DNA of 64,000 nt from Candidatus Daviesbacteria bacterium (GTDB taxonomy: Bacteria > Patescibacteriota > Microgenomatia > Daviesbacterales > UBA10151): NCBI GenBank assembly GCA_016176405.1, contig JACOXG010000010.1, forward strand, positions 33,078 through 97,077, given 5' to 3'. The notes under the pieces are model-generated. The model was not told the DNA's origin, did not search any database, and saw nothing but the letters and a program-made list of their open reading frames with translations. The position numbers and the translations under genes were made by a program. This document shows, one piece after another, positions 1-64,000 of the stretch; position 1 is the stretch's first letter, and every line of letters begins with the position of its first letter.

Positions 1-701
1 GTTTTGACTATTCTCAAATGGAACTTAAGATTTTATTTTTTTATCTAAACAATGATGAAGCTAGACAATATTTGAGTGATCCAGACTGGGATGGGCATTC
101 TTGGGTGGCCACTAAAATTTGGGGGATTTCAGATAAAGATCCTAGTTTTCCAGCTTTCCGAAAATTAGCCAAGGCTATAAACTTTGGAATTATATACGGA
201 GAAGGTGATAGACTATTAGCGGCTCAACTAGGGAAGACTGTTAACGAAGCTAAGAAGTTTAGAGAAGAGTATTATGCTAAAATTCCTGGAATAAGAGATC
301 TGATTAATGGGATTCATAAAAAGGTACAGACTAGAGGATATGTTTTCAATTACTTTGGACGGAGATATTATGCAGACCAAGACAGAGAATATGTTTTATT
401 AAATTATTTAATCCAAGGAACGAGCGCTGATTTAATTAAAAATAGAATGGTGGCGATTGATAATGATTTAGAATTAAGGTCTATTGGACTAAAGCTAATC
501 TTACAAATTCATGATGAACTAATTTTTGAATGTCCAAAAGATAAGATTGATTATTCAGTTAAACTAGTTAAACAGATTCTAGAATTTCCAGTTCTAAAGG
601 TTCCATTGGCCTCTAAAGCATATATTCACTATCCTAGTTTGGCTAGTAAATTTGATTATGGATTAAATTGGAGAGATAATGCTGGACTTTCAATCAATTG
701 A
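1..701 (+). CDS. DNA polymerase, family A (PolA-like), C-terminal part; the 5' end lies upstream of the window
   Basis: Frame is open from nt 3. Pol A motif B 'RKLAKAINFGIIYG' and motif C 'LQIHDELIFE' are present. Confidence 0.8.
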   Translation, partial: FDYSQMELKILFFYLNNDEARQYLSDPDWDGHSWVATKIWGISDKDPSFPAFRKLAKAINFGIIYGEGDRLLAAQLGKTVNEAKKFREEYYAKIPGIRDLINGIHKKVQTRGYVFNYFGRRYYADQDREYVLLNYLIQGTSADLIKNRMVAIDNDLELRSIGLKLILQIHDELIFECPKDKIDYSVKLVKQILEFPVLKVPLASKAYIHYPSLASKFDYGLNWRDNAGLSIN

Positions 702-1566
702 TTCTGCCTATACTGAGATATTAAACATCTTAGATAAAGACGGATTTTTAAATAAGAGACGAAATGGAGAAGTAAAAGAATGCTATCATTTAATGATGTG
801 TTTGTCTAATCCAAGACACAGAGTAATTCAAAATTCAAGCAGAAAGATAAGTCTATCAATGTTAGTCGGAGAATTTTTTTGGATTTTGTTTGGTAGAGAT
901 GATTTGGATTTTATATCCTTCTATAATTCAAAAATGATTGAATACTCCGATAATGGAAAGTCTTTATTTGGGGCATATGGAAAGCGTTTGACTAGTCAAT
1001 GGTCTGGAGTTATAGAAAGAATCTTATCTGATAAACTAACTAGACAGGCAGTATTACCGATTATAGATAAAAGTGACTCTACGGCTATGACTAAAGATTT
1101 TCCATGTAATAATCTTCTTCATTTTTGGAGTCAAGACGGCACTAGTCTAAATTTAACCGTGTATATTAGATCTCAGGATATGTTTTTAGGATTTCCGTAT
1201 GATGTTTTTCATTGGACAATGTTTTTAGAGAACATGGCTATGACTTGTAATATGAGACTTGGGAAATACTATCATATAATGCAAAATTGTCATTATTACA
1301 TTAAAGACTATGAAAAAGTTCAGTTGATAAAACAAGCTAATAGTTTTGTTAGTTTACCAATGAACTCTATATTAGAAAGTTGTTTTGATAAGTCTGTAGA
1401 AAATAGACTAATAGAATCAGAATCAAAAACTCGGCAGAACGGGGTTTATGTAAACTTATTCGATGAAAAGTCAATTTGGTCAGACTTTATAAAAATAGTT
1501 CAGCATAGAAAAAGCAATAAAAAAGTTTCTTTATTTGATGGAGCTTTAACTAATGTCTATAGATAG
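679..1566 (+). CDS. ThyA-fold pyrimidine hydroxymethylase, predicted dCMP hydroxymethylase
   Basis: Aligns to thymidylate synthase: 'EFFWILFG' ~ 'ELLWFLQG', and 'FPCNNLLHFW..YIRSQDMFLGFPYDVFHW' ~ 'APCHAFFQFY..YQRSCDVFLGLPFNIASY'. The catalytic Cys is kept, and the base-specificity Asn (E. coli N177) is replaced by Asp, as in T4 gp42. Confidence 0.65.
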   Translation: MLDFQSIDSAYTEILNILDKDGFLNKRRNGEVKECYHLMMCLSNPRHRVIQNSSRKISLSMLVGEFFWILFGRDDLDFISFYNSKMIEYSDNGKSLFGAYGKRLTSQWSGVIERILSDKLTRQAVLPIIDKSDSTAMTKDFPCNNLLHFWSQDGTSLNLTVYIRSQDMFLGFPYDVFHWTMFLENMAMTCNMRLGKYYHIMQNCHYYIKDYEKVQLIKQANSFVSLPMNSILESCFDKSVENRLIESESKTRQNGVYVNLFDEKSIWSDFIKIVQHRKSNKKVSLFDGALTNVYR

Positions 1567-1897
1567 ATTATTCAAAGATCAAGTTAGATTTACAGATAAG
1601 ATCATTAATGATTTAAGTGTGAATGTATCTAAAACTGAGTTAATAAAAGAATATTTGCTGTCTTTGCATGATGAACTATCAGAAATTCTTCATTGCACAA
1701 ATTGGAAATGGCATAGAGAAGATTACGGATCAGACATAGACTATGAGAATTTATATGTGGAATTAATAGACACACAAAAGTTTTTATGGGGGCTGATGCA
1801 TATTTGTGGAATGGACATAAATAAGTTTGAAGAAGTGTATGATAAGAAAAGTAAAATTGTAGAAGAGCGTTTAATGAAATTGAAAGGGAAACAATAG
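1553..1897 (+). CDS. MazG-like / all-alpha NTP pyrophosphohydrolase (possible dCTPase/dUTPase role)
   Basis: Small acidic helical protein with E/D-rich motifs ('LHDELSEIL', 'YVELIDTQ'). It sits between the hydroxymethylase and ThyX. Confidence 0.35.
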   Translation: MSIDRLFKDQVRFTDKIINDLSVNVSKTELIKEYLLSLHDELSEILHCTNWKWHREDYGSDIDYENLYVELIDTQKFLWGLMHICGMDINKFEEVYDKKSKIVEERLMKLKGKQ

Positions 1898-2680
1898 TTG
1901 AGTCAATTAATTCTACCTAAGGTATTCATCATAGGAGAGTCTAAGATTGATTCTGTTGGTTTGCAACAATTATTAAACCATTTGAGTGTTCCTGCATGGA
2001 AATCAGATGCTGACACCGATGTAGAAAAACTTCTGGAAGTCTATGGAAGGGCTTGCTATAAGTCATTTGATGTTATTCTAAATCCTAATTTAACTCGTGT
2101 AAGAAAGCACAATGATGAATACATAAAGAACATTATAGAAAAAGGAGACGGTAGTGTATTAGAACATGGTATGATTAATTTCTTTTTTGCTGATGTGAGT
2201 AGAGTTTTTACCCATGAGTTAGTTAGGCATCGTGTCGGAACAGCCATAAGTCAAGAGAGCTTAAGATTTGTTAGATTGACAGATTTGAACTGGTACGCCC
2301 CAATTTGTATTCAAGAGGATGTTCAGGCTATGGAGATTTTTTCAAGGACACTCAATAGTTTAAGTCAACTTCAAAAAGACTTGGCAGACCTATATAATAT
2401 AGATAACATGTCTTTTGAGAAGAAAAAGGAATTAACTTCAGCTTTTAGACGTCTTGCCCCTGATGGGTTAGCTACAAATATCGGGTGGTCTGCAAATATT
2501 AGAACAATTAGACATGTATTGGAGATGAGGACTAATCCCTCAGCTGAGGAAGAAATCCGATTAGTCTTTTCTCAAGTAGGAAAACTAATGAGGGAAAGAT
2601 ATAAGACGTTGTTTGATGACTATGAGACCGAGATTGTTAATGGAATTGATTGGTACAAAACTAAACATAGAAAAGTATAA
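1898..2680 (+). CDS. thyX: Flavin-dependent thymidylate synthase ThyX
   Basis: ThyX signature 'HELVRHRVGTAISQESLRFV' (RHR..S..S.R). TTG start with an upstream GGGAA RBS-like sequence. Confidence 0.8.
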   Translation: MSQLILPKVFIIGESKIDSVGLQQLLNHLSVPAWKSDADTDVEKLLEVYGRACYKSFDVILNPNLTRVRKHNDEYIKNIIEKGDGSVLEHGMINFFFADVSRVFTHELVRHRVGTAISQESLRFVRLTDLNWYAPICIQEDVQAMEIFSRTLNSLSQLQKDLADLYNIDNMSFEKKKELTSAFRRLAPDGLATNIGWSANIRTIRHVLEMRTNPSAEEEIRLVFSQVGKLMRERYKTLFDDYETEIVNGIDWYKTKHRKV

Positions 2681-2692
2681 GGAGATCTAGAA

Positions 2693-2923
2693 TTGCAAGA
2701 GCCATTAAGTTTTGAAAAAATAATTACTGACTGTAGAGAGAAGCTGACTAAACTTCAAGCCACACTCGAGAGTGTACATCAAATAATATTGACCATATCT
2801 CAGTCTTATTACTGGACTCCTGAATGGCAAGCCAAAGAGAAACGAGCAGACGAGGATGCTCGGGCTGGAAGGTCAAAACAGTTCAAATCTGCCGAAGAAT
2901 TGATCAGGGAGTTGAAGTCATAG
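2693..2923 (+). CDS. hypothetical protein
   Basis: ORF in the co-directional gene array. Confidence 0.3.
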   Translation: MQEPLSFEKIITDCREKLTKLQATLESVHQIILTISQSYYWTPEWQAKEKRADEDARAGRSKQFKSAEELIRELKS

Positions 2924-3083
2924 TCTATGCCCGAGTGGACATTGGGGAGCTCAGATGGCTTCAAGGCTGATTATAAGGCAAAGCCACCGATGTTCAGCCG
3001 AGGAAATATGAATAAGGCTCAAATGATTGATGATGTAGAAGATGCTATAAGCATTCTTATATGTGCTTTATTGAGGAATAACC

Positions 3084-3563
3084 ATGGTAAATAGACCTTC
3101 ATGGGATGATTACTTCTTGGGGATTGCTAAAGTTGTAAGTAGCAGGGCTTCATGCCCTAGGGCAAGCTCAGGATGTGTTTTAGTTCTAGATAAGAGAATT
3201 TTGTCTACAGGTTATAATGGGGCTCCTGTTGGAGAAAAGACGTGTTTAGATATAGGATGTAATGTAAAAGACAGACATTGTGTCAGGGCAGTACATGGCG
3301 AAAGAAATGCCATTTTGTGGGCTGAAAAATATTTTTCAGTAAAGCAACTAAAGGAAGCGACTTTGTACGAATACTATGCAGCTCATAGCGATGAATCAGT
3401 AAAGAATTATTATCCTTCTCAAGATTCTGTAGAGTCATTAGACTTTTTTCCGTGCAAACCATGTAAAGAATTGATGTTAGATAGAAAAATCAAAGAAGTA
3501 ATTTGTCAATATGGGAATGGAATTATAAAAGTCTATAAGAACTATCATATTGGAGAAAAGTAA
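3084..3563 (+). CDS. dCMP (deoxycytidylate) deaminase
   Basis: Zinc-deaminase motifs 'VHGERNAI' (H-x-E) and 'PCKPC'. Confidence 0.7.
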   Translation: MVNRPSWDDYFLGIAKVVSSRASCPRASSGCVLVLDKRILSTGYNGAPVGEKTCLDIGCNVKDRHCVRAVHGERNAILWAEKYFSVKQLKEATLYEYYAAHSDESVKNYYPSQDSVESLDFFPCKPCKELMLDRKIKEVICQYGNGIIKVYKNYHIGEK

Positions 3564-3707
3564 AATGGGAAATATTCAAGATTTATCTATTTATGATCCA
3601 GATATTTGGCTTAAGATGTGTGTGACTTTAAAGATTGAGCTGCCAGACGAGGTTTGGAAAAAGTATATAGATGGCCTATATCCTAGTTTATTTTTTAGGG
3701 GGTAGAA

Positions 3708-3911
3708 ATGTCGCAAGCTTATAAGTGTGATATGTGTAAATGTTTATTTGATTATAGACCAACAAGAGAATTAGAGTTTTCAGAGCATTACGGGCCAGAG
3801 CCTGATGCTAAGAGAGTTCATGCAATAGCTGAAATGAGAGGTGATTATTGTAGAGATTGCTTAGCGGAGATTTTAAGAAATAAGATAAATTATTTGGGAA
3901 GACAAAAATGA
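3708..3911 (+). CDS. hypothetical Cys-rich small protein
   Basis: Contains 'CDMCKC' and 'CRDC' pairs. Confidence 0.3.
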   Translation: MSQAYKCDMCKCLFDYRPTRELEFSEHYGPEPDAKRVHAIAEMRGDYCRDCLAEILRNKINYLGRQK

Positions 3912-3975
3912 AAGAAAAGATTGGTAAAAAGCTAAATTTTGACCCATTATTCGGAGAAGACGGGGAGTAAATAAA

Positions 3976-4188
3976 TTGGCAAAAATTTCTCAGCAACTTT
4001 CTTTTACATTTAGAATCGGGGTAGATCAAAAAGGTCAATTTGCCAAAGTCACAGTACAAATTGATGAAATAGATACAGAATTACCAATAAAGGAGCAATT
4101 AGAGAAAGTTGATGGCGCTCTAGATAAAGTCTGGGCATACATAAAGAAGAAAGTTGATGCCCAGATAGATGAAGTATTAGATAATTGA
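3976..4188 (+). CDS. hypothetical protein
   Basis: ORF only. Confidence 0.3.
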   Translation: MAKISQQLSFTFRIGVDQKGQFAKVTVQIDEIDTELPIKEQLEKVDGALDKVWAYIKKKVDAQIDEVLDN

Positions 4189-5004
4189 ATGAAATCTTAT
4201 TCTTTGTTAAATATAACTGGGAATAAGAGAAGCATAGCAGACCAAATTTTTTCTATTTTACCATTAGATTGTTCAGGATTAACTTATGTTGATCCATTTT
4301 TTGGGTCTGGAGGAGCATATTTCAATGTCTCAAGAAATTTTTTAAGCTATGAGTGTTCTGATTTATTTCCGCTTATTATAAATTTTATATGCCAAGATTT
4401 TTCAAATGAAATTTTAAGCGATTATTATAACAAAGTAACACAAAAATGGGACTTCCATAATAAAGATGCTTATTATAATTTTAGAGAATTTTGGAATGAA
4501 AATAGAGAAAAAGGTCCTAGAATTAAATATATAGGTTTTATGCTTTTAGCGGGAGCATGTATTAATGGTCTATATAGATTTGGCCCAAATGGTTTTAATC
4601 AGTCGTATGGAAATAGGATAATGAAGAAAGAACAACTTTTAGACTATAAGAAACATATTAAGTCTAATAGTAGTTTTTCAATAAAGAATTTTTTAGACAT
4701 AGTCCCGTCTAAAACTTCAGTATTGTATTTAGACCCCCCATATTCTGATACAGGGGCTTTAACTCAAATGTTTGGATTTTGGGAATTGGGTTTGGCGCAA
4801 GATTTAAATCTTATAAGACTAATTAAGTCTCAAGATGAGTGTAACGGTAAGTTTATTCTTAGCACTATTAAAAATTCTTTTTTACATAATGAATTAAAAG
4901 ACACATTTAGAAATATTGACATAAAGAAAACTTATAAAGTAAGTGTAGGAAAGCATTTAGCTTCGTCTCATGAAGAAATTATAGTTACAAATCTAGGAGA
5001 TTAA
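4189..5004 (+). CDS. DNA N6-adenine methyltransferase (Dam-like)
   Basis: SAM motif 'VDPFFGSGGAYFN' and catalytic 'LYLDPPYSDTG' (DPPY). Confidence 0.8.
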   Translation: MKSYSLLNITGNKRSIADQIFSILPLDCSGLTYVDPFFGSGGAYFNVSRNFLSYECSDLFPLIINFICQDFSNEILSDYYNKVTQKWDFHNKDAYYNFREFWNENREKGPRIKYIGFMLLAGACINGLYRFGPNGFNQSYGNRIMKKEQLLDYKKHIKSNSSFSIKNFLDIVPSKTSVLYLDPPYSDTGALTQMFGFWELGLAQDLNLIRLIKSQDECNGKFILSTIKNSFLHNELKDTFRNIDIKKTYKVSVGKHLASSHEEIIVTNLGD

Positions 5005-5006
5005 TC

Positions 5007-5942
5007 TTGTCGAAGAAGAATGATTCAATAGAAGAATTGCTAAAAAACGGCTTAATGAAATATGGCTCCGATAAGAGTTTGTTATTCGATAGGGTAGCAT
5101 TTGGGATAGAGTCGTTAGACAAGCTAGTAGGCGGCGGGATACCTAAAAAGAGAATGTCATTGTTTACTGGCCCCCCAAGTTCAGGGAAATCATATTTAGC
5201 ATCACAAGCTGTAGTTAGTGAACAAAAGAATGGTGGAGTAGCAGCTTGGATAGATACGGAGTTATCTTGGGATCCAGTTTGGATGGAAAGATGTGGGGTT
5301 GATATTGATAAAATTTATTTAGTTCAGCCGACAACAGGAGAAGAAGCATTTGATACGATTAAAGTGTTAATGAATGAAAAAGTAGGAGTTATTGTTCTAG
5401 ACAGTATTGCAGGAATAGTCCCGACAGCGGTGCAAGAAGAAGATTTTTCATACAATCCTGTAGCATGGCAGGCTAGGTTTGTTAATCAATCTATTCCTAA
5501 ACTATTTCCTTCATTAAAGAACGGGTCAGCCTTAATCGTAATAAATCAAGTCCGTTCTAGTCTTGGGCCCGTGTCATTAGATAATATGCCAGGAGGAGTG
5601 GCACAGCAATTCTTTGCACATTTCATATTGCAGATTAGGCGAGAAGGCTGGATAGAAGATGCTGATAAAAACAAGATGGGGTTTGACATAAAAATAAGTT
5701 GTAAGAAAAGTAAGGTTGGAGGACAGCCGTATCAATCTTGCACAGTCCCATTTAGACTAGAAGGTGGGATTGATCTTTTGGAAACTGTCATCAGAGAAGC
5801 ATTAGACAAAGGTATAATAGAACAAGCTAGGGCTTGGTTTAAATGGGGAGATCTTAAAGTGATTGGGATGAAAGGAGTTAAAGAATATTTGATAAATAAT
5901 CCAGATAAAAAATTAGAGTTGGAAAGTTTAATCAAAGAATAG
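5007..5942 (+). CDS. RecA-family recombinase / ATPase (UvsX/Sak4/RadA-like)
   Basis: Walker A 'GPPSSGKS' and Walker B-like 'IVLDSIAGIV'. Length about 311 aa. Confidence 0.65.
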   Translation: MSKKNDSIEELLKNGLMKYGSDKSLLFDRVAFGIESLDKLVGGGIPKKRMSLFTGPPSSGKSYLASQAVVSEQKNGGVAAWIDTELSWDPVWMERCGVDIDKIYLVQPTTGEEAFDTIKVLMNEKVGVIVLDSIAGIVPTAVQEEDFSYNPVAWQARFVNQSIPKLFPSLKNGSALIVINQVRSSLGPVSLDNMPGGVAQQFFAHFILQIRREGWIEDADKNKMGFDIKISCKKSKVGGQPYQSCTVPFRLEGGIDLLETVIREALDKGIIEQARAWFKWGDLKVIGMKGVKEYLINNPDKKLELESLIKE

Positions 5943-6130
5943 AATTAAATATGACTTGTCAATCTTGTAGTGGAAAGCTTACAGCGGTTAAGTCACTGCT
6001 GGAATCTAATGATTTTACTGCAGTAGTTTTCTATAAAAGAATTGATAATAATAATAAGTATCCAATATATTGGTGGTATGATTGCTATTTGTGGGGCAGT
6101 TATTTGGACAATAATTGGGAGTTTATATAA

Positions 6131-6457
6131 ATGAATGGAAAAGGCTGGGTATTAAAATCTGCTGTCATGGAAGCTACTAAGTCATTACCTTTAAGAGGAT
6201 GGATAGAAAGTCAGCCATATAAGAATTCAATTCCATGTATAGTCCAGCCAGGAAAGAAAACAACTAGATTAATTAAAGAAAATGAAATGGCAGTAGAGAT
6301 TATGCCTACTTGGGGGAAGTGTGTGTTAGTTGTGCCAAGAGAAGCTGTAGATATAGAGGTTCATTTAAAATCAGTGTCTATTCCATATAATCTATATTTA
6401 GAAGTGTCAAGATATGTTGGATTGGGGAAGTGTATAGGTGACAAAAGAGGTGGATGA
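6131..6457 (+). CDS. hypothetical protein
   Basis: ORF only. Confidence 0.3.
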   Translation: MNGKGWVLKSAVMEATKSLPLRGWIESQPYKNSIPCIVQPGKKTTRLIKENEMAVEIMPTWGKCVLVVPREAVDIEVHLKSVSIPYNLYLEVSRYVGLGKCIGDKRGG

Positions 6458-6541
6458 ATAGATGATAGAGATTGTAATAATAACGTGTCTGGGTTTTACG
6501 GTAGGCGTGCTTTTGAGTAAGTTAGCTAGCACTAAATATAA

Positions 6542-6844
6542 ATGATAGCTAAAGACCATACCAAGCAAGAAAATCTTATTGCTGATGTATTATCAAATCT
6601 TGGAATTAGATATGTGCAACAATACAATATAGGTCAATATACCGTAGATTTATTTTTGCCAGAATTAAATTATGTGATTGAGGCAGACGGAGTGTACGGT
6701 CATTTTAAGAAGGGAGATATAAAAAGAGACTTTATATTAGTATCAGACTTTGGAATAGACAAGGTAATTCATACTACTGAGAATACATATGCGGATATTC
6801 TTAAAAGGATAAAAGAAGAATGCCTGGAATTAGAAGACTCTTAG
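6542..6844 (+). CDS. DUF559/Vsr-like endonuclease-domain protein (free-standing homing-endonuclease-like)
   Basis: 'YTVDLFLPELNYVIEADGVYGHF' matches the DUF559 core pattern (D.F.P....IE.DG..H). Confidence 0.45.
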   Translation: MIAKDHTKQENLIADVLSNLGIRYVQQYNIGQYTVDLFLPELNYVIEADGVYGHFKKGDIKRDFILVSDFGIDKVIHTTENTYADILKRIKEECLELEDS

Positions 6845-7548
6845 GAGAAATATCTTCCAAACTAGTAAAAGAAGCAACCCCAAAAGATTCGTGGCTGATA
6901 AAAAAATTAGATGATTCTTTAGCAGCAATTCCTAATAGGCAATCTAGTGGGGGGGTATTTTATCCTTCTTCATTGGGGAGTAAGTGCGATAGATTTCTCT
7001 ATTATCATTATAGAGGTCTAATTCCACAAGAGCCAATTAGTGCAAAATTAAGAAGAATTTTTGATCATGGTAATGTTACTCAGGATAGGTATCAAAAATA
7101 TTTTGAAAAATTACGAGTTTTAATTTCTTGTGAGTTACAATTAAAATATTCTAATCCGCCAATTTCAGGTAGAGCAGATTTTATTCTTCAATATGCTGAT
7201 GAAGAAGGAAAGAAAGACCCAATAACAGGTATTATTAGATACACATTTGAAAATTATATTTTGGAGTTTAAGACAATAAATGATACTGGCTTTAAGAAAT
7301 TAACAAAAGCAACCCCAGACCACGAAGCACAGTTACAATGCTATTTGAACATAGCAAATTTAACTAAGGGCGGGGTACTATATGAGAATAAAGATAATCA
7401 GGATTTGAAGCTATTTTCAACAGAACGGAATGTTGAATGGTGGAATACTATACTGGATAGGTGCAGAAAAGTAATGAATTTGCAAATTCCTCCAGAAATT
7501 GTTGAGCCACATGATAAGTATTGTAAATGCTTGTTAGTGAAAGGATAA
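6820..7548 (+). CDS. PD-(D/E)xK nuclease, Cas4/RecB-nuclease-like
   Basis: 'GRADFI' (D), 'YILEFKT' (ExK), 'AQLQCYL' (QxxxY), plus N- and C-terminal Cys residues. Confidence 0.5.
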   Translation: MPGIRRLLGEISSKLVKEATPKDSWLIKKLDDSLAAIPNRQSSGGVFYPSSLGSKCDRFLYYHYRGLIPQEPISAKLRRIFDHGNVTQDRYQKYFEKLRVLISCELQLKYSNPPISGRADFILQYADEEGKKDPITGIIRYTFENYILEFKTINDTGFKKLTKATPDHEAQLQCYLNIANLTKGGVLYENKDNQDLKLFSTERNVEWWNTILDRCRKVMNLQIPPEIVEPHDKYCKCLLVKG

Positions 7549-7549
7549 G

Positions 7550-7837
7550 ATGTCTAAAAAGTACACTATTGAATATTCTGTTGATATAGAGACATTGACA
7601 GAACGCGTAGTTATATTTTGTCGGGATGGTGCAGATATTTATGTTGCTTCACCGATGAGTTTTACTAAGATAGATGAGGCAGAGAGAATCATTCCTACAT
7701 TAGAGGCTCGACTTGGGGAATTAGAAGGGCTTAAAAGAAAATTAACATCTAATTCAGAAGCATTAGAAGCAGAGTTAAAAGCCACTAAGTATCATCTTGA
7801 AGATATACGAAAATTGTTGGATTTGAAAAATGGGTAA
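7550..7837 (+). CDS. hypothetical protein
   Basis: ORF only. Confidence 0.3.
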   Translation: MSKKYTIEYSVDIETLTERVVIFCRDGADIYVASPMSFTKIDEAERIIPTLEARLGELEGLKRKLTSNSEALEAELKATKYHLEDIRKLLDLKNG

Positions 7838-8483
7838 TGATAAACTTTTACCTAACCAAGTCTATGTAGTAGACAAAAATACAAAGGCGAAATGGATTTA
7901 TGATATAGATCCAGAAGACTTTGACTTGATTGCTACTCGTGGCGTGAGAGATGAGTATGGAAATATAACCTTAGAAACTCCATATTTAGCTGCATTGAAA
8001 TATTGGACAGTAGAGAAAGCAATGAATACAGCTGACTTGTATGTAAAGGATTTAAATGTTCCGTCTATTGATATAAAGATAAAGGAAAAGCCTCCAGTAG
8101 ATTTATCTCAATTGCACAATAGCACTAATGACCAATTAGCAGAATATCTAGCATTTTTTGGGGGTTATCGAGCATATTTGGAGACCCAGTTATCTTATGT
8201 AGAGGCAAAGAAAGGTATATTAGAATCTTCATTTGAAGAGGGGCTTTCTAAGATGTTTTATACTCTTGGGGATAAGTATAAAGATAGCAAAAAGCCATTG
8301 AAAGAAGCAATGCATGGAGAAAGTATGCAAATGAATCCATCATTGAAAAAGATAAAGCAAACTCTAATAGAGACGGAGGCTATATATAATAGAATACGTG
8401 GACTTAGAGATTCATACAAGGTGGCATGGGATACAGTTAGTAGAGTAATAGCATTAAGACTGGGGTCTAAGGAAGGAGTATAA
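7830..8483 (+). CDS. hypothetical protein
   Basis: ORF only. Confidence 0.3.
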   Translation: MGNDKLLPNQVYVVDKNTKAKWIYDIDPEDFDLIATRGVRDEYGNITLETPYLAALKYWTVEKAMNTADLYVKDLNVPSIDIKIKEKPPVDLSQLHNSTNDQLAEYLAFFGGYRAYLETQLSYVEAKKGILESSFEEGLSKMFYTLGDKYKDSKKPLKEAMHGESMQMNPSLKKIKQTLIETEAIYNRIRGLRDSYKVAWDTVSRVIALRLGSKEGV

Positions 8484-8755
8484 GTATTTATATGACTGAG
8501 GATGGGAGCGGCAAGAATTATAGACTTTATGAAGATCTTTTAATTGCAATTGATAGGTATCTTCCAGAAGATAGTAATATTTTACCGGCAGATATTGTTG
8601 ATATAATTTTGCCTACCATTAAGAAGTCTATTGAAATTCTAGGATATTTTACATCTTGATCATGTGAGGATAGAGGAGGAGAAAAAATGAATGTTAGTTC
8701 CTCTTTCAAAAACTCTAATCGAGAAATTTGAAGATTATACCAATGGGTAGTTTTT

Positions 8756-9013
8756 ATGAATAAGCATAGGTCTTTTCTCAAAGATAGTAAATTAGTAAAT
8801 AACTGGTACTGTCCAAAATGTACAGTCTATGTGGATGTAAGACGGTATAAAGAATCAGCAAGAAATAACATGATTCTTTATGAAAGAAATGACTGTGAAA
8901 AATGCGGTATGACGCTGTATGAACTTATGCCATCATATTATTGTGTTAAATGCGGTAAGCTAGAAGTTCTAAATTCTGATTTTCTGTGCAAAGGATGTGT
9001 GACAAATGGATAA
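8756..9013 (+). CDS. zinc-ribbon protein (multiple CxxC)
   Basis: CPKC..CEKC..CVKC..CKGC. Confidence 0.35.
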   Translation: MNKHRSFLKDSKLVNNWYCPKCTVYVDVRRYKESARNNMILYERNDCEKCGMTLYELMPSYYCVKCGKLEVLNSDFLCKGCVTNG

Positions 9014-9132
9014 AGAAAATTTGTTTGAAGTTGAGGATTTAATTTCATACATTGAGCTTGCCTGTGGGGCATTAAGATATGCTCAAATGCAATCAAATCA
9101 AGCTTTATGGGAAAGTATTTTGGATGACATAA

Positions 9133-9660
9133 TTGGTTCAGCTAACCAATTGCAAGAGGCTGGACTTGAAGAAAGAGAGTAATTATTACATAGGCGTAGA
9201 CTGTAGCTCCAAAAGCATTCATTGCGTTAGTCTAAATGATAGTGCGAAGATAGCTTTCATAGCCTCATTTAAAACTGATAAAGAGGGTTTAGATGAGCGC
9301 ATGTATATGTTATATGATGATCTAATAAAGTTCGTTGAAGATAATTTATACATATTTAAGCATAAGGTTATTGTAGTAGTAGAAAATTCCATTTATATTC
9401 AGAATGTGAGAGCAACAATTGGCATATCTCAAACGGTAGCAGCATCAAAGCTTGTGTTTAACAAATTTGGGGCTGCTGTTTTTGGGATTGACAATAAGTC
9501 CTGGAAAAAGGACGTATTAGCTTCTGGTAAGGCAGAGAAAAGCTTGATAAAAAAATTTGCTCTTACAAAATGGCCAGATGATTTAAATGAAACAATGGAT
9601 CAAGACTTTTTCGATGCAGCCTGTATAGCATATTACGGTTTTAGTAAGTTTGGTAAATAG
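9133..9660 (+). CDS. RuvC-like Holliday junction resolvase
   Basis: 'YYIGVDCSSKS' (Asp 1), 'VVVENSIYIQN' (Glu) and 'DAACIAYYG' (Asp) resemble the RuvC catalytic residues. The true start may be the TTG near 9163. Confidence 0.55.
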   Translation: MVQLTNCKRLDLKKESNYYIGVDCSSKSIHCVSLNDSAKIAFIASFKTDKEGLDERMYMLYDDLIKFVEDNLYIFKHKVIVVVENSIYIQNVRATIGISQTVAASKLVFNKFGAAVFGIDNKSWKKDVLASGKAEKSLIKKFALTKWPDDLNETMDQDFFDAACIAYYGFSKFGK

Positions 9661-9663
9661 GCG

Positions 9664-10815
9664 ATGACTAGAATATTTATAACTTCAAAAGAATCAACAC
9701 AGGCCCCGACTTTAGAGTCAGAAAATATTAAGCCAGTGATGATTGATATTTTTTCTCATAGACTGACGTCGTATAATGCATTTAATATGCAAAGAGCTCT
9801 TGCTATTGAAGATTTAGTGCGTAAATATAATAAATCTATTCATACAACAGAAGTTGTTTTGAGTCCTACTAATGAGATTAAATTTAATGATATTAATATA
9901 GTGAAACATGGGGCGGCAATTTATGCAGAGGATTTGCAGGGGTCGTCTATGATAAATTGCTTAATTTTTAAGAACCTAGAAGTTATTTCTATTAGTTTTG
10001 ATATATATAGATTAACTAGCGCCGTTCGCTCAATAAGCATTACACATGTTGGAAAAAGAGATGAATGTCTTAAGTCTATTTTAGAATATTTTAATAGTTT
10101 AGGGTTTTCTACTGATTCTGGAAAAGATAATAAGACCACTGTCATATATGGATTTCCTGGGGAAAGAGGTCCCAGAACAGTGGCCAGGGATTTTATTAAA
10201 TTACCATTTAAAGATATTAGAAAAAACTATTCAATGGAGACTCAAAGTAAGATTGGTGTCTTGATTGCTCAATTAGCTGATGCCGCTGTAAAAAGTGGGA
10301 TTGTTATTTTCAATGGGCCAGTTGGCACTGGGAAAAGCTATTTAATCAGATCATTATTGTCAGATTTATCAAGTCGTCAAAGCATTGTTTTGTCTCCCCC
10401 CGAATATTTTCTAAATGATATTGGAATGATGCAATCAGTAATAGCTGAGTACCCCAAGTCATTTGTAATTTTGGAAGACTTGGGAGAAATGTTAGCTATT
10501 GATGGCAGCGCTAGAAGTGCTAGTATTACATCAAATTTATTGAACGCCACCTCAGGTCTCCTATCTTTACTGTCAGATACAATTTTTATTCTTACTTTCA
10601 ATCATGACATAGGAAAGCTTAATCCTGCATTTTTGAGACCTGGGAGGTGTTTGGGAAAAATTGAAATTGGAAATTTGTCACTTGATTATGCTCAAACTTT
10701 GACTAAAGTAAAGTTAGTTAGACAATCTTATTCTTTAGCTGAAATATATGAAATTAATCGTACAGGAAAGGATATTGAAAATTTTTCTGATAAGGCTTTA
10801 GGACTTAAAAGATGA
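9664..10815 (+). CDS. P-loop/AAA-like ATPase
   Basis: Walker A 'NGPVGTGKSY' and Walker B 'FVILEDLGE'. Confidence 0.5.
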   Translation: MTRIFITSKESTQAPTLESENIKPVMIDIFSHRLTSYNAFNMQRALAIEDLVRKYNKSIHTTEVVLSPTNEIKFNDINIVKHGAAIYAEDLQGSSMINCLIFKNLEVISISFDIYRLTSAVRSISITHVGKRDECLKSILEYFNSLGFSTDSGKDNKTTVIYGFPGERGPRTVARDFIKLPFKDIRKNYSMETQSKIGVLIAQLADAAVKSGIVIFNGPVGTGKSYLIRSLLSDLSSRQSIVLSPPEYFLNDIGMMQSVIAEYPKSFVILEDLGEMLAIDGSARSASITSNLLNATSGLLSLLSDTIFILTFNHDIGKLNPAFLRPGRCLGKIEIGNLSLDYAQTLTKVKLVRQSYSLAEIYEINRTGKDIENFSDKALGLKR

Positions 10816-11243
10816 AAACATGGTATTTATCATATAATAATAAAGACGAGTTTGAAATTAATATTGGGACAAAAAGTTTAATCTTGACATTTTTATCTGA
10901 TATAATAGATTTTATAAATCATAATGTTTTAAAGTATGTCCCGATGGTGCCATTTCCAATTATTCATTGGGGAAATTGGATTTGTGAAAACAAAAGGATA
11001 CATTTTCACATGTCATATAATTGGTATGGATGGAGCATTGGAGATATATTGTGTATGACTTTAGAAGGCTATTTGTTTAATAAGTCATTGGACAATGAGA
11101 GACAGATACTTAGTTTTAGTGTATCAGAGGAAGACTTAGCTAAATTTTATGGGAGAGATGCTGATTTTATTCAGGAGTGCAAAGAAAATGATAGAAACTA
11201 TGTCCCCAACAAGTTTGGAAGTGCAAAAGAAAATAACAAATAG
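10812..11243 (+). CDS. hypothetical protein
   Basis: ORF only. Confidence 0.3.
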   Translation: MKTWYLSYNNKDEFEINIGTKSLILTFLSDIIDFINHNVLKYVPMVPFPIIHWGNWICENKRIHFHMSYNWYGWSIGDILCMTLEGYLFNKSLDNERQILSFSVSEEDLAKFYGRDADFIQECKENDRNYVPNKFGSAKENNK

Positions 11244-11414
11244 TTGTGTAGTGCCTGAGTGCACCAGCAGACAAAGCAGGTCGAACAATAAAGTAGGATT
11301 ATGTTTTAGGCACGCAGAATGGTTATACTTTTTGCTATGGGCTTTACCTAGAATTACATTAGAAAAACAAGCAGAATCAGGTTTGTGGACTCCTGAGAAG
11401 AAAGGATAGGAAAT

Positions 11415-12902
11415 ATGTATCAAGTCATCGGGAAAAATTATATAAATGGTCAATGGGTGGAGCTCAAGAATCATTTTTATTCATTAAATCCGTCTAATAC
11501 AAATGAAGATATCGGGATTTTTCCTCAGTCTGTATATTCTGAAGTAGATTTAGCTGTTGAGGCTGCAAAAGATGCCTTTAGATCTTGGAAAAGTTTGTCT
11601 AGAATTAATAGGGCGGAGTATTTTAATGCATTTGTAAAAAATGTGGAGAAAAATTTTGATGAACTTGTGCATTTAATGTGTAGGGAAAGCGGAAAACAAA
11701 TAAATGAATGCAAAGCTGATGTAATTGAAGGGATTCATATGGCTCAATATAACTTTGGTAGAGCAAGGATGCCATATGGAGAAGTAATGGCATCAGAAAT
11801 TGCTAGTAAGGATGCATTTATGTTGCGAAAACCAAAAGGGGTAATCGCAGCAATAACTCCTTGGAATTTTCCGTTTGCTATTCCTTTATGGTTAATTATT
11901 CCATCTTTGCTAGAAGGAAACACTGTTGTATTCAAACCGTCAGAAGACACTCCTGCTGTAGGAGAATTTTTAGTTAAAATGTTTGATGAAGTTAGTTTAC
12001 CCCCAGGAGTATTAAATCTAGTTCAGGGAGATGGGGGGACTGGATGGGATTTAGTTACAAATACTGATATTAAGGTAGTGTTATTTACTGGCTCCTATGC
12101 TGTTGGGTCTAAAATTAGGAAAGAATGTGCTGGTTCTATAGACAAAATGGCAGTGTGCGAGATGGGCGGGAAAAACGCTATTATTGTGTTGGAAGATGCA
12201 GATTTGGATTTAGCAGTAAATGCATGCATTTTAAGTGCCTTCAAAACTGCTGGTCAAAGATGTGTATCTGCTTCCAGATTGATAGTTCATAGGTCTATTT
12301 TGAAAGAATTTGAGGATAAATTTGTAAATAAGGCTAAAAATTTAATAGTTGGGGATCCTCTTGATTCAAGCACCTTTATGGGGCCAGTAATAAATCTAGA
12401 GGCTATTAATAAAATTTTGTCTTATAATGATATGGCTCGGAAAGAGGGTGTTGAAATATTATTAAATGGTTCCAGACTTGTAGAAGGGAAATATTGGGAT
12501 GGGTATTTCATGTCTCCATTTGTATATGAAACGGAAAATAGATTTTCTAAAGTCTTGAAGGAAGAGGTGTTTGGGCCTCATGTGGCTATTATCCCATTTG
12601 ATACATTAGAAGATGCAGTCAGTCTATATAATAGTACTGATTATGGTTTTGCATTAGCTGTAATATCTAATGATTATCGTAAGATTAAATATTTACAGCA
12701 GAATTGTGATTTTGGAGTGGGATATGTAAATCTTCCCAGCATAGGCGCAGAAGTTCATTTGCCATTTGGTGGTACAAAGAAGAGTGGTTCTGGGATGCCT
12801 TCAGCCTCTGCTTTAATTGATGCTGTAACACACAGAGTAGCCTGGACTGTTAACTATGCAGATGAAATTCAATTAGCCCAAGGATTAAATGCAAAGGTAT
12901 GA
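11415..12902 (+). CDS. NAD(P)-dependent aldehyde dehydrogenase
   Basis: ALDH Glu motif 'EMGGKNAII', Cys motif 'GQRCVSASR', NAD-binding 'FTGS..VG'. 495 aa. Confidence 0.85.
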   Translation: MYQVIGKNYINGQWVELKNHFYSLNPSNTNEDIGIFPQSVYSEVDLAVEAAKDAFRSWKSLSRINRAEYFNAFVKNVEKNFDELVHLMCRESGKQINECKADVIEGIHMAQYNFGRARMPYGEVMASEIASKDAFMLRKPKGVIAAITPWNFPFAIPLWLIIPSLLEGNTVVFKPSEDTPAVGEFLVKMFDEVSLPPGVLNLVQGDGGTGWDLVTNTDIKVVLFTGSYAVGSKIRKECAGSIDKMAVCEMGGKNAIIVLEDADLDLAVNACILSAFKTAGQRCVSASRLIVHRSILKEFEDKFVNKAKNLIVGDPLDSSTFMGPVINLEAINKILSYNDMARKEGVEILLNGSRLVEGKYWDGYFMSPFVYETENRFSKVLKEEVFGPHVAIIPFDTLEDAVSLYNSTDYGFALAVISNDYRKIKYLQQNCDFGVGYVNLPSIGAEVHLPFGGTKKSGSGMPSASALIDAVTHRVAWTVNYADEIQLAQGLNAKV

Positions 12903-12945
12903 AATGGATTTGTAGTAGTAGATTTATAGAACCGGAAGTATTTTA

Positions 12946-13182
12946 ATGATATGGCAAGATATTGTAATAATGATTGGCCAAGTCTTATTTTCAATTTCGT
13001 TAATTCCAATTTTGCGGGCTAAAACTAAGCCTCCAAAGTTTACGTGTTTTTTAACAGCCAGTATTTTAGGCAGTTTCTTTATAACATTTGGGACATTGTC
13101 TTTATGGATGTCAATGTTTTCATGTCTCCTAAATGGAACTTTATGGTGTTGGATAGGATTACAGAAAGGCATAAGAATATGA
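12946..13182 (+). CDS. small hydrophobic membrane protein
   Basis: Two to three predicted TM helices. Overlaps the next gene by ATGA. Confidence 0.35.
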   Translation: MIWQDIVIMIGQVLFSISLIPILRAKTKPPKFTCFLTASILGSFFITFGTLSLWMSMFSCLLNGTLWCWIGLQKGIRI

Positions 13183-13736
13183 ATATAGCTATAGATATTG
13201 AAGGGACTGTTGCTGATGTGCACGAAGCATTTTTACAATGGTTTAATACTAAGTATGACACTAATTTTACGATTAAAGATATTGACAATTGGAATATAGC
13301 AAAGACAAAATTAGGAATAACAACATCAGAGTTTATTGAATCTCTTAGAAAGCTATGGAAACAACAATGCACTATGACTTTGACAGATAGTAATATCCCA
13401 AAGATAATTGATAGGTTAATAGATTCAGGGCATAGAATTTATTTTGTGACTGCTCATTATGAGGTCGCGCCACAAATTATTGATTGGATTAATAAGAATA
13501 GACTAAAACATTCGGGCTTCATGGCTGTAAAGAATACAGAAGTAAAGAAGATTCTTTCATTTGATTTATTTATTGATGATTGCCCATTATTAGTGGAATC
13601 TTTAGGGCACCGACTTTTTTTATATAATAGACCATATAATACAAATACAAAAGCTATTAATCGTTTTACTGATTTTTCAGAATTAACTAATCGAATAAAC
13701 ATGTGGCCAAGGAGGGGAGAGAATGAAAGCTTGTAA
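13179..13736 (+). CDS. HAD-family 5'(3')-deoxyribonucleotidase (NT5C-like)
   Basis: 'IAIDIEGTVADV' (DxDxT/V..D motif I) and 'LFIDDCP'. Start taken at the internal ATG at 13179. Confidence 0.55.
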   Translation: MNIAIDIEGTVADVHEAFLQWFNTKYDTNFTIKDIDNWNIAKTKLGITTSEFIESLRKLWKQQCTMTLTDSNIPKIIDRLIDSGHRIYFVTAHYEVAPQIIDWINKNRLKHSGFMAVKNTEVKKILSFDLFIDDCPLLVESLGHRLFLYNRPYNTNTKAINRFTDFSELTNRINMWPRRGENESL

Positions 13737-14118
13737 GACTGAGATAAATATTAGCTGTGAGTGCTCAGGAGATAGTTGTTCATTGAAGGCATTGGAATCC
13801 TATCGAAAATTCATTTGGTGTGATGCTGTAGATTGTGTTTGGAATATGAATCCCTTACCCTTTAAGAAATATGTTCAAGTTAATGATAATTTTAAGTCCT
13901 TGCCTAATGATAATGTCAAGGGATTATGCACCAGGCAAGAAATTAGATTAACAGCTAGAGAAGTTGAGACATTGCGTGTTAAACATAAATTAGCAGGTTG
14001 TGCAGTTCGAAGTGATAAAAGAATAACAGGTCATATGGATTGGGGAAAGTTTCCTGAAGGGGGGAACATCCCAGATCCAGTTGATCCTGCTATTGGTGGT
14101 TCTGAGTTATTAGGATAG
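13723..14118 (+). CDS. hypothetical protein
   Basis: ORF only. Confidence 0.3.
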   Translation: MKACKTEINISCECSGDSCSLKALESYRKFIWCDAVDCVWNMNPLPFKKYVQVNDNFKSLPNDNVKGLCTRQEIRLTAREVETLRVKHKLAGCAVRSDKRITGHMDWGKFPEGGNIPDPVDPAIGGSELLG

Positions 14119-14119
14119 T

Positions 14120-14632
14120 ATGTCTGACGATTACACAGAAGATCAAAGAAAATTCGCTTTAGATTTATACCTAGACGGCATGACAGCCGTGAAAATTGCT
14201 CGTAGGTTTTCTAGTGAGTATAATTCTTTGATTAGGGCATCAACAATTACTCAATGGATCAATAAATATGAATGGAAGAATATTAGAGCAGAATTGCGTA
14301 ATCAAGCTATTGCAGAAATAATGCAAAGAAACAAAAGCTCTCTTATTAAGACTTCTGAAGAGCATGCTAAGACATACCGAAAATTGTGGAAAAAGGGGGA
14401 GGAAGCCCTAGAAAGAGAAAAAAGTCCTGCTAAAATTCTTGACCCAAGCGATGCTATAAAAGCAATAGATGCGGGAATACAGGGAGAGAGGAAAGTAATT
14501 TTAGGCATTGTTAATATGAAATTTGTTCAGGATGTCTTAGGGGTAATTGTAGAAGAAGTTAACGATCAAACTGTATTAAACAAAATAGCTATTAGGCTGA
14601 AAAAACTAGCTTCAGAAATGATGGAAGGTTAA
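14120..14632 (+). CDS. putative terminase small subunit (HTH protein)
   Basis: Immediately upstream of the large terminase. N-terminal HTH-like 'LDGMTAVKIARRF'. Confidence 0.4.
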   Translation: MSDDYTEDQRKFALDLYLDGMTAVKIARRFSSEYNSLIRASTITQWINKYEWKNIRAELRNQAIAEIMQRNKSSLIKTSEEHAKTYRKLWKKGEEALEREKSPAKILDPSDAIKAIDAGIQGERKVILGIVNMKFVQDVLGVIVEEVNDQTVLNKIAIRLKKLASEMMEG

Positions 14633-14637
14633 AGAAA

Positions 14638-14853
14638 GTGAGAGTCACTGATTTGGATTTAGAACAATTTATTGCACAGTGCAAGTCTTGTAAGGATACT
14701 TTTGTAATTGATTATGTTAAGAGATATAAATATTTTGAAAGTCAATTAGCTTTTACAGTAAGAGATGGTCAATTTAGACATAGATGTGGTGGATTGATTA
14801 GGATTTTTACAAGTGTCCCAATCTCTTTTGACATACAAACAAGCACTAACTAA
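14638..14853 (+). CDS. hypothetical protein
   Basis: ORF only. Confidence 0.25.
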   Translation: MRVTDLDLEQFIAQCKSCKDTFVIDYVKRYKYFESQLAFTVRDGQFRHRCGGLIRIFTSVPISFDIQTSTN

Positions 14854-16438
14854 TCTAGCTGATAGTTTATTAACTAGAGACGAAAAGTCCATCAAAATAG
14901 GTGGATTTTATGAATTTGTAAGGGATATTTGGTCTAAAAGTTATGAGCATCCTGAGCGTTTCAAGATGTTCCACATCGAAGTAATATGCCATGATGTAGA
15001 AGAAGCATTAGCTACTGGTAAAAATTATGTTTGTGTTCTTCCTCGAGGGTTTTTAAAGTCAACGGTGCCTGGATATGCTTTTTGTATTTGGCGTTTATTG
15101 AAAATGGGAAATTCAGACAGTACAATTCTTTATACATCATTTTCAGATGGGATGAGTCAATACCATATATCTGAAATGAAGAAACATATAAGGCGTAATC
15201 CAATTCTTTCTGAATGGATGATAGACAGGAGTCCAAATGCTGACTTTTCATTTAGATATTCTGTAAATGGATTCCAAAAGAATATTTTACATGGTGGGGT
15301 TTTGTCATTCAAAAGAGGGACCCACGTAGATGGGGCAGTGGTGGCGGATGATCTCTTACAGGACCCAGATAATCCAGCCAGGCCTACAGAGATATTAAAG
15401 GTTGAAGAATTTTTCTTTTCAGAGACAATGTATATTCCTAATCCAGGAGTGCCAGTCTTTGTATTAGGGACTCCCTTATTACCGGACGATCTATTATCAA
15501 AGCTTAAAAAAGATGATCGTTTTTTGTATCGTTTTATGCCGGCCTTAGACCCAATTCCAGGAAGAAGAGTTTTAGCCCCAGAAATTAGAGATGAAGCCCA
15601 GTTGTTAAGAGAAAAAGCTGCAAGACCTCACGCTTTTGCAGCAGAAATGATGCTATCTCCTATGTCTTCTGTGAAGGGATATTTTACTGATACTGATATT
15701 AGTAGATGTGAAAATAAAGATTTAGCATCATTTGATCCATACAAAGAATGGGATTTTAACAGTGAGTTTACAGTTGCTGGGTTTGATGTGGGAAAAAAGA
15801 GGCACCCCTCTCATCTAGCTGTTTATGCAAGTAAAGGAGGTGTACTGAAACAAGTTCATCAAGTATTTCTAGATGGATGGGATTATAATATTCAAAAAGA
15901 ATATTTAAATACAGTAGCCAAAAATTTTGCTCTTGATGTAGGATACTATGACAGCACCAGAGGAGAATTAGACGATAGGGGGCTAGATTCTAGGTGGAAG
16001 TCATTAAATTTTACCTTGAAAGACAAGAGAAAAATGGCCCAGGTGTTTGAAGAATTTGTTCAATCAGGAAATTTATCTCTTATTGTTGATGAACGTCAAA
16101 AATCGCAAATATTGGCAGTGGATAATGACTTAGATGCAGCAGAGAGTCCGCTCGGGCATGGAGATTCATTTTGGTCTAATGCTTTAGCATTATTAGCATA
16201 CAAAGACAAGACAACAGTTGGGACGCAAGATGTTGGAAATGTTCAGGATATATTTGGAAACGATAAGACTAAAGAAAATATTAATTTTAAAGAATTTGTG
16301 CAACCAATAAATTTAGGCACAGGATGCCCTAATTGTAAAGAATTTGTAGGCTGGATAGAAGAAAGAAAATTATGCTTGATTTGCCAGCATAGATGTAATG
16401 ATAATTGTATTCATACTGGAGAGAAAAATGGGGGCTAA
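14813..16438 (+). CDS. terminase large subunit
   Basis: ATPase Walker A-like 'VLPRGFLKST' and Walker B 'VVADDLLQD'. C-terminal RNaseH-like nuclease 'GFDVGKKRHPSHLAVY'. Confidence 0.8.
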   Translation: MSQSLLTYKQALTNLADSLLTRDEKSIKIGGFYEFVRDIWSKSYEHPERFKMFHIEVICHDVEEALATGKNYVCVLPRGFLKSTVPGYAFCIWRLLKMGNSDSTILYTSFSDGMSQYHISEMKKHIRRNPILSEWMIDRSPNADFSFRYSVNGFQKNILHGGVLSFKRGTHVDGAVVADDLLQDPDNPARPTEILKVEEFFFSETMYIPNPGVPVFVLGTPLLPDDLLSKLKKDDRFLYRFMPALDPIPGRRVLAPEIRDEAQLLREKAARPHAFAAEMMLSPMSSVKGYFTDTDISRCENKDLASFDPYKEWDFNSEFTVAGFDVGKKRHPSHLAVYASKGGVLKQVHQVFLDGWDYNIQKEYLNTVAKNFALDVGYYDSTRGELDDRGLDSRWKSLNFTLKDKRKMAQVFEEFVQSGNLSLIVDERQKSQILAVDNDLDAAESPLGHGDSFWSNALALLAYKDKTTVGTQDVGNVQDIFGNDKTKENINFKEFVQPINLGTGCPNCKEFVGWIEERKLCLICQHRCNDNCIHTGEKNGG

Positions 16439-18671
16439 TTTAACACCACAAGCAAAATATATTTTAGAGCAAAGATATTTAAGACGAGATGAGAATGGAG
16501 ACATTATTGAAACTCCAGAACAATTGTTTGAACGAGTGGCAAGGGCAGTCTCTAATGGAGAGCCAATAGAGAGTGACAGACAAATATATTTTCAAAGATT
16601 TTATGACTTAATGACTTCATTGAAATTTTTGCCTAATTCTCCTACATTGGTAAATGCTGGAGTAGAAGGAAAAGGTTGCCTAAGCGCATGTTTTGTTTGC
16701 TCCCCCGAAGAAGACACGATGGAGTCAATTTTACAAACACAGAAAGATTGGGGGATGATAGAGAAATGGGGTGGCGGAGTAGGAATAGGCTTAAGCATTA
16801 TTAGGCCAAAAGGTGACAGAATCAGTACCACTCACGGAAAGGCATTAGGGCCAGTAGCAATAATGCATATGTTGTCTACAAATGCAAAGCATATAACACA
16901 GGGCAGCTTTCGTCTCGGGGCCCATATGGCTCAATTAGCTGTTTCTCACAATGATATTTTTGAGTTTATCCACTGTAAAGACAAAGATGATACATTAGAG
17001 AATTTCAATATTAGTGTACAGATAACTGATGAGTTTATGCAGGCCTTAGAAAAAGGGGAGGACTGGCATTTAGTGAATTCTAAAAACAATGAAGTAATGC
17101 AGACAATTCCAGCCAAACAATTATGGCAGGAAATATGCGGGTCTGCTTGGAAAACAGGAGATCCAGGAGTAGTATTCATAGACCGGGTATGGGAAACAGC
17201 CCCAAATCCACAATTAGGGGGGATTCAGACGAGCAATCCCTGCGGGGAGGAATTTCTTGAAAATTACTCAAATTGTTGTCTCGGTTCCATAGATTTAAGT
17301 AAATTTGTTATTGAGGGAAAGTTTGACTTTGAGGATTTTGATAGAGTAGTTTATTTAGCAATTAGATTTTTAAATGATGTAATTGAAGTTAATACATTCC
17401 CAATTCCCCATTTACGTGAAATGAACTTGAAGACTAGGCGTATTGGTTTGGGAGTAATGGGGTTTGCCGATGCATTGATAAAATTAGGGCTGCCATATGA
17501 CAGCGAAGCTGCATTAGGAATGGCTAGATTGATAGGAAAAAAACTAAAAAATTCAGCATGGTTAGAATCTTTTAGATTGGCTGATGAAAGAGGGGCATAT
17601 TCTGAGTATAAAAATTCTAGCCTCAAGTATGAATTTAAAAATAAGCCAGTTAGAAATTCTAGTGTCATAACCATAGCTCCTACAGGCACGATTTCGAGAT
17701 TGGCTAATTGTTCCAGCGGCATAGAGCCGTGTTTTGATTTAGCTTATTGGTCTAATATTTTATGGACAGATCATGATGGGAAAAGCACTAAATTTCTTGA
17801 TGTCCCATCTAGTGTGAAAGACGTACTAGAACGAGATTGGGGGGCGGAGAAAGTTAATGAAATTTTAATAGCTATTGCTAATAATCCAGAGAAAACCCGA
17901 GCAATTCTGAAAGCATATTATGGAATTAATGCAGACATATTTAGAACAGCAATGGAAATATCTCCTGAATGGCATGTAAAAATGCAGGCGGCATGGCAGG
18001 AGAATGTAACAAATTCTGTATCCAAGACAATAAATCTTCCAGAAGATGCTACTGTAAATGATGTATCCGAGGCTTTTAAATTAGCTTGGGAATTGAAGTG
18101 CAAAGCTGTGACTGTATATAGGGACAAATCAAAGTCTATGCAAGTATTAAATAAGGCAGAAGGACTTAGTGAATTAGTAAAAGTTATAGACAATATAAAG
18201 CTAGTTGTCAAAGACAGGCCTGCGGTAATGACTGGAGTTACTGAAAAAGTAAAGACTGGGCACGGAAATGCTTATGTAACAATCAATTTTGAAGGTACAG
18301 ACCCATTTGAATTATTTACTACGTTGGGGAAAGCTGGGGGCTGTGACTCGGCAAATTTAGAAGCAATATCTAGATTAGTATCATTAGCTTTTAGATATGG
18401 AATTGATACAAAAGAAGTAATTGCACAGCTAAAAGGCATTACTTGCTGCCCAGTATGGAATGAAGGCACAATGATAAAATCAACGGCAGATGGAATAGCA
18501 TATGCAATATCTAAAAATGTATTAAAAGAGGATGAAATAAGTTATAATAATAAAATAGGTGGGTCTATAGAGAAAAATGGGCATTTAGTATGCATACAGT
18601 GTGGAGGAGAATTGATTCGTAAAGAAGGTTGCATTGTTTGTAAAGATTGCTCTTGGACTCGTTGTGAGTAA
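16428..18671 (+). CDS. nrdJ: ribonucleotide reductase, class II (adenosylcobalamin-dependent, NrdJ-like), with C-terminal zinc ribbon
   Basis: 'SNPCGEEF' active-site motif and 'CIQCGGE..CIVCKDC' ribbon. Start chosen at the ATG at 16428 preceded by GGAGAG. Confidence 0.85.
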   Translation: MGANLTPQAKYILEQRYLRRDENGDIIETPEQLFERVARAVSNGEPIESDRQIYFQRFYDLMTSLKFLPNSPTLVNAGVEGKGCLSACFVCSPEEDTMESILQTQKDWGMIEKWGGGVGIGLSIIRPKGDRISTTHGKALGPVAIMHMLSTNAKHITQGSFRLGAHMAQLAVSHNDIFEFIHCKDKDDTLENFNISVQITDEFMQALEKGEDWHLVNSKNNEVMQTIPAKQLWQEICGSAWKTGDPGVVFIDRVWETAPNPQLGGIQTSNPCGEEFLENYSNCCLGSIDLSKFVIEGKFDFEDFDRVVYLAIRFLNDVIEVNTFPIPHLREMNLKTRRIGLGVMGFADALIKLGLPYDSEAALGMARLIGKKLKNSAWLESFRLADERGAYSEYKNSSLKYEFKNKPVRNSSVITIAPTGTISRLANCSSGIEPCFDLAYWSNILWTDHDGKSTKFLDVPSSVKDVLERDWGAEKVNEILIAIANNPEKTRAILKAYYGINADIFRTAMEISPEWHVKMQAAWQENVTNSVSKTINLPEDATVNDVSEAFKLAWELKCKAVTVYRDKSKSMQVLNKAEGLSELVKVIDNIKLVVKDRPAVMTGVTEKVKTGHGNAYVTINFEGTDPFELFTTLGKAGGCDSANLEAISRLVSLAFRYGIDTKEVIAQLKGITCCPVWNEGTMIKSTADGIAYAISKNVLKEDEISYNNKIGGSIEKNGHLVCIQCGGELIRKEGCIVCKDCSWTRCE

Positions 18672-18682
18672 AAGGAGATGAA

Positions 18683-18949
18683 ATGGACGGATTACAAATA
18701 GGTAGAATAGTTCATTATGTATTATGGCCTCATGAAACAAATCATGGTTTTCCAGAACATAAGGCAGCTATAATAACTAATCTTTTTGGCAATGATGGTC
18801 TAGCTAATTTAACTGTTTTTATGGATTGGTCAAATGATAAAAAAGACTCTCCTGGAGATGCTATGAGTGGCCCATTATGTTGGGCAACTTCCAGACCATA
18901 TAGTGAAGAGCCAAAACCTGGAACTTGGCATTGGCCAGAGAAAGTGTAG
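18683..18949 (+). CDS. hypothetical protein
   Basis: ORF only. Confidence 0.3.
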   Translation: MDGLQIGRIVHYVLWPHETNHGFPEHKAAIITNLFGNDGLANLTVFMDWSNDKKDSPGDAMSGPLCWATSRPYSEEPKPGTWHWPEKV

Positions 18950-18958
18950 AGGAGATAT

Positions 18959-19465
18959 ATGCCAATAGGAGATAATTTAAGTCGGGTAGACCAGCAATAT
19001 ATAGCAAAAAAAGATGATAAGAATACTTGGCGTATTTTGAATTTGTGGCACCCAGAATTAAAGAATTTATCCTCTGGTGAAGATGATGTTCCAGACAATC
19101 ATCCTGCGGTAACTATATTGACAGAGGGGGCATTTTTGGCTCTAGTAAAATCAGCAGTACAGGAAGGGGTAATTCAAAATGCTGTAATGTCTGCTGAAGT
19201 GGCACATGATAATTGTGTTAAAGGGAAAGACCTTGATATATTGTATGATAAAATAGGTAGGGCTGAGGTTGAAATAAATTTTCTTACTAAAAGTGTAACA
19301 GAAAAATCTGCGGCTATTAAATTATTGGAGGATGAAAATTCATTATTAAAACAAGAAAAGCCTAGATCAGAAGCATTTGAGACTACAAAGTTAGTGGTAG
19401 ACTCTCTAGTACGATTAGCCGGGATGAGTAATTTAAAAGATAAGGATGAAAGGAATAAGACTTAA
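18959..19465 (+). CDS. hypothetical protein
   Basis: ORF only. Confidence 0.3.
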   Translation: MPIGDNLSRVDQQYIAKKDDKNTWRILNLWHPELKNLSSGEDDVPDNHPAVTILTEGAFLALVKSAVQEGVIQNAVMSAEVAHDNCVKGKDLDILYDKIGRAEVEINFLTKSVTEKSAAIKLLEDENSLLKQEKPRSEAFETTKLVVDSLVRLAGMSNLKDKDERNKT

Positions 19466-19479
19466 TATAGAGAAATAAT

Positions 19480-21399
19480 TTGAAAATATCAGAATATCTT
19501 CCAGAGTTACCTGGTCTAATGCAGCAAGAGCAAAGATTAACTTCTCTTGCTGATCAATTGTCTCTAATAAAAGCTGATTCAGATACATATCGTGCCCCGT
19601 CCCTTGGCCTCGATACAATTATAAATACCTGGCTTAGAAATCAGTTAGTATATCGCCAAAATATGATGACTGATTTAATGAGAATTTCTAAAACTATAGA
19701 AGAAATACGAGCGCCGATTCATCATATAACTGCCGAAGTATTTCGTAGGGGTATTTCATGGAAGCCAAAATTCGCTGTTAAGTGCCAGGAATGCCAGACA
19801 GAATATAATGATGTCATGAAAGAATGTCCTAAATGTCATTCTACAGACCTAATATCTCCAGATGAAGGACAGAAGAAAAAATTAGAAAGTTTTCTTATTG
19901 ACTGTAACATATTTGATAATAGTTTAGAAGAAGTTTTAAGACAGTTTAATTATGACTTAAATGCACTTGATGATGCATTCCTGTATCTCGTTAAAGAATA
20001 CATGGCTGCTGAAGACGGAAAAATTAGATCTAAAGTAATCGAAGTGAGGCGATTGGATCCAGCCTTTATGGAGTTTGATTTAGATCCACAAGGTCTTCCT
20101 AAGAATAAGTCATTTCTTTGTTATATTCATAGAGATATAAATGTAGCCACAACTCCTGGGGCTTGTATTGAATGTGGCAGAACATTAGTCCCAGCAATGT
20201 ATAAATACTATCACAGAAATAAGCCGATGTATTTGCTTGATACTGAAGTGATACATTCTTCAAAATTTGACCCGAGCGAAACTTACGGTTGGAGCCCCAT
20301 ATTAACTATTTTTGAAAAGGCAATGACTATTATCGGCATGGATCGTAATATGTATCGTTATTTCTTTGAGCGCAAAATGCCTGCAGGGATGATAATGGTG
20401 TTTACGGATAACCCAGAGAGTCTTATAAAAGAACGGGCAGAGTTAGCCTTAAAGACTAGACAAGACCCAAATTATATTCCAATGGTTGCTGTATCGTCTA
20501 AAGGAAATCGTGGAAGAGTGGACTTTGTAAAGTTATTTCATACATTACAAGAAATGGACTATATGCCTGTAAGAAATGAAATAAGAGAGAGAATAGCATC
20601 TATGTGGGGAGTTACCCCAGCTTGGCAAGGTGCCCCAGATGCATTTGGTGGTATTTCAAATCAGACACAACAATTAACAGTGATGTCTCGTGTAGTAGAA
20701 ACAGATCAGAGATTATTTCACGATAAAGTTTTTCCTAGAATTATGGATTCATTTGGAATAACTGATTGGGAGTTAGAGCTTCCCATACCAGAAGAGAAAG
20801 CAGAAGCTACCAGAATTTCATTTGCTCAGCAAAAAATTAGTGCAGCAAATATGCTTCTCCAAATGGGCTTTGATGTAAAGGCTAAATCTCAGGAAGTCGG
20901 ATTAATTGATATTGATTTTGTAGTATCTGGTGAAGCAAAGAAGATAGATTATAGTTCAATGATGGGTGGAGGACAAGGGGGACTAGGTGGAATGGGGGGA
21001 GAAGGACTGCCAGGAGGGATTCCTGGATTAGAATTACCTGAAGAAGAGCAACCAAGTCAAAACCAATCACAGCAATACCCTGAACAAGGTTTGAGACTAA
21101 TGGAAAAAGCACACGGATGGGCAGACCAGATATTAAAAGCTGGATATTTTCCGATGATAAAACAAGTAAATCCAGTTGGGCCTGTGATTTGGTTTACTCA
21201 AAATAATACTGATTATGTGGCTAAGTTTGATAATAATATTTTGAAGGATATAAGTAAGGCAATCTTTCCCCGACTTCATGCACATGACGGTCGTCCTCCT
21301 CATGATCCAAATATTCCCCATAATACAGTAGATAGAAAATTACAGAGTGACAGCAAGATTTTCGAAGCAGAAGAGCCAGACGAAGTTGATAATGAATAG
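19480..21399 (+). CDS. putative portal protein (with zinc-ribbon insert and Gly-rich C-terminal segment)
   Basis: Size and position after the terminase. 'GGGQGGLGGMGGEGLPGG' low-complexity tail. Start is uncertain (TTG). Confidence 0.45.
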   Translation: MKISEYLPELPGLMQQEQRLTSLADQLSLIKADSDTYRAPSLGLDTIINTWLRNQLVYRQNMMTDLMRISKTIEEIRAPIHHITAEVFRRGISWKPKFAVKCQECQTEYNDVMKECPKCHSTDLISPDEGQKKKLESFLIDCNIFDNSLEEVLRQFNYDLNALDDAFLYLVKEYMAAEDGKIRSKVIEVRRLDPAFMEFDLDPQGLPKNKSFLCYIHRDINVATTPGACIECGRTLVPAMYKYYHRNKPMYLLDTEVIHSSKFDPSETYGWSPILTIFEKAMTIIGMDRNMYRYFFERKMPAGMIMVFTDNPESLIKERAELALKTRQDPNYIPMVAVSSKGNRGRVDFVKLFHTLQEMDYMPVRNEIRERIASMWGVTPAWQGAPDAFGGISNQTQQLTVMSRVVETDQRLFHDKVFPRIMDSFGITDWELELPIPEEKAEATRISFAQQKISAANMLLQMGFDVKAKSQEVGLIDIDFVVSGEAKKIDYSSMMGGGQGGLGGMGGEGLPGGIPGLELPEEEQPSQNQSQQYPEQGLRLMEKAHGWADQILKAGYFPMIKQVNPVGPVIWFTQNNTDYVAKFDNNILKDISKAIFPRLHAHDGRPPHDPNIPHNTVDRKLQSDSKIFEAEEPDEVDNE

Positions 21400-22375
21400 T
21401 TGTGAATGTGGTTGTGGTATAGAGTGTAAGAAGAGATTTGTTCATAATCATCAGAAAAGGAATGTTCATTTATCTGTTGAACACAAAATAAAACTTAGGT
21501 TGGCTGGATTGGGAAGAAAACAGTCTAAAGAGACAATTGAGAAGAGAGTTGCTAAGATAAGAGGAATAGCATGTTCTGAAAATACTAAAAGCAAAATTAG
21601 CGAGACATTAAAGAAATATGAAATTACTAAGGTTCATCGGGATGCTCTTTCTAAGTCTAAATATGGGAGGGTATTGAGCGAAGAGCATAAAAATGCTATT
21701 AGATTAAATCGTCCAGATTTTTCAGGTAATAAACATCCGATGTATGGCAAGCATCACTCAGAATCTACTAGAATTAAAATGTCTTTGTCTCAAAAAGGAA
21801 AGAAACATTTATATGCATATAAGTTTTCAGAAAAAGATAAAGTTAAAATATCTATAGCTAGAAAAAGTAAGAAATTATCGGAGCATCATATTGAAGCACT
21901 GAAAAAGTCTTGGAATAACCCAGAAGTAGCAGCTAGAAGATTATTTAGTATTTTAAGAAGTAATTTTAATAGACCCAATAAATCAGAAACAAGGTTGTCT
22001 TTACTTTTATCAGATTTAAATACAGACTTTAAATATGTTGGCAACGGAAGTTTTATTATTGATCATAAAAATCCAGACTTTGTAAATAAAGAATCTAAGA
22101 AAATAATTGAGTTACAAGGTTGTTACTGGCATGGCTGCAAAATTTGTTTCCCAAATTCTAAGAAATCAAATAATTTTCCAGATCGTCAACAAATTTTTAA
22201 ACCTGCTGGATATGATTCAATAGAAATCTGGGAGCATGAATTGAAGAGTCCAGAAGTAGTAATTAGCAAAGTTAAGGATTTTAATAGTTTAGATGAAATT
22301 GAAAAGGCATGTAAAGAACAGGAAAGAATATCTTTAATGAGCATTGCTTTACATGACAGAAAAATTAAAGATTAA
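21392..22375 (+). CDS. homing endonuclease: zinc-finger N-terminus, NUMOD3 repeats, C-terminal Vsr/DUF559-like nuclease
   Basis: Repeated 'G..HSEETK.KIS.S.KGK'-like NUMOD3 units ('YGKHHSESTRIKMSLSQKGKK', 'SEEHKNAIRLN', 'SEHHIEALKKSW'). C-terminal 'PDF..IIELQGCYWHGC' resembles the Vsr core 'FVDGCFWHGH'. Confidence 0.6.
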   Translation: MNSCECGCGIECKKRFVHNHQKRNVHLSVEHKIKLRLAGLGRKQSKETIEKRVAKIRGIACSENTKSKISETLKKYEITKVHRDALSKSKYGRVLSEEHKNAIRLNRPDFSGNKHPMYGKHHSESTRIKMSLSQKGKKHLYAYKFSEKDKVKISIARKSKKLSEHHIEALKKSWNNPEVAARRLFSILRSNFNRPNKSETRLSLLLSDLNTDFKYVGNGSFIIDHKNPDFVNKESKKIIELQGCYWHGCKICFPNSKKSNNFPDRQQIFKPAGYDSIEIWEHELKSPEVVISKVKDFNSLDEIEKACKEQERISLMSIALHDRKIKD

Positions 22376-24392
22376 CTCGTCTGTGTTTGAGGTTGATCTA
22401 GCCTTTACTCCGTTTAAACAATTTGTCGGTCTCTCACAACACCAGGATTTAAAAGCTAATTCTGGTATGCTTTTTATTTATCCTAGTAGTAAGCAAAGAA
22501 TTTTTAATACGTTGCAAATGAAATTTCCTATTGATTTTGTCTGGATAATGCATGATGGAAGAATTTCTAGTATAACAGAAAACGTACCTCCAGAAAAACA
22601 GCAAGTGGAGTCTATTAGTCCAGCAAAATATATTTTAGAATTAAATGCTGGAGAAGTTAAAAAGAACAACATAAAAGTTGGAGATATGGTAGAGAACTTA
22701 CCCGATGATTCAGATATTGTACTTAGGAAAAGCAATGATTTCATTCATTTACAGGACTATAAATCAACTGGGAATTTAACCGAAGTAAAGACAGACCATC
22801 CATATCTTCGTAGGAAAAGGTCATATGGACTTAAGTTGCCGTCATTGTCTAAGGTTAATAGTTCATTAAGTCAAATATTCAAAGAATGGGTGGAAAAACA
22901 ACCTCGTCCAGGTCTAGTCCCAAAAAGTGGTAATTGGAAATATCCATATAGATGGATTAGACCAAGTAAGATTGAAGAAGTAAAAGATAGGTCAAATGAT
23001 AATTTTCAAAAAATAGACAGGTTTAGAAGTGCATTATCTAGAAGAAAGTCAATAGAATCTATGGACGATGAAGAGGCCATAGACAAGAATCTGGACACAT
23101 TTCATTTATTATTAGAAAACTTAGGGGCCTCGAAAAAAGAACTTGATGCTTCTGATGATTCATTACTTTCTTATTATTCATGGAAATTTGAGGAAAGATC
23201 ATTAGGGGCTGCCATGCTTAGATATGGTATTGCAGTTAGTTTAGGAAAGGATCCAATTGTAGAATTGAAGGACTATGGCATTTCTGATAGCATTATTAAA
23301 AAAATCGGGCAAGACAAAGATTATGTAAAGTTGACTACACAAATTCTACAAAAAATAACGTCATTATATATGAAAAATAAGTATGGTGATACAGTTCATT
23401 TATATAGAGGTATTCCAAAGGGAGAAAAAGTTAAGACTGTAAATGTATTATCCTACACGACAGACCCTACTGTAGCAGCTCGTTTTGCGGGGAAGGATGG
23501 GAGTATTATAGGGGAAGATATTTCAACTGATCAAATTTGGGCAGCAGATGAAATATTTTATCCAAGGGCAGAAAGTGAAGTTATTGTAGGTCTAAAAAAC
23601 AATTCAATAAATAAGCAATTAAACGGAACAGTGTATACATCAGAAGATGTATCAAGCTCAGTGGCTGATAAATGGGCCCCATTAAATCCGGATTGGAAGA
23701 ATTATGCGAAGAGAAAGACTTCCCCCAATAAGATTTTAGATGAATGGCTTGAAAAACAGAATGCAGACTTGGTCCCTAAAAAAGTCCCAATTCATTTGCA
23801 AACAGGTAAAGTTGTTTCGGGCATTAGGTGGGTTAAGCCAGAAAAATTTGAAGGAGAGACTCAGAAAGCTTTATCATTTGATGATGCTTCAGAGGCAAAT
23901 AAATGGAGAGACAAAATTAGAGGGTCTAAAATGGGGTCTGAAGAAAGAGCTACTTTACGAGATTATATAGGATTCGGAAATACGATGACAAATACATATT
24001 TACGACAAGGGTATAAAAAGAATCCATTACTTTTAAATAAAATCTCAGCCTTAGATTCTCTTATTCAAAAAACAACTATTCCTAATGATGTGATTGTTTA
24101 TAGAGGGACAGAGAATTTAGATTTATCCATTGGGGATATATTTATAGATAAAGGGTTTTTGTCTACTACATTAACATCTAATATGGCGCGTCTTTTTGTT
24201 ACAAATAAAGGTGCCTTATTTAAAATTCATGTAAAGGCAGGGACTCCCGTAACTTTAGGGCAAGACAAAGAGCTAGAATTGATTTTTGGTCGCGAATCAA
24301 AGTTTATAGTAAAAGATAAATATTCTCCTCCTCCGGACCCATATTTTCGAGGCAGATATACAATATATGAATTAGATATGGTGTCTTCTTAA
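22344..24392 (+). CDS. multidomain protein: DUF192 domain followed by two ADP-ribosyltransferase (R-S-E class) domains, each preceded by the conserved N-module
   Basis: DUF192 'GMLFIYP..FPIDFVWIMHDGRI'. ART1 'HLYRG..SYTT..ESEVIV'. ART2 'VYRG..LSTTL..ELELIF'. N-modules at about 22881-22980 and 23738-23850. Confidence 0.55.
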   Translation: MLYMTEKLKINSSVFEVDLAFTPFKQFVGLSQHQDLKANSGMLFIYPSSKQRIFNTLQMKFPIDFVWIMHDGRISSITENVPPEKQQVESISPAKYILELNAGEVKKNNIKVGDMVENLPDDSDIVLRKSNDFIHLQDYKSTGNLTEVKTDHPYLRRKRSYGLKLPSLSKVNSSLSQIFKEWVEKQPRPGLVPKSGNWKYPYRWIRPSKIEEVKDRSNDNFQKIDRFRSALSRRKSIESMDDEEAIDKNLDTFHLLLENLGASKKELDASDDSLLSYYSWKFEERSLGAAMLRYGIAVSLGKDPIVELKDYGISDSIIKKIGQDKDYVKLTTQILQKITSLYMKNKYGDTVHLYRGIPKGEKVKTVNVLSYTTDPTVAARFAGKDGSIIGEDISTDQIWAADEIFYPRAESEVIVGLKNNSINKQLNGTVYTSEDVSSSVADKWAPLNPDWKNYAKRKTSPNKILDEWLEKQNADLVPKKVPIHLQTGKVVSGIRWVKPEKFEGETQKALSFDDASEANKWRDKIRGSKMGSEERATLRDYIGFGNTMTNTYLRQGYKKNPLLLNKISALDSLIQKTTIPNDVIVYRGTENLDLSIGDIFIDKGFLSTTLTSNMARLFVTNKGALFKIHVKAGTPVTLGQDKELELIFGRESKFIVKDKYSPPPDPYFRGRYTIYELDMVSS

Positions 24393-24393
24393 A

Positions 24394-25353
24394 ATGCAAG
24401 ATCGATACATTTGGAATAAGGGTGATATAGTTCTTTTGGATAAAGAATCTGAATTTGAAAAACAATTTAATATTCCATGTCCTGTAGGTTATCATGAACA
24501 TGCAAATATCCAAGGCTGCCATCCAATGTCTCAGCACCATAGGTTTGAGCATAGAGCCGTAGGGGCAGGCTCTGGAAAAGAGGCAGCAGAATATACATTC
24601 CAAAGACCAGAATCAGAAGAAGAGGAAGAGCAATTAACAGATATTACAATACCTGCAATAGCAAATGCACATGGTATTAGTTTAAGTGCATTGTGGGAAA
24701 ATCTTAAAAATCTATATGGGAAGAAATTAGAAGAGCAAAAATATCAAGAGCAGAAATATACACAAGAAGGAAAGCTGCTCACTTATTCTCCAATTCATCT
24801 AACCCCCAGTCAAATATACACAGCTCATTTTTTGGCAGAGAAAATAAAGAGACGCCAACTTTCAAGGCCAGGAAAAGTAGTATCGATAAAGCCAGCAGCC
24901 GTGGCTAAAGTAATGTTAAAGCAATTCCCATGGATCCAAAAATCTTTTGATTTAGAAATTAGAAAATCATTAGGGGATGACATTAAGCTATCTGTAAAAG
25001 CAATTATAGAGGACGAAGCAGGAAGATTGTTGATATTGAAAGATAGATATTCTGATTTTTGGGACCTTCCGGGTGGGCATGTAGCAGATGGAGAGTCATT
25101 ACATGATGCTCTTGTTAGAGAAGTAAAAGAGGAAACAAATTTAGATGTTATTGGTGCAGAAGAATTATTTACTAGAGAATTAACATTGGGGAAAGAGACA
25201 AAACCAGTTGTATTTTATAAAACCGGTGCGGAAGGAATAGTTCATTTATCTAAAGAGCATAATAATTTTAGGTGGATAAATCAAGAGCATTTTGACGAGT
25301 ATAATCTTGGAGTTTTCTCTGGCATAATTCATGAGTACTTTACTACAAAATAA
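24394..25353 (+). CDS. Nudix hydrolase
   Basis: Nudix box 'GGHVADGESLHDALVREVKEETNL'. Confidence 0.7.
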   Translation: MQDRYIWNKGDIVLLDKESEFEKQFNIPCPVGYHEHANIQGCHPMSQHHRFEHRAVGAGSGKEAAEYTFQRPESEEEEEQLTDITIPAIANAHGISLSALWENLKNLYGKKLEEQKYQEQKYTQEGKLLTYSPIHLTPSQIYTAHFLAEKIKRRQLSRPGKVVSIKPAAVAKVMLKQFPWIQKSFDLEIRKSLGDDIKLSVKAIIEDEAGRLLILKDRYSDFWDLPGGHVADGESLHDALVREVKEETNLDVIGAEELFTRELTLGKETKPVVFYKTGAEGIVHLSKEHNNFRWINQEHFDEYNLGVFSGIIHEYFTTK

Positions 25354-26218
25354 GCTAGCCGATTGGCTTGAAAAACAAGCTATTGATAGATCTAGACTTG
25401 TGCCAAAAAAAGTTCCTATCCATTTACAAACAGGTAGGACGATAGAAGGAATAAGATGGATCAACCCTGATGCTGAAAGTACTAATGAATTAACTGATTT
25501 GGCTAGTAAGGCTAATACTTTAAAATATGACAAGGGAGATCGTGATGCAGAAGATACGATTATGGATTGGGCGGAGAAAAATAACGTTAATCCAGAAAAA
25601 ATGATTCAAGCTTGGACTTTGATAACTTCAACTTGGGGAAAGGGGGACCCAAAGGCTACACAAGGAGGCAAAGAATACGTAGCAATTCGTTCAGCGGCTT
25701 ATTCACTATTAAATATAGATGGGTATCAAGATGAAAAGAAATATTTTGTTGAGACAAGAAAAGTACAAGAAAAAATATTTAATAAAGAGTGGGAATTAGG
25801 TAAATCTATAGCTAAATATTTTATTCCATTATATATAATATCCCAAAAAGCTCTTAATAAATCTATGGCCCCAGATAAGACAATTACAGTATATAGAGGT
25901 GTTGGGGGAAAATTTGCTGTAGATATCATTAATTCAATAGAAAGGGGAGAAAAAGAATTTGAAATTCCAAATAGCGGGATTTCTAGCTGGGCTTTAAATA
26001 GAGAGACAGCCTCTATGTATGCTTCATCTTCTGGATTTCCACAAGAGAAAGCACGAAACGGAGTAGTTTTATCAAAAAAAATTTTGGTAAAAGATATTTT
26101 TTTGTACCCAGAAGGTATTTATAAGCATTCTTCTTCTGAACCAGATGAAGTCTTAGTCTTTGGGGCTGCTGTCAATAAATTTTCTAAGGATGAAATTAGC
26201 CAGGAATTAACATGGTAA
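25331..26218 (+). CDS. ADP-ribosyltransferase (R-S-E class) with N-terminal conserved module
   Basis: 'ADWLEKQ..LVPKKVPIHLQTGRTIEGIRWINP' module. ART motifs 'VYRG', 'ISSW', 'EPDEVLV'. Confidence 0.5.
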   Translation: MSTLLQNKLADWLEKQAIDRSRLVPKKVPIHLQTGRTIEGIRWINPDAESTNELTDLASKANTLKYDKGDRDAEDTIMDWAEKNNVNPEKMIQAWTLITSTWGKGDPKATQGGKEYVAIRSAAYSLLNIDGYQDEKKYFVETRKVQEKIFNKEWELGKSIAKYFIPLYIISQKALNKSMAPDKTITVYRGVGGKFAVDIINSIERGEKEFEIPNSGISSWALNRETASMYASSSGFPQEKARNGVVLSKKILVKDIFLYPEGIYKHSSSEPDEVLVFGAAVNKFSKDEISQELTW

Positions 26219-29200
26219 TTTTTTCTAATATTGATTTTGACTTAGAAAATAGTTTTTGGATTAATCAAAAAAAGTTCAATTTAATTAAAAAAATATCTAT
26301 TTGCAAAGAATGCAACAGTGACTGTGATTGTATAAAAGGACAATCATGTGAGTGCAAACATAACTGCATGTGCCCCAATATTTTAGTAGAAGATAGTCTA
26401 GATGATGATTTTATATTAGACAAAACCTTTTTTCAAAATGAATTTCTAGAAAAAGCTGTAATTTCGACTCCTACTGATAAAGAAGGGAAGTTTGATGCTA
26501 CTAAAGTCCCAATAGGCGCGAGTGTTTGGATAACTATTGGGAATCCTGAGTCTCCTTTACATGGTCGTCATGTCATGATAACAAAAAGACCTGATGGTCT
26601 TATGGCAATTACGGGTGGGGCGGGTGTTGACAAAGAAACAGCTGCACGCAGACATCTTATTTTAACTGGAACTCCTAGAAAAACAAAGAGAGATGATGAA
26701 TTAGAAGAAATAGTTGATGAGGCAAAGAAATATAATGAGCCCCTATTAGTAGAGAGAAAGCAGTTACAGAGAGAAGCAATAGAAGAAATCAAAGTTGCTG
26801 CTGATGATATGAAAAAAGCATTTGGGCTTTCAGATATGAATAAGAAAACAATGCTAGAAAAGAAAGATGAAATACAAAATTATGTTGAATCAATCCTTGG
26901 GGAGGATGAAAAGGGACAAGCAAAACGTCTTACAGACACAGTGGCAAGGCATCTAGTATTAGCAGAACGCAAAATTTCAGAGCATATACAAAGAGACAGA
27001 GAAGTAATATTTGCTAAAATAGGAAAGAGAATTACTAGATTTTCAGAAGAAGAATTACCAAAGGCGCTGGAAGAAGTAAATGATTCTATTCAAAACTATT
27101 CTTCTTCTGTTATAAATTTGCCTGATTTAAGTGATTTAAAAGGTCTTTCTTCCCTACAGCAAGAGTTAGTCATTGCTAATTACTTTGATAAACAGGCAAA
27201 TGATTTCTTTAGCGCAGAAAAAATAGACCATATTGAAAAGAAAGATGTCCCACAGATTACTTTGGGAGAAACGGTAAAGCCGTTAGAGATTAGATCTTCC
27301 GAAGAATTACATAATGCTATAGATAAAGTAAAGCATTATTGGGAGACAAGATCAAAGGCAGAAGAAATAACATCTAGCCTAAAAAGAATTCCGTTAAAGC
27401 CGTCAAGTAGCAGCACTATTGCTGAACTACGAAATGACTTAAAAGGCATGAATATAGAAATGGATTTCGATGAAATAGTAGATAAGGCTGAACAGAATTT
27501 AGTTAGATGGCAAACTAATAATTCAGCCTTAGCTTTTTATGATGCAGTGGGAGACTATTGGAATGATGATACAAGCCTGTCAGAGCAATTAACAAATAAA
27601 GATAAATTTGATTCTACAATGCAGTTCCATATAAGCTCTGGGGCTGCTACAGCATTAGCTTCATTGTCAAAAGAATATCTTGGGACAAGACTTGATACAT
27701 TGCGATTAATAAATACCGCTAATTTGGAGTCAGCTGTTGCAATTACTGCGCTTGAAATCAGGCAGAAGTTCGCTAAAGATCCAAAAGCATATGATGAAGC
27801 ACTAGTAAAAATAAAAGACTTTAATGCTAAGAATCAGATAGACACTGAGAAAATTGCTCTAGATAGACATGCTACGTTAAAAACACAGTATGATGAGATT
27901 CAAAAACAAAAGTCTACTGGAGAGCTATTAGATAAGATTAGAATTTCAAACTTAGAGTTGGAGAATATAGTAGAGCAAAAGAGAAATCTAGGCTCTGCAT
28001 TAGGTTCATTGCAAGCATCAGCAACATTCTATGATTATTTAACTAAATTCAAGACAGCTAAAGATGATATTGTTCAGATAAATGTTGGTAATAATATAAA
28101 TGATGCCAATGATATGGTAGATAGGCTAAGACTTCGCAAAGGTTATGAAGTGGATACATCTGATCCAGACAACATTAGAATAAAGGCTGGTTTGTCTTCA
28201 TTTGAAAAGTTCGTTAATGAAGAGAAGGATATAAAGTCCAAGGCTGACCAATATGATAAGCTAAAGACAAGCATGGATGGAATTATAGAAGATGAAGATG
28301 GGAGGTTAGTAGCAGATAAATATGATGTTCCTGGGTGGAAAAATGAATACATAGATGAACAAGGCAATACCCAGCAATATAAATGGAGAGTAGAGCAAAG
28401 GAATGATATAAATTGGCTCCTTGATGCTACTAGAAGCACTCAGGAAAATCCTTTAGGGGAGGGTGGGGGATTAGTCACACGAGTAGTAGGCGCAGGAAAG
28501 ACAAATACTGCATTGGGGTTCTTTGCCAACAAGATAAATGATAATAAAGACTATAAAGGATTAGTAGTAGTTCCAAAAGGTAGAGCGCAACAATGGGTAG
28601 ACGAGGCAAAGAAGTTTACTGACTTGAATATTGAGTTAATTCCAGATGGTACAGCTAAAGACAGGGTAGATGAAATATTGTCTAAAAGTAAGCCAGGAAC
28701 TATATATGTCACAGGACATAGAGAAGCAGCCCGTTCTCATTTAACATTAGAAGCTTTACAAACCAGCAAAGAATTTTCGGATAAGAAATTCCATGGATTA
28801 GTAATTGATGAGCCACAAGAATTGCAAGCAAGGGGTCAAAGTGGAAATATAGGAGAACTTGGCAAAAGACTAATGCATCTACCAATGCAGCATAGAGTAG
28901 GTTTAACAGCAACTCCAGCTAGAAGAAATCCACTTGAGGTATATGATTTAATAAAGTGGACAAGCGGGGCAAAAGATATAGGAGATAAAGCATCATTCAA
29001 GAGAGTATTCTCAGGATTTGGTAGTGGGACAAATGCCCAAGATACTGCTATTAGAAAATTATATTTCAATACAATTCAGCCATATATTAGTGGTGATAGG
29101 ATAACAACCCCTAATTTTAAGGTAAAACAAGAATCCATAAATTTTAATCGTACTTCCACTCAAATTGCTAAACAAAAAGAAATAGAGTCTCAAAGTGCCG

Positions 29201-29868
29201 CATATATAGAAAGGCGAAAGAACGAAATTGTAAGAGAAGTGCAAGCAAATCCAGCACACCCTCTTAGGAGACTAATAAATTGGCAATTTTCAGCCCCTAG
29301 AAAAGCCGTAGAAATGGCAAGAACTGAAGTAGAGAACATGCATAGGGATAATATGGATGATGGGGATTATAGGAATAATTCAAAGCTTATGAAGTTCAAG
29401 GAAAGCTTTGAGAAAGACCCAAAGAAGAAGCGTGTTCTTTTTATAGATTCTAGAACACAGCGTGTATCTTTGATGGAGATGTTTAAGGATATTGGGTTAA
29501 AGCCTAACCAAATCAAAAATATTGCTGCTACAACGACAGCAATTACGGGTGAAGAAATGGCAAATAGAGTAAAAGATTTTAAAACAAACAAAGATATTCC
29601 AATTATCTTGATTGATACTAAAAGTTCTAGCGGGTATAATTTGCAAGCAGGGGACGTTCTTGATGTGCTTGGGACCCCCCAGGATGCGAGCGTGTATCTC
29701 CAAGCTCAGGGGAGACTGGCTAGAATGCCTAGAAAGGGAGATGTAGAAATAGCTACATATAAGTATAATGATAATCCTATCGAGCAAGCTAAATGGAATC
29801 AACTTGAAGCCCAACTAAAAATTTTAAGAGCAAGCTCTCCAGGATTATTCCCAACACAAAATGAATAA
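26212..29868 (+). CDS. large (1218 aa) multidomain protein: Cys-rich N-terminus, coiled-coil middle, C-terminal SF2 helicase-like ATPase
   Basis: Walker A 'VVGAGKTNTALG' and Walker B 'LVIDEPQELQ'. Helicase-C-like 'ILIDTKSSSGYNLQAGDVLD'. N-terminal 'CKECNSDCDCIKGQSCECKHNCMC'. Confidence 0.5.
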   Translation: MVIFSNIDFDLENSFWINQKKFNLIKKISICKECNSDCDCIKGQSCECKHNCMCPNILVEDSLDDDFILDKTFFQNEFLEKAVISTPTDKEGKFDATKVPIGASVWITIGNPESPLHGRHVMITKRPDGLMAITGGAGVDKETAARRHLILTGTPRKTKRDDELEEIVDEAKKYNEPLLVERKQLQREAIEEIKVAADDMKKAFGLSDMNKKTMLEKKDEIQNYVESILGEDEKGQAKRLTDTVARHLVLAERKISEHIQRDREVIFAKIGKRITRFSEEELPKALEEVNDSIQNYSSSVINLPDLSDLKGLSSLQQELVIANYFDKQANDFFSAEKIDHIEKKDVPQITLGETVKPLEIRSSEELHNAIDKVKHYWETRSKAEEITSSLKRIPLKPSSSSTIAELRNDLKGMNIEMDFDEIVDKAEQNLVRWQTNNSALAFYDAVGDYWNDDTSLSEQLTNKDKFDSTMQFHISSGAATALASLSKEYLGTRLDTLRLINTANLESAVAITALEIRQKFAKDPKAYDEALVKIKDFNAKNQIDTEKIALDRHATLKTQYDEIQKQKSTGELLDKIRISNLELENIVEQKRNLGSALGSLQASATFYDYLTKFKTAKDDIVQINVGNNINDANDMVDRLRLRKGYEVDTSDPDNIRIKAGLSSFEKFVNEEKDIKSKADQYDKLKTSMDGIIEDEDGRLVADKYDVPGWKNEYIDEQGNTQQYKWRVEQRNDINWLLDATRSTQENPLGEGGGLVTRVVGAGKTNTALGFFANKINDNKDYKGLVVVPKGRAQQWVDEAKKFTDLNIELIPDGTAKDRVDEILSKSKPGTIYVTGHREAARSHLTLEALQTSKEFSDKKFHGLVIDEPQELQARGQSGNIGELGKRLMHLPMQHRVGLTATPARRNPLEVYDLIKWTSGAKDIGDKASFKRVFSGFGSGTNAQDTAIRKLYFNTIQPYISGDRITTPNFKVKQESINFNRTSTQIAKQKEIESQSAAYIERRKNEIVREVQANPAHPLRRLINWQFSAPRKAVEMARTEVENMHRDNMDDGDYRNNSKLMKFKESFEKDPKKKRVLFIDSRTQRVSLMEMFKDIGLKPNQIKNIAATTTAITGEEMANRVKDFKTNKDIPIILIDTKSSSGYNLQAGDVLDVLGTPQDASVYLQAQGRLARMPRKGDVEIATYKYNDNPIEQAKWNQLEAQLKILRASSPGLFPTQNE

Positions 29869-30619
29869 GTTAGATTTATTAAAGGACTTTTTAGAGAAAC
29901 AACAGCTTGGGCTTGTCCCAAAGAAAGTTCCTGTTCACTTACAAACTGGTAAGGTTACTGAGGCAATCAGATGGGTAAAACCTCAGCACGATACAGATTT
30001 ACGAGAAATTGACAGACTGAAGAAGATTTCAGATAAGCATGAATTAATGTATGAGTTAGAAAAAGCATCAAATAATGTTTTGCAAGCTTTTATGCATGAT
30101 AATCGCGACATTATAAGACATGTTGTGGCGGCATATATTTTGAAAGATTCTGTAGGAAAAGTTTTTGACGGGGATATTATTTTTCATGGAAATTTAATAG
30201 GGGAAGATATTGACATTCCTTATGAATATAATATATCTGACAAAAGTCTAAATTTGGAGTATGTCAAAGTACATAAAGCTCTTACTAGGCAGATTTTAGA
30301 TATTGCTTTTCCAGACACAAATATATTTGTGTTATATCGTGGGACAAGCGAAATAAAAGATATAGACAAATTAGCTAATGGTGATAGAATCAAAATTACC
30401 CAGAATCCGATTAGTAGCTGGACATTAAAGAAAAGTGTGGCCCGAAACTTTGCTTTGGAGGCTGGGGCTAACGGAAAATTGCTTAAAACAATTGTAAATA
30501 AAGATGAAATCTGGTCAACATTTGCGACACATGCCTATAAGGGCAATGAAACAGAAATACTATTAATAAACAGAAAGGGAGGTAGGGAAGTAGAGAATAT
30601 AGGTATTTACAGTGAATAA
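29861..30619 (+). CDS. ADP-ribosyltransferase (R-S-E class) with N-terminal conserved module
   Basis: 'KDFLEKQQLGLVPKKVPVHLQTGKVTEAIRWVKP' module. ART motifs 'LYRG', 'ISSW', 'ETEILL'. Confidence 0.5.
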   Translation: MNKLDLLKDFLEKQQLGLVPKKVPVHLQTGKVTEAIRWVKPQHDTDLREIDRLKKISDKHELMYELEKASNNVLQAFMHDNRDIIRHVVAAYILKDSVGKVFDGDIIFHGNLIGEDIDIPYEYNISDKSLNLEYVKVHKALTRQILDIAFPDTNIFVLYRGTSEIKDIDKLANGDRIKITQNPISSWTLKKSVARNFALEAGANGKLLKTIVNKDEIWSTFATHAYKGNETEILLINRKGGREVENIGIYSE

Positions 30620-30920
30620 GCAACTCATCAATTTAGACAATTCAATAGAGAATTCAGACTGGATAAAAAAGATTAAAGATAATATCGGTCTTGAAAAGCA
30701 ATCAGAAAAATCGTCCCCTAGTGAACTTGATGCATTAAGTATGTCAATAGATGTATCTACAAGGAAATATCTATTGGAATTGCTTGACTATAAAAAGCAG
30801 ATTAAAGAACAACTAAAGAATTCTGATAATGATGTATTGTATCAGCGACAGTTAAAGGACGCATTGGAAATCATAGATAATAATATAAATCGCATAAGGT
30901 TTGATGGAATACTAGATTAA
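30612..30920 (+). CDS. hypothetical protein
   Basis: ORF only. Confidence 0.3.
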   Translation: MNKQLINLDNSIENSDWIKKIKDNIGLEKQSEKSSPSELDALSMSIDVSTRKYLLELLDYKKQIKEQLKNSDNDVLYQRQLKDALEIIDNNINRIRFDGILD

Positions 30921-31447
30921 TGCCAGTCAATATTGAAAAACAGCAAGGCTTAAAGATTCCACACAAGGTATGGGTGTATCCAAAGACTGGCGGGAAGCCG
31001 TTTATGACCACAAGGTGGAGGAATATTCCTGTAAATTATTATACTGGAGATCTTAAATTCGTTGATAGCAAAGAATATACAGGAGACTTACAGAATGTAT
31101 ATAAGCAATGGATAAAGTTTCTGCAAGGCTACCAAGGGCAATATAGAAAAATGCTTCCAGTAATTGCACTGCAAGAAATATTATCCAAAAATAGCAATGG
31201 TCTATTAGCTGTGTCTCATAATAGAATAGTAGGAATAGCGACATATACTAAAGACAATCAGATTTCTATAATAAGTTCTTCCCTATTTGAGATGGATACC
31301 CCAATAGAATCATTTCTGGTTAGTTCTTTGAAACAAGAATTGAAAAATAGAAATATATTAGTTGATGAGCCAGATGCTATGTCAGATTCAGAGAATAATT
31401 TTGATGATTTTGTGGATTCTGTGCATTTTGTAGATGGAAATGAATAA
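30920..31447 (+). CDS. hypothetical protein carrying a diverged copy of the N-module
   Basis: 'NIEKQQGLKIPHKVWVYPKTGGKPFMTTRWRNIP'. Confidence 0.35.
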   Translation: MPVNIEKQQGLKIPHKVWVYPKTGGKPFMTTRWRNIPVNYYTGDLKFVDSKEYTGDLQNVYKQWIKFLQGYQGQYRKMLPVIALQEILSKNSNGLLAVSHNRIVGIATYTKDNQISIISSSLFEMDTPIESFLVSSLKQELKNRNILVDEPDAMSDSENNFDDFVDSVHFVDGNE

Positions 31448-33617
31448 ACTAGATTTATTAAATGATTTTCTAGAAAAGGCTCGTGTCTATCTTCAGCCTG
31501 GAGAAAAGCCTCCTGAGAATGTTCAAGTTTATCAAGGAAAGAGAGGGGGCAAGTACTATCTTTCTAGGACTGGGCTTGCTGAGAAATGGTACTCAAAGCC
31601 AAAACAAAAGTTTGGCGCATTAGCAGAACAAGATTATCCTACACTAGAGTCTAGGAAACAAGTGTTATTAACATTTGTTCCGCCAATGTATAGAGATAAG
31701 AAAGTTACTTTTAATCCAAAATTATTAAAATCTTCAAATCCTAAAATGCTGTCTGCTGCCAAAGAATGGCTGGTGAAGTGGGTGGCAAAAGACGGTAAAG
31801 AGCAGGTAGCCTATTCACAGAATCACCAAGAAAAGAGTGACATAGAAAAATGGAATCGAATGAAAGTAATGTCTAAAAAGCTACCTTTGATTAGGAAGCT
31901 ATATAATAGTCTATTAGATAGCAAAGAGGAGTCAGATAGAGCTATTGGGGCTATTATTTCATTGTTAGATATTACAGGCTTTAGAATAGGAAAAGAGCAA
32001 TATGCTGAAGAGCATGGTACTTATGGCATTTCTTCCCTTCGCTGCAGCCAAGTTAGATTATTGCCAGACAGCAAAATAGAACTTAATTTCATTGGCAAGA
32101 AAGGAGTCGAGTTCAAAGGAGAAAGATTTATAGTCCCAAATAAAGTTTATAATTTCTTGTCTAGATGCAAATTAAGCTCAAAGAGAATGGATAAGATATT
32201 TCCTGTAGATGAAGGCGATGTATATAAAGTATTATCAGACTTTGGTGTGAGCGCTAAGGATTTCAGGACATATCATGCCAATAGACTATTATTTTCCGAA
32301 TTGATTTCCGGCCCCCAATATAAAGGCAATGAAATAAAGAGAGAAAATAGAGTAAAAGAAATAATAAAGGAAATAGCAGAAAGATTGGGGCATAATTGGA
32401 CTACGTCAAGAAAAGCCTATATGAATCCGTTTATTGTCAGAGCATATTTAGATAAGGAAGATTTATCCGAATTTGGGGCTATTTATAAAGAGGACATCGA
32501 TTTAGAAAAGTCTTATGCTTCTGATAAATGCATGGAATGTAAGATGTCTCCTGTTATTGAACTATTGTGGGCAGAAGGGATGGCTCATGCATGGTTTTGT
32601 GATAAGCACTATAAAGAATTCAAAAAAGAGCACTCAGATGATATATCTTCAGAGCGGGAATTAAAATGGGGAGTTGCCTCAAAACATTGGAAGAACGGGG
32701 TGCCAACAAAAGAGGATGCATTAAAACTAGAAAAAAATGATGCTTATCCCTTAAATCCTGATTCAGAAGAGATGTATAAATGGATTGATGATAATTTAAT
32801 TAAATCAGGATTAGTAATTGGAGGAAAGCAGCCACAAGGAGCAAAGACAATAGGGAGACAAATAGAGCAGAGATTGTATTCTACATTGCAAGTAGCTATT
32901 GACAAGTATTTGTCTAGTTTAACTGGAACTGAGCCAAAAACAGAGGTAATTGAAGGACTGATAGAAGTACTGAAAAAGTGGAAAGAAGTAAATGGCCCAG
33001 TAGCAGATGAAGCATTTGAGAAATTATTTAAGGCAGGATTCCAAGCTGGGACAATGTCAGCTGGAAGAATGGGCACATATGATAAGTTAGCAATGGATAT
33101 AATAAAGAATGGAAAATATAGAATAGGAGAGAGAATAGTCTTATTCGCAGATGATGTAGTAAAGGACTTTGCCAAGATAATTACTAAAGCATATACACCA
33201 GAGGGAATATTTTCATTACAGTCATTAGTCAAGGAGATGAATGAAGCTGTACCAAGTAAGAGAAGCGATTTGGAAAGAATAAGCAGGACTGAAACTTCGA
33301 ATATTAGCAATCTAGGCCGAATTTTTGGCTGGGGAGATGACAAGTATAAATATTTTTATAATTATATCTGGAACAGTAGTCCCGATACAAGACGTAGGGA
33401 AATGAAAAAGATGCGCAGTGAATGGTCGCCTTTGACATTCGATGAAGCTCTGTATCTTTGGACACATAATAAACAGCAATTATCTAATGGGAAGTGGCAA
33501 AATGGAAATATAAATTGTCGTTGTAGTTTGTCTCGAACGCCAAGAGAGGATGAGTATAAAGGAAATAGATTTGAAGGACAGCCAATTTTTGAAAAGACTT
33601 TGGACTTTAGTTTCTAA
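31434..33617 (+). CDS. type IB DNA topoisomerase domain fused to a putative Mu F/SPP1 gp7-like head-morphogenesis region; N-terminal conserved module
   Basis: TopIB blocks: 'GFRIGKEQY' (~ 'LRAGNEKE'), 'GISSLRCSQVRL' (~ 'GCCSLRVEHI'), 'FRTYHAN' (~ 'FRTYNAS'), and catalytic-Tyr block 'TSRKAYMNPFI' (~ 'TSKLNYLDPRI'). The C-terminal 'ISRTETSNISN' recalls the Mu F family RTE motif. N-terminus 'MNKLDLLNDFLEKA'. Confidence 0.65.
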   Translation: MEMNKLDLLNDFLEKARVYLQPGEKPPENVQVYQGKRGGKYYLSRTGLAEKWYSKPKQKFGALAEQDYPTLESRKQVLLTFVPPMYRDKKVTFNPKLLKSSNPKMLSAAKEWLVKWVAKDGKEQVAYSQNHQEKSDIEKWNRMKVMSKKLPLIRKLYNSLLDSKEESDRAIGAIISLLDITGFRIGKEQYAEEHGTYGISSLRCSQVRLLPDSKIELNFIGKKGVEFKGERFIVPNKVYNFLSRCKLSSKRMDKIFPVDEGDVYKVLSDFGVSAKDFRTYHANRLLFSELISGPQYKGNEIKRENRVKEIIKEIAERLGHNWTTSRKAYMNPFIVRAYLDKEDLSEFGAIYKEDIDLEKSYASDKCMECKMSPVIELLWAEGMAHAWFCDKHYKEFKKEHSDDISSERELKWGVASKHWKNGVPTKEDALKLEKNDAYPLNPDSEEMYKWIDDNLIKSGLVIGGKQPQGAKTIGRQIEQRLYSTLQVAIDKYLSSLTGTEPKTEVIEGLIEVLKKWKEVNGPVADEAFEKLFKAGFQAGTMSAGRMGTYDKLAMDIIKNGKYRIGERIVLFADDVVKDFAKIITKAYTPEGIFSLQSLVKEMNEAVPSKRSDLERISRTETSNISNLGRIFGWGDDKYKYFYNYIWNSSPDTRRREMKKMRSEWSPLTFDEALYLWTHNKQQLSNGKWQNGNINCRCSLSRTPREDEYKGNRFEGQPIFEKTLDFSF

Positions 33618-33631
33618 GGAGCATAAGCATA

Positions 33632-34978
33632 GTGTTATCATTTGAAAATGTAAGTGAAGAAGTAAAGAAAATAATAGGAGAATGGAGAAAAAAAGGGGTA
33701 ACACAAGATACAATTGTCCAATGGGTCAAGGAGAACATAAGGCCAGAAATTAGTAGAGATGCAATTAGAAAAGTTATTATGGATTATGATGCAGGAATAG
33801 TAAATTCTCCTATTTCTATTTCAGACCAGGTAAAACAAGATATACAGATTAAATCTAGAGAGGCTGAGGCTAATTATTATAAAAGACTTTACAATGAGTC
33901 TATCAAGGAAGCGGCAGAATTTGAGAAAATCATACAAGTAGCAAAGGAAATAACAAATGCTATTCCTGCCGTAAAGGTTCATTATGCTAAGCCTCAAATA
34001 TTAGCCACTTCTCCCCAATCTGTAGTAGCCCCATTATGTGATACTCATATTGGGGAAAAAGTTGACCTGGCCCAAATGGCTGGCTTAAATGAATATAACA
34101 TGGATATTTTCAATAGACGTCTCTATGGTTGGTCAGACCAAGTTGTGAATCTCGTGCAGTTAAGAAAGAAATATGTAGATGTCCCTAAATTATATGTCCC
34201 AATGCTTGGAGATATGATTTCAGGGGATATACATTTAGAATTGACGAGGACTAATCTTGATAATGTAATGGGGCAGATGATTCGTGGGGCTAATTTGATT
34301 GCTCAGGCATTAGTAAATTTATCCCAGCATTTTGATGAAGTCAATGTTCCTTGTGTAGTTGGAAATCACGGTAGAATGACAATAAAACCTCCAGCAAAGG
34401 ATAAATTTGTTGATTGGGACTATTTATTATTCCAATGGGCAGCGGCTTTTTGTAGAAATCAAAAGAATATCAAATTTGAAATTCCTAGAAGCTTTATGCA
34501 CGTCTTTAGTGTAGAAGGGAAGAATGTCCTAATAATGCACGGTGATTCAATAAAGATGTGGCAATCAATCCCAGCCTATGGGATTATTAGGGCTATTAGC
34601 CAACTAAGACAGACATTGCAATTCAGACGTGGTCTTGAAGAAGACATAGAGAAATTAGTCAAGTCAGAAGGCAAGTCTTCTTCTAGTTTTGTGTCTTTGT
34701 TAGCTTCATATTTTGATACAGTTTTGATAGGACATTTTCATACAGTTAGTGAATTTGATATAGGGACAGGAGAAGCATATGTTTGTGGTTGCGTAAAAGG
34801 GGCAGATGAATATGCTTTTGGACGATTGCATCAAGCTAGCAAGCCAAAGCAAATTTTACTATATGCTCATCCCAAGTATGGGTTTATTAGCAAAGATATT
34901 ATTTTCTTAGATAAGTATGATAAGGCTGAAAGAAGTTTTGTAGATTCATTACCAGATGTGTGGGCTGAAAAGATATAA
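33632..34978 (+). CDS. calcineurin-like metallophosphoesterase
   Basis: 'CDTHIG' (DxH), 'LGDMISGD' (GD), 'VVGNHGRM' (GNH), 'MHGD', 'GHFHT' (GHxH). Confidence 0.65.
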   Translation: MLSFENVSEEVKKIIGEWRKKGVTQDTIVQWVKENIRPEISRDAIRKVIMDYDAGIVNSPISISDQVKQDIQIKSREAEANYYKRLYNESIKEAAEFEKIIQVAKEITNAIPAVKVHYAKPQILATSPQSVVAPLCDTHIGEKVDLAQMAGLNEYNMDIFNRRLYGWSDQVVNLVQLRKKYVDVPKLYVPMLGDMISGDIHLELTRTNLDNVMGQMIRGANLIAQALVNLSQHFDEVNVPCVVGNHGRMTIKPPAKDKFVDWDYLLFQWAAAFCRNQKNIKFEIPRSFMHVFSVEGKNVLIMHGDSIKMWQSIPAYGIIRAISQLRQTLQFRRGLEEDIEKLVKSEGKSSSSFVSLLASYFDTVLIGHFHTVSEFDIGTGEAYVCGCVKGADEYAFGRLHQASKPKQILLYAHPKYGFISKDIIFLDKYDKAERSFVDSLPDVWAEKI

Positions 34979-35011
34979 ATCTATAGCAAAAAGATTTATA
35001 ATAATTAGTAT

Positions 35012-35209
35012 ATGCAGCGAAATAATGAGATTCTAGACAGTACATATAGTCTATTAAGTGAGGCTAAGAATGCATTGTTTATGTCATTCAAAAACTTAGA
35101 CAGAAGAAATTTATCTGTTGTATGTGAATGTTTGTATAGAGCAGAGACATTAATAGAGCAAGCAAGAGAGAAATTAGAGGAGGATAATAACGATGATACA
35201 GACAAGTAA
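35012..35209 (+). CDS. hypothetical protein
   Basis: ORF only. Confidence 0.25.
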   Translation: MQRNNEILDSTYSLLSEAKNALFMSFKNLDRRNLSVVCECLYRAETLIEQAREKLEEDNNDDTDK

Positions 35210-35384
35210 TGATCTTAGGCAAGCTGCAATGGATTTATTAAAAGATATTCATAATGAAGCATTGTTAACAGATGTATCAATATACGAGAATAACATAGAA
35301 GAGGCCATATGTAGTTTATATAGGCTGTCTGCCTTTGCTGAAGCTGCAGCAGATTATCTGAAACAAGAACATGATAAAGTATAA
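35193..35384 (+). CDS. hypothetical protein
   Basis: ORF only. Confidence 0.25.
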   Translation: MIQTSNDLRQAAMDLLKDIHNEALLTDVSIYENNIEEAICSLYRLSAFAEAAADYLKQEHDKV

Positions 35385-35574
35385 GAAAGAAACAATAGAA
35401 CAAGATGTCATTGATGACATATTGTGTGACTTATGCCAAAATACTACTAGGAAATCCTATAATTTTGAATATGCTAAAATTATTTCCGATTGGGGATATG
35501 AATCCAAAAAAGATAGAGAAGTATGGAACTATATTCTGTGTGAAGATTGTGCAGATAAATTGATAGATTTTTGA
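35371..35574 (+). CDS. hypothetical CxxC protein
   Basis: 'CDLC..CEDC'. Confidence 0.3.
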   Translation: MIKYKKETIEQDVIDDILCDLCQNTTRKSYNFEYAKIISDWGYESKKDREVWNYILCEDCADKLIDF

Positions 35575-35587
35575 AGTTAAGATAAAA

Positions 35588-36895
35588 ATGCCAATTAGTA
35601 GATCTCAGTTAAACCAGTTAATTTACAAAGCTATCGTGCAAGGTATCCAGCGCAATGGAGACAGAATTTTTAATCAGTCCCAGCAAACTTCTGAATGTTT
35701 TGTACCTGTGGACACGGGCATGTTAAAAAAGTCGGGATATGTGAAGCAACTTTCTAACGGCGTAGAAATTGGCTATATTGCCCCATATGCATGTATTCCA
35801 TACTTGAAACGACAAAAAATAAGGCTTTCTAATGGGGCCCAATTGAATTTAACCAAGCTTAGAATTGGAGATCTAATTGATGATGGATTTGGAAATTCAA
35901 GAGAAGTTATAGCTATTAAAAAGCAACCAAAACAAAAATATAGAATTTTAGAAATTGTTACTGAATCTGGAAAAAAGATTTTGGTAACTGATAATCATAA
36001 AATTTCTATGGGAGGTGATGATTTCAGAGAAGCAAAAAATTTGATTATTGGAGACTCTATTGGTATTGATGATAAATGGGTTAATTCTGTAATAGAGTGT
36101 AAAGTCTGTCATAAAAAAATGAAAGCTATTTCTATTACACATTGTAAAACTCATAGTTTAACTCAAAATGACTACAAGAAATTATATGGGCCTCTAAAAA
36201 ATTGGAAAAGAATTGGCTATAGATCTTGGAATAAGGGACTTAATAAGTTTTCTGATGCTAGAATAGCAAAATATGCTGAAAAATTAATCGAAAATACATC
36301 ATTTAAAAAACCTGAAGTAAAAGAAAAAATGAAGCTAAATCATTGGAGTAAAAGAGGAGGTAAGTCCTGGAATATTGTTAAACGAGTTTATGTTAAATGT
36401 GGGAGTAAAGAATGTAAAAATCTAGTCAAAATATTACTAACTCAAGAAGAATATTATAGGAAACATAAAACATTTTGTTCAAAACTATGCGAATCTAATT
36501 GGAGAGCAATTAGATATTCTGGAGAAGGAAATCCAAGATTTGGAACAAAATGTTCAGCAAAAGGTACTTCTAGGGGCGGCTTTAGAGAAGATCTAGGACA
36601 TTATGTTAGAAGTAGCTGGGAAGCTAATTTTGCTAGGCTGTTAAAATATTCTAATATATCATATTATTATGAAGCTAAACGATTTGACTTGAAAGATGGA
36701 AGAACTTATTGCCCAGATTTTTTAATTCCGTCTCTTAATTGTTATTTAGAACTTAAGGGATATGACGGAGATAATAGATTTGAAAAAGCCAAACAAATTT
36801 ATAGTCAATTGAATTTTATTAAGATTGATGGAAATGTATATAAAGATTTAGAAACTATGTTTAGTAATGTTATTCCATTGTGGGAATATAGATGA
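35588..36895 (+). CDS. N-extein (HK97 gp10-like 'VPVDTGMLKKS' protein) plus intein N-terminal region (blocks A, B) with embedded PD-(D/E)xK/Vsr-like homing-endonuclease domain
   Basis: Intein block A 'CIPYL' begins at Cys69 (nt 35792). Block B is 'VTDNHKI'. Endonuclease-like 'PDFLIPSLNCYLELKGYDGDN'. Confidence 0.55.
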   Translation: MPISRSQLNQLIYKAIVQGIQRNGDRIFNQSQQTSECFVPVDTGMLKKSGYVKQLSNGVEIGYIAPYACIPYLKRQKIRLSNGAQLNLTKLRIGDLIDDGFGNSREVIAIKKQPKQKYRILEIVTESGKKILVTDNHKISMGGDDFREAKNLIIGDSIGIDDKWVNSVIECKVCHKKMKAISITHCKTHSLTQNDYKKLYGPLKNWKRIGYRSWNKGLNKFSDARIAKYAEKLIENTSFKKPEVKEKMKLNHWSKRGGKSWNIVKRVYVKCGSKECKNLVKILLTQEEYYRKHKTFCSKLCESNWRAIRYSGEGNPRFGTKCSAKGTSRGGFREDLGHYVRSSWEANFARLLKYSNISYYYEAKRFDLKDGRTYCPDFLIPSLNCYLELKGYDGDNRFEKAKQIYSQLNFIKIDGNVYKDLETMFSNVIPLWEYR

Positions 36896-37323
36896 TCACT
36901 GAAAAGATTGTTTCAATCAGAGAATTAGTCCCAAAAAGAGCTACTAAAATTCCAGAAGTTTTTGATATACAAACTTCTGGAGGCGGGACTTTTATTCTGA
37001 ATGGTATTATTGTTCATAATTCAGATGTCGAATTTGGAAAACCTGTACGTCCAATTACGGAAACCCAGGAAGTTTTCGTTAGACGATTTAAGCGTAAAGA
37101 TGGAGTTATTGTAAAAGCTCATACAAAGAAATACATTAATAAAAGACTTATTGGCTTTAGACCAAAATTAAGCAAGTTTGAGAGAGGTGAAAAGATATTT
37201 AGAGTAATAAGTGAAGAGAAAGAGCAAACTGGACAGCACTATTTGGGTCGGGCGTTCCAAAAAGAAATTAAAGAGCTCCCAAAGGACATTGAATTTTTTT
37301 TACGGGAATTAGAGAGGAAATAA
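36892..37323 (+). CDS. intein C-terminal fragment (blocks F/G, 43 aa) plus C-extein
   Basis: 'VFDIQTSGGGTFILNGIIVHN|S'. Overlaps the previous ORF by ATGA and is in a different frame. Confidence 0.5.
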   Translation: MITEKIVSIRELVPKRATKIPEVFDIQTSGGGTFILNGIIVHNSDVEFGKPVRPITETQEVFVRRFKRKDGVIVKAHTKKYINKRLIGFRPKLSKFERGEKIFRVISEEKEQTGQHYLGRAFQKEIKELPKDIEFFLRELERK

Positions 37324-37328
37324 AGAAA

Positions 37329-37526
37329 ATGAAATTGTTATATGGAATTGTAAAGATTAATGAAAAGGGTGAAACTATTTCTCCATCATTTGCATGTTTT
37401 AATGATGAAAAATTTGCTAAAGAAGCATTAGATACGTACTACCAAGACGATTTGGGAATTCAGTTTGTAGAATTTTATGACTCAATCGATGATTTTAAAA
37501 TTCGAAATAAAATAGTTGATGCATAG
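37329..37526 (+). CDS. hypothetical protein
   Basis: ORF only. Confidence 0.3.
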   Translation: MKLLYGIVKINEKGETISPSFACFNDEKFAKEALDTYYQDDLGIQFVEFYDSIDDFKIRNKIVDA

Positions 37527-37558
37527 AAAGGAAATAGAATTTAAGGGAGAAAGATACG

Positions 37559-37762
37559 ATGGCTAATAATGATATTAAAGTAACACCAGATCAGCAATAT
37601 ATTTATGATAGATTTTCTAAATGTATAGGGCAACTTCTGCTCTATATTGAAAGTGCTGTTCCTGGTGAGATGCAATGCAAGTCGTTGAAGAAATTAGTGG
37701 AGAATAGGGTTTATCAGACTAGAGATGAGCTTATAGCTAGATTTGGTGAGGTGAAAGAATAG
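37559..37762 (+). CDS. hypothetical protein
   Basis: ORF only. Confidence 0.3.
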   Translation: MANNDIKVTPDQQYIYDRFSKCIGQLLLYIESAVPGEMQCKSLKKLVENRVYQTRDELIARFGEVKE

Positions 37763-38386
37763 ATGATGAACAATAATTTTATGGGCGGAGAATTGCTACT
37801 CCCAAAACCATTTGAATTAAGACACTCTCAGTCTATACATGCATATTTAGCTAGGGAGCGAATAGTATTTATGTACGGAGCTATTGTAGGCTATCCCCAA
37901 AGAATGGATATATTCAATGCCTCCCAAATTGCTGATACTCTTTTGGTGTTGAATAGAATGGATAAGACCAAACCTATTTGGCTAGTTATTGATAGTGAAG
38001 GAGGCTTTGTAAATGATGGTTTAGGTATATATGATGTTATTAAAACTATAGAAGCTCCTGTATATACAGTAGGAAGATCTTGTTTTAGTATGGCAGCTGT
38101 GCTATTGACTGTTGGAGAAAAAGGGCACAGGTATTTGTACCCTCATTCTAAGGTGATGCTTCATCTTCCACAAGGAAGTTCATCAGGAGATTCTGAGGAA
38201 GTAAAGATTCAAGCAAAGGAGCTAGATAAAGTTAAGGATGTCTTAGTTGACATATTAATAGAAAATGGAGTAACAAAACCACGAGCTAGGATACTGAAAG
38301 ATATAAACAGAGAGCACTGGATGGATACACAAGAAGCAATTGCTTATGGCTTGGCAGACAAAGTTTTGATTAAGGGGCTGCTGTAA
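37763..38386 (+). CDS. ClpP-like serine protease (S14 family)
   Basis: Aligns to ClpP: 'IDSEGGFV' (~ SPGG), catalytic Ser 'GRSCFSMAAV', His 'MLHLPQG', and a C-terminal Asp. Confidence 0.75.
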   Translation: MMNNNFMGGELLLPKPFELRHSQSIHAYLARERIVFMYGAIVGYPQRMDIFNASQIADTLLVLNRMDKTKPIWLVIDSEGGFVNDGLGIYDVIKTIEAPVYTVGRSCFSMAAVLLTVGEKGHRYLYPHSKVMLHLPQGSSSGDSEEVKIQAKELDKVKDVLVDILIENGVTKPRARILKDINREHWMDTQEAIAYGLADKVLIKGLL

Positions 38387-38513
38387 TAGAATGTATTTAA
38401 CTTGTCAAATGTGCGGGCATAAGTCTCATATATCAACTTGGACACGCATATCTGATCAGACATTTTCGTGCCCAAAATGCGGGGCTTATAAATATTTCTT
38501 AGGTAAATAAGCA

Positions 38514-40403
38514 ATGATAAATGAATTCACATTTCTTCGAGTATATAAAGACATAGCATATCAAAAAGCATCAGAAACTGATGTTAATATGTTATACAAT
38601 GATTTGTCTAGTGATATTGGAGACAAGCCAGAATTCAATAAGTGGTTTGAGAATAAATATCCGATAAAGCTAGATAAGATTATTTCTATTGATGCTATTG
38701 CTCATGAGATTCATGCTAATGGAGATTCCGTATTACAGAAAATTTATCCTGGGGCTGACATAGATATATTTAAGTCGGAACTCGATAGACTGGCAGGTAT
38801 GGAAAATACAAATGATGTCAGAAAACTAAATAGGGGATTCTTTACAACTTTACTTAGTGACGGAGACTTGATATTTCTTGAAAAGCAACAAGTCGGAAGA
38901 ACGATAAAGGATGATATATTCCCAGCAATAGAAGAATATAAGAAACTATATGATGCTGGAATAGGGTCTAAGGGAGAATTGCTGACATTAGATAGATATT
39001 ATAGGGGGCAAAATAAGAAATACCATGATGATGTAATTAGCAAGGGGCTTGATAAAGACGAGAATGAGCCAATGGTTATTGGTGGCCCCGCATCATTAGA
39101 AATGGTTGATAAGGAAGGACATCTAATCACAGCTAAAGCTCTTGATGCAGCATTTTATAAGTTTATGAATCAATTTAGAACTCGTGATATAAACTTAGCC
39201 CATACGGATGTTCAAATTGGCTGGCCATTGCCTGCATATATAACAAAAAATGGTAGCGTATTCCAGTCTGGCGTAGATGATAAGGGGCTATGGGTTATAT
39301 CAGAATTAAGGGACGACAATAAGATAGCAAATAGGGTTGCAGAGCAAATAAAAGCAGGAGTATTTAAATCATATTCTATAGCTGGGAGCGCATCAAAAAC
39401 ACAGAATGTGCAGAAAGGGGCACAGAATTATACGCAAGTAGATGAACTTTCCCTACAAGAAATTACAATTTGTTTACCTTTCGGGTCAAAAATTTGGACT
39501 TTGGTAGGGCTAAAAAATATTGAAGACATAAAAGTCGGCGAATTTGTACTTACCCATAAAAGTAGATTTAAGCCTGTAGTTAAGACCTTTAAAAGATTTA
39601 CAGATGAAGAAATAGTAGTCTTAAAAACAGATTTTGGTAATGTTTTAAAGGCTACTAAGGAGCATCCGGTTCTAGTCAGAGAAGAGTTTGATGGACAGGT
39701 TAATAAAAATTGGGTTCCAATAAAGAATTTAATCCCAAGTAATGAAGTGTATGTGTATGATAGTTTGCATAAAAATTCGGTCTTTACAGAAGTTTGGATT
39801 AAAGAAATTAGTGTAGAAAATTATAAAGGGTATGTGTATAATTTAGCAGTAGAAGAAGATAATTCATATACTACGGAGGCTTGTGTAGTGCATAATTGCG
39901 AAAAAGGAATGAATCAAGGAGCACATTTTGATATATTGAAGGGAGAGAAAATGGCCTTAGATGAAATATTTAAAGGAGATTGGGACAAATATGCCGATTA
40001 TGGCAGTGGATATTATTACAAGTTTATAAAAGAAAATCCAGAGTTCGACACTAAAGAATTTCAAGAATATGTAATAGTACATAATAAAGCTGACAGAGAC
40101 TCTGGAGAATTGGGAGATATAGCCAATTTTGAAATTGATAGATTAGCCAATGAATTTGGTTCTAAAAACTTACAAAAGGGTATAGATATTACAAAGGAGT
40201 ATAAGGATATGAATGCATTTGATGCTCTACGAAAGTTCTTGGAAAAGGATGCTGATGATAGACAAAAGGCTCATAGAGAGCTTCTAGACAAGTATGGTTT
40301 TCCAGAAGATGGTGAATACAAAAATGTTCGGGAAGATAAGGATGATGAGATTTATCATTATGAACCGTGGACCGCTAATACCTCTGGGAGAATTAAAGAA
40401 TAA
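38514..40403 (+). CDS. HK97-type prohead protease (U35/S78-like) interrupted by a mini-intein
   Basis: Protease core 'GGPASLEMVDKEGHLITAKALD..LAHTDVQIGWP..KGLWVISEL..KAGVFKSYSIAG'. The intein runs 39471..39896. Confidence 0.6.
   Translation: MINEFTFLRVYKDIAYQKASETDVNMLYNDLSSDIGDKPEFNKWFENKYPIKLDKIISIDAIAHEIHANGDSVLQKIYPGADIDIFKSELDRLAGMENTNDVRKLNRGFFTTLLSDGDLIFLEKQQVGRTIKDDIFPAIEEYKKLYDAGIGSKGELLTLDRYYRGQNKKYHDDVISKGLDKDENEPMVIGGPASLEMVDKEGHLITAKALDAAFYKFMNQFRTRDINLAHTDVQIGWPLPAYITKNGSVFQSGVDDKGLWVISELRDDNKIANRVAEQIKAGVFKSYSIAGSASKTQNVQKGAQNYTQVDELSLQEITICLPFGSKIWTLVGLKNIEDIKVGEFVLTHKSRFKPVVKTFKRFTDEEIVVLKTDFGNVLKATKEHPVLVREEFDGQVNKNWVPIKNLIPSNEVYVYDSLHKNSVFTEVWIKEISVENYKGYVYNLAVEEDNSYTTEACVVHNCEKGMNQGAHFDILKGEKMALDEIFKGDWDKYADYGSGYYYKFIKENPEFDTKEFQEYVIVHNKADRDSGELGDIANFEIDRLANEFGSKNLQKGIDITKEYKDMNAFDALRKFLEKDADDRQKAHRELLDKYGFPEDGEYKNVREDKDDEIYHYEPWTANTSGRIKE
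39471..39896 (+). other. mini-intein (142 aa, no endonuclease domain) inside the prohead protease gene
   Basis: Block A 'CLPFG', block B 'TKEH', blocks F/G 'VYNLAVEEDNSYTTEACVVHN' followed by Cys+1. Length 426 nt, in frame. Confidence 0.65.
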
Positions 40404-40408
40404 AGCTT

Positions 40409-40591
40409 ATGTTTCATATAGAAGTTGACAAAGAAGTAGATATTGCATATGTTACGTTTAACCATAATAAGGCAGAGTCTACGGAAGAAATAACGAATGA
40501 CATTATTGTGAACATAGATAAGGATGGAAATCCAGTAGGCCTGGAAATTATGAATTTTAGCTATCACGGAAGCCAAAAAGAGAATGATTGA
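40409..40591 (+). CDS. hypothetical protein
   Basis: ORF only. Confidence 0.25.
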   Translation: MFHIEVDKEVDIAYVTFNHNKAESTEEITNDIIVNIDKDGNPVGLEIMNFSYHGSQKEND

Positions 40592-40626
40592 ACATCCCAG
40601 GAAATTGTAGATAGAAAAGGAGACAT

Positions 40627-40830
40627 ATGTTTAAAGATGAAAATACTTCATTTGGTAGCACAATGATTAAAATCGAGAGTGTTAAAGCTTTGATTAAGGA
40701 AATCCATGATGAAATAGCTTTATCTATATATAGTGAAGCAGATAATATAAAATATATGAAGGATAGACTGCGGATAGTTTCTGCCTTTGCCAATGGGGCA
40801 GTAGAAATGTTAGAGAAGGAATACAAATAA
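40627..40830 (+). CDS. hypothetical protein
   Basis: ORF only. Confidence 0.3.
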   Translation: MFKDENTSFGSTMIKIESVKALIKEIHDEIALSIYSEADNIKYMKDRLRIVSAFANGAVEMLEKEYK

Positions 40831-40897
40831 ATTAAAACGAAGAAGGAAAAACCTAAGCCAAAGCCAAAAAAGTAAAACTAAATAAAGTATCTATGAT

Positions 40898-40945
40898 ATT
40901 AGTCTGGAGAGAGAAATCTTTTCAGACTAATATTCTTTTTTCTTT
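40898..40945 (+). terminator. rho-independent terminator
   Basis: 9-bp perfect inverted repeat ATTAGTCTG..CAGACTAAT with a 16-nt loop, followed by a T-rich run 'ATTCTTTTTTCTTTTTC'. Confidence 0.6.
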
Positions 40946-40966
40946 TTCTTTCAATATAATATAATA
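40944..40966 (+). promoter_or_regulatory. copy of the conserved phage promoter cassette (TTTCTTTCAATATAATATAAT)
   Basis: Same motif as at 42604, 52425 and 54850. Includes a TATAAT -10 element. Confidence 0.5.
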
Positions 40967-40971
40967 TATGT

Positions 40972-41634
40972 ATGGATATAAAAATGGTTTTGTCTTCAAT
41001 GCTTCTTATAACTGCCTGTTCTTCTGTGCAGCCGATGTATCAAGATTCAGAAAAAATAGTGTACAACTATTCAGAGGTAGTAGTTCCCCCAGTTATTTCT
41101 AAAAAGACTGAGGAGACTATTAAGACTATGCCTATTCCAACTCCCGAACCAGCCCCTATCTTAATGCCAGAGCTCGCTCCAGTAAATTATGATTTCTATA
41201 AAAAGCCAATTTTAGAGAGTGTAGATGAAGCAATACAGCTAAAAATATCTCCATTTAATGATGAAGTATCTGAACCATTACAATTTAAGCTTGGTGGAAG
41301 TGTTAGTAAAGATTACTTGGAGATACAGAATAAGAGTAACGCAAGCCTATACTTTGTGGCAATCAGAATAAATACAATAAATCAAATCTATAAGAAAGAC
41401 GGGGTCTACAAACCAATTCAAGAAATCAAACCTGGAGAAAGAATCAAAGTTTCTCTAGGGGATTTTGTTGGATTTAATTCAAGTGAAAAAATATCTTCCT
41501 TAATTCTTAGCTTTAGTGTCCATGAGATAAACAATTCAGTGCCAAAAGGAATGTATAATCATTATGTAAAGTCATTTCAAAAGAGTTTAGATTGGGACAA
41601 AGATATTCAATCTATAGAATATGTATCAAAATAG
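40972..41634 (+). CDS. lipoprotein (signal peptide plus lipobox)
   Basis: 'MDIKMVLSSMLLITAC' has a basic n-region, a hydrophobic core and lipobox I-T-A-C. Confidence 0.5.
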   Translation: MDIKMVLSSMLLITACSSVQPMYQDSEKIVYNYSEVVVPPVISKKTEETIKTMPIPTPEPAPILMPELAPVNYDFYKKPILESVDEAIQLKISPFNDEVSEPLQFKLGGSVSKDYLEIQNKSNASLYFVAIRINTINQIYKKDGVYKPIQEIKPGERIKVSLGDFVGFNSSEKISSLILSFSVHEINNSVPKGMYNHYVKSFQKSLDWDKDIQSIEYVSK

Positions 41635-41662
41635 AGGGAAGTTTTTTGGGAAATAATTTCTA

Positions 41663-42604
41663 ATGATTCATGTAAGATATGCCCCAAGCCCTACGGGAGA
41701 TCCTCATGTAGGAAATTTGCACACAGCTCTATTTAATTGGTTGTTTGTAAAACATTTTGGGGGGAAATTTACATTAAGGATTGATGATACAGACACTAAT
41801 CGAAATGTGCCAGATGGATTAGATAAAATTTTAGATAGTTTGGCGTATCTGGGGATGGATTTTAATGATGGCCCATTTTTTGCTTCTGATAGTTTAGACA
41901 GTCATAGATATGCCGCTGATAAGCTTGTTAATTCAGATAATGCATATTACTGTAATTGTACCAATGATGCTTTAAGGATTGCTAGAGAGTTCGCTGTCAG
42001 TAACAGAAAGGCATATAAATATAATAACCATTGTCGTGACTTAGGGCTTCGTAAAACAACGGATTCAGTTATCCGTTTTAAAATGCCATTGGATGGTGTC
42101 ACAAAATTTCATGATATGATTTATGGGGATATATGTTTTGATAATAGTCTGTTAGAGGATTTTGTAATTATGAAGTCTAATGGTTATCCTACATATCATT
42201 TAGCTACCGTTATTGATGATAATAGAATGAATATTACTCATGTTATGAGAGCCAATGATTGGATTTCAAGCACTCCAAAACATATCTGTATTTATAATGC
42301 ATTGGATTATGTATTACCTAATTTTGTTCATTTGCCATTAATTTTAGACAAGGATAGAAAAAAATTGAGTAAACGTTCTGGAGATGCTACATCAATTCTT
42401 TGGTATAGGGATAATGGTTATTATCCTGATGCCATGATTAATTTCTTGGCTTTACTTGGTTGGTCATTGGACGATAAAACAACAATTATTTCTAGAGCAG
42501 ATTTGATTAAATACTTTAGTCTAGACCGAGTTAGAAAATCGAGTTCCATATTTGATACTAACAAATTAGATTGGATTAACAAAAAGTATTCAAACATGCG
42601 ATAA
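41663..42604 (+). CDS. truncated class I glutamyl-tRNA synthetase paralog (GluQRS/YadB-like catalytic domain)
   Basis: 'RYAPSPTGDPHVGNLHTALFNWLF..FTLRIDDTDTNR' (HIGH region, ~ GluRS '[31 protein letters not shown]'). KMSKS is 'KLSKRSG'. At 313 aa it lacks the anticodon-binding domain. Confidence 0.65.
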   Translation: MIHVRYAPSPTGDPHVGNLHTALFNWLFVKHFGGKFTLRIDDTDTNRNVPDGLDKILDSLAYLGMDFNDGPFFASDSLDSHRYAADKLVNSDNAYYCNCTNDALRIAREFAVSNRKAYKYNNHCRDLGLRKTTDSVIRFKMPLDGVTKFHDMIYGDICFDNSLLEDFVIMKSNGYPTYHLATVIDDNRMNITHVMRANDWISSTPKHICIYNALDYVLPNFVHLPLILDKDRKKLSKRSGDATSILWYRDNGYYPDAMINFLALLGWSLDDKTTIISRADLIKYFSLDRVRKSSSIFDTNKLDWINKKYSNMR

Positions 42605-42633
42605 AAACATTTTCTTTCAATATAATATAATAT
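42604..42633 (+). promoter_or_regulatory. conserved phage promoter cassette AAAAACATTTTCTTTCAATATAATATAAT
   Basis: Near-identical to the copies at 52425 and 54850. Followed by 'GAAGGAGG' and the ATG at 42667. Confidence 0.55.
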
Positions 42634-42666
42634 CTGTATAGGGAATTTAGAAGGAGGCTTCAATAG

Positions 42667-42879
42667 ATGGCTATCAAATATGTTCCAGGTGAATGGTTGG
42701 AGGCTTGTGTAGATTCCCATTATCCTGGAACTAGACATAAGGGTTGCCCAGCAACAGCTATTGCCACATGGCTTCGACGTAGGGGGTATGTGGTAACTGT
42801 TCAACGGACAGCTATCAAAACAATGGCTCCTGGTGACTTGGTATGGGAGGCTCAAGTAGTATGGGAGGATAGGCATTAG
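42667..42879 (+). CDS. hypothetical protein (locally elevated GC)
   Basis: ORF downstream of the promoter cassette with a strong RBS. Roughly 47% GC against an approximately 35% background. Confidence 0.4.
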   Translation: MAIKYVPGEWLEACVDSHYPGTRHKGCPATAIATWLRRRGYVVTVQRTAIKTMAPGDLVWEAQVVWEDRH

Positions 42880-43045
42880 AAATGGAGACTAGCAAGGACA
42901 GAGTTTTAAGGAAGCTAGGTTTAGAGAAATATGCTCGTTGGGACCGTAAAGATTATAATGATTGCTCAGCATGTCTTAGATGGGTTATGCATACGGAAAT
43001 TGAGCACAATCAGGCAGTAGAAAGGAATAGGAGGTCCAGCTACTA

Positions 43046-43246
43046 ATGCAAGCAGGAGTTAAGAAGCCAAAAGTAAAGTTAACTGGAACAGACGGAAATG
43101 TCTTTGCCCTAGCTGGTTTGGTAAATAGGGCCTTAAGAAAAGCTGGACAAGAAGATAAAGCCAAAGAGTTTTCTTCTAAGCTATTTAAGTGTGGGAGTTA
43201 TGGAGAAGCACTTAATTTAATGTCTGAATATGTAGAAGTATCTTAG
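43046..43246 (+). CDS. hypothetical protein
   Basis: ORF only. Confidence 0.3.
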   Translation: MQAGVKKPKVKLTGTDGNVFALAGLVNRALRKAGQEDKAKEFSSKLFKCGSYGEALNLMSEYVEVS

Positions 43247-43261
43247 AAAGGAGATTGTAAA

Positions 43262-43549
43262 TTGGCTACTTCAATATGCAGAATGTGCGGATCTAAGGCA
43301 GAGGTCGAGACTTTTTATGCCTATGATTCTCATGCTGCGGGCTGCAAGGATTGCTTGAAGAAAATTAGTGATAGAGTAACAAAATTGTTGCATGGAATGA
43401 GAACAGAGAATAATGTATTCTATAGTCATGATAACTTGACAATATCAATTGAGAACAATGATTCTTCTGTGATGCCAAAGACAGAAGAGTTAGAATGGGT
43501 TTACTCAATTTCGGCTCCAGATGATGAAAATTTATTGAGCTATAAATGA
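43262..43549 (+). CDS. zinc-ribbon protein
   Basis: 'CRMCGS..CKDC'. Confidence 0.3.
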   Translation: MATSICRMCGSKAEVETFYAYDSHAAGCKDCLKKISDRVTKLLHGMRTENNVFYSHDNLTISIENNDSSVMPKTEELEWVYSISAPDDENLLSYK

Positions 43550-43900
43550 GAATAAAGCCCACTATAATACTTGATCTAGACCACAAATGCTGGTGTAAAG
43601 ACTATTCATTAAGAATGTCTTTTCCCTCATGCCCTTGTGAATATTGTGAAGAGCATGAAGTTATAATAAATAAAAAACTTTGTTGTGAGTGTCATAATTA
43701 GAAAGGAATAAATAAAATGGTTGTTGCTGATACAAGATCTCTTTTCTCGAAAAGTATGGTATAATGCAGATTCTAGAATTGTATGTAACTATAAGGAGGT
43801 CTTATTGTTGATAGAATTTCTAGATTTACATGAAGCAGAGTTTACAATGGAAAGAACATGGCTTGGAAAGTTCATAGTTAGAGCCCCAAAGATGTAATCA

Positions 43901-44260
43901 ATGAGAATATTAGTTTGCGGGGACAGAAATTGGGTTGATAAGCTACTAATCAAAAGCGTATTAAGACAATTACTTAGTAAAAATTCTATAGACTATATAA
44001 TAGAAGGAGAGGCAAGAGGGGCAGATAGTTTGGCTAGAGAATGCGCCGAGGAGTTGGGAATTAAGGTATTGAAATTTCCAGCGGATTGGAAAAAGTATGG
44101 TAAAGCTGCTGGTCCTATTAGAAATCAACAAATGTTAAAAGAAGGAAAGCCAGATTTAGTATTAGCCTTTCATGATAACCTTCAAAATAGTAAGGGCACA
44201 GCAAATATGATAAAAATATCCAAAAAGGCAGGAATAGAAACTGAAGTCTATCATCATTAA
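43901..44260 (+). CDS. SLOG-family Rossmann protein (DUF2493-like)
   Basis: 'ILVCGDRNW..EGEARGADSLARECA..GKAAGPIRNQQML' pattern. Confidence 0.5.
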   Translation: MRILVCGDRNWVDKLLIKSVLRQLLSKNSIDYIIEGEARGADSLARECAEELGIKVLKFPADWKKYGKAAGPIRNQQMLKEGKPDLVLAFHDNLQNSKGTANMIKISKKAGIETEVYHH

Positions 44261-44296
44261 AAATCTATATAATCTAAATAGAAGGAGAAAAGTAAA

Positions 44297-44737
44297 ATGA
44301 GTGCTGATAATTACATTGAAGTTGTAGAAAAGGAAAAAGGCAAATTGTATGTTGGGTATATGCAATTTGCTAGTGATGAAAGAGCAGCCGAGCATCAAGA
44401 TTTGGAAGAGTTTCGTTGCACAACTTTAGAAGAAGCTATGGACAAGGCTTCTCAAATTTGGACAGCATATGGCATAACATATGTTCCATATGAGGAGCTG
44501 AACCATAAGGAGACTGTTAACTCTCAAGATAGGGAATGGTATAGCGCAGAAAGTTCTGCTCAAGACCATGTCTATGGAAAAGATTATTATGGAGACCCTG
44601 AATGCTCTGTATGTCATCAATGGGGAGAAGGATTTACTACAGAGTGCCCGAAAGTAGACATGAGGGAGGTTGTAGAGGATTTAATTAGTAAGCATAGACT
44701 AGATTATGTAAGTGGAGGATGGGTATTTAAGCTATGA
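44297..44737 (+). CDS. hypothetical protein
   Basis: Preceded by the TATATAATCTAAATAGAAGGAGAAAAG cassette. Confidence 0.35.
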   Translation: MSADNYIEVVEKEKGKLYVGYMQFASDERAAEHQDLEEFRCTTLEEAMDKASQIWTAYGITYVPYEELNHKETVNSQDREWYSAESSAQDHVYGKDYYGDPECSVCHQWGEGFTTECPKVDMREVVEDLISKHRLDYVSGGWVFKL

Positions 44738-45000
44738 AGAAAGCAGTAAAAGTTCTTAGTGTGTCTAATGGAATTGATAGTTTTTTGGAGGAATTGAATC
44801 GAATGGATAAGGAAGAGCTAGAAGTTTTTAAGAGACAAGTATTGAATGACTTTAAGGCAGATTTATTGAATAAGATAAATGATTATCAATATGGGTTGAC
44901 TGAGAAGAAACCTATTTCTGATGAAGAATCTGTTTCCAGAACTGCATTTATAGATGGATTAGAAGTAGTCAAACATTTTATTAGAGACGGGCATGCATAG
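44734..45000 (+). CDS. hypothetical protein
   Basis: ORF only. Confidence 0.3.
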   Translation: MKKAVKVLSVSNGIDSFLEELNRMDKEELEVFKRQVLNDFKADLLNKINDYQYGLTEKKPISDEESVSRTAFIDGLEVVKHFIRDGHA

Positions 45001-45017
45001 AAAAGGAGAATAAAGAA

Positions 45018-46025
45018 TTGCCAGCCGAATTATTTGGGGAAAGATTCTATTCAAATCGAGCACCAGCATGGCATAATTTGGGATTAGTGTTAGATACTCC
45101 AATGAGTGCAGTAGAAGCTTTTAGGAGAGTCGGTTCATATACAGTGCATTTAGATGATTTAGTTACAGAGGATGCACATGACTTAAAGAAGAAATTGATT
45201 GTTAGAGACTCTACAGTAGATGATCAGAAATTAGTTGTGTTTGGAATTGTTGATTCTGACTATAATGTAATTCAACCAGAAGCAATATGTAGAGTATGGG
45301 ATGAATTTATCATAGACCCAGTAGAGACATTAGGGGTATTAAGAGAAGGTAGATTAGTATTTGTAACTACGCAGCTCGAATCCTTTTCCTTGAACAAAGA
45401 AGACGACGTAGATAATTATTTGATTCTTGTTCACTCTCTAACTGCTGCCCCAACAAAGGTAATGGTCAGTCCAGTCAGGGTTGTGTGCCAAAATACCTTG
45501 ACACTAGCAGAAGGAAAGGCAAGCAAAGCCTATAAGTTTAAGCATACTATTTCTGAGACAGAGAGAATTGGTGAGAGGCTAGTAGAACTACATAATAAAT
45601 CTAAGAATCAAATCATATCTATTAAGGAAGCATTTGAAATGCTTACAAAATTCAAAGTTGGAAAGGAAACACTTGATGCAGTTTTGGATAATGCGTATCC
45701 ATTTCCAGTAGAGCCAGACAATCCTACTGAAGAGGAATTAGGGGATTTCGAGAAAAAGAGGTCAATAGTAACAAGTAGGAGAAATGCTATAAATTCTTTA
45801 TTCAATGGTGATGCTACTGGAGGAAATTTACAAACGGCGAAAGGGACCGCCTGGGGACTCTATAATTCCATCACAGAATTTGAAAGTTTTAGAAGTGGGT
45901 ATAAAGACGAGGCCATAGGTTATGATTCTTTATTGGGGGGTAGGGCAAGAACAAAAGCAATAGCATATAAAACTCTCATGTCATTGGCTAGAAAAGAAGT
46001 AAAAGGAGATTTGGTAGTAATATAA
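45018..46025 (+). CDS. hypothetical protein (335 aa)
   Basis: ORF only. Confidence 0.3.
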   Translation: MPAELFGERFYSNRAPAWHNLGLVLDTPMSAVEAFRRVGSYTVHLDDLVTEDAHDLKKKLIVRDSTVDDQKLVVFGIVDSDYNVIQPEAICRVWDEFIIDPVETLGVLREGRLVFVTTQLESFSLNKEDDVDNYLILVHSLTAAPTKVMVSPVRVVCQNTLTLAEGKASKAYKFKHTISETERIGERLVELHNKSKNQIISIKEAFEMLTKFKVGKETLDAVLDNAYPFPVEPDNPTEEELGDFEKKRSIVTSRRNAINSLFNGDATGGNLQTAKGTAWGLYNSITEFESFRSGYKDEAIGYDSLLGGRARTKAIAYKTLMSLARKEVKGDLVVI

Positions 46026-46186
46026 ATATATGTCTGCGCTGCTTGAGGATGGTGAAGGCAGATATCCCAACCTCCTGGGAAGATTGATCCCCTGACAACG
46101 CCTAGTAGTAGACCCAAAAATCTACACTCCCAAGCAGCGTATTGTAAGAATATAGAATCTAAAGTGGGGGGGAAGAGAGAATGCAT

Positions 46187-46260
46187 TGTGGATTAGTATA
46201 ATGGTAGTACATCAGGTTTTGACCCTGAGAATTTTGGTTCGAATCCAGAATCCACAGCCA
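46187..46260 (+). tRNA. tRNA-Gln (anticodon UUG), CCA encoded
   Basis: Hand-folded cloverleaf: 7-bp acceptor stem TGTGGAT/ATCCACA with U1-A72, discriminator G73, U8, D-loop GG, anticodon loop 'TTTTGAC' (UUG), T-arm TTTGG-TTCGAAT-CCAGA, 3' CCA. 74 nt. Confidence 0.8.
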
Positions 46261-46363
46261 TATGGATTAATGCCATAGAAGTCCAATTAGCATTTTTCAT
46301 TGTTTTTATTTTTGGGTTAGCGCTATTACTATTAGTATTAGGGCTTATAGAAATTCTTAAAAG

Positions 46364-46399
46364 TTGAATATAATATCTAAATAAGGAGAAAAGATTAAG
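46364..46399 (+). promoter_or_regulatory. promoter/RBS cassette variant (TTGAATATAATATCTAAATAAGGAGAAAAG)
   Basis: Shares 'TATAAT..CTAAATA.AAGGAGAAAAG' with the cassette at 44262-44296. Confidence 0.4.
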
Positions 46400-47173
46400 A
46401 TGAGTGGAGTAAAAGGAATGCATAAATATCATAGTCAATACATTTTTGCTGCAAAGCTAAATAAGGCAGTCAGAGCAGGTAGATTTGCTGAGCTAATCAA
46501 GACAAAGACCCTTGAGCAAATAGCAGCATTAGAAAGTCCTCCGATTAGTAGAGAAAGAGTCCGACAGATTTTAGCTTCATTTGGAATTAGCTCTAGTAGG
46601 ATGAAAGGTTCTTCCAAAACTATTTGTAAAATTTGCGGGAAATTAAACAGGTCTTATTCTACTAATATTCATAAATCATGTATGTCAGAATATACAAGAC
46701 AAGAAAGACAAGAGCAAGCTGTATTGCATAATGTTAAATGCACATATTGCAATAATTTGATTGTTAATCGTAACCATGAAACTAGAACTGGACTTAATAA
46801 GCATGCACTAATATATACCCATTTTTTCTGCAATAATAGCTGTCAAGGGAAATGGATGGCTATAATTAATGGAAATGGAAAATTTAGTTTAAAAGTCCCT
46901 TGTTTAAATTGCCATGATCTTTTTAAGTTTGTACAAAATACAGAAGGCTTTAAAGTTTTTTGCTCTATAAGCTGCAATAGTAGTTATAGATTAGGCAAAT
47001 ATGCTTCTGAGACTAGGCACAGTATTTCAGAGCATAGAAAGAAAATTGAGTATACATATTTAGTTCAAAAAGTTAAATCCTTGAAAGAGGATAATAATAA
47101 ATTTGGATTAAAGCCTTATGGGGTAAAACAGCTTCAGAAGTATGCAAATAGACTCTTGAATTGGAGTAATTGA
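46400..47173 (+). CDS. putative transcription regulator: sigma-70 region-4-like HTH plus multiple zinc fingers
   Basis: 'TLEQIAALESPPISRERVRQIL' resembles sigma region 4.2. Several CxxC/CxxH pairs lie downstream. Confidence 0.4.
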   Translation: MSGVKGMHKYHSQYIFAAKLNKAVRAGRFAELIKTKTLEQIAALESPPISRERVRQILASFGISSSRMKGSSKTICKICGKLNRSYSTNIHKSCMSEYTRQERQEQAVLHNVKCTYCNNLIVNRNHETRTGLNKHALIYTHFFCNNSCQGKWMAIINGNGKFSLKVPCLNCHDLFKFVQNTEGFKVFCSISCNSSYRLGKYASETRHSISEHRKKIEYTYLVQKVKSLKEDNNKFGLKPYGVKQLQKYANRLLNWSN

Positions 47174-47389
47174 ATGGGAAATAGAGAGCTAGAGCTTTTG
47201 AGAATGATAGCTTCAACCGATTTGGAAAGAGATGATGATCGGCGCCTTACCATGAAAGACAAAAGATCATTGAGGAGAATGTATCTTAATAAACTAATTA
47301 TGGCTGAGCCTGTTTTGTGGGAAGAAGGGCAACCATATGACAAGCTAATGGGATTAACTGAGAAAGGTAAATTATTTATAGATGGATAA
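47174..47389 (+). CDS. hypothetical protein
   Basis: ORF only. Confidence 0.3.
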   Translation: MGNRELELLRMIASTDLERDDDRRLTMKDKRSLRRMYLNKLIMAEPVLWEEGQPYDKLMGLTEKGKLFIDG

Positions 47390-47606
47390 TCTTGAAGTTT
47401 TAACTTCGTCCGCAGTTTGTTGTAGCAAGGAAATGGATAGATTAACTGATGAAGTAGATATAGGAGTTGGGATTCAGACATTTACATACGGATTTGAATG
47501 TTCTGAGTGTAGCAGGATGCTGCCTGCATGTTTTCATTGTGGAATACCTGAAGATGGCAGGCAGCATTGGACAGGGTGTTTAAGTTTGAAGGAGATAAAT
47601 GATTAA
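47382..47606 (+). CDS. hypothetical Cys-rich protein
   Basis: ORF only. Confidence 0.3.
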   Translation: MDNLEVLTSSAVCCSKEMDRLTDEVDIGVGIQTFTYGFECSECSRMLPACFHCGIPEDGRQHWTGCLSLKEIND

Positions 47607-47716
47607 AGAAGTTTGGGAAACACCCGATAGAAAACATTTTGTCAATAAGGAAGAGGCTGAGCGACATGATACATATTTATCTAATTTAGCTAAGCTAAAT
47701 AAGTTTTATCATTTAA

Positions 47717-47956
47717 ATGACGATGAAGGAGATACATGGTATTTTGTTAAGACAGAGGGATGAAGTAGCAAATATACAAGAAATAGCTGAGAGAGTGTTT
47801 CCTAGACTTAGTTATTTATCGGAGGGGGAGTGCTCTCCTGTGTGGCTTAATTTTCATACAGAATCTGGAGATCGAGATTATACATACATTAGAATTATGC
47901 AAGGGGCTACATTGAGAAAATTTGTGGAAGCATTTGATTATGAAGGAATAAAATGA
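47717..47956 (+). CDS. hypothetical protein
   Basis: ORF only. Confidence 0.3.
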   Translation: MTMKEIHGILLRQRDEVANIQEIAERVFPRLSYLSEGECSPVWLNFHTESGDRDYTYIRIMQGATLRKFVEAFDYEGIK

Positions 47957-48153
47957 CAAAAGATGAGTTTTTGAAGCGTTATCATGTATACCAAGTCTCT
48001 ACTAAAGAAGAAGCTGAAAAAGAAATCGAGCAGATGGAAATTGTTAAAGATTGCATTATTGTTCCAGTTGGATTTGAAGGTTTAGGTTGGTGCTTAATGC
48101 TGAAAACGGCAGCTGATTATTTAGGTGAACTGGGAATAGCTGCAAATAGATAA
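47953..48153 (+). CDS. hypothetical protein
   Basis: ORF only. Confidence 0.3.
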   Translation: MTKDEFLKRYHVYQVSTKEEAEKEIEQMEIVKDCIIVPVGFEGLGWCLMLKTAADYLGELGIAANR

Positions 48154-48154
48154 G

Positions 48155-49726
48155 ATGAAAACAATATTATTTAAAGACAAAGCAAGAAAAGAACTTTTTG
48201 AAGGCATTAAAGTTCTATATGATGCTGTAAAATTCACTTTAGGCCCAAAAGGTAGAAATGCTGTTTTGCAAATGAGAACTGGCTATCCAAATATTTGTAG
48301 TGATGGGGCGACAATACTAAAGGACTTGTCATTACCAGACAGAGCACAAAATGCGGGGATGCAAATAGTAAAAGAAGCATCACAAAAGACCAATGATGCT
48401 GTAGGAGATGGGACTACTACATCAACAGTTTTAGCCTATTGGCTAGTATATGAGGCTTTCAAAGCCTTAGAGGCAGGACATTCTCCGTTAGACATTAGAA
48501 ATGGAATTGAACACGCATTAAAGCTAGTGAAATATGACTTATCTAAAATGTCTGTTCCAGTTAATAGTACACTACAAATCCAGCAAATTGCAGCCTTGGC
48601 TTCTCATGATGAAGAAATGGGGCAAATGGTAGCTGATGTATTAGCGAGAGTTGGATTAAAGGGGACTGTAGTTGTAGAGGAAGCCAAAGTTTTAAAAGAT
48701 ATAGTTGAATATGTAGATGGTATGCAGATTGATAGGGGATATTTAACGGAAAACTTTGCTGCTTTATATAATCAGAATGAAGTAACATTAGACAATCCAT
48801 ATATTTTAATTACAGAGCAGCCTATTTCAAATCCAAATGATATGGCAGCAGTTCTAGATAAAGTAGTGCAGAGTGGGAAACAGAACTTATTAGTAATAGC
48901 CGAAGATGTTATTGGCCATGCTTTGTCAACGCTGTTAGTTAATGTGCAGAAGAGGACAGTAAATAGTCTAGCAATTAGAGCGCCAGCAATTGAATTTCGT
49001 AGGACTGATATGCTAGAAGATATTGCAGTATTTACTGGTGGGGTAATGATTTCTAAGGCTTCTGGTAGAAGTATTAAGAATATTGAATTGTCAGATTTAG
49101 GCAGAGCAGGCAGAGTAATATCAACTAGAGATATAACAACTATAATTGGGGGCAAGGGAGAAAAGCAGAAAATACAAAATAGAATTAGTCAAATAAGGGA
49201 TGCGGACAGTAGAGAGAAGTCGCAATTCGACAAGGATTTGTATAAGGATCGTATTGCACACTTGTCTAGTGGTATAGCAGTAATCAAAGTGGGTGGAATA
49301 TCTGATGTAGATGTCCGAGAACGAAAAAGTAGAGTAGATGATGCTCTTGGCGCAACAAAGGCTGCAATGGAAGAAGGCATAGTTCCTGGCGGTGGAGTAG
49401 CATTGATACAAGCTTGTTCTCTATTAGATAATTTAAGACTAACAAATACACAGGATAGCCTTGGAGTTAAAGTATTCTACAATGCATTACAGCATCCATT
49501 ATGGTTAATTGCAGATAATTCAGGATATAATAACGGGGAATATGTTATAGAAGTAGTAAAGAAAAAGCAGACTGGTTATGATGCTTTTACAGGAGAATTT
49601 TGTGATGCAATAGAGAGAGGGATAGTAGACCCTACAAAGGTTGTTCGAGTAGCATTGGAAAACGCAGTTAGTGTTGCTTTTATATTGTTGACTACAGAAG
49701 CAGTTGTAGCAATCAAGGAGGAATAA
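48155..49726 (+). CDS. GroEL-like chaperonin (Cpn60 family)
   Basis: 'AVKFTLGPKGRNAVL', 'DAVGDGTTTSTVLA' and 'VPGGGVALIQA' match GroEL signature blocks. Confidence 0.8.
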   Translation: MKTILFKDKARKELFEGIKVLYDAVKFTLGPKGRNAVLQMRTGYPNICSDGATILKDLSLPDRAQNAGMQIVKEASQKTNDAVGDGTTTSTVLAYWLVYEAFKALEAGHSPLDIRNGIEHALKLVKYDLSKMSVPVNSTLQIQQIAALASHDEEMGQMVADVLARVGLKGTVVVEEAKVLKDIVEYVDGMQIDRGYLTENFAALYNQNEVTLDNPYILITEQPISNPNDMAAVLDKVVQSGKQNLLVIAEDVIGHALSTLLVNVQKRTVNSLAIRAPAIEFRRTDMLEDIAVFTGGVMISKASGRSIKNIELSDLGRAGRVISTRDITTIIGGKGEKQKIQNRISQIRDADSREKSQFDKDLYKDRIAHLSSGIAVIKVGGISDVDVRERKSRVDDALGATKAAMEEGIVPGGGVALIQACSLLDNLRLTNTQDSLGVKVFYNALQHPLWLIADNSGYNNGEYVIEVVKKKQTGYDAFTGEFCDAIERGIVDPTKVVRVALENAVSVAFILLTTEAVVAIKEE

Positions 49727-49728
49727 CA

Positions 49729-50343
49729 ATGGAATATCCAAAAATAGAAACATTATTTGATAGGGATAAAGACACATTTAAGGTTGATACAAGTAAATGG
49801 AGACTCCCAGAATTTGAGTATCTTCAAAATAATGAATGGCTTGTAACAGAAAAAATAGATGGGACAAATATACGAGTTATGTGGGATGGACAAAAAGTAG
49901 TGTTTGGTGGTAGAACTGACAATGCCAATCTATCAGCTTCTTTGGTAACTAGACTCCAAGAATTGTTCCCAGTAGAAAAATTCCAACTAAATTATCCTAA
50001 TGTATCCATGACTTTATATGGAGAGGGATACGGGGCAGGAATTCAAAAGGGTGGTGGAAATTATCTTCCAGATGGGAAGGATTTTATTTTGTTTGATGTG
50101 CTAATAAAGGACTATTGGCTATTGCAAGATGATATGAATGGCATAGCATCTAAACTGCAAATTAAGACTGTGCCATTTTTAGGGAAATATAATTTGAATG
50201 TTGTTACAAATATGGTGAAGTTAGGATTAGTTTCTACTTTTGGGTCATTTAAAGCTGAAGGTGTGGTAGTGAAGACTCCAGTTGGTCTATATTCTAGGTA
50301 CAATCAAAGACTTGTCGGGAAGTTAAAAGCGACAGATTTATAA
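49729..50343 (+). CDS. ATP-dependent RNA/DNA ligase-family nucleotidyltransferase (minimal Rnl-like)
   Basis: Motif I 'KIDGTN', motif III 'TLYGEGYG', motif IV 'FILFDV', motif V 'EGVVVK'. Confidence 0.55.
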   Translation: MEYPKIETLFDRDKDTFKVDTSKWRLPEFEYLQNNEWLVTEKIDGTNIRVMWDGQKVVFGGRTDNANLSASLVTRLQELFPVEKFQLNYPNVSMTLYGEGYGAGIQKGGGNYLPDGKDFILFDVLIKDYWLLQDDMNGIASKLQIKTVPFLGKYNLNVVTNMVKLGLVSTFGSFKAEGVVVKTPVGLYSRYNQRLVGKLKATDL

Positions 50344-50409
50344 TGACAATAAAGGAGTTGGAATGAACGACTTATTGAAGTATCTCAATAGCCCTAGAAA
50401 TATAAGGGA

Positions 50410-51066
50410 ATGGTTACTGCTTTGGATTCCTATCTGGTTATTATGTATTGGGATTGGTTTATCAATAGCATCAGTTTTGAGACATTTGCTATGACAATTG
50501 AACAAACAGTGTCTGAAATGTGGGGCAAGGATTATCAATTATTTGGATTAAATGACCCGTTCAATCCGAATAATTTTGTAGAAGGATTTCTTTGTACAAG
50601 AGCAGCTAATGATTATGGTTCGTTGATGATTTCAAAGGTCAATGGAACCAAATGCCCCCAACTAATTCAAGGGACTCCAAAACTACATTATCCATTTGAT
50701 AAAAATGGTAATTGGAATTTTCCGTCTGCTAGAAAAATTCTAGTCTATGAAAAGCTTGATGGAACAAATGTTGTTCAGTATGTCTATGGAGATAAAAAAC
50801 AGACATATACTTCGTATAAGACAAGACTAAGGCCGTTTCTTTCTGATGGTCGTTTTGGAGATTTCTTTGGTATGTGGCAAGATATGTTGAAGAAATATCC
50901 AAATATCAATAAGATCGCAGAGACAGGAGTAGCATATAGTTTTGAGCTGTATGGATATTTGAATCGTCATTTGATTGAATATTCTGTAGGTTTGGATTGC
51001 GCTTTATTGTTCATTAGATACCATTCAATATATCCACCAACTAAATTTGACATTTTTTCGCAGTAA
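50410..51066 (+). CDS. second ligase-like nucleotidyltransferase (motif I 'KLDGTN'), possibly truncated or frameshifted at its 3' end
   Basis: 'YEKLDGTNVVQY' and 'SFELYG'. A 35-codon continuation lies in another frame at 51069-51176. Confidence 0.4.
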   Translation: MVTALDSYLVIMYWDWFINSISFETFAMTIEQTVSEMWGKDYQLFGLNDPFNPNNFVEGFLCTRAANDYGSLMISKVNGTKCPQLIQGTPKLHYPFDKNGNWNFPSARKILVYEKLDGTNVVQYVYGDKKQTYTSYKTRLRPFLSDGRFGDFFGMWQDMLKKYPNINKIAETGVAYSFELYGYLNRHLIEYSVGLDCALLFIRYHSIYPPTKFDIFSQ

Positions 51067-51194
51067 AGATTTTCCTGTCCCAGTCTGCAAATTATTAACT
51101 AAGATAGACAAAGACTATGTTTGGAATTATGGTGAACAAAAGAAAGTGATGTCTTCTAAGCTAAAAGAGTAATGGATTTAAGCTAAGGTTAGAG

Positions 51195-51803
51195 ATGATG
51201 GACGAGAAGAATAGACAAGCAATAATAGATTATTTTAGACAAATTCGTCCTAGAAGAACTATAGCTAGAATTCAAGTTCAGGGGACATTTATTGCGTGTG
51301 AATTTGACAATGGAACTCGTTGGGAAGTTCGATCAGCTGATATTCCAATAGATTATTCTAGCAGGGACTTAGAAGTAATTGATTTAGCATATTCAGAAAA
51401 AATTTCTCCTGGTGATTTTGCTGATGCTATGGAGAATCTATCTTGGAAGCAATTAAATGAATTTAAGAGATATTGGGAGAATCAATATCCAACTTTAAAA
51501 ATTGACATTAATTCCAAAATTACAAATGAGACAGAATTGTTTCAGTCTACAGTATGTAAATTTTTAAATATTTCATTAGAAGAATTTATGGCTCAGTATG
51601 GAAAAAAGAAGACCGAAGCTATGATCGAAGGGGTCGGAGCCTGGAAACCACTAAAAAATGATGAAGCATTTGAATCAATGTATACAATGGAGCCTAAGTG
51701 GGAGAAACCTATAGGTTGGACACAAAGGGCTAAGAAAGAGATGACAGAGGAAGAGAATATTGAAATTGTAGATAACCAGAAGCGTAAAATCATTCTAGAT
51801 TAG
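51195..51803 (+). CDS. hypothetical protein with shared C-terminal tag (..VDNQKRKIILD)
   Basis: C-terminal peptide shared with 60227..60781 and four others. Confidence 0.4.
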   Translation: MMDEKNRQAIIDYFRQIRPRRTIARIQVQGTFIACEFDNGTRWEVRSADIPIDYSSRDLEVIDLAYSEKISPGDFADAMENLSWKQLNEFKRYWENQYPTLKIDINSKITNETELFQSTVCKFLNISLEEFMAQYGKKKTEAMIEGVGAWKPLKNDEAFESMYTMEPKWEKPIGWTQRAKKEMTEEENIEIVDNQKRKIILD

Positions 51804-51836
51804 AGCGCTCTCAAAAAAGAATATAATATATGTAGA

Positions 51837-52355
51837 ATGGCAATTCTCAAAATAGTAATTCTCTCGGCAACACTGGCATTCTTAGCCCAGTTTGTAGCTG
51901 TAGGGTCTCCTAATTTTGTAGAAGTGAATGAGTCGGCATTGGTTTTACTACGAGATCGCTATCCAACTATGTTTGAACTAGTTATGTATAATGTTATAGA
52001 GAACATAGAATGGACATCCGATGCTGACCAGATACCAGGCTGGAAAGTCGGTGCAGATTATATCATGTTGCCAGATGATGGCAATGCAGATATTGTTATG
52101 GCAGGAAGGTTGGCACATGAAGCTATGCATATCTTGCTCTGGAAAAACTGTATTCAGCCTGGTGGTGCATGGGGCGAGGAGTTTGCCATTTATCAGGAGA
52201 CAGTCACGCTAAGAAAATTAAATCGTTTTGGTGAATATAATGGAGTTGAAGATTATATTCAGTCACTACAGAAAGCCATTGGCACACACGGTAAAGGGAC
52301 AGAGATAGTATCTCTACCCGCATATTGTGAAGGTGGAATTGCATTAGTTAAATAA
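51837..52355 (+). CDS. secreted HExxH zinc metallopeptidase-like protein
   Basis: N-terminal signal peptide 'MAILKIVILSATLAFLAQFVAVG' and 'LAHEAMHILLW' (HExxH). Confidence 0.45.
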   Translation: MAILKIVILSATLAFLAQFVAVGSPNFVEVNESALVLLRDRYPTMFELVMYNVIENIEWTSDADQIPGWKVGADYIMLPDDGNADIVMAGRLAHEAMHILLWKNCIQPGGAWGEEFAIYQETVTLRKLNRFGEYNGVEDYIQSLQKAIGTHGKGTEIVSLPAYCEGGIALVK

Positions 52356-52393
52356 GTTTTAAGGAAGATGCTATTAGAACTATCTAATTGTTT

Positions 52394-52424
52394 GCCTCTA
52401 GTAAAAATTTAAAATACTGGAGGC
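52394..52424 (+). terminator. hairpin (candidate terminator) immediately upstream of the promoter cassette
   Basis: GCCTCTAGTA / TACTGGAGGC is a 10-bp stem with one G-U, extendable by TTT/AAA. T-rich sequence follows after the cassette begins. Confidence 0.4.
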
Positions 52425-52454
52425 AAAAACATTTTCTTTCAATATAATATAATT
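52425..52454 (+). promoter_or_regulatory. conserved phage promoter cassette
   Basis: AAAAACATTTTCTTTCAATATAATATAATT. Confidence 0.55.
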
Positions 52455-52462
52455 AATCTATC

Positions 52463-52648
52463 TTGAAAGGGGAGAAAAGAAAAGTGCAGTTAACTAAAGT
52501 AGTGTATCCATACAACCCATATCAGTATGAATGTCAGTATTGCTCCCGAAGATTAGGTCATTCTCAGAAAGTTCATGACACAGTAGTATCAAAGAACAAC
52601 TATTATTCTCTTGTAATTGATAGGGTAATGAGAAGGAAGTGGGCATAA
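52463..52648 (+). CDS. small hypothetical protein (start more likely the GTG at 52484)
   Basis: Downstream of the promoter cassette. 'CQYCSRRLGH'. Confidence 0.35.
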   Translation: MKGEKRKVQLTKVVYPYNPYQYECQYCSRRLGHSQKVHDTVVSKNNYYSLVIDRVMRRKWA

Positions 52649-52926
52649 TAAGGAGAATGTATCCGATGCTTCAGTATGAGGTAATAGCAGAGTTTAGGTC
52701 AAAGACTAAGCCTGGGAAATGTTACATAGTTAAGAAAAGATTAGACACCGGAATGCTAACTTGCAATTGCCCAGCTTGGATTTTCAATAAATATGAGGAT
52801 AGAACTTGCTATCATACATTAAAGTTAATGGCAAGTGGGGCATTGCAGTCACAGCAGCAAAATCAAGTTATTGATAGAATTGAGGCTGTCAATTCAGGAA
52901 GGAGAGTATTGATACTAGATGAGTAA
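52639..52926 (+). CDS. SWIM-type zinc-finger protein
   Basis: 'CNCPAWIFNKYEDRTCYH' fits CxCx(n)CxH. Confidence 0.35.
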   Translation: MGIIRRMYPMLQYEVIAEFRSKTKPGKCYIVKKRLDTGMLTCNCPAWIFNKYEDRTCYHTLKLMASGALQSQQQNQVIDRIEAVNSGRRVLILDE

Positions 52927-53119
52927 AAAGACGAGTTTTGAGGTTATAATGAAACGAAGCCATTACACAAGTTATTTTATTGAGGTCGAAACAGAAGAGG
53001 ATGCTGAAGTCTTAGTAAAAGATGGTAACGGGACGTTTGGGGCTGATTGGGAAAGCCTGGAGGAAGAAGTGTATGCGGTGCTCTGTCCCCCAAAATCTTT
53101 TTCTTCAAATAAATTATAA
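52919..53119 (+). CDS. hypothetical protein
   Basis: ORF only. Confidence 0.3.
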   Translation: MSKKTSFEVIMKRSHYTSYFIEVETEEDAEVLVKDGNGTFGADWESLEEEVYAVLCPPKSFSSNKL

Positions 53120-53289
53120 TTATATTATCTTAAATAGGGGGGTTTTATGAGAAAAGGCAAATGTTATATTTGTGGAAAAATATCTAAGTTATATCTTGAT
53201 TATGGCGGACCAGGAAAAGTAAAAGGCTATTGTCTAAAATGCTCAAATAAAAATAGAAATCTAGCCTAAAATTAGCTTTAAAAATAATA

Positions 53290-54849
53290 GTGGAGAATAG
53301 AAAAGTGACAAATAAGTTCCAGTCTACTTTAGCCGCATATAATAAGGCGTCATATGCCTTGATATATTGCAAGACACCAGAAGAGCTAAGGGCAACACAA
53401 TCAATTCAAAAACTTTCTTTTGAGCTTGGCAGAACATTTGGTTTATGGTCTGTGACTAAGGGATGGAGACTTTTCGGTAATAAGACTAAATTTGGGCAGG
53501 TTACTGAAGTTTTTGATATTACTGACCCAGTCGAGGCTATGAAGAAAGTATCCACTTTTCCAAAAGGGGCTGGTATCTATGTGCTAATCAATTTCCACCC
53601 ATTCATGAAAAGCCCAGAGGCAATTCAGCTATTGAAAGATACAGCCGAAACTTGTCGAGAGGATAATGTCACTCTTGTATTTGTGTCCAATGTAATGGAA
53701 ATTCCAACAGAGCTCTCTAGGGATTTCACTCAGCTAGATTTTTCATTGCCAGATGAAGAGGAGCTTGAGAGCAGACTAAATGAGATAGCCAAAAATGCCC
53801 CTACTGTGAAATTGCCTGCTGACGTCTCTCCGTTAATAGACGCGGGCAAAGGGATGACAGGATCAGAATATTCTGATGCCCTTGCAAGTATGTTGGTAAA
53901 GGAGAAGAAATATAATCCTTCAAGTGTTCTATTGGAAAAAGTGAAAATCCTTGAGAAGGCATCTATTAGATACTACAATTCAAGTCTGAATCTAAATGAT
54001 GTTGGTGGACTTGAGAACTTGAAGAAGTGGGCAGTATCCGTTAAGCCAACATTTGGAACAAAGGCAAAGACTGCTGGAGTAAAGCCGCCAAAGGGAGTAT
54101 TGTTAGTTGGAGTTCCTGGCTGCGGAAAGAGCTATGTTATGAAGGCTATGTCTTCGGCTTGGGGAATTCCATTGCTATGGGGAGATATATCAGCAGCATA
54201 TTCTAAGTTTCTTGGGGAGACAGAGGAGCGAATGAAATATATGTTTGAGGTGTCCAGAATAATGTCTCCTTGTATATTGGGAATTGATGAATTGGAAAAG
54301 AGCATTGCTGGATATGAAGGTGGGGGGCAAACAAGTGGGGGTGTCCCAAATAGAGTGCTAGGAATTATGTTGACAGAGATGCAAGAGTCTGACTCATCAG
54401 TAGTAATAGTAGCCACAGCAAATGAAGCATGGAAGCTGCCTGCCCCGCTTGTCAGAAGGTTCGATGAAGTATTCTTTGTAGACCTCCCTAGTGACCCAGA
54501 GAGGAAGGACATATTTAAGATTCATTTGGCAAAGGTAAAAGCCAGCAATGATATGGATATAGAGCATCTATCAAAAATAACAGAAGGATTCTCTGGGGCT
54601 GAAATAGAGAAGGTATGTCGAAAGGCTCAAATTGCAGCCTTCGGAATGAACCAGAAGATTAGCCAGAACTATGTTGTTACAGCAGTGAATGGGATAGTCC
54701 CAGTCAGTACGTCAATGGCTGAAGAAGTAACAGCTATTAGAAAGTGGGCAGAGGCAAGAGCGGTGCCAGCATCAAAGATTCAGGCATATGATATTACTAA
54801 GGGTAGACGGGCACTTGATCTTAGCGATGGCCCAACAATTATGGCATAG
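53290..54849 (+). CDS. AAA+ ATPase (classic AAA clade) with the C-terminal tag ..RRALDLS 8 aa before its end
   Basis: Walker A 'GVPGCGKSY', Walker B 'ILGIDELEKS', SRH 'LPAPLVRRFDEVFFVDLP'. Confidence 0.75.
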   Translation: MENRKVTNKFQSTLAAYNKASYALIYCKTPEELRATQSIQKLSFELGRTFGLWSVTKGWRLFGNKTKFGQVTEVFDITDPVEAMKKVSTFPKGAGIYVLINFHPFMKSPEAIQLLKDTAETCREDNVTLVFVSNVMEIPTELSRDFTQLDFSLPDEEELESRLNEIAKNAPTVKLPADVSPLIDAGKGMTGSEYSDALASMLVKEKKYNPSSVLLEKVKILEKASIRYYNSSLNLNDVGGLENLKKWAVSVKPTFGTKAKTAGVKPPKGVLLVGVPGCGKSYVMKAMSSAWGIPLLWGDISAAYSKFLGETEERMKYMFEVSRIMSPCILGIDELEKSIAGYEGGGQTSGGVPNRVLGIMLTEMQESDSSVVIVATANEAWKLPAPLVRRFDEVFFVDLPSDPERKDIFKIHLAKVKASNDMDIEHLSKITEGFSGAEIEKVCRKAQIAAFGMNQKISQNYVVTAVNGIVPVSTSMAEEVTAIRKWAEARAVPASKIQAYDITKGRRALDLSDGPTIMA

Positions 54850-54879
54850 AAAAACATTTTCTTTCAATATAATATAATT
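54850..54879 (+). promoter_or_regulatory. conserved phage promoter cassette
   Basis: AAAAACATTTTCTTTCAATATAATATAATT. Confidence 0.55.
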
Positions 54880-54908
54880 TAAATGTCAAGGGAGCGAAGG
54901 AGAGACAA

Positions 54909-55088
54909 ATGGTAAATAGAGACGAGAAATTAGCCCATATTTTTAGCCAGCTTTTGAAATTAGGGGATAGTAATCTGGATTGGGCATTGTCAGAAGTTCA
55001 AAAAATTATTGACAAGCAAAGTATGGATGCTTGGGATGCTGAAACAGATGAAGGATTTAAGCCACCTCTGAGTTTAACAAATTAGAAA
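54909..55088 (+). CDS. small hypothetical protein (59 aa, below the ORF-track cutoff)
   Basis: ATG 31 nt downstream of the promoter cassette, preceded by AAGGAG. Hand-translated as MVNRDEKLAHIFSQ...SLTN. Confidence 0.4.
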
Positions 55089-55119
55089 GCCTAAGAAAAG
55101 CATAATAGGAGAATAGAAA

Positions 55120-55974
55120 ATGTTAGAAAAGATTTGGAAAGATGGTGTTGCACTATCAGTAGATGTTCGGCTTTGGGGAGGGGATGCAGCGCTTGACCCA
55201 GAAGATGTAGGTTTGAGTAGTGTTGATGTACCTCAGGATTTATTCCAAATGGGCAGAAAGAGACTAGTCCCAAAGCTAAGCATGTCTAATCTCGTGGCAT
55301 ATAGGATGAAGACCAGGAATGTATTATTCAGGTACAGTTTTCCAATGCCATTTGGGGATACGTGGTTTGTCCCTTGGACGAATGTGAAGGAAGTAGTAGA
55401 TTGGTTAAAGGAGACACAATCACAGTTCTATAAGGATACAGATAAATTTTTATCTGAGTATGATACTCTGAGAGAGTCCTTTTTGGCAGAGCATGAACAA
55501 TACAGGAAAGTGTTAGAGCCTTTCTATCCATCACAGAAAAGACTTTCAAATAAGTTTTATTTCAAATACAGTCTTTTTGAACTGTCTGTTCCTCGGACTG
55601 GGGTGCTATCAGCAGAAGATGCACAGAGAGTAGACCAGGAGACAGATAATTTTTTGAAGCAAGTTACTACTCAATTGAGACAACAAGCAGGAGATGCAGC
55701 TTCAAAGTTAGCTGCTACTCTTGAAAAGGATTCAGCCACAAAGGCCAGCTTAAAGTCTGCTCAAAACATGGTGGAAAGATTTAAGAGCTTGAACTTTGTC
55801 AAAGACACAAAGATGGAGAATGCTTTGAATCTTTTGAATGCTGCTCTTTCAGTTGGCCTTGATAATCCAGAGCTAGTGGAAGCAGCAAAAGGAGTTGTGG
55901 TAGAGGCAAGAGTTAATGGTAACACAGTCAATGAGATTGTAGGAAGTTATAAGAGAGCGTTAGATTTAAGTTAA
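55120..55974 (+). CDS. hypothetical protein with C-terminal tag (..SYKRALDLS)
   Basis: Shared C-terminal peptide. Confidence 0.4.
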   Translation: MLEKIWKDGVALSVDVRLWGGDAALDPEDVGLSSVDVPQDLFQMGRKRLVPKLSMSNLVAYRMKTRNVLFRYSFPMPFGDTWFVPWTNVKEVVDWLKETQSQFYKDTDKFLSEYDTLRESFLAEHEQYRKVLEPFYPSQKRLSNKFYFKYSLFELSVPRTGVLSAEDAQRVDQETDNFLKQVTTQLRQQAGDAASKLAATLEKDSATKASLKSAQNMVERFKSLNFVKDTKMENALNLLNAALSVGLDNPELVEAAKGVVVEARVNGNTVNEIVGSYKRALDLS

Positions 55975-55986
55975 GGAAGGCATGAG

Positions 55987-56244
55987 ATGGCAAAGTATGA
56001 ATTATATGACCCAGAGAATAATAAAGAAGAAGAAATGCTTTTTGATGCAGAAGAAGAAATGGACTCATGTTTAGAGGAGTTAAAGGATGACTTGAGGGAA
56101 ATAGTAGATGCTTTTAACTTTAAGTTTAATGATTGGAAGGAAAAGCATAGAAAGTTGGGGGCTAGTGATACAGCAGTAAAAGAGAGCGTTCATATAAAAG
56201 TTAAGAGTATTTTTAGCAATAATCTGGGAAGGATTGACATCTAG
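55987..56244 (+). CDS. hypothetical acidic protein
   Basis: ORF only. Confidence 0.3.
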   Translation: MAKYELYDPENNKEEEMLFDAEEEMDSCLEELKDDLREIVDAFNFKFNDWKEKHRKLGASDTAVKESVHIKVKSIFSNNLGRIDI

Positions 56245-56260
56245 AAAGGAGTATAAATAA

Positions 56261-56566
56261 GTGCCTTGTGATTTGAGGATAAGAGTTAGAGCCTATGATA
56301 TGAACAGACTATATGACATCTGTTCAAGGATGGGACTACAGGTAACAAAGACATCTGGATACGTTCACATAAATGGTAGAGGGATAAATAAGGTCTATAA
56401 GGAGAATGACCTTCTTAATATGACTGATGCTGAGTTACAGTCAGGGCTTGGAAAAGCTATCCAAGAGTATTCCAAGCAGAAAACTTTAGAGGCTCTTAGG
56501 AAACAAGGACTAAAATTTCAGCAGAAGCAAGTAGAAGGGCGCATAGAGATAGTGGTGGAGAATTAA
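56261..56566 (+). CDS. hypothetical protein
   Basis: ORF only. Confidence 0.3.
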   Translation: MPCDLRIRVRAYDMNRLYDICSRMGLQVTKTSGYVHINGRGINKVYKENDLLNMTDAELQSGLGKAIQEYSKQKTLEALRKQGLKFQQKQVEGRIEIVVEN

Positions 56567-56713
56567 ACATGAAGTATGAAGTTATTGGAACTGTTTATGA
56601 GACTTGGGAAGAAGCTATTGAAGCAGAGTCCGCAGAAGAGGCTGAAAATCTAGCAGTTAGAAAAATTCAGCATGAATATACAATGTTTCATGTGAAGTAG
56701 TGAGGAAAGTTGA

Positions 56714-56896
56714 ATGAAATACAAAATTATTATCTATCCTGATGGGGGAGTAGAAGCTCAAGATCCTTCTGGCAGAGCAGTGTCTAAGAGTATGCCATGG
56801 CTAATAAAAGCTCTAGGAGAAATAGGAGAAGAGAAGCATCTATCAGGAAGTCATACTCATACAGAGAAGGAATCAATAGAAATTCAGAATGGCTAA
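56714..56896 (+). CDS. hypothetical protein
   Basis: ORF only. Confidence 0.25.
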   Translation: MKYKIIIYPDGGVEAQDPSGRAVSKSMPWLIKALGEIGEEKHLSGSHTHTEKESIEIQNG

Positions 56897-56919
56897 ATAT
56901 AGTCTAAAATAGATTTGTC

Positions 56920-57243
56920 ATGAGAAAAGGAATTCAAATGAAAGAAGTCGTGGAGGATGAGACCATGGAAGAGGTTGGGCTGCTTGTAACAACAGCATAC
57001 AAAGGGGTATTTTTTGGGTATGGCATCTTTTCGGATGCTGCCCAGATTACATTGAAGCGTGCCAGAATGTGTATCTATTGGCCAACAGGAGAAAAGGGAG
57101 TAATGGGATTAGCACTCGTAGGGCCGCTCCCAGGGGCTAAAATTGGGCCTGCTGTGCCATCCTTGATTTTGCGGGATGTAACTGCTGTCGTTATATGTAC
57201 GTCTAGTGCTATTGAGAAGTGGGAGAAGCCACCGTTATGGTAA
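56920..57243 (+). CDS. hypothetical protein
   Basis: ORF only. Confidence 0.3.
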   Translation: MRKGIQMKEVVEDETMEEVGLLVTTAYKGVFFGYGIFSDAAQITLKRARMCIYWPTGEKGVMGLALVGPLPGAKIGPAVPSLILRDVTAVVICTSSAIEKWEKPPLW

Positions 57244-57914
57244 CATTAGCTAATGTTATTAATGGCCCTAGCTATGGCTATGGCTATGGCTATGGCGATG
57301 GCTCTGGCTATGGCTATGGCTATGGCGATGGTTCTGGTTATGGCTCTGGCTATGGCTCTGGCTATGGCTATGGCTATGGCTCTGGTTATGGCTATGGCTA
57401 TGGCGATGGCTCTGGCTATGGCTATGGCTATGGCGATGGTTCTGGCTATGGCTCTGGCTCTGGCTCTGGCGATGGCTATGGCTCTGGCTCTAGCTATGGC
57501 TATGGCTATGGCTATGGCTATGGCTCTAGCTATGGCTCTGGCTCTGGCTCTGGCGATGGCTATGGCTCTGGCTCTGGCTATGGCTCTGGCTATGGCTCTG
57601 GCTCTGGCTATGGCTATGGCTCTGGCTATGGCTATGGCTATGGCTATGGCTATGGCGATGGTTGCTTTGATTACATTCGGACACTGCAGGAGACAGGACT
57701 GCTTACAACTAATTTCATTTTTGCCTTGCCAACAGAGATGCAGAAAAAGTTGAAGCTATTAAAATTAGTTACCCCAAATTCATTGCAAGAAAAAAAGAGA
57801 TCAGTTAAAACTGAATTAGATAAGTATAATTTGAATATTTCTACATCTTTAAAAGAAGACTATTCAACCAATATAATATTCAATAGCGGGAAAAGAAAGA
57901 TAGACTTATCTTAG
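57219..57914 (+). CDS. Gly/Tyr-rich tandem-repeat protein (GYGYGYGDGS)n with a globular C-terminal region and C-terminal tag (..NIIFNSGKRKIDLS)
   Basis: About 130 aa made of G-Y-G/S-D repeats. The last 18 aa are nearly identical to the end of 57936..58718. Confidence 0.5.
   Translation: MGEATVMVTLANVINGPSYGYGYGYGDGSGYGYGYGDGSGYGSGYGSGYGYGYGSGYGYGYGDGSGYGYGYGDGSGYGSGSGSGDGYGSGSSYGYGYGYGYGSSYGSGSGSGDGYGSGSGYGSGYGSGSGYGYGSGYGYGYGYGYGDGCFDYIRTLQETGLLTTNFIFALPTEMQKKLKLLKLVTPNSLQEKKRSVKTELDKYNLNISTSLKEDYSTNIIFNSGKRKIDLS
57268..57662 (+). repeat. imperfect hexanucleotide tandem repeat (GGCTATGGCTATGGCGATGGCTCTGGC units)
   Basis: Repeated GGCTMT/GGCGAT units. This is the coding repeat inside the Gly/Tyr-rich protein gene. 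Confidence 0.8.
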
Positions 57915-57935
57915 AATATCTATCAGGAGAGGGCA

Positions 57936-58718
57936 ATGAGATCTATTTGGGACAAAACAGTTTGTATCGGTTCTGGCACTACTCCAGCTAAGATCTATAA
58001 TTTTTTTGACTATGGGGGAGATTTTAAAGAAGGAAAGTGTTTTGACTGTGGAAAAATTTTTAGACTAAATTATATCAGTGGCTTAGTGAGACAGCATTTT
58101 ATAAATACGGGGCCAATTGAATATCGCGATAATTGGGGGCCAGAATTTGCAAAAGAATACTTGAAGAGCATTCGTTTCAAAAAAGAAAGACAAGTGATAA
58201 AAAGTGCAGTTAAAGCACAGAGAGCTGCTGAAGAGAGGGGAAGAAAGCAAAAACAAGAAAATGATAATATTGTAGATAATATTAAATCTCAGATGTCATT
58301 AAAAGAATTTATAGTTCAATATGGCAATAAGCCTGTTCCTAGTTTATTTATAGACAAATGGGTCCCCAAGATTGGAGACAGAGTAAAAGTAATTGGGTCA
58401 TTTAAGGATTGCGGGGGGAGGGTGGCTAGTCATGATTGCCATTTACGTAAAATGATAGGTAGAGTAGGAGAAATAACTTCTCTAAACTTAATATACGAAA
58501 ATCATAATATTGGTGTTAAATTTGGTTATGGAGATGACATATCTGTCGGACATTATTCTGGCTTAGAGATAAAGCCAATTTTTAGCTCATCCCAAAAAGA
58601 AAAGGGGTCTATTGCATCAAGGCTGAAGAATTTTGATTTGAATGTATTTTTAAAAGAAGAAGATTATTCAGGCAATATAATATTTAACAGCGGCAAGAGA
58701 AAAATAGATCTGTCTTAA
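57936..58718 (+). CDS. hypothetical protein with C-terminal tag (..NIIFNSGKRKIDLS)
   Basis: Shared C-terminal peptide. Confidence 0.4.
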   Translation: MRSIWDKTVCIGSGTTPAKIYNFFDYGGDFKEGKCFDCGKIFRLNYISGLVRQHFINTGPIEYRDNWGPEFAKEYLKSIRFKKERQVIKSAVKAQRAAEERGRKQKQENDNIVDNIKSQMSLKEFIVQYGNKPVPSLFIDKWVPKIGDRVKVIGSFKDCGGRVASHDCHLRKMIGRVGEITSLNLIYENHNIGVKFGYGDDISVGHYSGLEIKPIFSSSQKEKGSIASRLKNFDLNVFLKEEDYSGNIIFNSGKRKIDLS

Positions 58719-58732
58719 AAAAAGGAAAAGTT

Positions 58733-59194
58733 ATGCATTATTATACTGTTAGTCTAGTTGGAGGGGAAGAGTATAGTCCAGTAATCATAGCAATTCTGAA
58801 TAAGATCCCTTATTTTGATAGTGTGGTAGAGGCAATGGCACGAGGACTCTTTGCAAAATGGTTAAGCAATCCTAATAGAACTATACAAGGTTTTCCTGGT
58901 CATGATCATGACATAAATATTAAAATAGCAGAACAACTTGCTAAAGAATATGGTGGGGATGTCATTGAATTTGAAGAAGAATATGAATGGGAGTATTTCA
59001 CGGCACATAGTTTTAAATATCCAGCATTAGCAAAAGCTCAAGATGAACCATTTAAAGAAAACTTGAAGCCAGTCTTTCCTCATTACTTTGGAAAAGATTT
59101 AGAGACTAAATTATTCAATGCATTAGTAGAAGCATACAAAGTAGAATTAGAAAAGGAGAAAGAAAAGAAGACACATGAGAAAACAGGTTTATAG
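58733..59194 (+). CDS. hypothetical protein
   Basis: ORF only. Confidence 0.3.
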   Translation: MHYYTVSLVGGEEYSPVIIAILNKIPYFDSVVEAMARGLFAKWLSNPNRTIQGFPGHDHDINIKIAEQLAKEYGGDVIEFEEEYEWEYFTAHSFKYPALAKAQDEPFKENLKPVFPHYFGKDLETKLFNALVEAYKVELEKEKEKKTHEKTGL

Positions 59195-59492
59195 TTGGCA
59201 TGATGTGTCAGATGAAGAGATAGAAAAAATTTATGGTTCCTTATATACTTTATTTGAAGAAATAGTCCCAGTTGACTGTGATTATGATAATGTCATAGAT
59301 ATGAAATTGATAGATAGACGTAAATTTGAACCGATGCATTTTTTCAAGCAGCCACATTTAGCCAAAGATTATTCTAATATGGAGGACTGTCTGAACATTG
59401 CTAATATAAATATTCATCAAGCAGTAGAAAAATGGCAGACATTGTATAGAATTAAGAAAGATTTAGAAAAGGAGAAAAGTGAATCTAGATAG
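59175..59492 (+). CDS. hypothetical protein
   Basis: ORF only. Confidence 0.3.
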   Translation: MRKQVYSWHDVSDEEIEKIYGSLYTLFEEIVPVDCDYDNVIDMKLIDRRKFEPMHFFKQPHLAKDYSNMEDCLNIANINIHQAVEKWQTLYRIKKDLEKEKSESR

Positions 59493-59841
59493 ACGAGAGA
59501 AGCATGTTCTAAATGAGCTAAGGGAGACATATAATATTCCAGTTGCTCAGTTGCTAGGAAAACTAAACTCAAAAGAAGCCTCAGTAATTTATGCAGAGCT
59601 AAAAGGGGACGATTCAATATCCTGTCATGTGCTAAGTTTAGATGGTTTTATTTGTGGAGGAGTTTCTTCTTGTTCCCCTAATGATAAATATAGCTATGCA
59701 ATAGGAAGAATGATAGCATTTGCAGACGCTGCGGTGAATTATTCAAACAATGTAGTAGGAAGGAGTAAATATCATCTTACAAGTAAGCAATTGGAAAGCA
59801 TAGCAAGAGGAAATACTTTATCTAGCAATATAATAGAATAA
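59479..59841 (+). CDS. hypothetical protein
   Basis: ORF only. Confidence 0.3.
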   Translation: MNLDRREKHVLNELRETYNIPVAQLLGKLNSKEASVIYAELKGDDSISCHVLSLDGFICGGVSSCSPNDKYSYAIGRMIAFADAAVNYSNNVVGRSKYHLTSKQLESIARGNTLSSNIIE

Positions 59842-59849
59842 GAGTACAT

Positions 59850-60070
59850 GCTTGGTGGCAGAAAGAACCGATTGCGTCAATCCACATCGTAGTAATGGTC
59901 TGGTAGTGTGGAAGTGTCAGACACTCCCAGGTAGGGGCGGGCAATGCAGCTTTGTAGCGGCAAGGATGTGTCTGCTGAGACCTGGGCCAAGCATTATGCT
60001 GCTTCCAAGATCTACTTCATTCTGGCTGTCAGTAGGTAAAGGATTGATAGACTTCTTCGGTGGAAAAATG
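59850..60070 (+). ncRNA. candidate structured non-coding RNA (GC-rich island)
   Basis: About 50% GC in a roughly 35% GC genome. The track ORF here (59852..60133) has an implausible, low-complexity translation. Perfect complementary 7-mers CAGACAC/GTGTCTG and CCCAGGT/ACCTGGG sit in a crossing (pseudoknot-like) order, plus a hairpin TCCACAT..GTGTGGA. Confidence 0.3.
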
Positions 60071-60226
60071 GACTATAATGATTCCGATGATATAGAGATC
60101 AATTATTCAAAGCCTATTGGAACGTGGGGATGAATTTCAAAATAATTTGTTCAGTATAAAGCTATTAACAAAAGATGATTTATTTGCAATGGAAGATTTT
60201 GCAGCTTATTTAATGAGATAACTCAA

Positions 60227-60781
60227 ATGGAACGATTTAAAATAGGGGATTTAGTTCAGGTCTATGCTTTATGCAAAATTGTAGTACATGAACCGCCTTT
60301 CTTAGGAAAAACTGGTAGAATATCCCAAATAAGCAGATTTGAGGGACACAACATTAGTGTTATATTTGATGACATTAAATATCCTTGTGTGTATGATCAA
60401 AATGAGATACAATTAGTTGATGCTAATGAATGGATACCAAAAGTTGGAAATCTTGTTAAAGTTGTAAATGTTTGTAAAGCTATATCAATTATGGCTCATC
60501 GATGCCACGACAAAGATATTTTGCAACAGGTTGGTATAATTGAAAATATAAATGATATAGAAATACTTAATCATCGTATTCTTATTAGGTTTAAGAACAA
60601 TAAACTTCTATACGGCCATTATTCTAAAGCAGAATTAGAACTTGTAAACACATGGTTAGACCAGAACAAACGAAAGCCATGGATAGAAGAAATACAGAAT
60701 ACATTGGTGGACATGAAAAAGAAACAAGAAGACCAATTCTTAATTATTGACAATCAGAAAAGACGAATAGACTTAGACTAA
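60227..60781 (+). CDS. hypothetical protein with C-terminal tag (..IIDNQKRRIDLD)
   Basis: Shared C-terminal peptide. Confidence 0.4.
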   Translation: MERFKIGDLVQVYALCKIVVHEPPFLGKTGRISQISRFEGHNISVIFDDIKYPCVYDQNEIQLVDANEWIPKVGNLVKVVNVCKAISIMAHRCHDKDILQQVGIIENINDIEILNHRILIRFKNNKLLYGHYSKAELELVNTWLDQNKRKPWIEEIQNTLVDMKKKQEDQFLIIDNQKRRIDLD

Positions 60782-60786
60782 ATAAA

Positions 60787-61083
60787 ATGCAGACATTAAT
60801 TTTAAAAGTCCTAGTTGGATCTAAAGCTCATGGTCTTGCTAACAAAGACAGTGATACAGATTATAGGGGAGTTTTTGTAGAATCAACATCTGAAATTCTG
60901 GCAATGAAGAAATTAACTATTAAAAAAGTTGAGCCAAATCTTTATGAAATATCAAATTTTGCTTCATATAAAACAGTGACTTTATTTGCCACAGCAGAAG
61001 AATTAGAAGAACTTCATCAAGCATTAGAAAATATAAGTTGTTTGGATGAGAATTGTTCTTGTTATATTAAAGCTATGTCTTGA
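60787..61083 (+). CDS. hypothetical protein
   Basis: ORF only. Confidence 0.3.
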   Translation: MQTLILKVLVGSKAHGLANKDSDTDYRGVFVESTSEILAMKKLTIKKVEPNLYEISNFASYKTVTLFATAEELEELHQALENISCLDENCSCYIKAMS

Positions 61084-61116
61084 TACAAAGATATTTGGGG
61101 AGATTGGTATAGAGCA

Positions 61117-61317
61117 ATGAAAGATTCTGTAGGAAAATGCATTAAGTGTAATAAGCATGGAGATCTTGGAAATGGTCTTTGTGTAAGATGCTGGGACAGG
61201 TCTTTAGGGGATGCTTTGGGGCATTACTATTCCTATGAAAAGTGGGACAAGAAAATGAAGGTTAAATTTCTGTCTGTGCAAGAAGTATCAGATCCAAAGG
61301 ACAAAGGGATTTTATAA
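61117..61317 (+). CDS. zinc-ribbon protein
   Basis: 'CIKCNKHGDLGNGLCVRC'. Confidence 0.3.
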   Translation: MKDSVGKCIKCNKHGDLGNGLCVRCWDRSLGDALGHYYSYEKWDKKMKVKFLSVQEVSDPKDKGIL

Positions 61318-61319
61318 AA

Positions 61320-61523
61320 ATGTTTATATGCCAAGCAAGGTCTAAAAATAAATTCTGTGACAAACCAGCTAATTGGAGAGCAGAATGGTCTGATATAGAA
61401 TTGTTTGTCTGCGATGAAGATAGACTATATGTCAGAGAAGTGTATAAAGGAGATAGTAAATTAGACAGAACGGGAATATTTTGGACATCAGATTTAGGGA
61501 CTACCGAATATGAAGATTACTAA
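61320..61523 (+). CDS. hypothetical protein
   Basis: ORF only. Confidence 0.3.
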   Translation: MFICQARSKNKFCDKPANWRAEWSDIELFVCDEDRLYVREVYKGDSKLDRTGIFWTSDLGTTEYEDY

Positions 61524-61544
61524 AAGGCTTAGTGGATAATTTTT

Positions 61545-61727
61545 ATGAGCAATTTTATTGCCCTTTATTTTGCAATTGGACTAATTGTATTTGCTCTTGT
61601 TTATACAGGAATTGAAATTAACAATGAAACGCATCGACTCGGAGATTTATTGTCTGTTATTTTTTGGCCAATTATTTTAGTTGTAGCAATAGGAATAAGG
61701 GTACATAATGAAAAGAATTCTAGATGA
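61545..61727 (+). CDS. small two-TM membrane protein (holin-like size class)
   Basis: Hydrophobic stretches 'FIALYFAIGLIVFALVYTG' and 'IFWPIILVVAIGI'. Confidence 0.35.
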   Translation: MSNFIALYFAIGLIVFALVYTGIEINNETHRLGDLLSVIFWPIILVVAIGIRVHNEKNSR

Positions 61728-62157
61728 AATAAAATACTTCATTCAGCGTGGAAGAAGAGGCTGGTCAGATAGAGATATTTGGGATTTTGAGAGCTATCTT
61801 CACAAGATTCTAGCTGGAGGATTAACATACTTAGCCAAATCGGAAAATGGGCATCCATGCAGATTAATTATCTTGGAGGGGCAAGAAGAATGGACTCCCG
61901 ATAATTGTTCAAATTGCCACTGTGCTGAAAATTGGGACAAAGAATTAAGAGATAATGCAGAGAAATTCAGAAAATTGTGTGCTGAAAATGAAGGCGAATT
62001 CTTTAAAGAAGCTGATGAAATATATTTTAATGGTATAACAGATAATAATCAAGATGAGTGGGGAAGATTAGTTAAAAAAGGCTTTGAAGAAAAAAATAAA
62101 ATATGCAAAGAAGCATGGGAATGGCTAAAAGAGAATCATTGGTTATTGTGGGACTAG
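61708..62157 (+). CDS. hypothetical protein
   Basis: ORF only. Confidence 0.3.
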   Translation: MKRILDEIKYFIQRGRRGWSDRDIWDFESYLHKILAGGLTYLAKSENGHPCRLIILEGQEEWTPDNCSNCHCAENWDKELRDNAEKFRKLCAENEGEFFKEADEIYFNGITDNNQDEWGRLVKKGFEEKNKICKEAWEWLKENHWLLWD

Positions 62158-62317
62158 AAAGGATGAGGTATAATGTCACATCCAATAACAGACCATAAGA
62201 CCATAGAAGAGGTAATAACTCACAGTGTTAGTTGAGAAGATATGGATGGGTGGTTATTAGTTGGGCCAATTGAAGATAACAAGATAGAAGTGATTGTCCA
62301 ATGGAAAAATGTAGGCG

Positions 62318-62557
62318 ATGAATATAAATCTAGAAATAATCAAAGATAACTTTAGAGTAGAAGTCTATTGGTCTAATGATTATGCATCTGCGCATTTTAA
62401 TGAAAATGAGGCAAAGGGGCTTGCTAGGTATATAGAGAGCCTAAAAGACATAAAAGCTGTAGTTGTTTGGGATACACATTATAAATGCCCAAATTGCAAA
62501 ATGAGGGCGGTTAAGAAAGAAGACTTAGTAAATTGCTGCGAGGAGAATGTAGAATGA
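62318..62557 (+). CDS. hypothetical Cys-rich protein
   Basis: ORF only. Confidence 0.3.
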   Translation: MNINLEIIKDNFRVEVYWSNDYASAHFNENEAKGLARYIESLKDIKAVVVWDTHYKCPNCKMRAVKKEDLVNCCEENVE

Positions 62558-62877
62558 AAGAACTATTTAAAATTTTTGATGAATATAAGGGCCATGATGT
62601 AGAACTCAGTGTGATGTTAACAATGCTTTTCTTACTAATTTTAGGCTCAGTAAGTGTTGTTATGGCGATTCTTATAGGCACCCCATTCTTATTCTTTGTG
62701 GTTGGGGCTGTCTGGTTAGTCTGGTTCACAATATACCAGTTTGTAAAAAAGTATCAGATGAAAAACATAGACCCCAGCTGTCCTTCTCAAACGGATTTTA
62801 CAGGCGATTCTAGATGTCCTCCTCAAGTAGATTACACATTGGGGGAAGAAGCTGCGATCAAGAAAAGGGAGAGATAA
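62533..62877 (+). CDS. membrane protein (two TM helices)
   Basis: 'LSVMLTMLFLLILGSVSVVMAILIG' and 'FLFFVVGAVWLVWFTIY'. Confidence 0.35.
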   Translation: MLRGECRMKELFKIFDEYKGHDVELSVMLTMLFLLILGSVSVVMAILIGTPFLFFVVGAVWLVWFTIYQFVKKYQMKNIDPSCPSQTDFTGDSRCPPQVDYTLGEEAAIKKRER

Positions 62878-62879
62878 GA

Positions 62880-64000
62880 ATGTCTAACTTAAGAATTTGG
62901 GGAAGAGATATAGACCAAAATACAATGCTACAAGTAGAGATGACTGCAAGATTGTCTATCTTGAAAAATCATCCTGTAGCATTAATGCCAGATGCACATC
63001 TAGGAACTGGAGCAACAGTAGGAAGTGTTATAGCTACTGAAAATGCAATTGTCCCAGCTGCAGTCGGCGTGGATCTGGGCTGTGGGATGGTTGCTGTAGA
63101 GACAGATCTAAAGGCTAGTGATTTGCCAGATGATTTGCAACCATTAGTACATCAATTTAGTAGGTCAATTCCTGCGGGAGTGGGAAGAAGAAGAAATAGA
63201 GGGCAATCTATTGGACTAGAGGATAAATATGCTGTAAGAGAAGTGGCTGATTGGATGTTAAAAAATCCTTGCGATTTAGGCGGTTTAAAAACTACTGCCT
63301 TTTCTCAGCTTGGGACATTAGGGTCAGGAAATCATTTTGTAGAAGTCTGTCTAGACGAGAATGATATTGTATGGACAGTACTGCATTCTGGCTCCAGGGG
63401 AGTTGGAAATCAGCTTGCTAATAAACATATCAAACTAGCAAAGAAGCAAGAACTAGCATTAGAAGATAAGGATTTAGCATACTTTCTTGAAGGGACAAAT
63501 GAATTCAAGAATTATATTTCTGATATGCTTTGGGCGCAAAAATATGCATTGAAGAATAGAATGATTATGATGTCAATAGCCCTAATGAATTTGTTCCAGT
63601 TTGTAGGAAAGGGGAAAGTGATGATGGAGATAAATTGCCATCATAACTTTGCTCAGCAAGAATTGCATGACGGGAAATTATTGTGGATAACACGCAAAGG
63701 CGCAATAAAAGCAGATAAGGGAGATTTTGGGGTAATCCCTGGTAGTATGGGAACAAAGTCATACATTGTGCAAGGGCTAGGGAATCCTGATTCATACAAT
63801 TCAGCAAGTCATGGCGCTGGGAGAAGAATGAGTAGAGGACAAGCAAAGAGAGAATTAACACAAGAGTCACTAAATGTAGCCATGGAAGGAAAGGCCTGGA
63901 ATAATGATGCTAAAGGTTTATTAGATGAGCATCCAGCAGCATATAAAGACATAGACCAAGTAATGGAAGATCAGAAGGACTTGGTCGAGATCTTACATGT
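62880..64000 (+). CDS. rtcB: RtcB RNA 3'-phosphate ligase (3' end beyond the window)
   Basis: Hand translation from the ATG at 62880 stays open to the window end. RtcB signatures present: 'ALMPDAHLGTGA', 'GSGNHFVE', 'NCHHNF', 'SHGAGR'. Not in the ORF track because no stop falls inside the window. Confidence 0.85.
   Translation, partial: MSNLRIWGRDIDQNTMLQVEMTARLSILKNHPVALMPDAHLGTGATVGSVIATENAIVPAAVGVDLGCGMVAVETDLKASDLPDDLQPLVHQFSRSIPAGVGRRRNRGQSIGLEDKYAVREVADWMLKNPCDLGGLKTTAFSQLGTLGSGNHFVEVCLDENDIVWTVLHSGSRGVGNQLANKHIKLAKKQELALEDKDLAYFLEGTNEFKNYISDMLWAQKYALKNRMIMMSIALMNLFQFVGKGKVMMEINCHHNFAQQELHDGKLLWITRKGAIKADKGDFGVIPGSMGTKSYIVQGLGNPDSYNSASHGAGRRMSRGQAKRELTQESLNVAMEGKAWNNDAKGLLDEHPAAYKDIDQVMEDQKDLVEILH

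Follow-up and report, generated by a model that had tools for sequence, protein, structure and literature searches.

A Gly/Tyr-rich repeat gene in a tailed-phage genome fragment

The window (the whole 64,000-nucleotide stretch of DNA analyzed here, from a contig of about 110 kb in a 'Candidatus Daviesbacteria' MAG) is a fragment of a tailed-phage genome with a G+C content of 35%, and every gene lies on the + strand. Its top repeat by a wide margin, as detected by Tandem Repeats Finder, spans 57271-57661 and consists of 65 copies of GGCTAT (period 6, 65.2 copies, 86% matches, score 537, consensus GCTATG). The repeat lies in an ORF at 57219-57914, which the first-pass annotation had described as a Gly/Tyr-rich low-complexity protein encoded by a hexanucleotide repeat, and this description holds. 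The ORF is present as listed in the ORF list, but a start at ATG 57237 is more likely than one at 57219, because this ATG overlaps the upstream stop codon and has a GGGAG sequence 11 nt upstream. A separate gene caller run on a Logan contig picked the same start. The features of the locus are listed in Table 1.

The products of the flanking genes are MBI2020186.1 and MBI2020188.1. Both neighbors are present in the protein collection, and the repeat ORF was not found there. Three further sequencing runs (SRR12113430, SRR12113384 and SRR12113383) yielded Logan contigs whose flanks are identical to those in the window and which, coming from either side, break off within the array. The array is thus real and not an assembly artifact, since these runs carry the same flanks and reach into it, and its exact length in the window is uncertain, since the independent contigs all stop within it. 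No close relatives of this phage were found in INPHARED by megablast, or in IMG/VR with the C-terminal domain and the AAA ATPase as queries.

Table 1. Features of the repeat gene, its DUF6948 partner and the tagged proteins in the window.
Feature	Coordinates	Strand	Basis
202-aa protein, tag variant IEIVDNQKRKIILD	51195..51803	+	Tag comparison
89-aa protein, tag variant IEAVNSGRRVLILDE	52657..52926	+	Tag comparison
Classic-clade AAA ATPase (CDC48/FtsH/PAN-like), tag KGRRALDLSDGPTIMA 7 residues before the end	53290..54849	+	Domain match
DUF3150 protein, tag EIVGSYKRALDLS	55120..55974	+	Domain match, tag comparison
85-aa acidic protein, tag variant IFSNNLGRIDI	55987..56244	+	Tag comparison
DUF6948 (PF22253) partner, predicted small Sm-like beta-barrel	56920..57243	+	PF22253 match, E 1.9e-18
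(X-Gly)n repeat protein gene, 225 aa + stop	57237..57914	+	ORF list, translation, family architecture
ATGGTAA junction, repeat-gene start over DUF6948 stop, 7-nt overlap	57237..57243	+	Sequence
N-terminal leader MVTLANVING, alternating hydrophobic, strand-like, Gly-ended	57237..57266	+	3-20 aa leaders in relatives
(X-Gly)66 array, residues 11-142, encoded by (GGCTAT)n	57267..57662	+	Tandem Repeats Finder, composition, codons
Non-repetitive C-terminal 83 aa	57663..57914	+	No homolog outside this phage; AF2 pLDDT <50
Longer C-terminal stretch (aa 184-225) with homology to the end of the next gene's product	57786..57911	+	BLASTP, 24/42 identical (57%), E 1e-10
Core C-terminal tag NIIFNSGKRKIDLS	57870..57911	+	14 residues identical to the p260 C-terminus
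260-aa protein p260 (MBI2020188.1), tag NIIFNSGKRKIDLS	57936..58718	+	ORF list, BLASTP, tag comparison
184-aa protein, tag FLIIDNQKRRIDLD, p260 paralog by eye	60227..60781	+	ORF list, tag comparison

Composition and predicted fold of the repeat protein

The array is made up of 66 two-residue units (36 YG, 20 SG, 7 DG, 2 SS and 1 PS), 63 of which have Gly in the second place, giving a strict Gly alternation. Tyr accounts for 27% of its residues, and the sole charged residue is Asp. Ala does not occur at the X positions, and the protein has no signal peptide. The earlier likening to FUS-like and silk-like sequences is borne out at the level of composition, which is rich in Gly, Ser and Tyr, with 36 [G/S]Y[G/S] motifs in 132 aa. 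Leaders similar in kind to that of the window precede the array in relatives (e.g. MFRPVG, METTLTLDG and MEAVISVG).

AF2 modeling of the repeat protein alone gave a mean pLDDT of 33, and about 30 over residues 1-142, which from a single-sequence prediction is a weak sign of disorder. In the C-terminal 83 aa, weak helices (142-196) and weak strands (200-224) were predicted. Searches with this segment returned no homologs among 5.8 billion proteins, 1.84 billion cluster representatives, or IMG/VR. The first-pass annotation had called it an ordinary 90-aa domain; it is instead an 83-aa orphan for which AF2 gives no confident fold. A single HMMER match among the 1.84 billion cluster representatives was a spurious multi-repeat eukaryotic protein.

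Neither the repeat protein nor its DUF6948 partner matched anything in PHROGs, PADLOC or NCBIfam. PDB sequence searches returned nothing meaningful, the matches being artificial linkers and other low-complexity stretches. A Pfam match to TrAA12 scored 26.5 bits, short of the 30.9 cut-off, and is an artifact of composition. Assignment as an RTX calcium-binding repeat was rejected, as the GGxGxDxUx nonapeptide is absent, the array has no GG dipeptides, and there was no HemolysinCabind match.

The DUF6948 partner and the two-gene cassette

The gene directly upstream encodes a DUF6948 protein, with an alternative start at 56938 that would give a 101-aa form. Its predicted structure is a confident Sm-like barrel (pLDDT 92), five-stranded and strongly bent as in Sm-type folds, without an N-terminal helix and with a helix inserted at 60-67. 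The codon usage of this gene does not share the preference for GGC seen in the array.

To describe the association of the two genes, we used array loci in IMG/VR that were detected by a (YG)5 DNA pattern and had enough upstream sequence (74 loci), and detected DUF6948 with a profile iterated on the fetched loci, with drift checked by eye. In 66 of the 74 loci among the matches listed, the ORF immediately before the array gene, in the same orientation, was DUF6948-like. The reciprocal search, starting from 49 DUF6948 loci in IMG/VR, found an array downstream in 43 of 46 evaluable loci (within 300 nt in 38 and within 600 nt in 5 more), with none in 3 and a further 3 left out as truncated. The pair was also present in 10 of 10 other loci checked, namely the four metagenomic contigs L126-L129, three MAGs (Obscuribacterales, Chthoniobacterales and Actinomycetota), and the three cultured phages Ymer, phiPLPE and NK-7. 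The pairing of DUF6948 and the array is therefore near-obligatory and reciprocal.

In about 65 of 75 gene pairs, the start codon of the array gene overlaps the DUF6948 stop codon or lies right beside it, a signature of translational coupling. The start-to-stop offsets range from -25 to +6 nt. Fourteen pairs have an offset of -1 and ten have -4; offsets of -13, -16 and -19 also occur, and that in the window is -7. The window locus contains all elements of the cassette: DUF6948 upstream, a start/stop overlap in the usual relative frame, and a leader followed by a strict X-Gly array. As judged from these sequence features, the repeat ORF is a real phage gene, the second in a conserved and apparently translationally coupled cassette with DUF6948.

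A search for a third conserved neighbor gene across the cassette loci found none, the neighbors being heterogeneous. They include, in other phages, HTH regulators, NinG, RecT, YqaJ, SSB, Erf, dUTPase and VapE, which places the cassette in early or recombination-type regions. Many contigs stop a few hundred bases past DUF6948, as expected if assemblers break at the array. Contig ends beside DUF6948 genes are thus systematic and not random.

Selection acts on the encoded protein

The C-terminal tags of the repeat protein and p260 provide a direct comparison, with 8 synonymous or silent nucleotide differences over 14 identical residues and the stop codon, indicating selection on the protein in this reading frame. 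Further evidence came from 121 arrays of other phages. The Tyr codon tracks genome G+C (TAT 80% at low GC, TAC 97% at high GC), while Tyr occupies about 50% of the X positions in every GC class. His and Cys, the transition neighbors of TAT, make up at most 1% of X residues, in contrast to the transversion neighbors Asp, Ser and Asn (5-30%). Together, the codon and substitution patterns show, at the sequence level, that selection acts on the protein and not on the DNA.

The alternative frames of the array read (AM)n and (LW)n in the window, but (AT)n and (LR)n in other phages. Many relatives have a conserved globular domain that continues the reading frame of the array. A start downstream of the array is disfavored: beyond the array the window protein has a single Met, residue 169, and the starts of family members always lie upstream of the array.

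One feature of the codons does not follow this pattern. For the array, TAT was counted in 38 of 39 Tyr codons and GGC in 59 of 66 Gly codons, a GGC share of 89% versus 13% of Gly codons elsewhere in the window. In other phages GGC likewise makes up 71-90% of array Gly codons at every genome G+C. A purely protein-level model leaves this strong preference unexplained.

Distribution, C-terminal swapping and changes in array length

A search of metagenomic proteins with the whole sequence gave 2088 matches at E ≤0.001 among 8000 candidates scored. All 18 of the matches that were read had a short leader followed by (X-Gly)n, and usually a C-terminal domain. The (YG)5 DNA pattern was present in at least 120 IMG/VR contigs. 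Cultured carriers of a leader and (X-Gly)n array are Ralstonia phage NK-7, whose protein XCO36015.1 is annotated as 'fibroin heavy chain-like protein', Pectobacterium phage Ymer (CDS0032), and Iodobacter phage phiPLPE. The first-pass annotation had called such repeats rare in phages, which these counts contradict: they are common in uncultured phages and rare only in the literature and among cultured ones.

The cultured examples were reached only via a divergent DUF6948 subfamily sequence, tblastn searches of cultured phages with the window's DUF6948 protein and with the family-b domain giving no match. In phiPLPE, the array is an unannotated ORF in NC_011142 that reads MSRLVNNKNG(DG/SG/YG)n. 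Comeau et al. (2012; Table 3, PMC3391216) entered the corresponding DNA, (KMGCCG)35 of 210 bp at 46,046-46,255, among the repeat regions and speculated that an attachment site might lie there. Our literature search found no paper describing the (X-Gly)n protein family or DUF6948, and nothing relevant on DUF5758.

The C-terminal parts found in other lineages belong to two unnamed families (a and b), to DUF6745 or to DUF5758, or are lacking altogether, and some lineages have DUF7666 ahead of the array. Because different C-termini or none are attached in other lineages, the array and DUF6948 would form the functional core, with the C-terminus as an interchangeable adaptor.

The array also changes in length between near-identical phages, with the frame kept. 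Two loci of the family, L041 and L057, have flanks that are 99.5% identical and arrays that differ by 156 nt, or 26 units. A second pair (L127 and L128) is 99.66% identical up to the array and then differs. The prediction that the repeat is a hotspot for length variation is thus supported at the family level.

A C-terminal tag shared within this phage

The tag at the C-terminus of the repeat protein, recognized in the first-pass annotation as shared, is present on eight proteins encoded between 51 and 61 kb. Its motif consists of three hydrophobic residues followed by x, [N/S], x, [K/R], R, x, [I/L], [D/I], L and [S/D]. No protein encoded in the other 50 kb had such an end. Homologs of the tagged ATPase end in ...KVRVLDL* (Mycobacterium phage NiebruSaylor) and ...GKRAGMSLDS* (Rhizobium phage L338C), and the genes downstream of these ATPases end in ...ARRAVKL* and ...GRNRKLKL*, respectively. 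The similar ends on ATPase homologs in unrelated phages mark the tag as an old feature of the ATPase neighborhood, one that has become more widespread within the window phage.

AAA unfoldases have docking tails, and by this analogy the tag may be a docking or recognition motif; the roles considered for it are that it may serve as a degron, a docking motif or a capsid signal. Its L-D-L core and basic cluster are similar to the beta-clamp-binding motif QL[SD]LF and to MuA-like degrons of ClpX, but the defining Gln/Phe or terminal hydrophobic residues of these motifs are absent from the tag. Short terminal motifs on otherwise unrelated proteins are likewise found in HK97 protease C-terminal targeting, encapsulin cargo-loading peptides, T4 internal proteins, and AAA+ degron or docking tails. 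The sequences of those motifs are unlike the tag, which is linked here to a classic-clade AAA ATPase neighborhood. This phage also encodes a true ClpP.

Proposed function and alternative explanations

We regard it as very probable that the gene is translated, that it has a near-obligatory Sm-like partner with which it is co-translated, that its array varies in length in frame, and that the two genes are an accessory cassette of early regions. To account for these features, we propose that the repeat protein acts together with DUF6948 as a Tyr-rich scaffold or tether that is disordered and associates with itself. For this explanation as a whole, which draws on sequence and predicted structure, we estimate a probability of about 0.45.

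The protein, which would be cytoplasmic, consists of three parts, a strand-like leader, a strict (X-Gly)n array and a lineage-specific C-terminal part. The array is predicted to be intrinsically disordered, or at most silk-like, as well as mildly acidic and strongly self-associating. Its 36 evenly spaced Tyr residues would act as 'stickers' and its Gly, Ser and Asp residues as 'spacers'. Such an alternation of Tyr stickers with spacers leads us to propose a multivalent scaffold or tether, which could take the form of a condensate, gel or cross-beta polymer. Tyr stickers cannot account for everything, because the Ymer and NK-7 members are Tyr-poor and Ser/Asp-rich. The array protein would be made in step with DUF6948 and would probably be held or nucleated by it via the leader, and slippage of the repeat may tune the valency of the array. 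In the window phage, the orphan C-terminal segment with its tag could link the scaffold to a hub that would bind the AAA ATPase, the DUF3150 protein and the five other tagged proteins.

A broader form of this proposal is a so far unrecognized two-component phage system. In it, a ring-forming, Sm-like DUF6948 would nucleate or control a Tyr-rich polypeptide that forms a condensate or silk-like polymer in infected bacteria, slippage would tune valency, and swappable C-terminal domains and tags would choose the clients, making the system a viral counterpart of FUS-type and Sm-tail granule scaffolds. We consider this broader form unlikely in its entirety.

The repeat protein could instead be an anti-host or anti-defense decoy, a reading to which we give a low probability. 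The acidic, Tyr/Ser-rich array would be a pseudo-substrate or sponge for, as candidate targets, a host tyrosine kinase or phosphatase, a protease, or a defense sensor, with DUF6948 as its chaperone and the C-terminal domains for targeting. An accessory cassette located in early regions among unrelated neighbors is typical of host-takeover and anti-defense genes, the swapping of C-terminal domains among lineages (families a and b, DUF6745 and DUF5758) is in line with such a role, and rapid changes in array length would fit an arms race. In Gram-positive BY-kinases, the tyrosine clusters are YG-rich. The array-only members, however, have no targeting domain, and searches against PADLOC models and named families gave no match.

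The scaffold proposal must also be weighed against a function of the repeat as RNA or DNA. The (GGCUAY)n tract would then serve for binding or regulation, with the Sm-like DUF6948 as a possible ligand, and the peptide would matter less. Single-stranded RNA is the typical ligand of Sm-like folds, and the persistence of GGC at any G+C, against the usage of the phage itself and of the DUF6948 gene, would be explained. On the other hand, the drift of the Tyr codon with G+C means that the hexamer itself is not conserved, the X substitutions are filtered by amino-acid property, the alternative frames differ among phages (AM/LW vs AT/LR), and the arrays run in frame into conserved domains and into a tag that is conserved at the protein level. 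We consider this function improbable.

The first-pass annotation had suggested that the shared C-terminal tag might load the protein into the capsid, as a disordered internal head protein. C-terminal capsid-targeting peptides do exist, as in the HK97 protease tail and encapsulin cargo peptides, and here several proteins carry one short terminal tag. The genomic setting argues against this role: the terminase (14966-16438) and portal (19519-21399) genes lie 33-40 kb away from the repeat gene, which is located among early-type genes, and in other phages the cassette occurs in early or recombination regions. Moreover, the tag is also carried by the AAA ATPase and by its homologs in unrelated phages, the predicted proteases have no such tag at their C-termini, and most family members lack it. 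The suggestion finds no support here and is very improbable.

The first-pass annotation had named, as an outcome that would overturn its reading, a non-coding VNTR followed by the real gene. Such a VNTR, or an attachment site, is in keeping with the treatment of the phiPLPE array as a repeat region (PMC3391216) and with the missing annotations of that array and of the window ORF. It is rejected as scarcely credible on the coding evidence given above (synonymous tag changes, residue conservation despite Tyr codon drift, property-filtered substitutions, differing alternative frames, in-frame domains, the conserved tag, the pairing and start/stop overlap with DUF6948, and starts that always precede the array).

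Implications

Low-complexity proteins rich in aromatic residues are regarded as uncommon among prokaryotes and phages. In a survey of 102 phage proteomes, aromatic residues were strongly under-represented in low-complexity regions, the longest of which was 115 aa (PMC6821194). The present analysis shows that uncultured tailed phages with hosts of several phyla commonly encode a strict Tyr/Ser/Asp-Gly dipeptide-repeat protein, almost always together with DUF6948. The family was overlooked, as assemblers break at the array, annotators skip the array gene, and one paper called the array a non-coding repeat. What is new here is the unrecognized phage cassette; Tyr/Gly low-complexity proteins as a kind are already known.

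If condensates or fibers do form, the cassette would be a simple model of phase separation in bacteria and in phage infection, with properties that could be tuned genetically. With Ymer, NK-7 and phiPLPE as cultured carriers, the idea is directly testable.

Comparison with known systems

The low-complexity domains of the FUS family share with the array a Gly/Ser/Tyr composition, evenly spaced [G/S]Y[G/S] motifs, and the lack of a predicted fold. The array differs in its strict two-residue periodicity, acidic character, about twofold higher Tyr density, and absence of Gln, Asn and Pro (one PS unit aside), has no RNA-binding domain in the same chain, and is encoded by a bacterial virus. Searches of Pfam and PDB sequences revealed no homology to FET-family proteins.

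The (Gly-X)n repeats of the silk fibroin heavy chain share the Gly at every second position, and Ser and Tyr at X. Unlike fibroin, the array has no Ala and contains Asp, and the protein is small, intracellular and without a signal peptide. The combination typical of silk, namely Ala/Ser-dominated X positions, beta-sheet structure and secretion, was not found here, and AF2 predicts no sheet with confidence.

The pairing of an Sm-like barrel with a Gly-rich, aromatic-containing low-complexity polypeptide is likewise seen in Sm and Hfq proteins with Gly-rich tails. Eukaryotic SmD1 and SmD3 carry RG tails. A glycine-rich C terminus is attributed to Hfq of Acinetobacter baumannii (Sharma et al. 2018, as cited in PMC12802169). 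As there is no detectable homology, the repeat protein is a member of none of these groups (FUS type, silk, or Sm/Hfq tails).

The (X-Gly)n proteins of NK-7, Ymer, phiPLPE and metagenomic phages share with that of the window the DUF6948 gene upstream on the same strand, the start/stop overlap, the leader, and Tyr, Ser, Asp or Asn at the X positions. After the array, these relatives have nothing or other domains, whereas the protein of the window continues into an orphan 83-aa tail that ends in the phage's own tag.

Glycine codon choice and array-gene families

GGC makes up 71-90% of the array Gly codons at every genome G+C, across the window array and loci L005-L124 from other phages and contigs. 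In the window array, 59 of the 66 Gly codons are GGC. Outside the array, GGC is the rarest Gly codon of the window (13%), and the Gly codons of the adjoining DUF6948 gene are GGG and GGA.

In one IMG/VR phage (L020 1660-2968), a single DUF6948 gene is followed by array genes in tandem, four or five paralogues that share the leader MGLKAFLKFG and the tail EPNLTSAGATVVEE and differ in array length. A sub-family of short peptides, MFRPVG-(Y/N/D-G)n-TVST..RR, was observed in L016, L023, L053, L076, L086, L114, L115 and L120. Upstream of these peptides there is always one particular DUF6948 sub-family (AVVVVDRGWIFAGD...). DUF6948 sub-family and leader type go together, and this holds for the 'LTLDG' leaders too.

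C-terminal tag and accompanying genes

Eight window proteins, all encoded in one region (51195-60781), carry the C-terminal tag, whose pattern is ...[K/R]R-x-[I/L]-[D/I]-L-[S/D]. A protein encoded just past the window ends in ...GKIADLSA, a possible ninth instance. Comparison with loci outside the window (L133, L137, L138) showed similar endings in homologous AAA ATPases and neighbour genes of Rhizobium phage L338C, Mycobacterium phage NiebruSaylor and Aeromonas phage HJ05. The window contains a genuine ClpP gene and, separately, a CDC48/FtsH/PAN-like AAA ATPase gene. The ClpP and the AAA ATPase could together make up a machinery of the phage's own that unfolds or degrades the tagged proteins.

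The tagged 260-aa and 184-aa proteins have in common a module of ~70 aa ('KIGDxVKV...G.I'), present twice in the latter. By eye the module looks SH3-like or KOW-like; it had no match in Pfam or PHROG.

The set of a GluQRS-like synthetase, RNA ligase, RlaP fragment and RtcB points to roles in modifying and repairing tRNA. Four further genes of the window are unusual for a phage (last rows of the table).

Coordinates of features (window positions unless a locus is named)
Feature	Coordinates	Remarks
Window array	57267-57662
ClpP	37763-38386	PF00574, E 1e-44
AAA ATPase	53290-54849
260-aa tagged protein	57936-58718
184-aa tagged protein	60227-60781
Possible ninth tagged protein	L001 9530-10882
Glu/Gln tRNA synthetase, GluQRS-like	41663-42604	catalytic domain only, 313 aa
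RNA ligase	49729-50343
RlaP fragment	60787-61083
RtcB	L001 5249-6403
tRNA-Gln	46187-46260
DUF192 plus ADP-ribosyltransferase fusion	22353-24392
S78 prohead protease	38514-40403	intein-like segment
GroEL-type chaperonin	48155-49726
Aldehyde dehydrogenase	11415-12902

Origin of the contig and a known phage repeat

The contig is filed under a Candidatus Daviesbacteria (CPR) MAG. It is clearly a phage genome, and is either that of a CPR phage or mis-binned. The same phage is present in at least three Logan runs, one contig of which reaches 93 kb past the repeat.

In Iodobacter phage phiPLPE, a 'GC-rich repeat' (NC_011142.1 46,046-46,255) was put forward as a possible attachment site (PMC3391216). 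This segment (L135 about 1175-1420) is an ORF of the (X-Gly)n type that lacks annotation; the gene immediately before it, gp84, is DUF6948-like.
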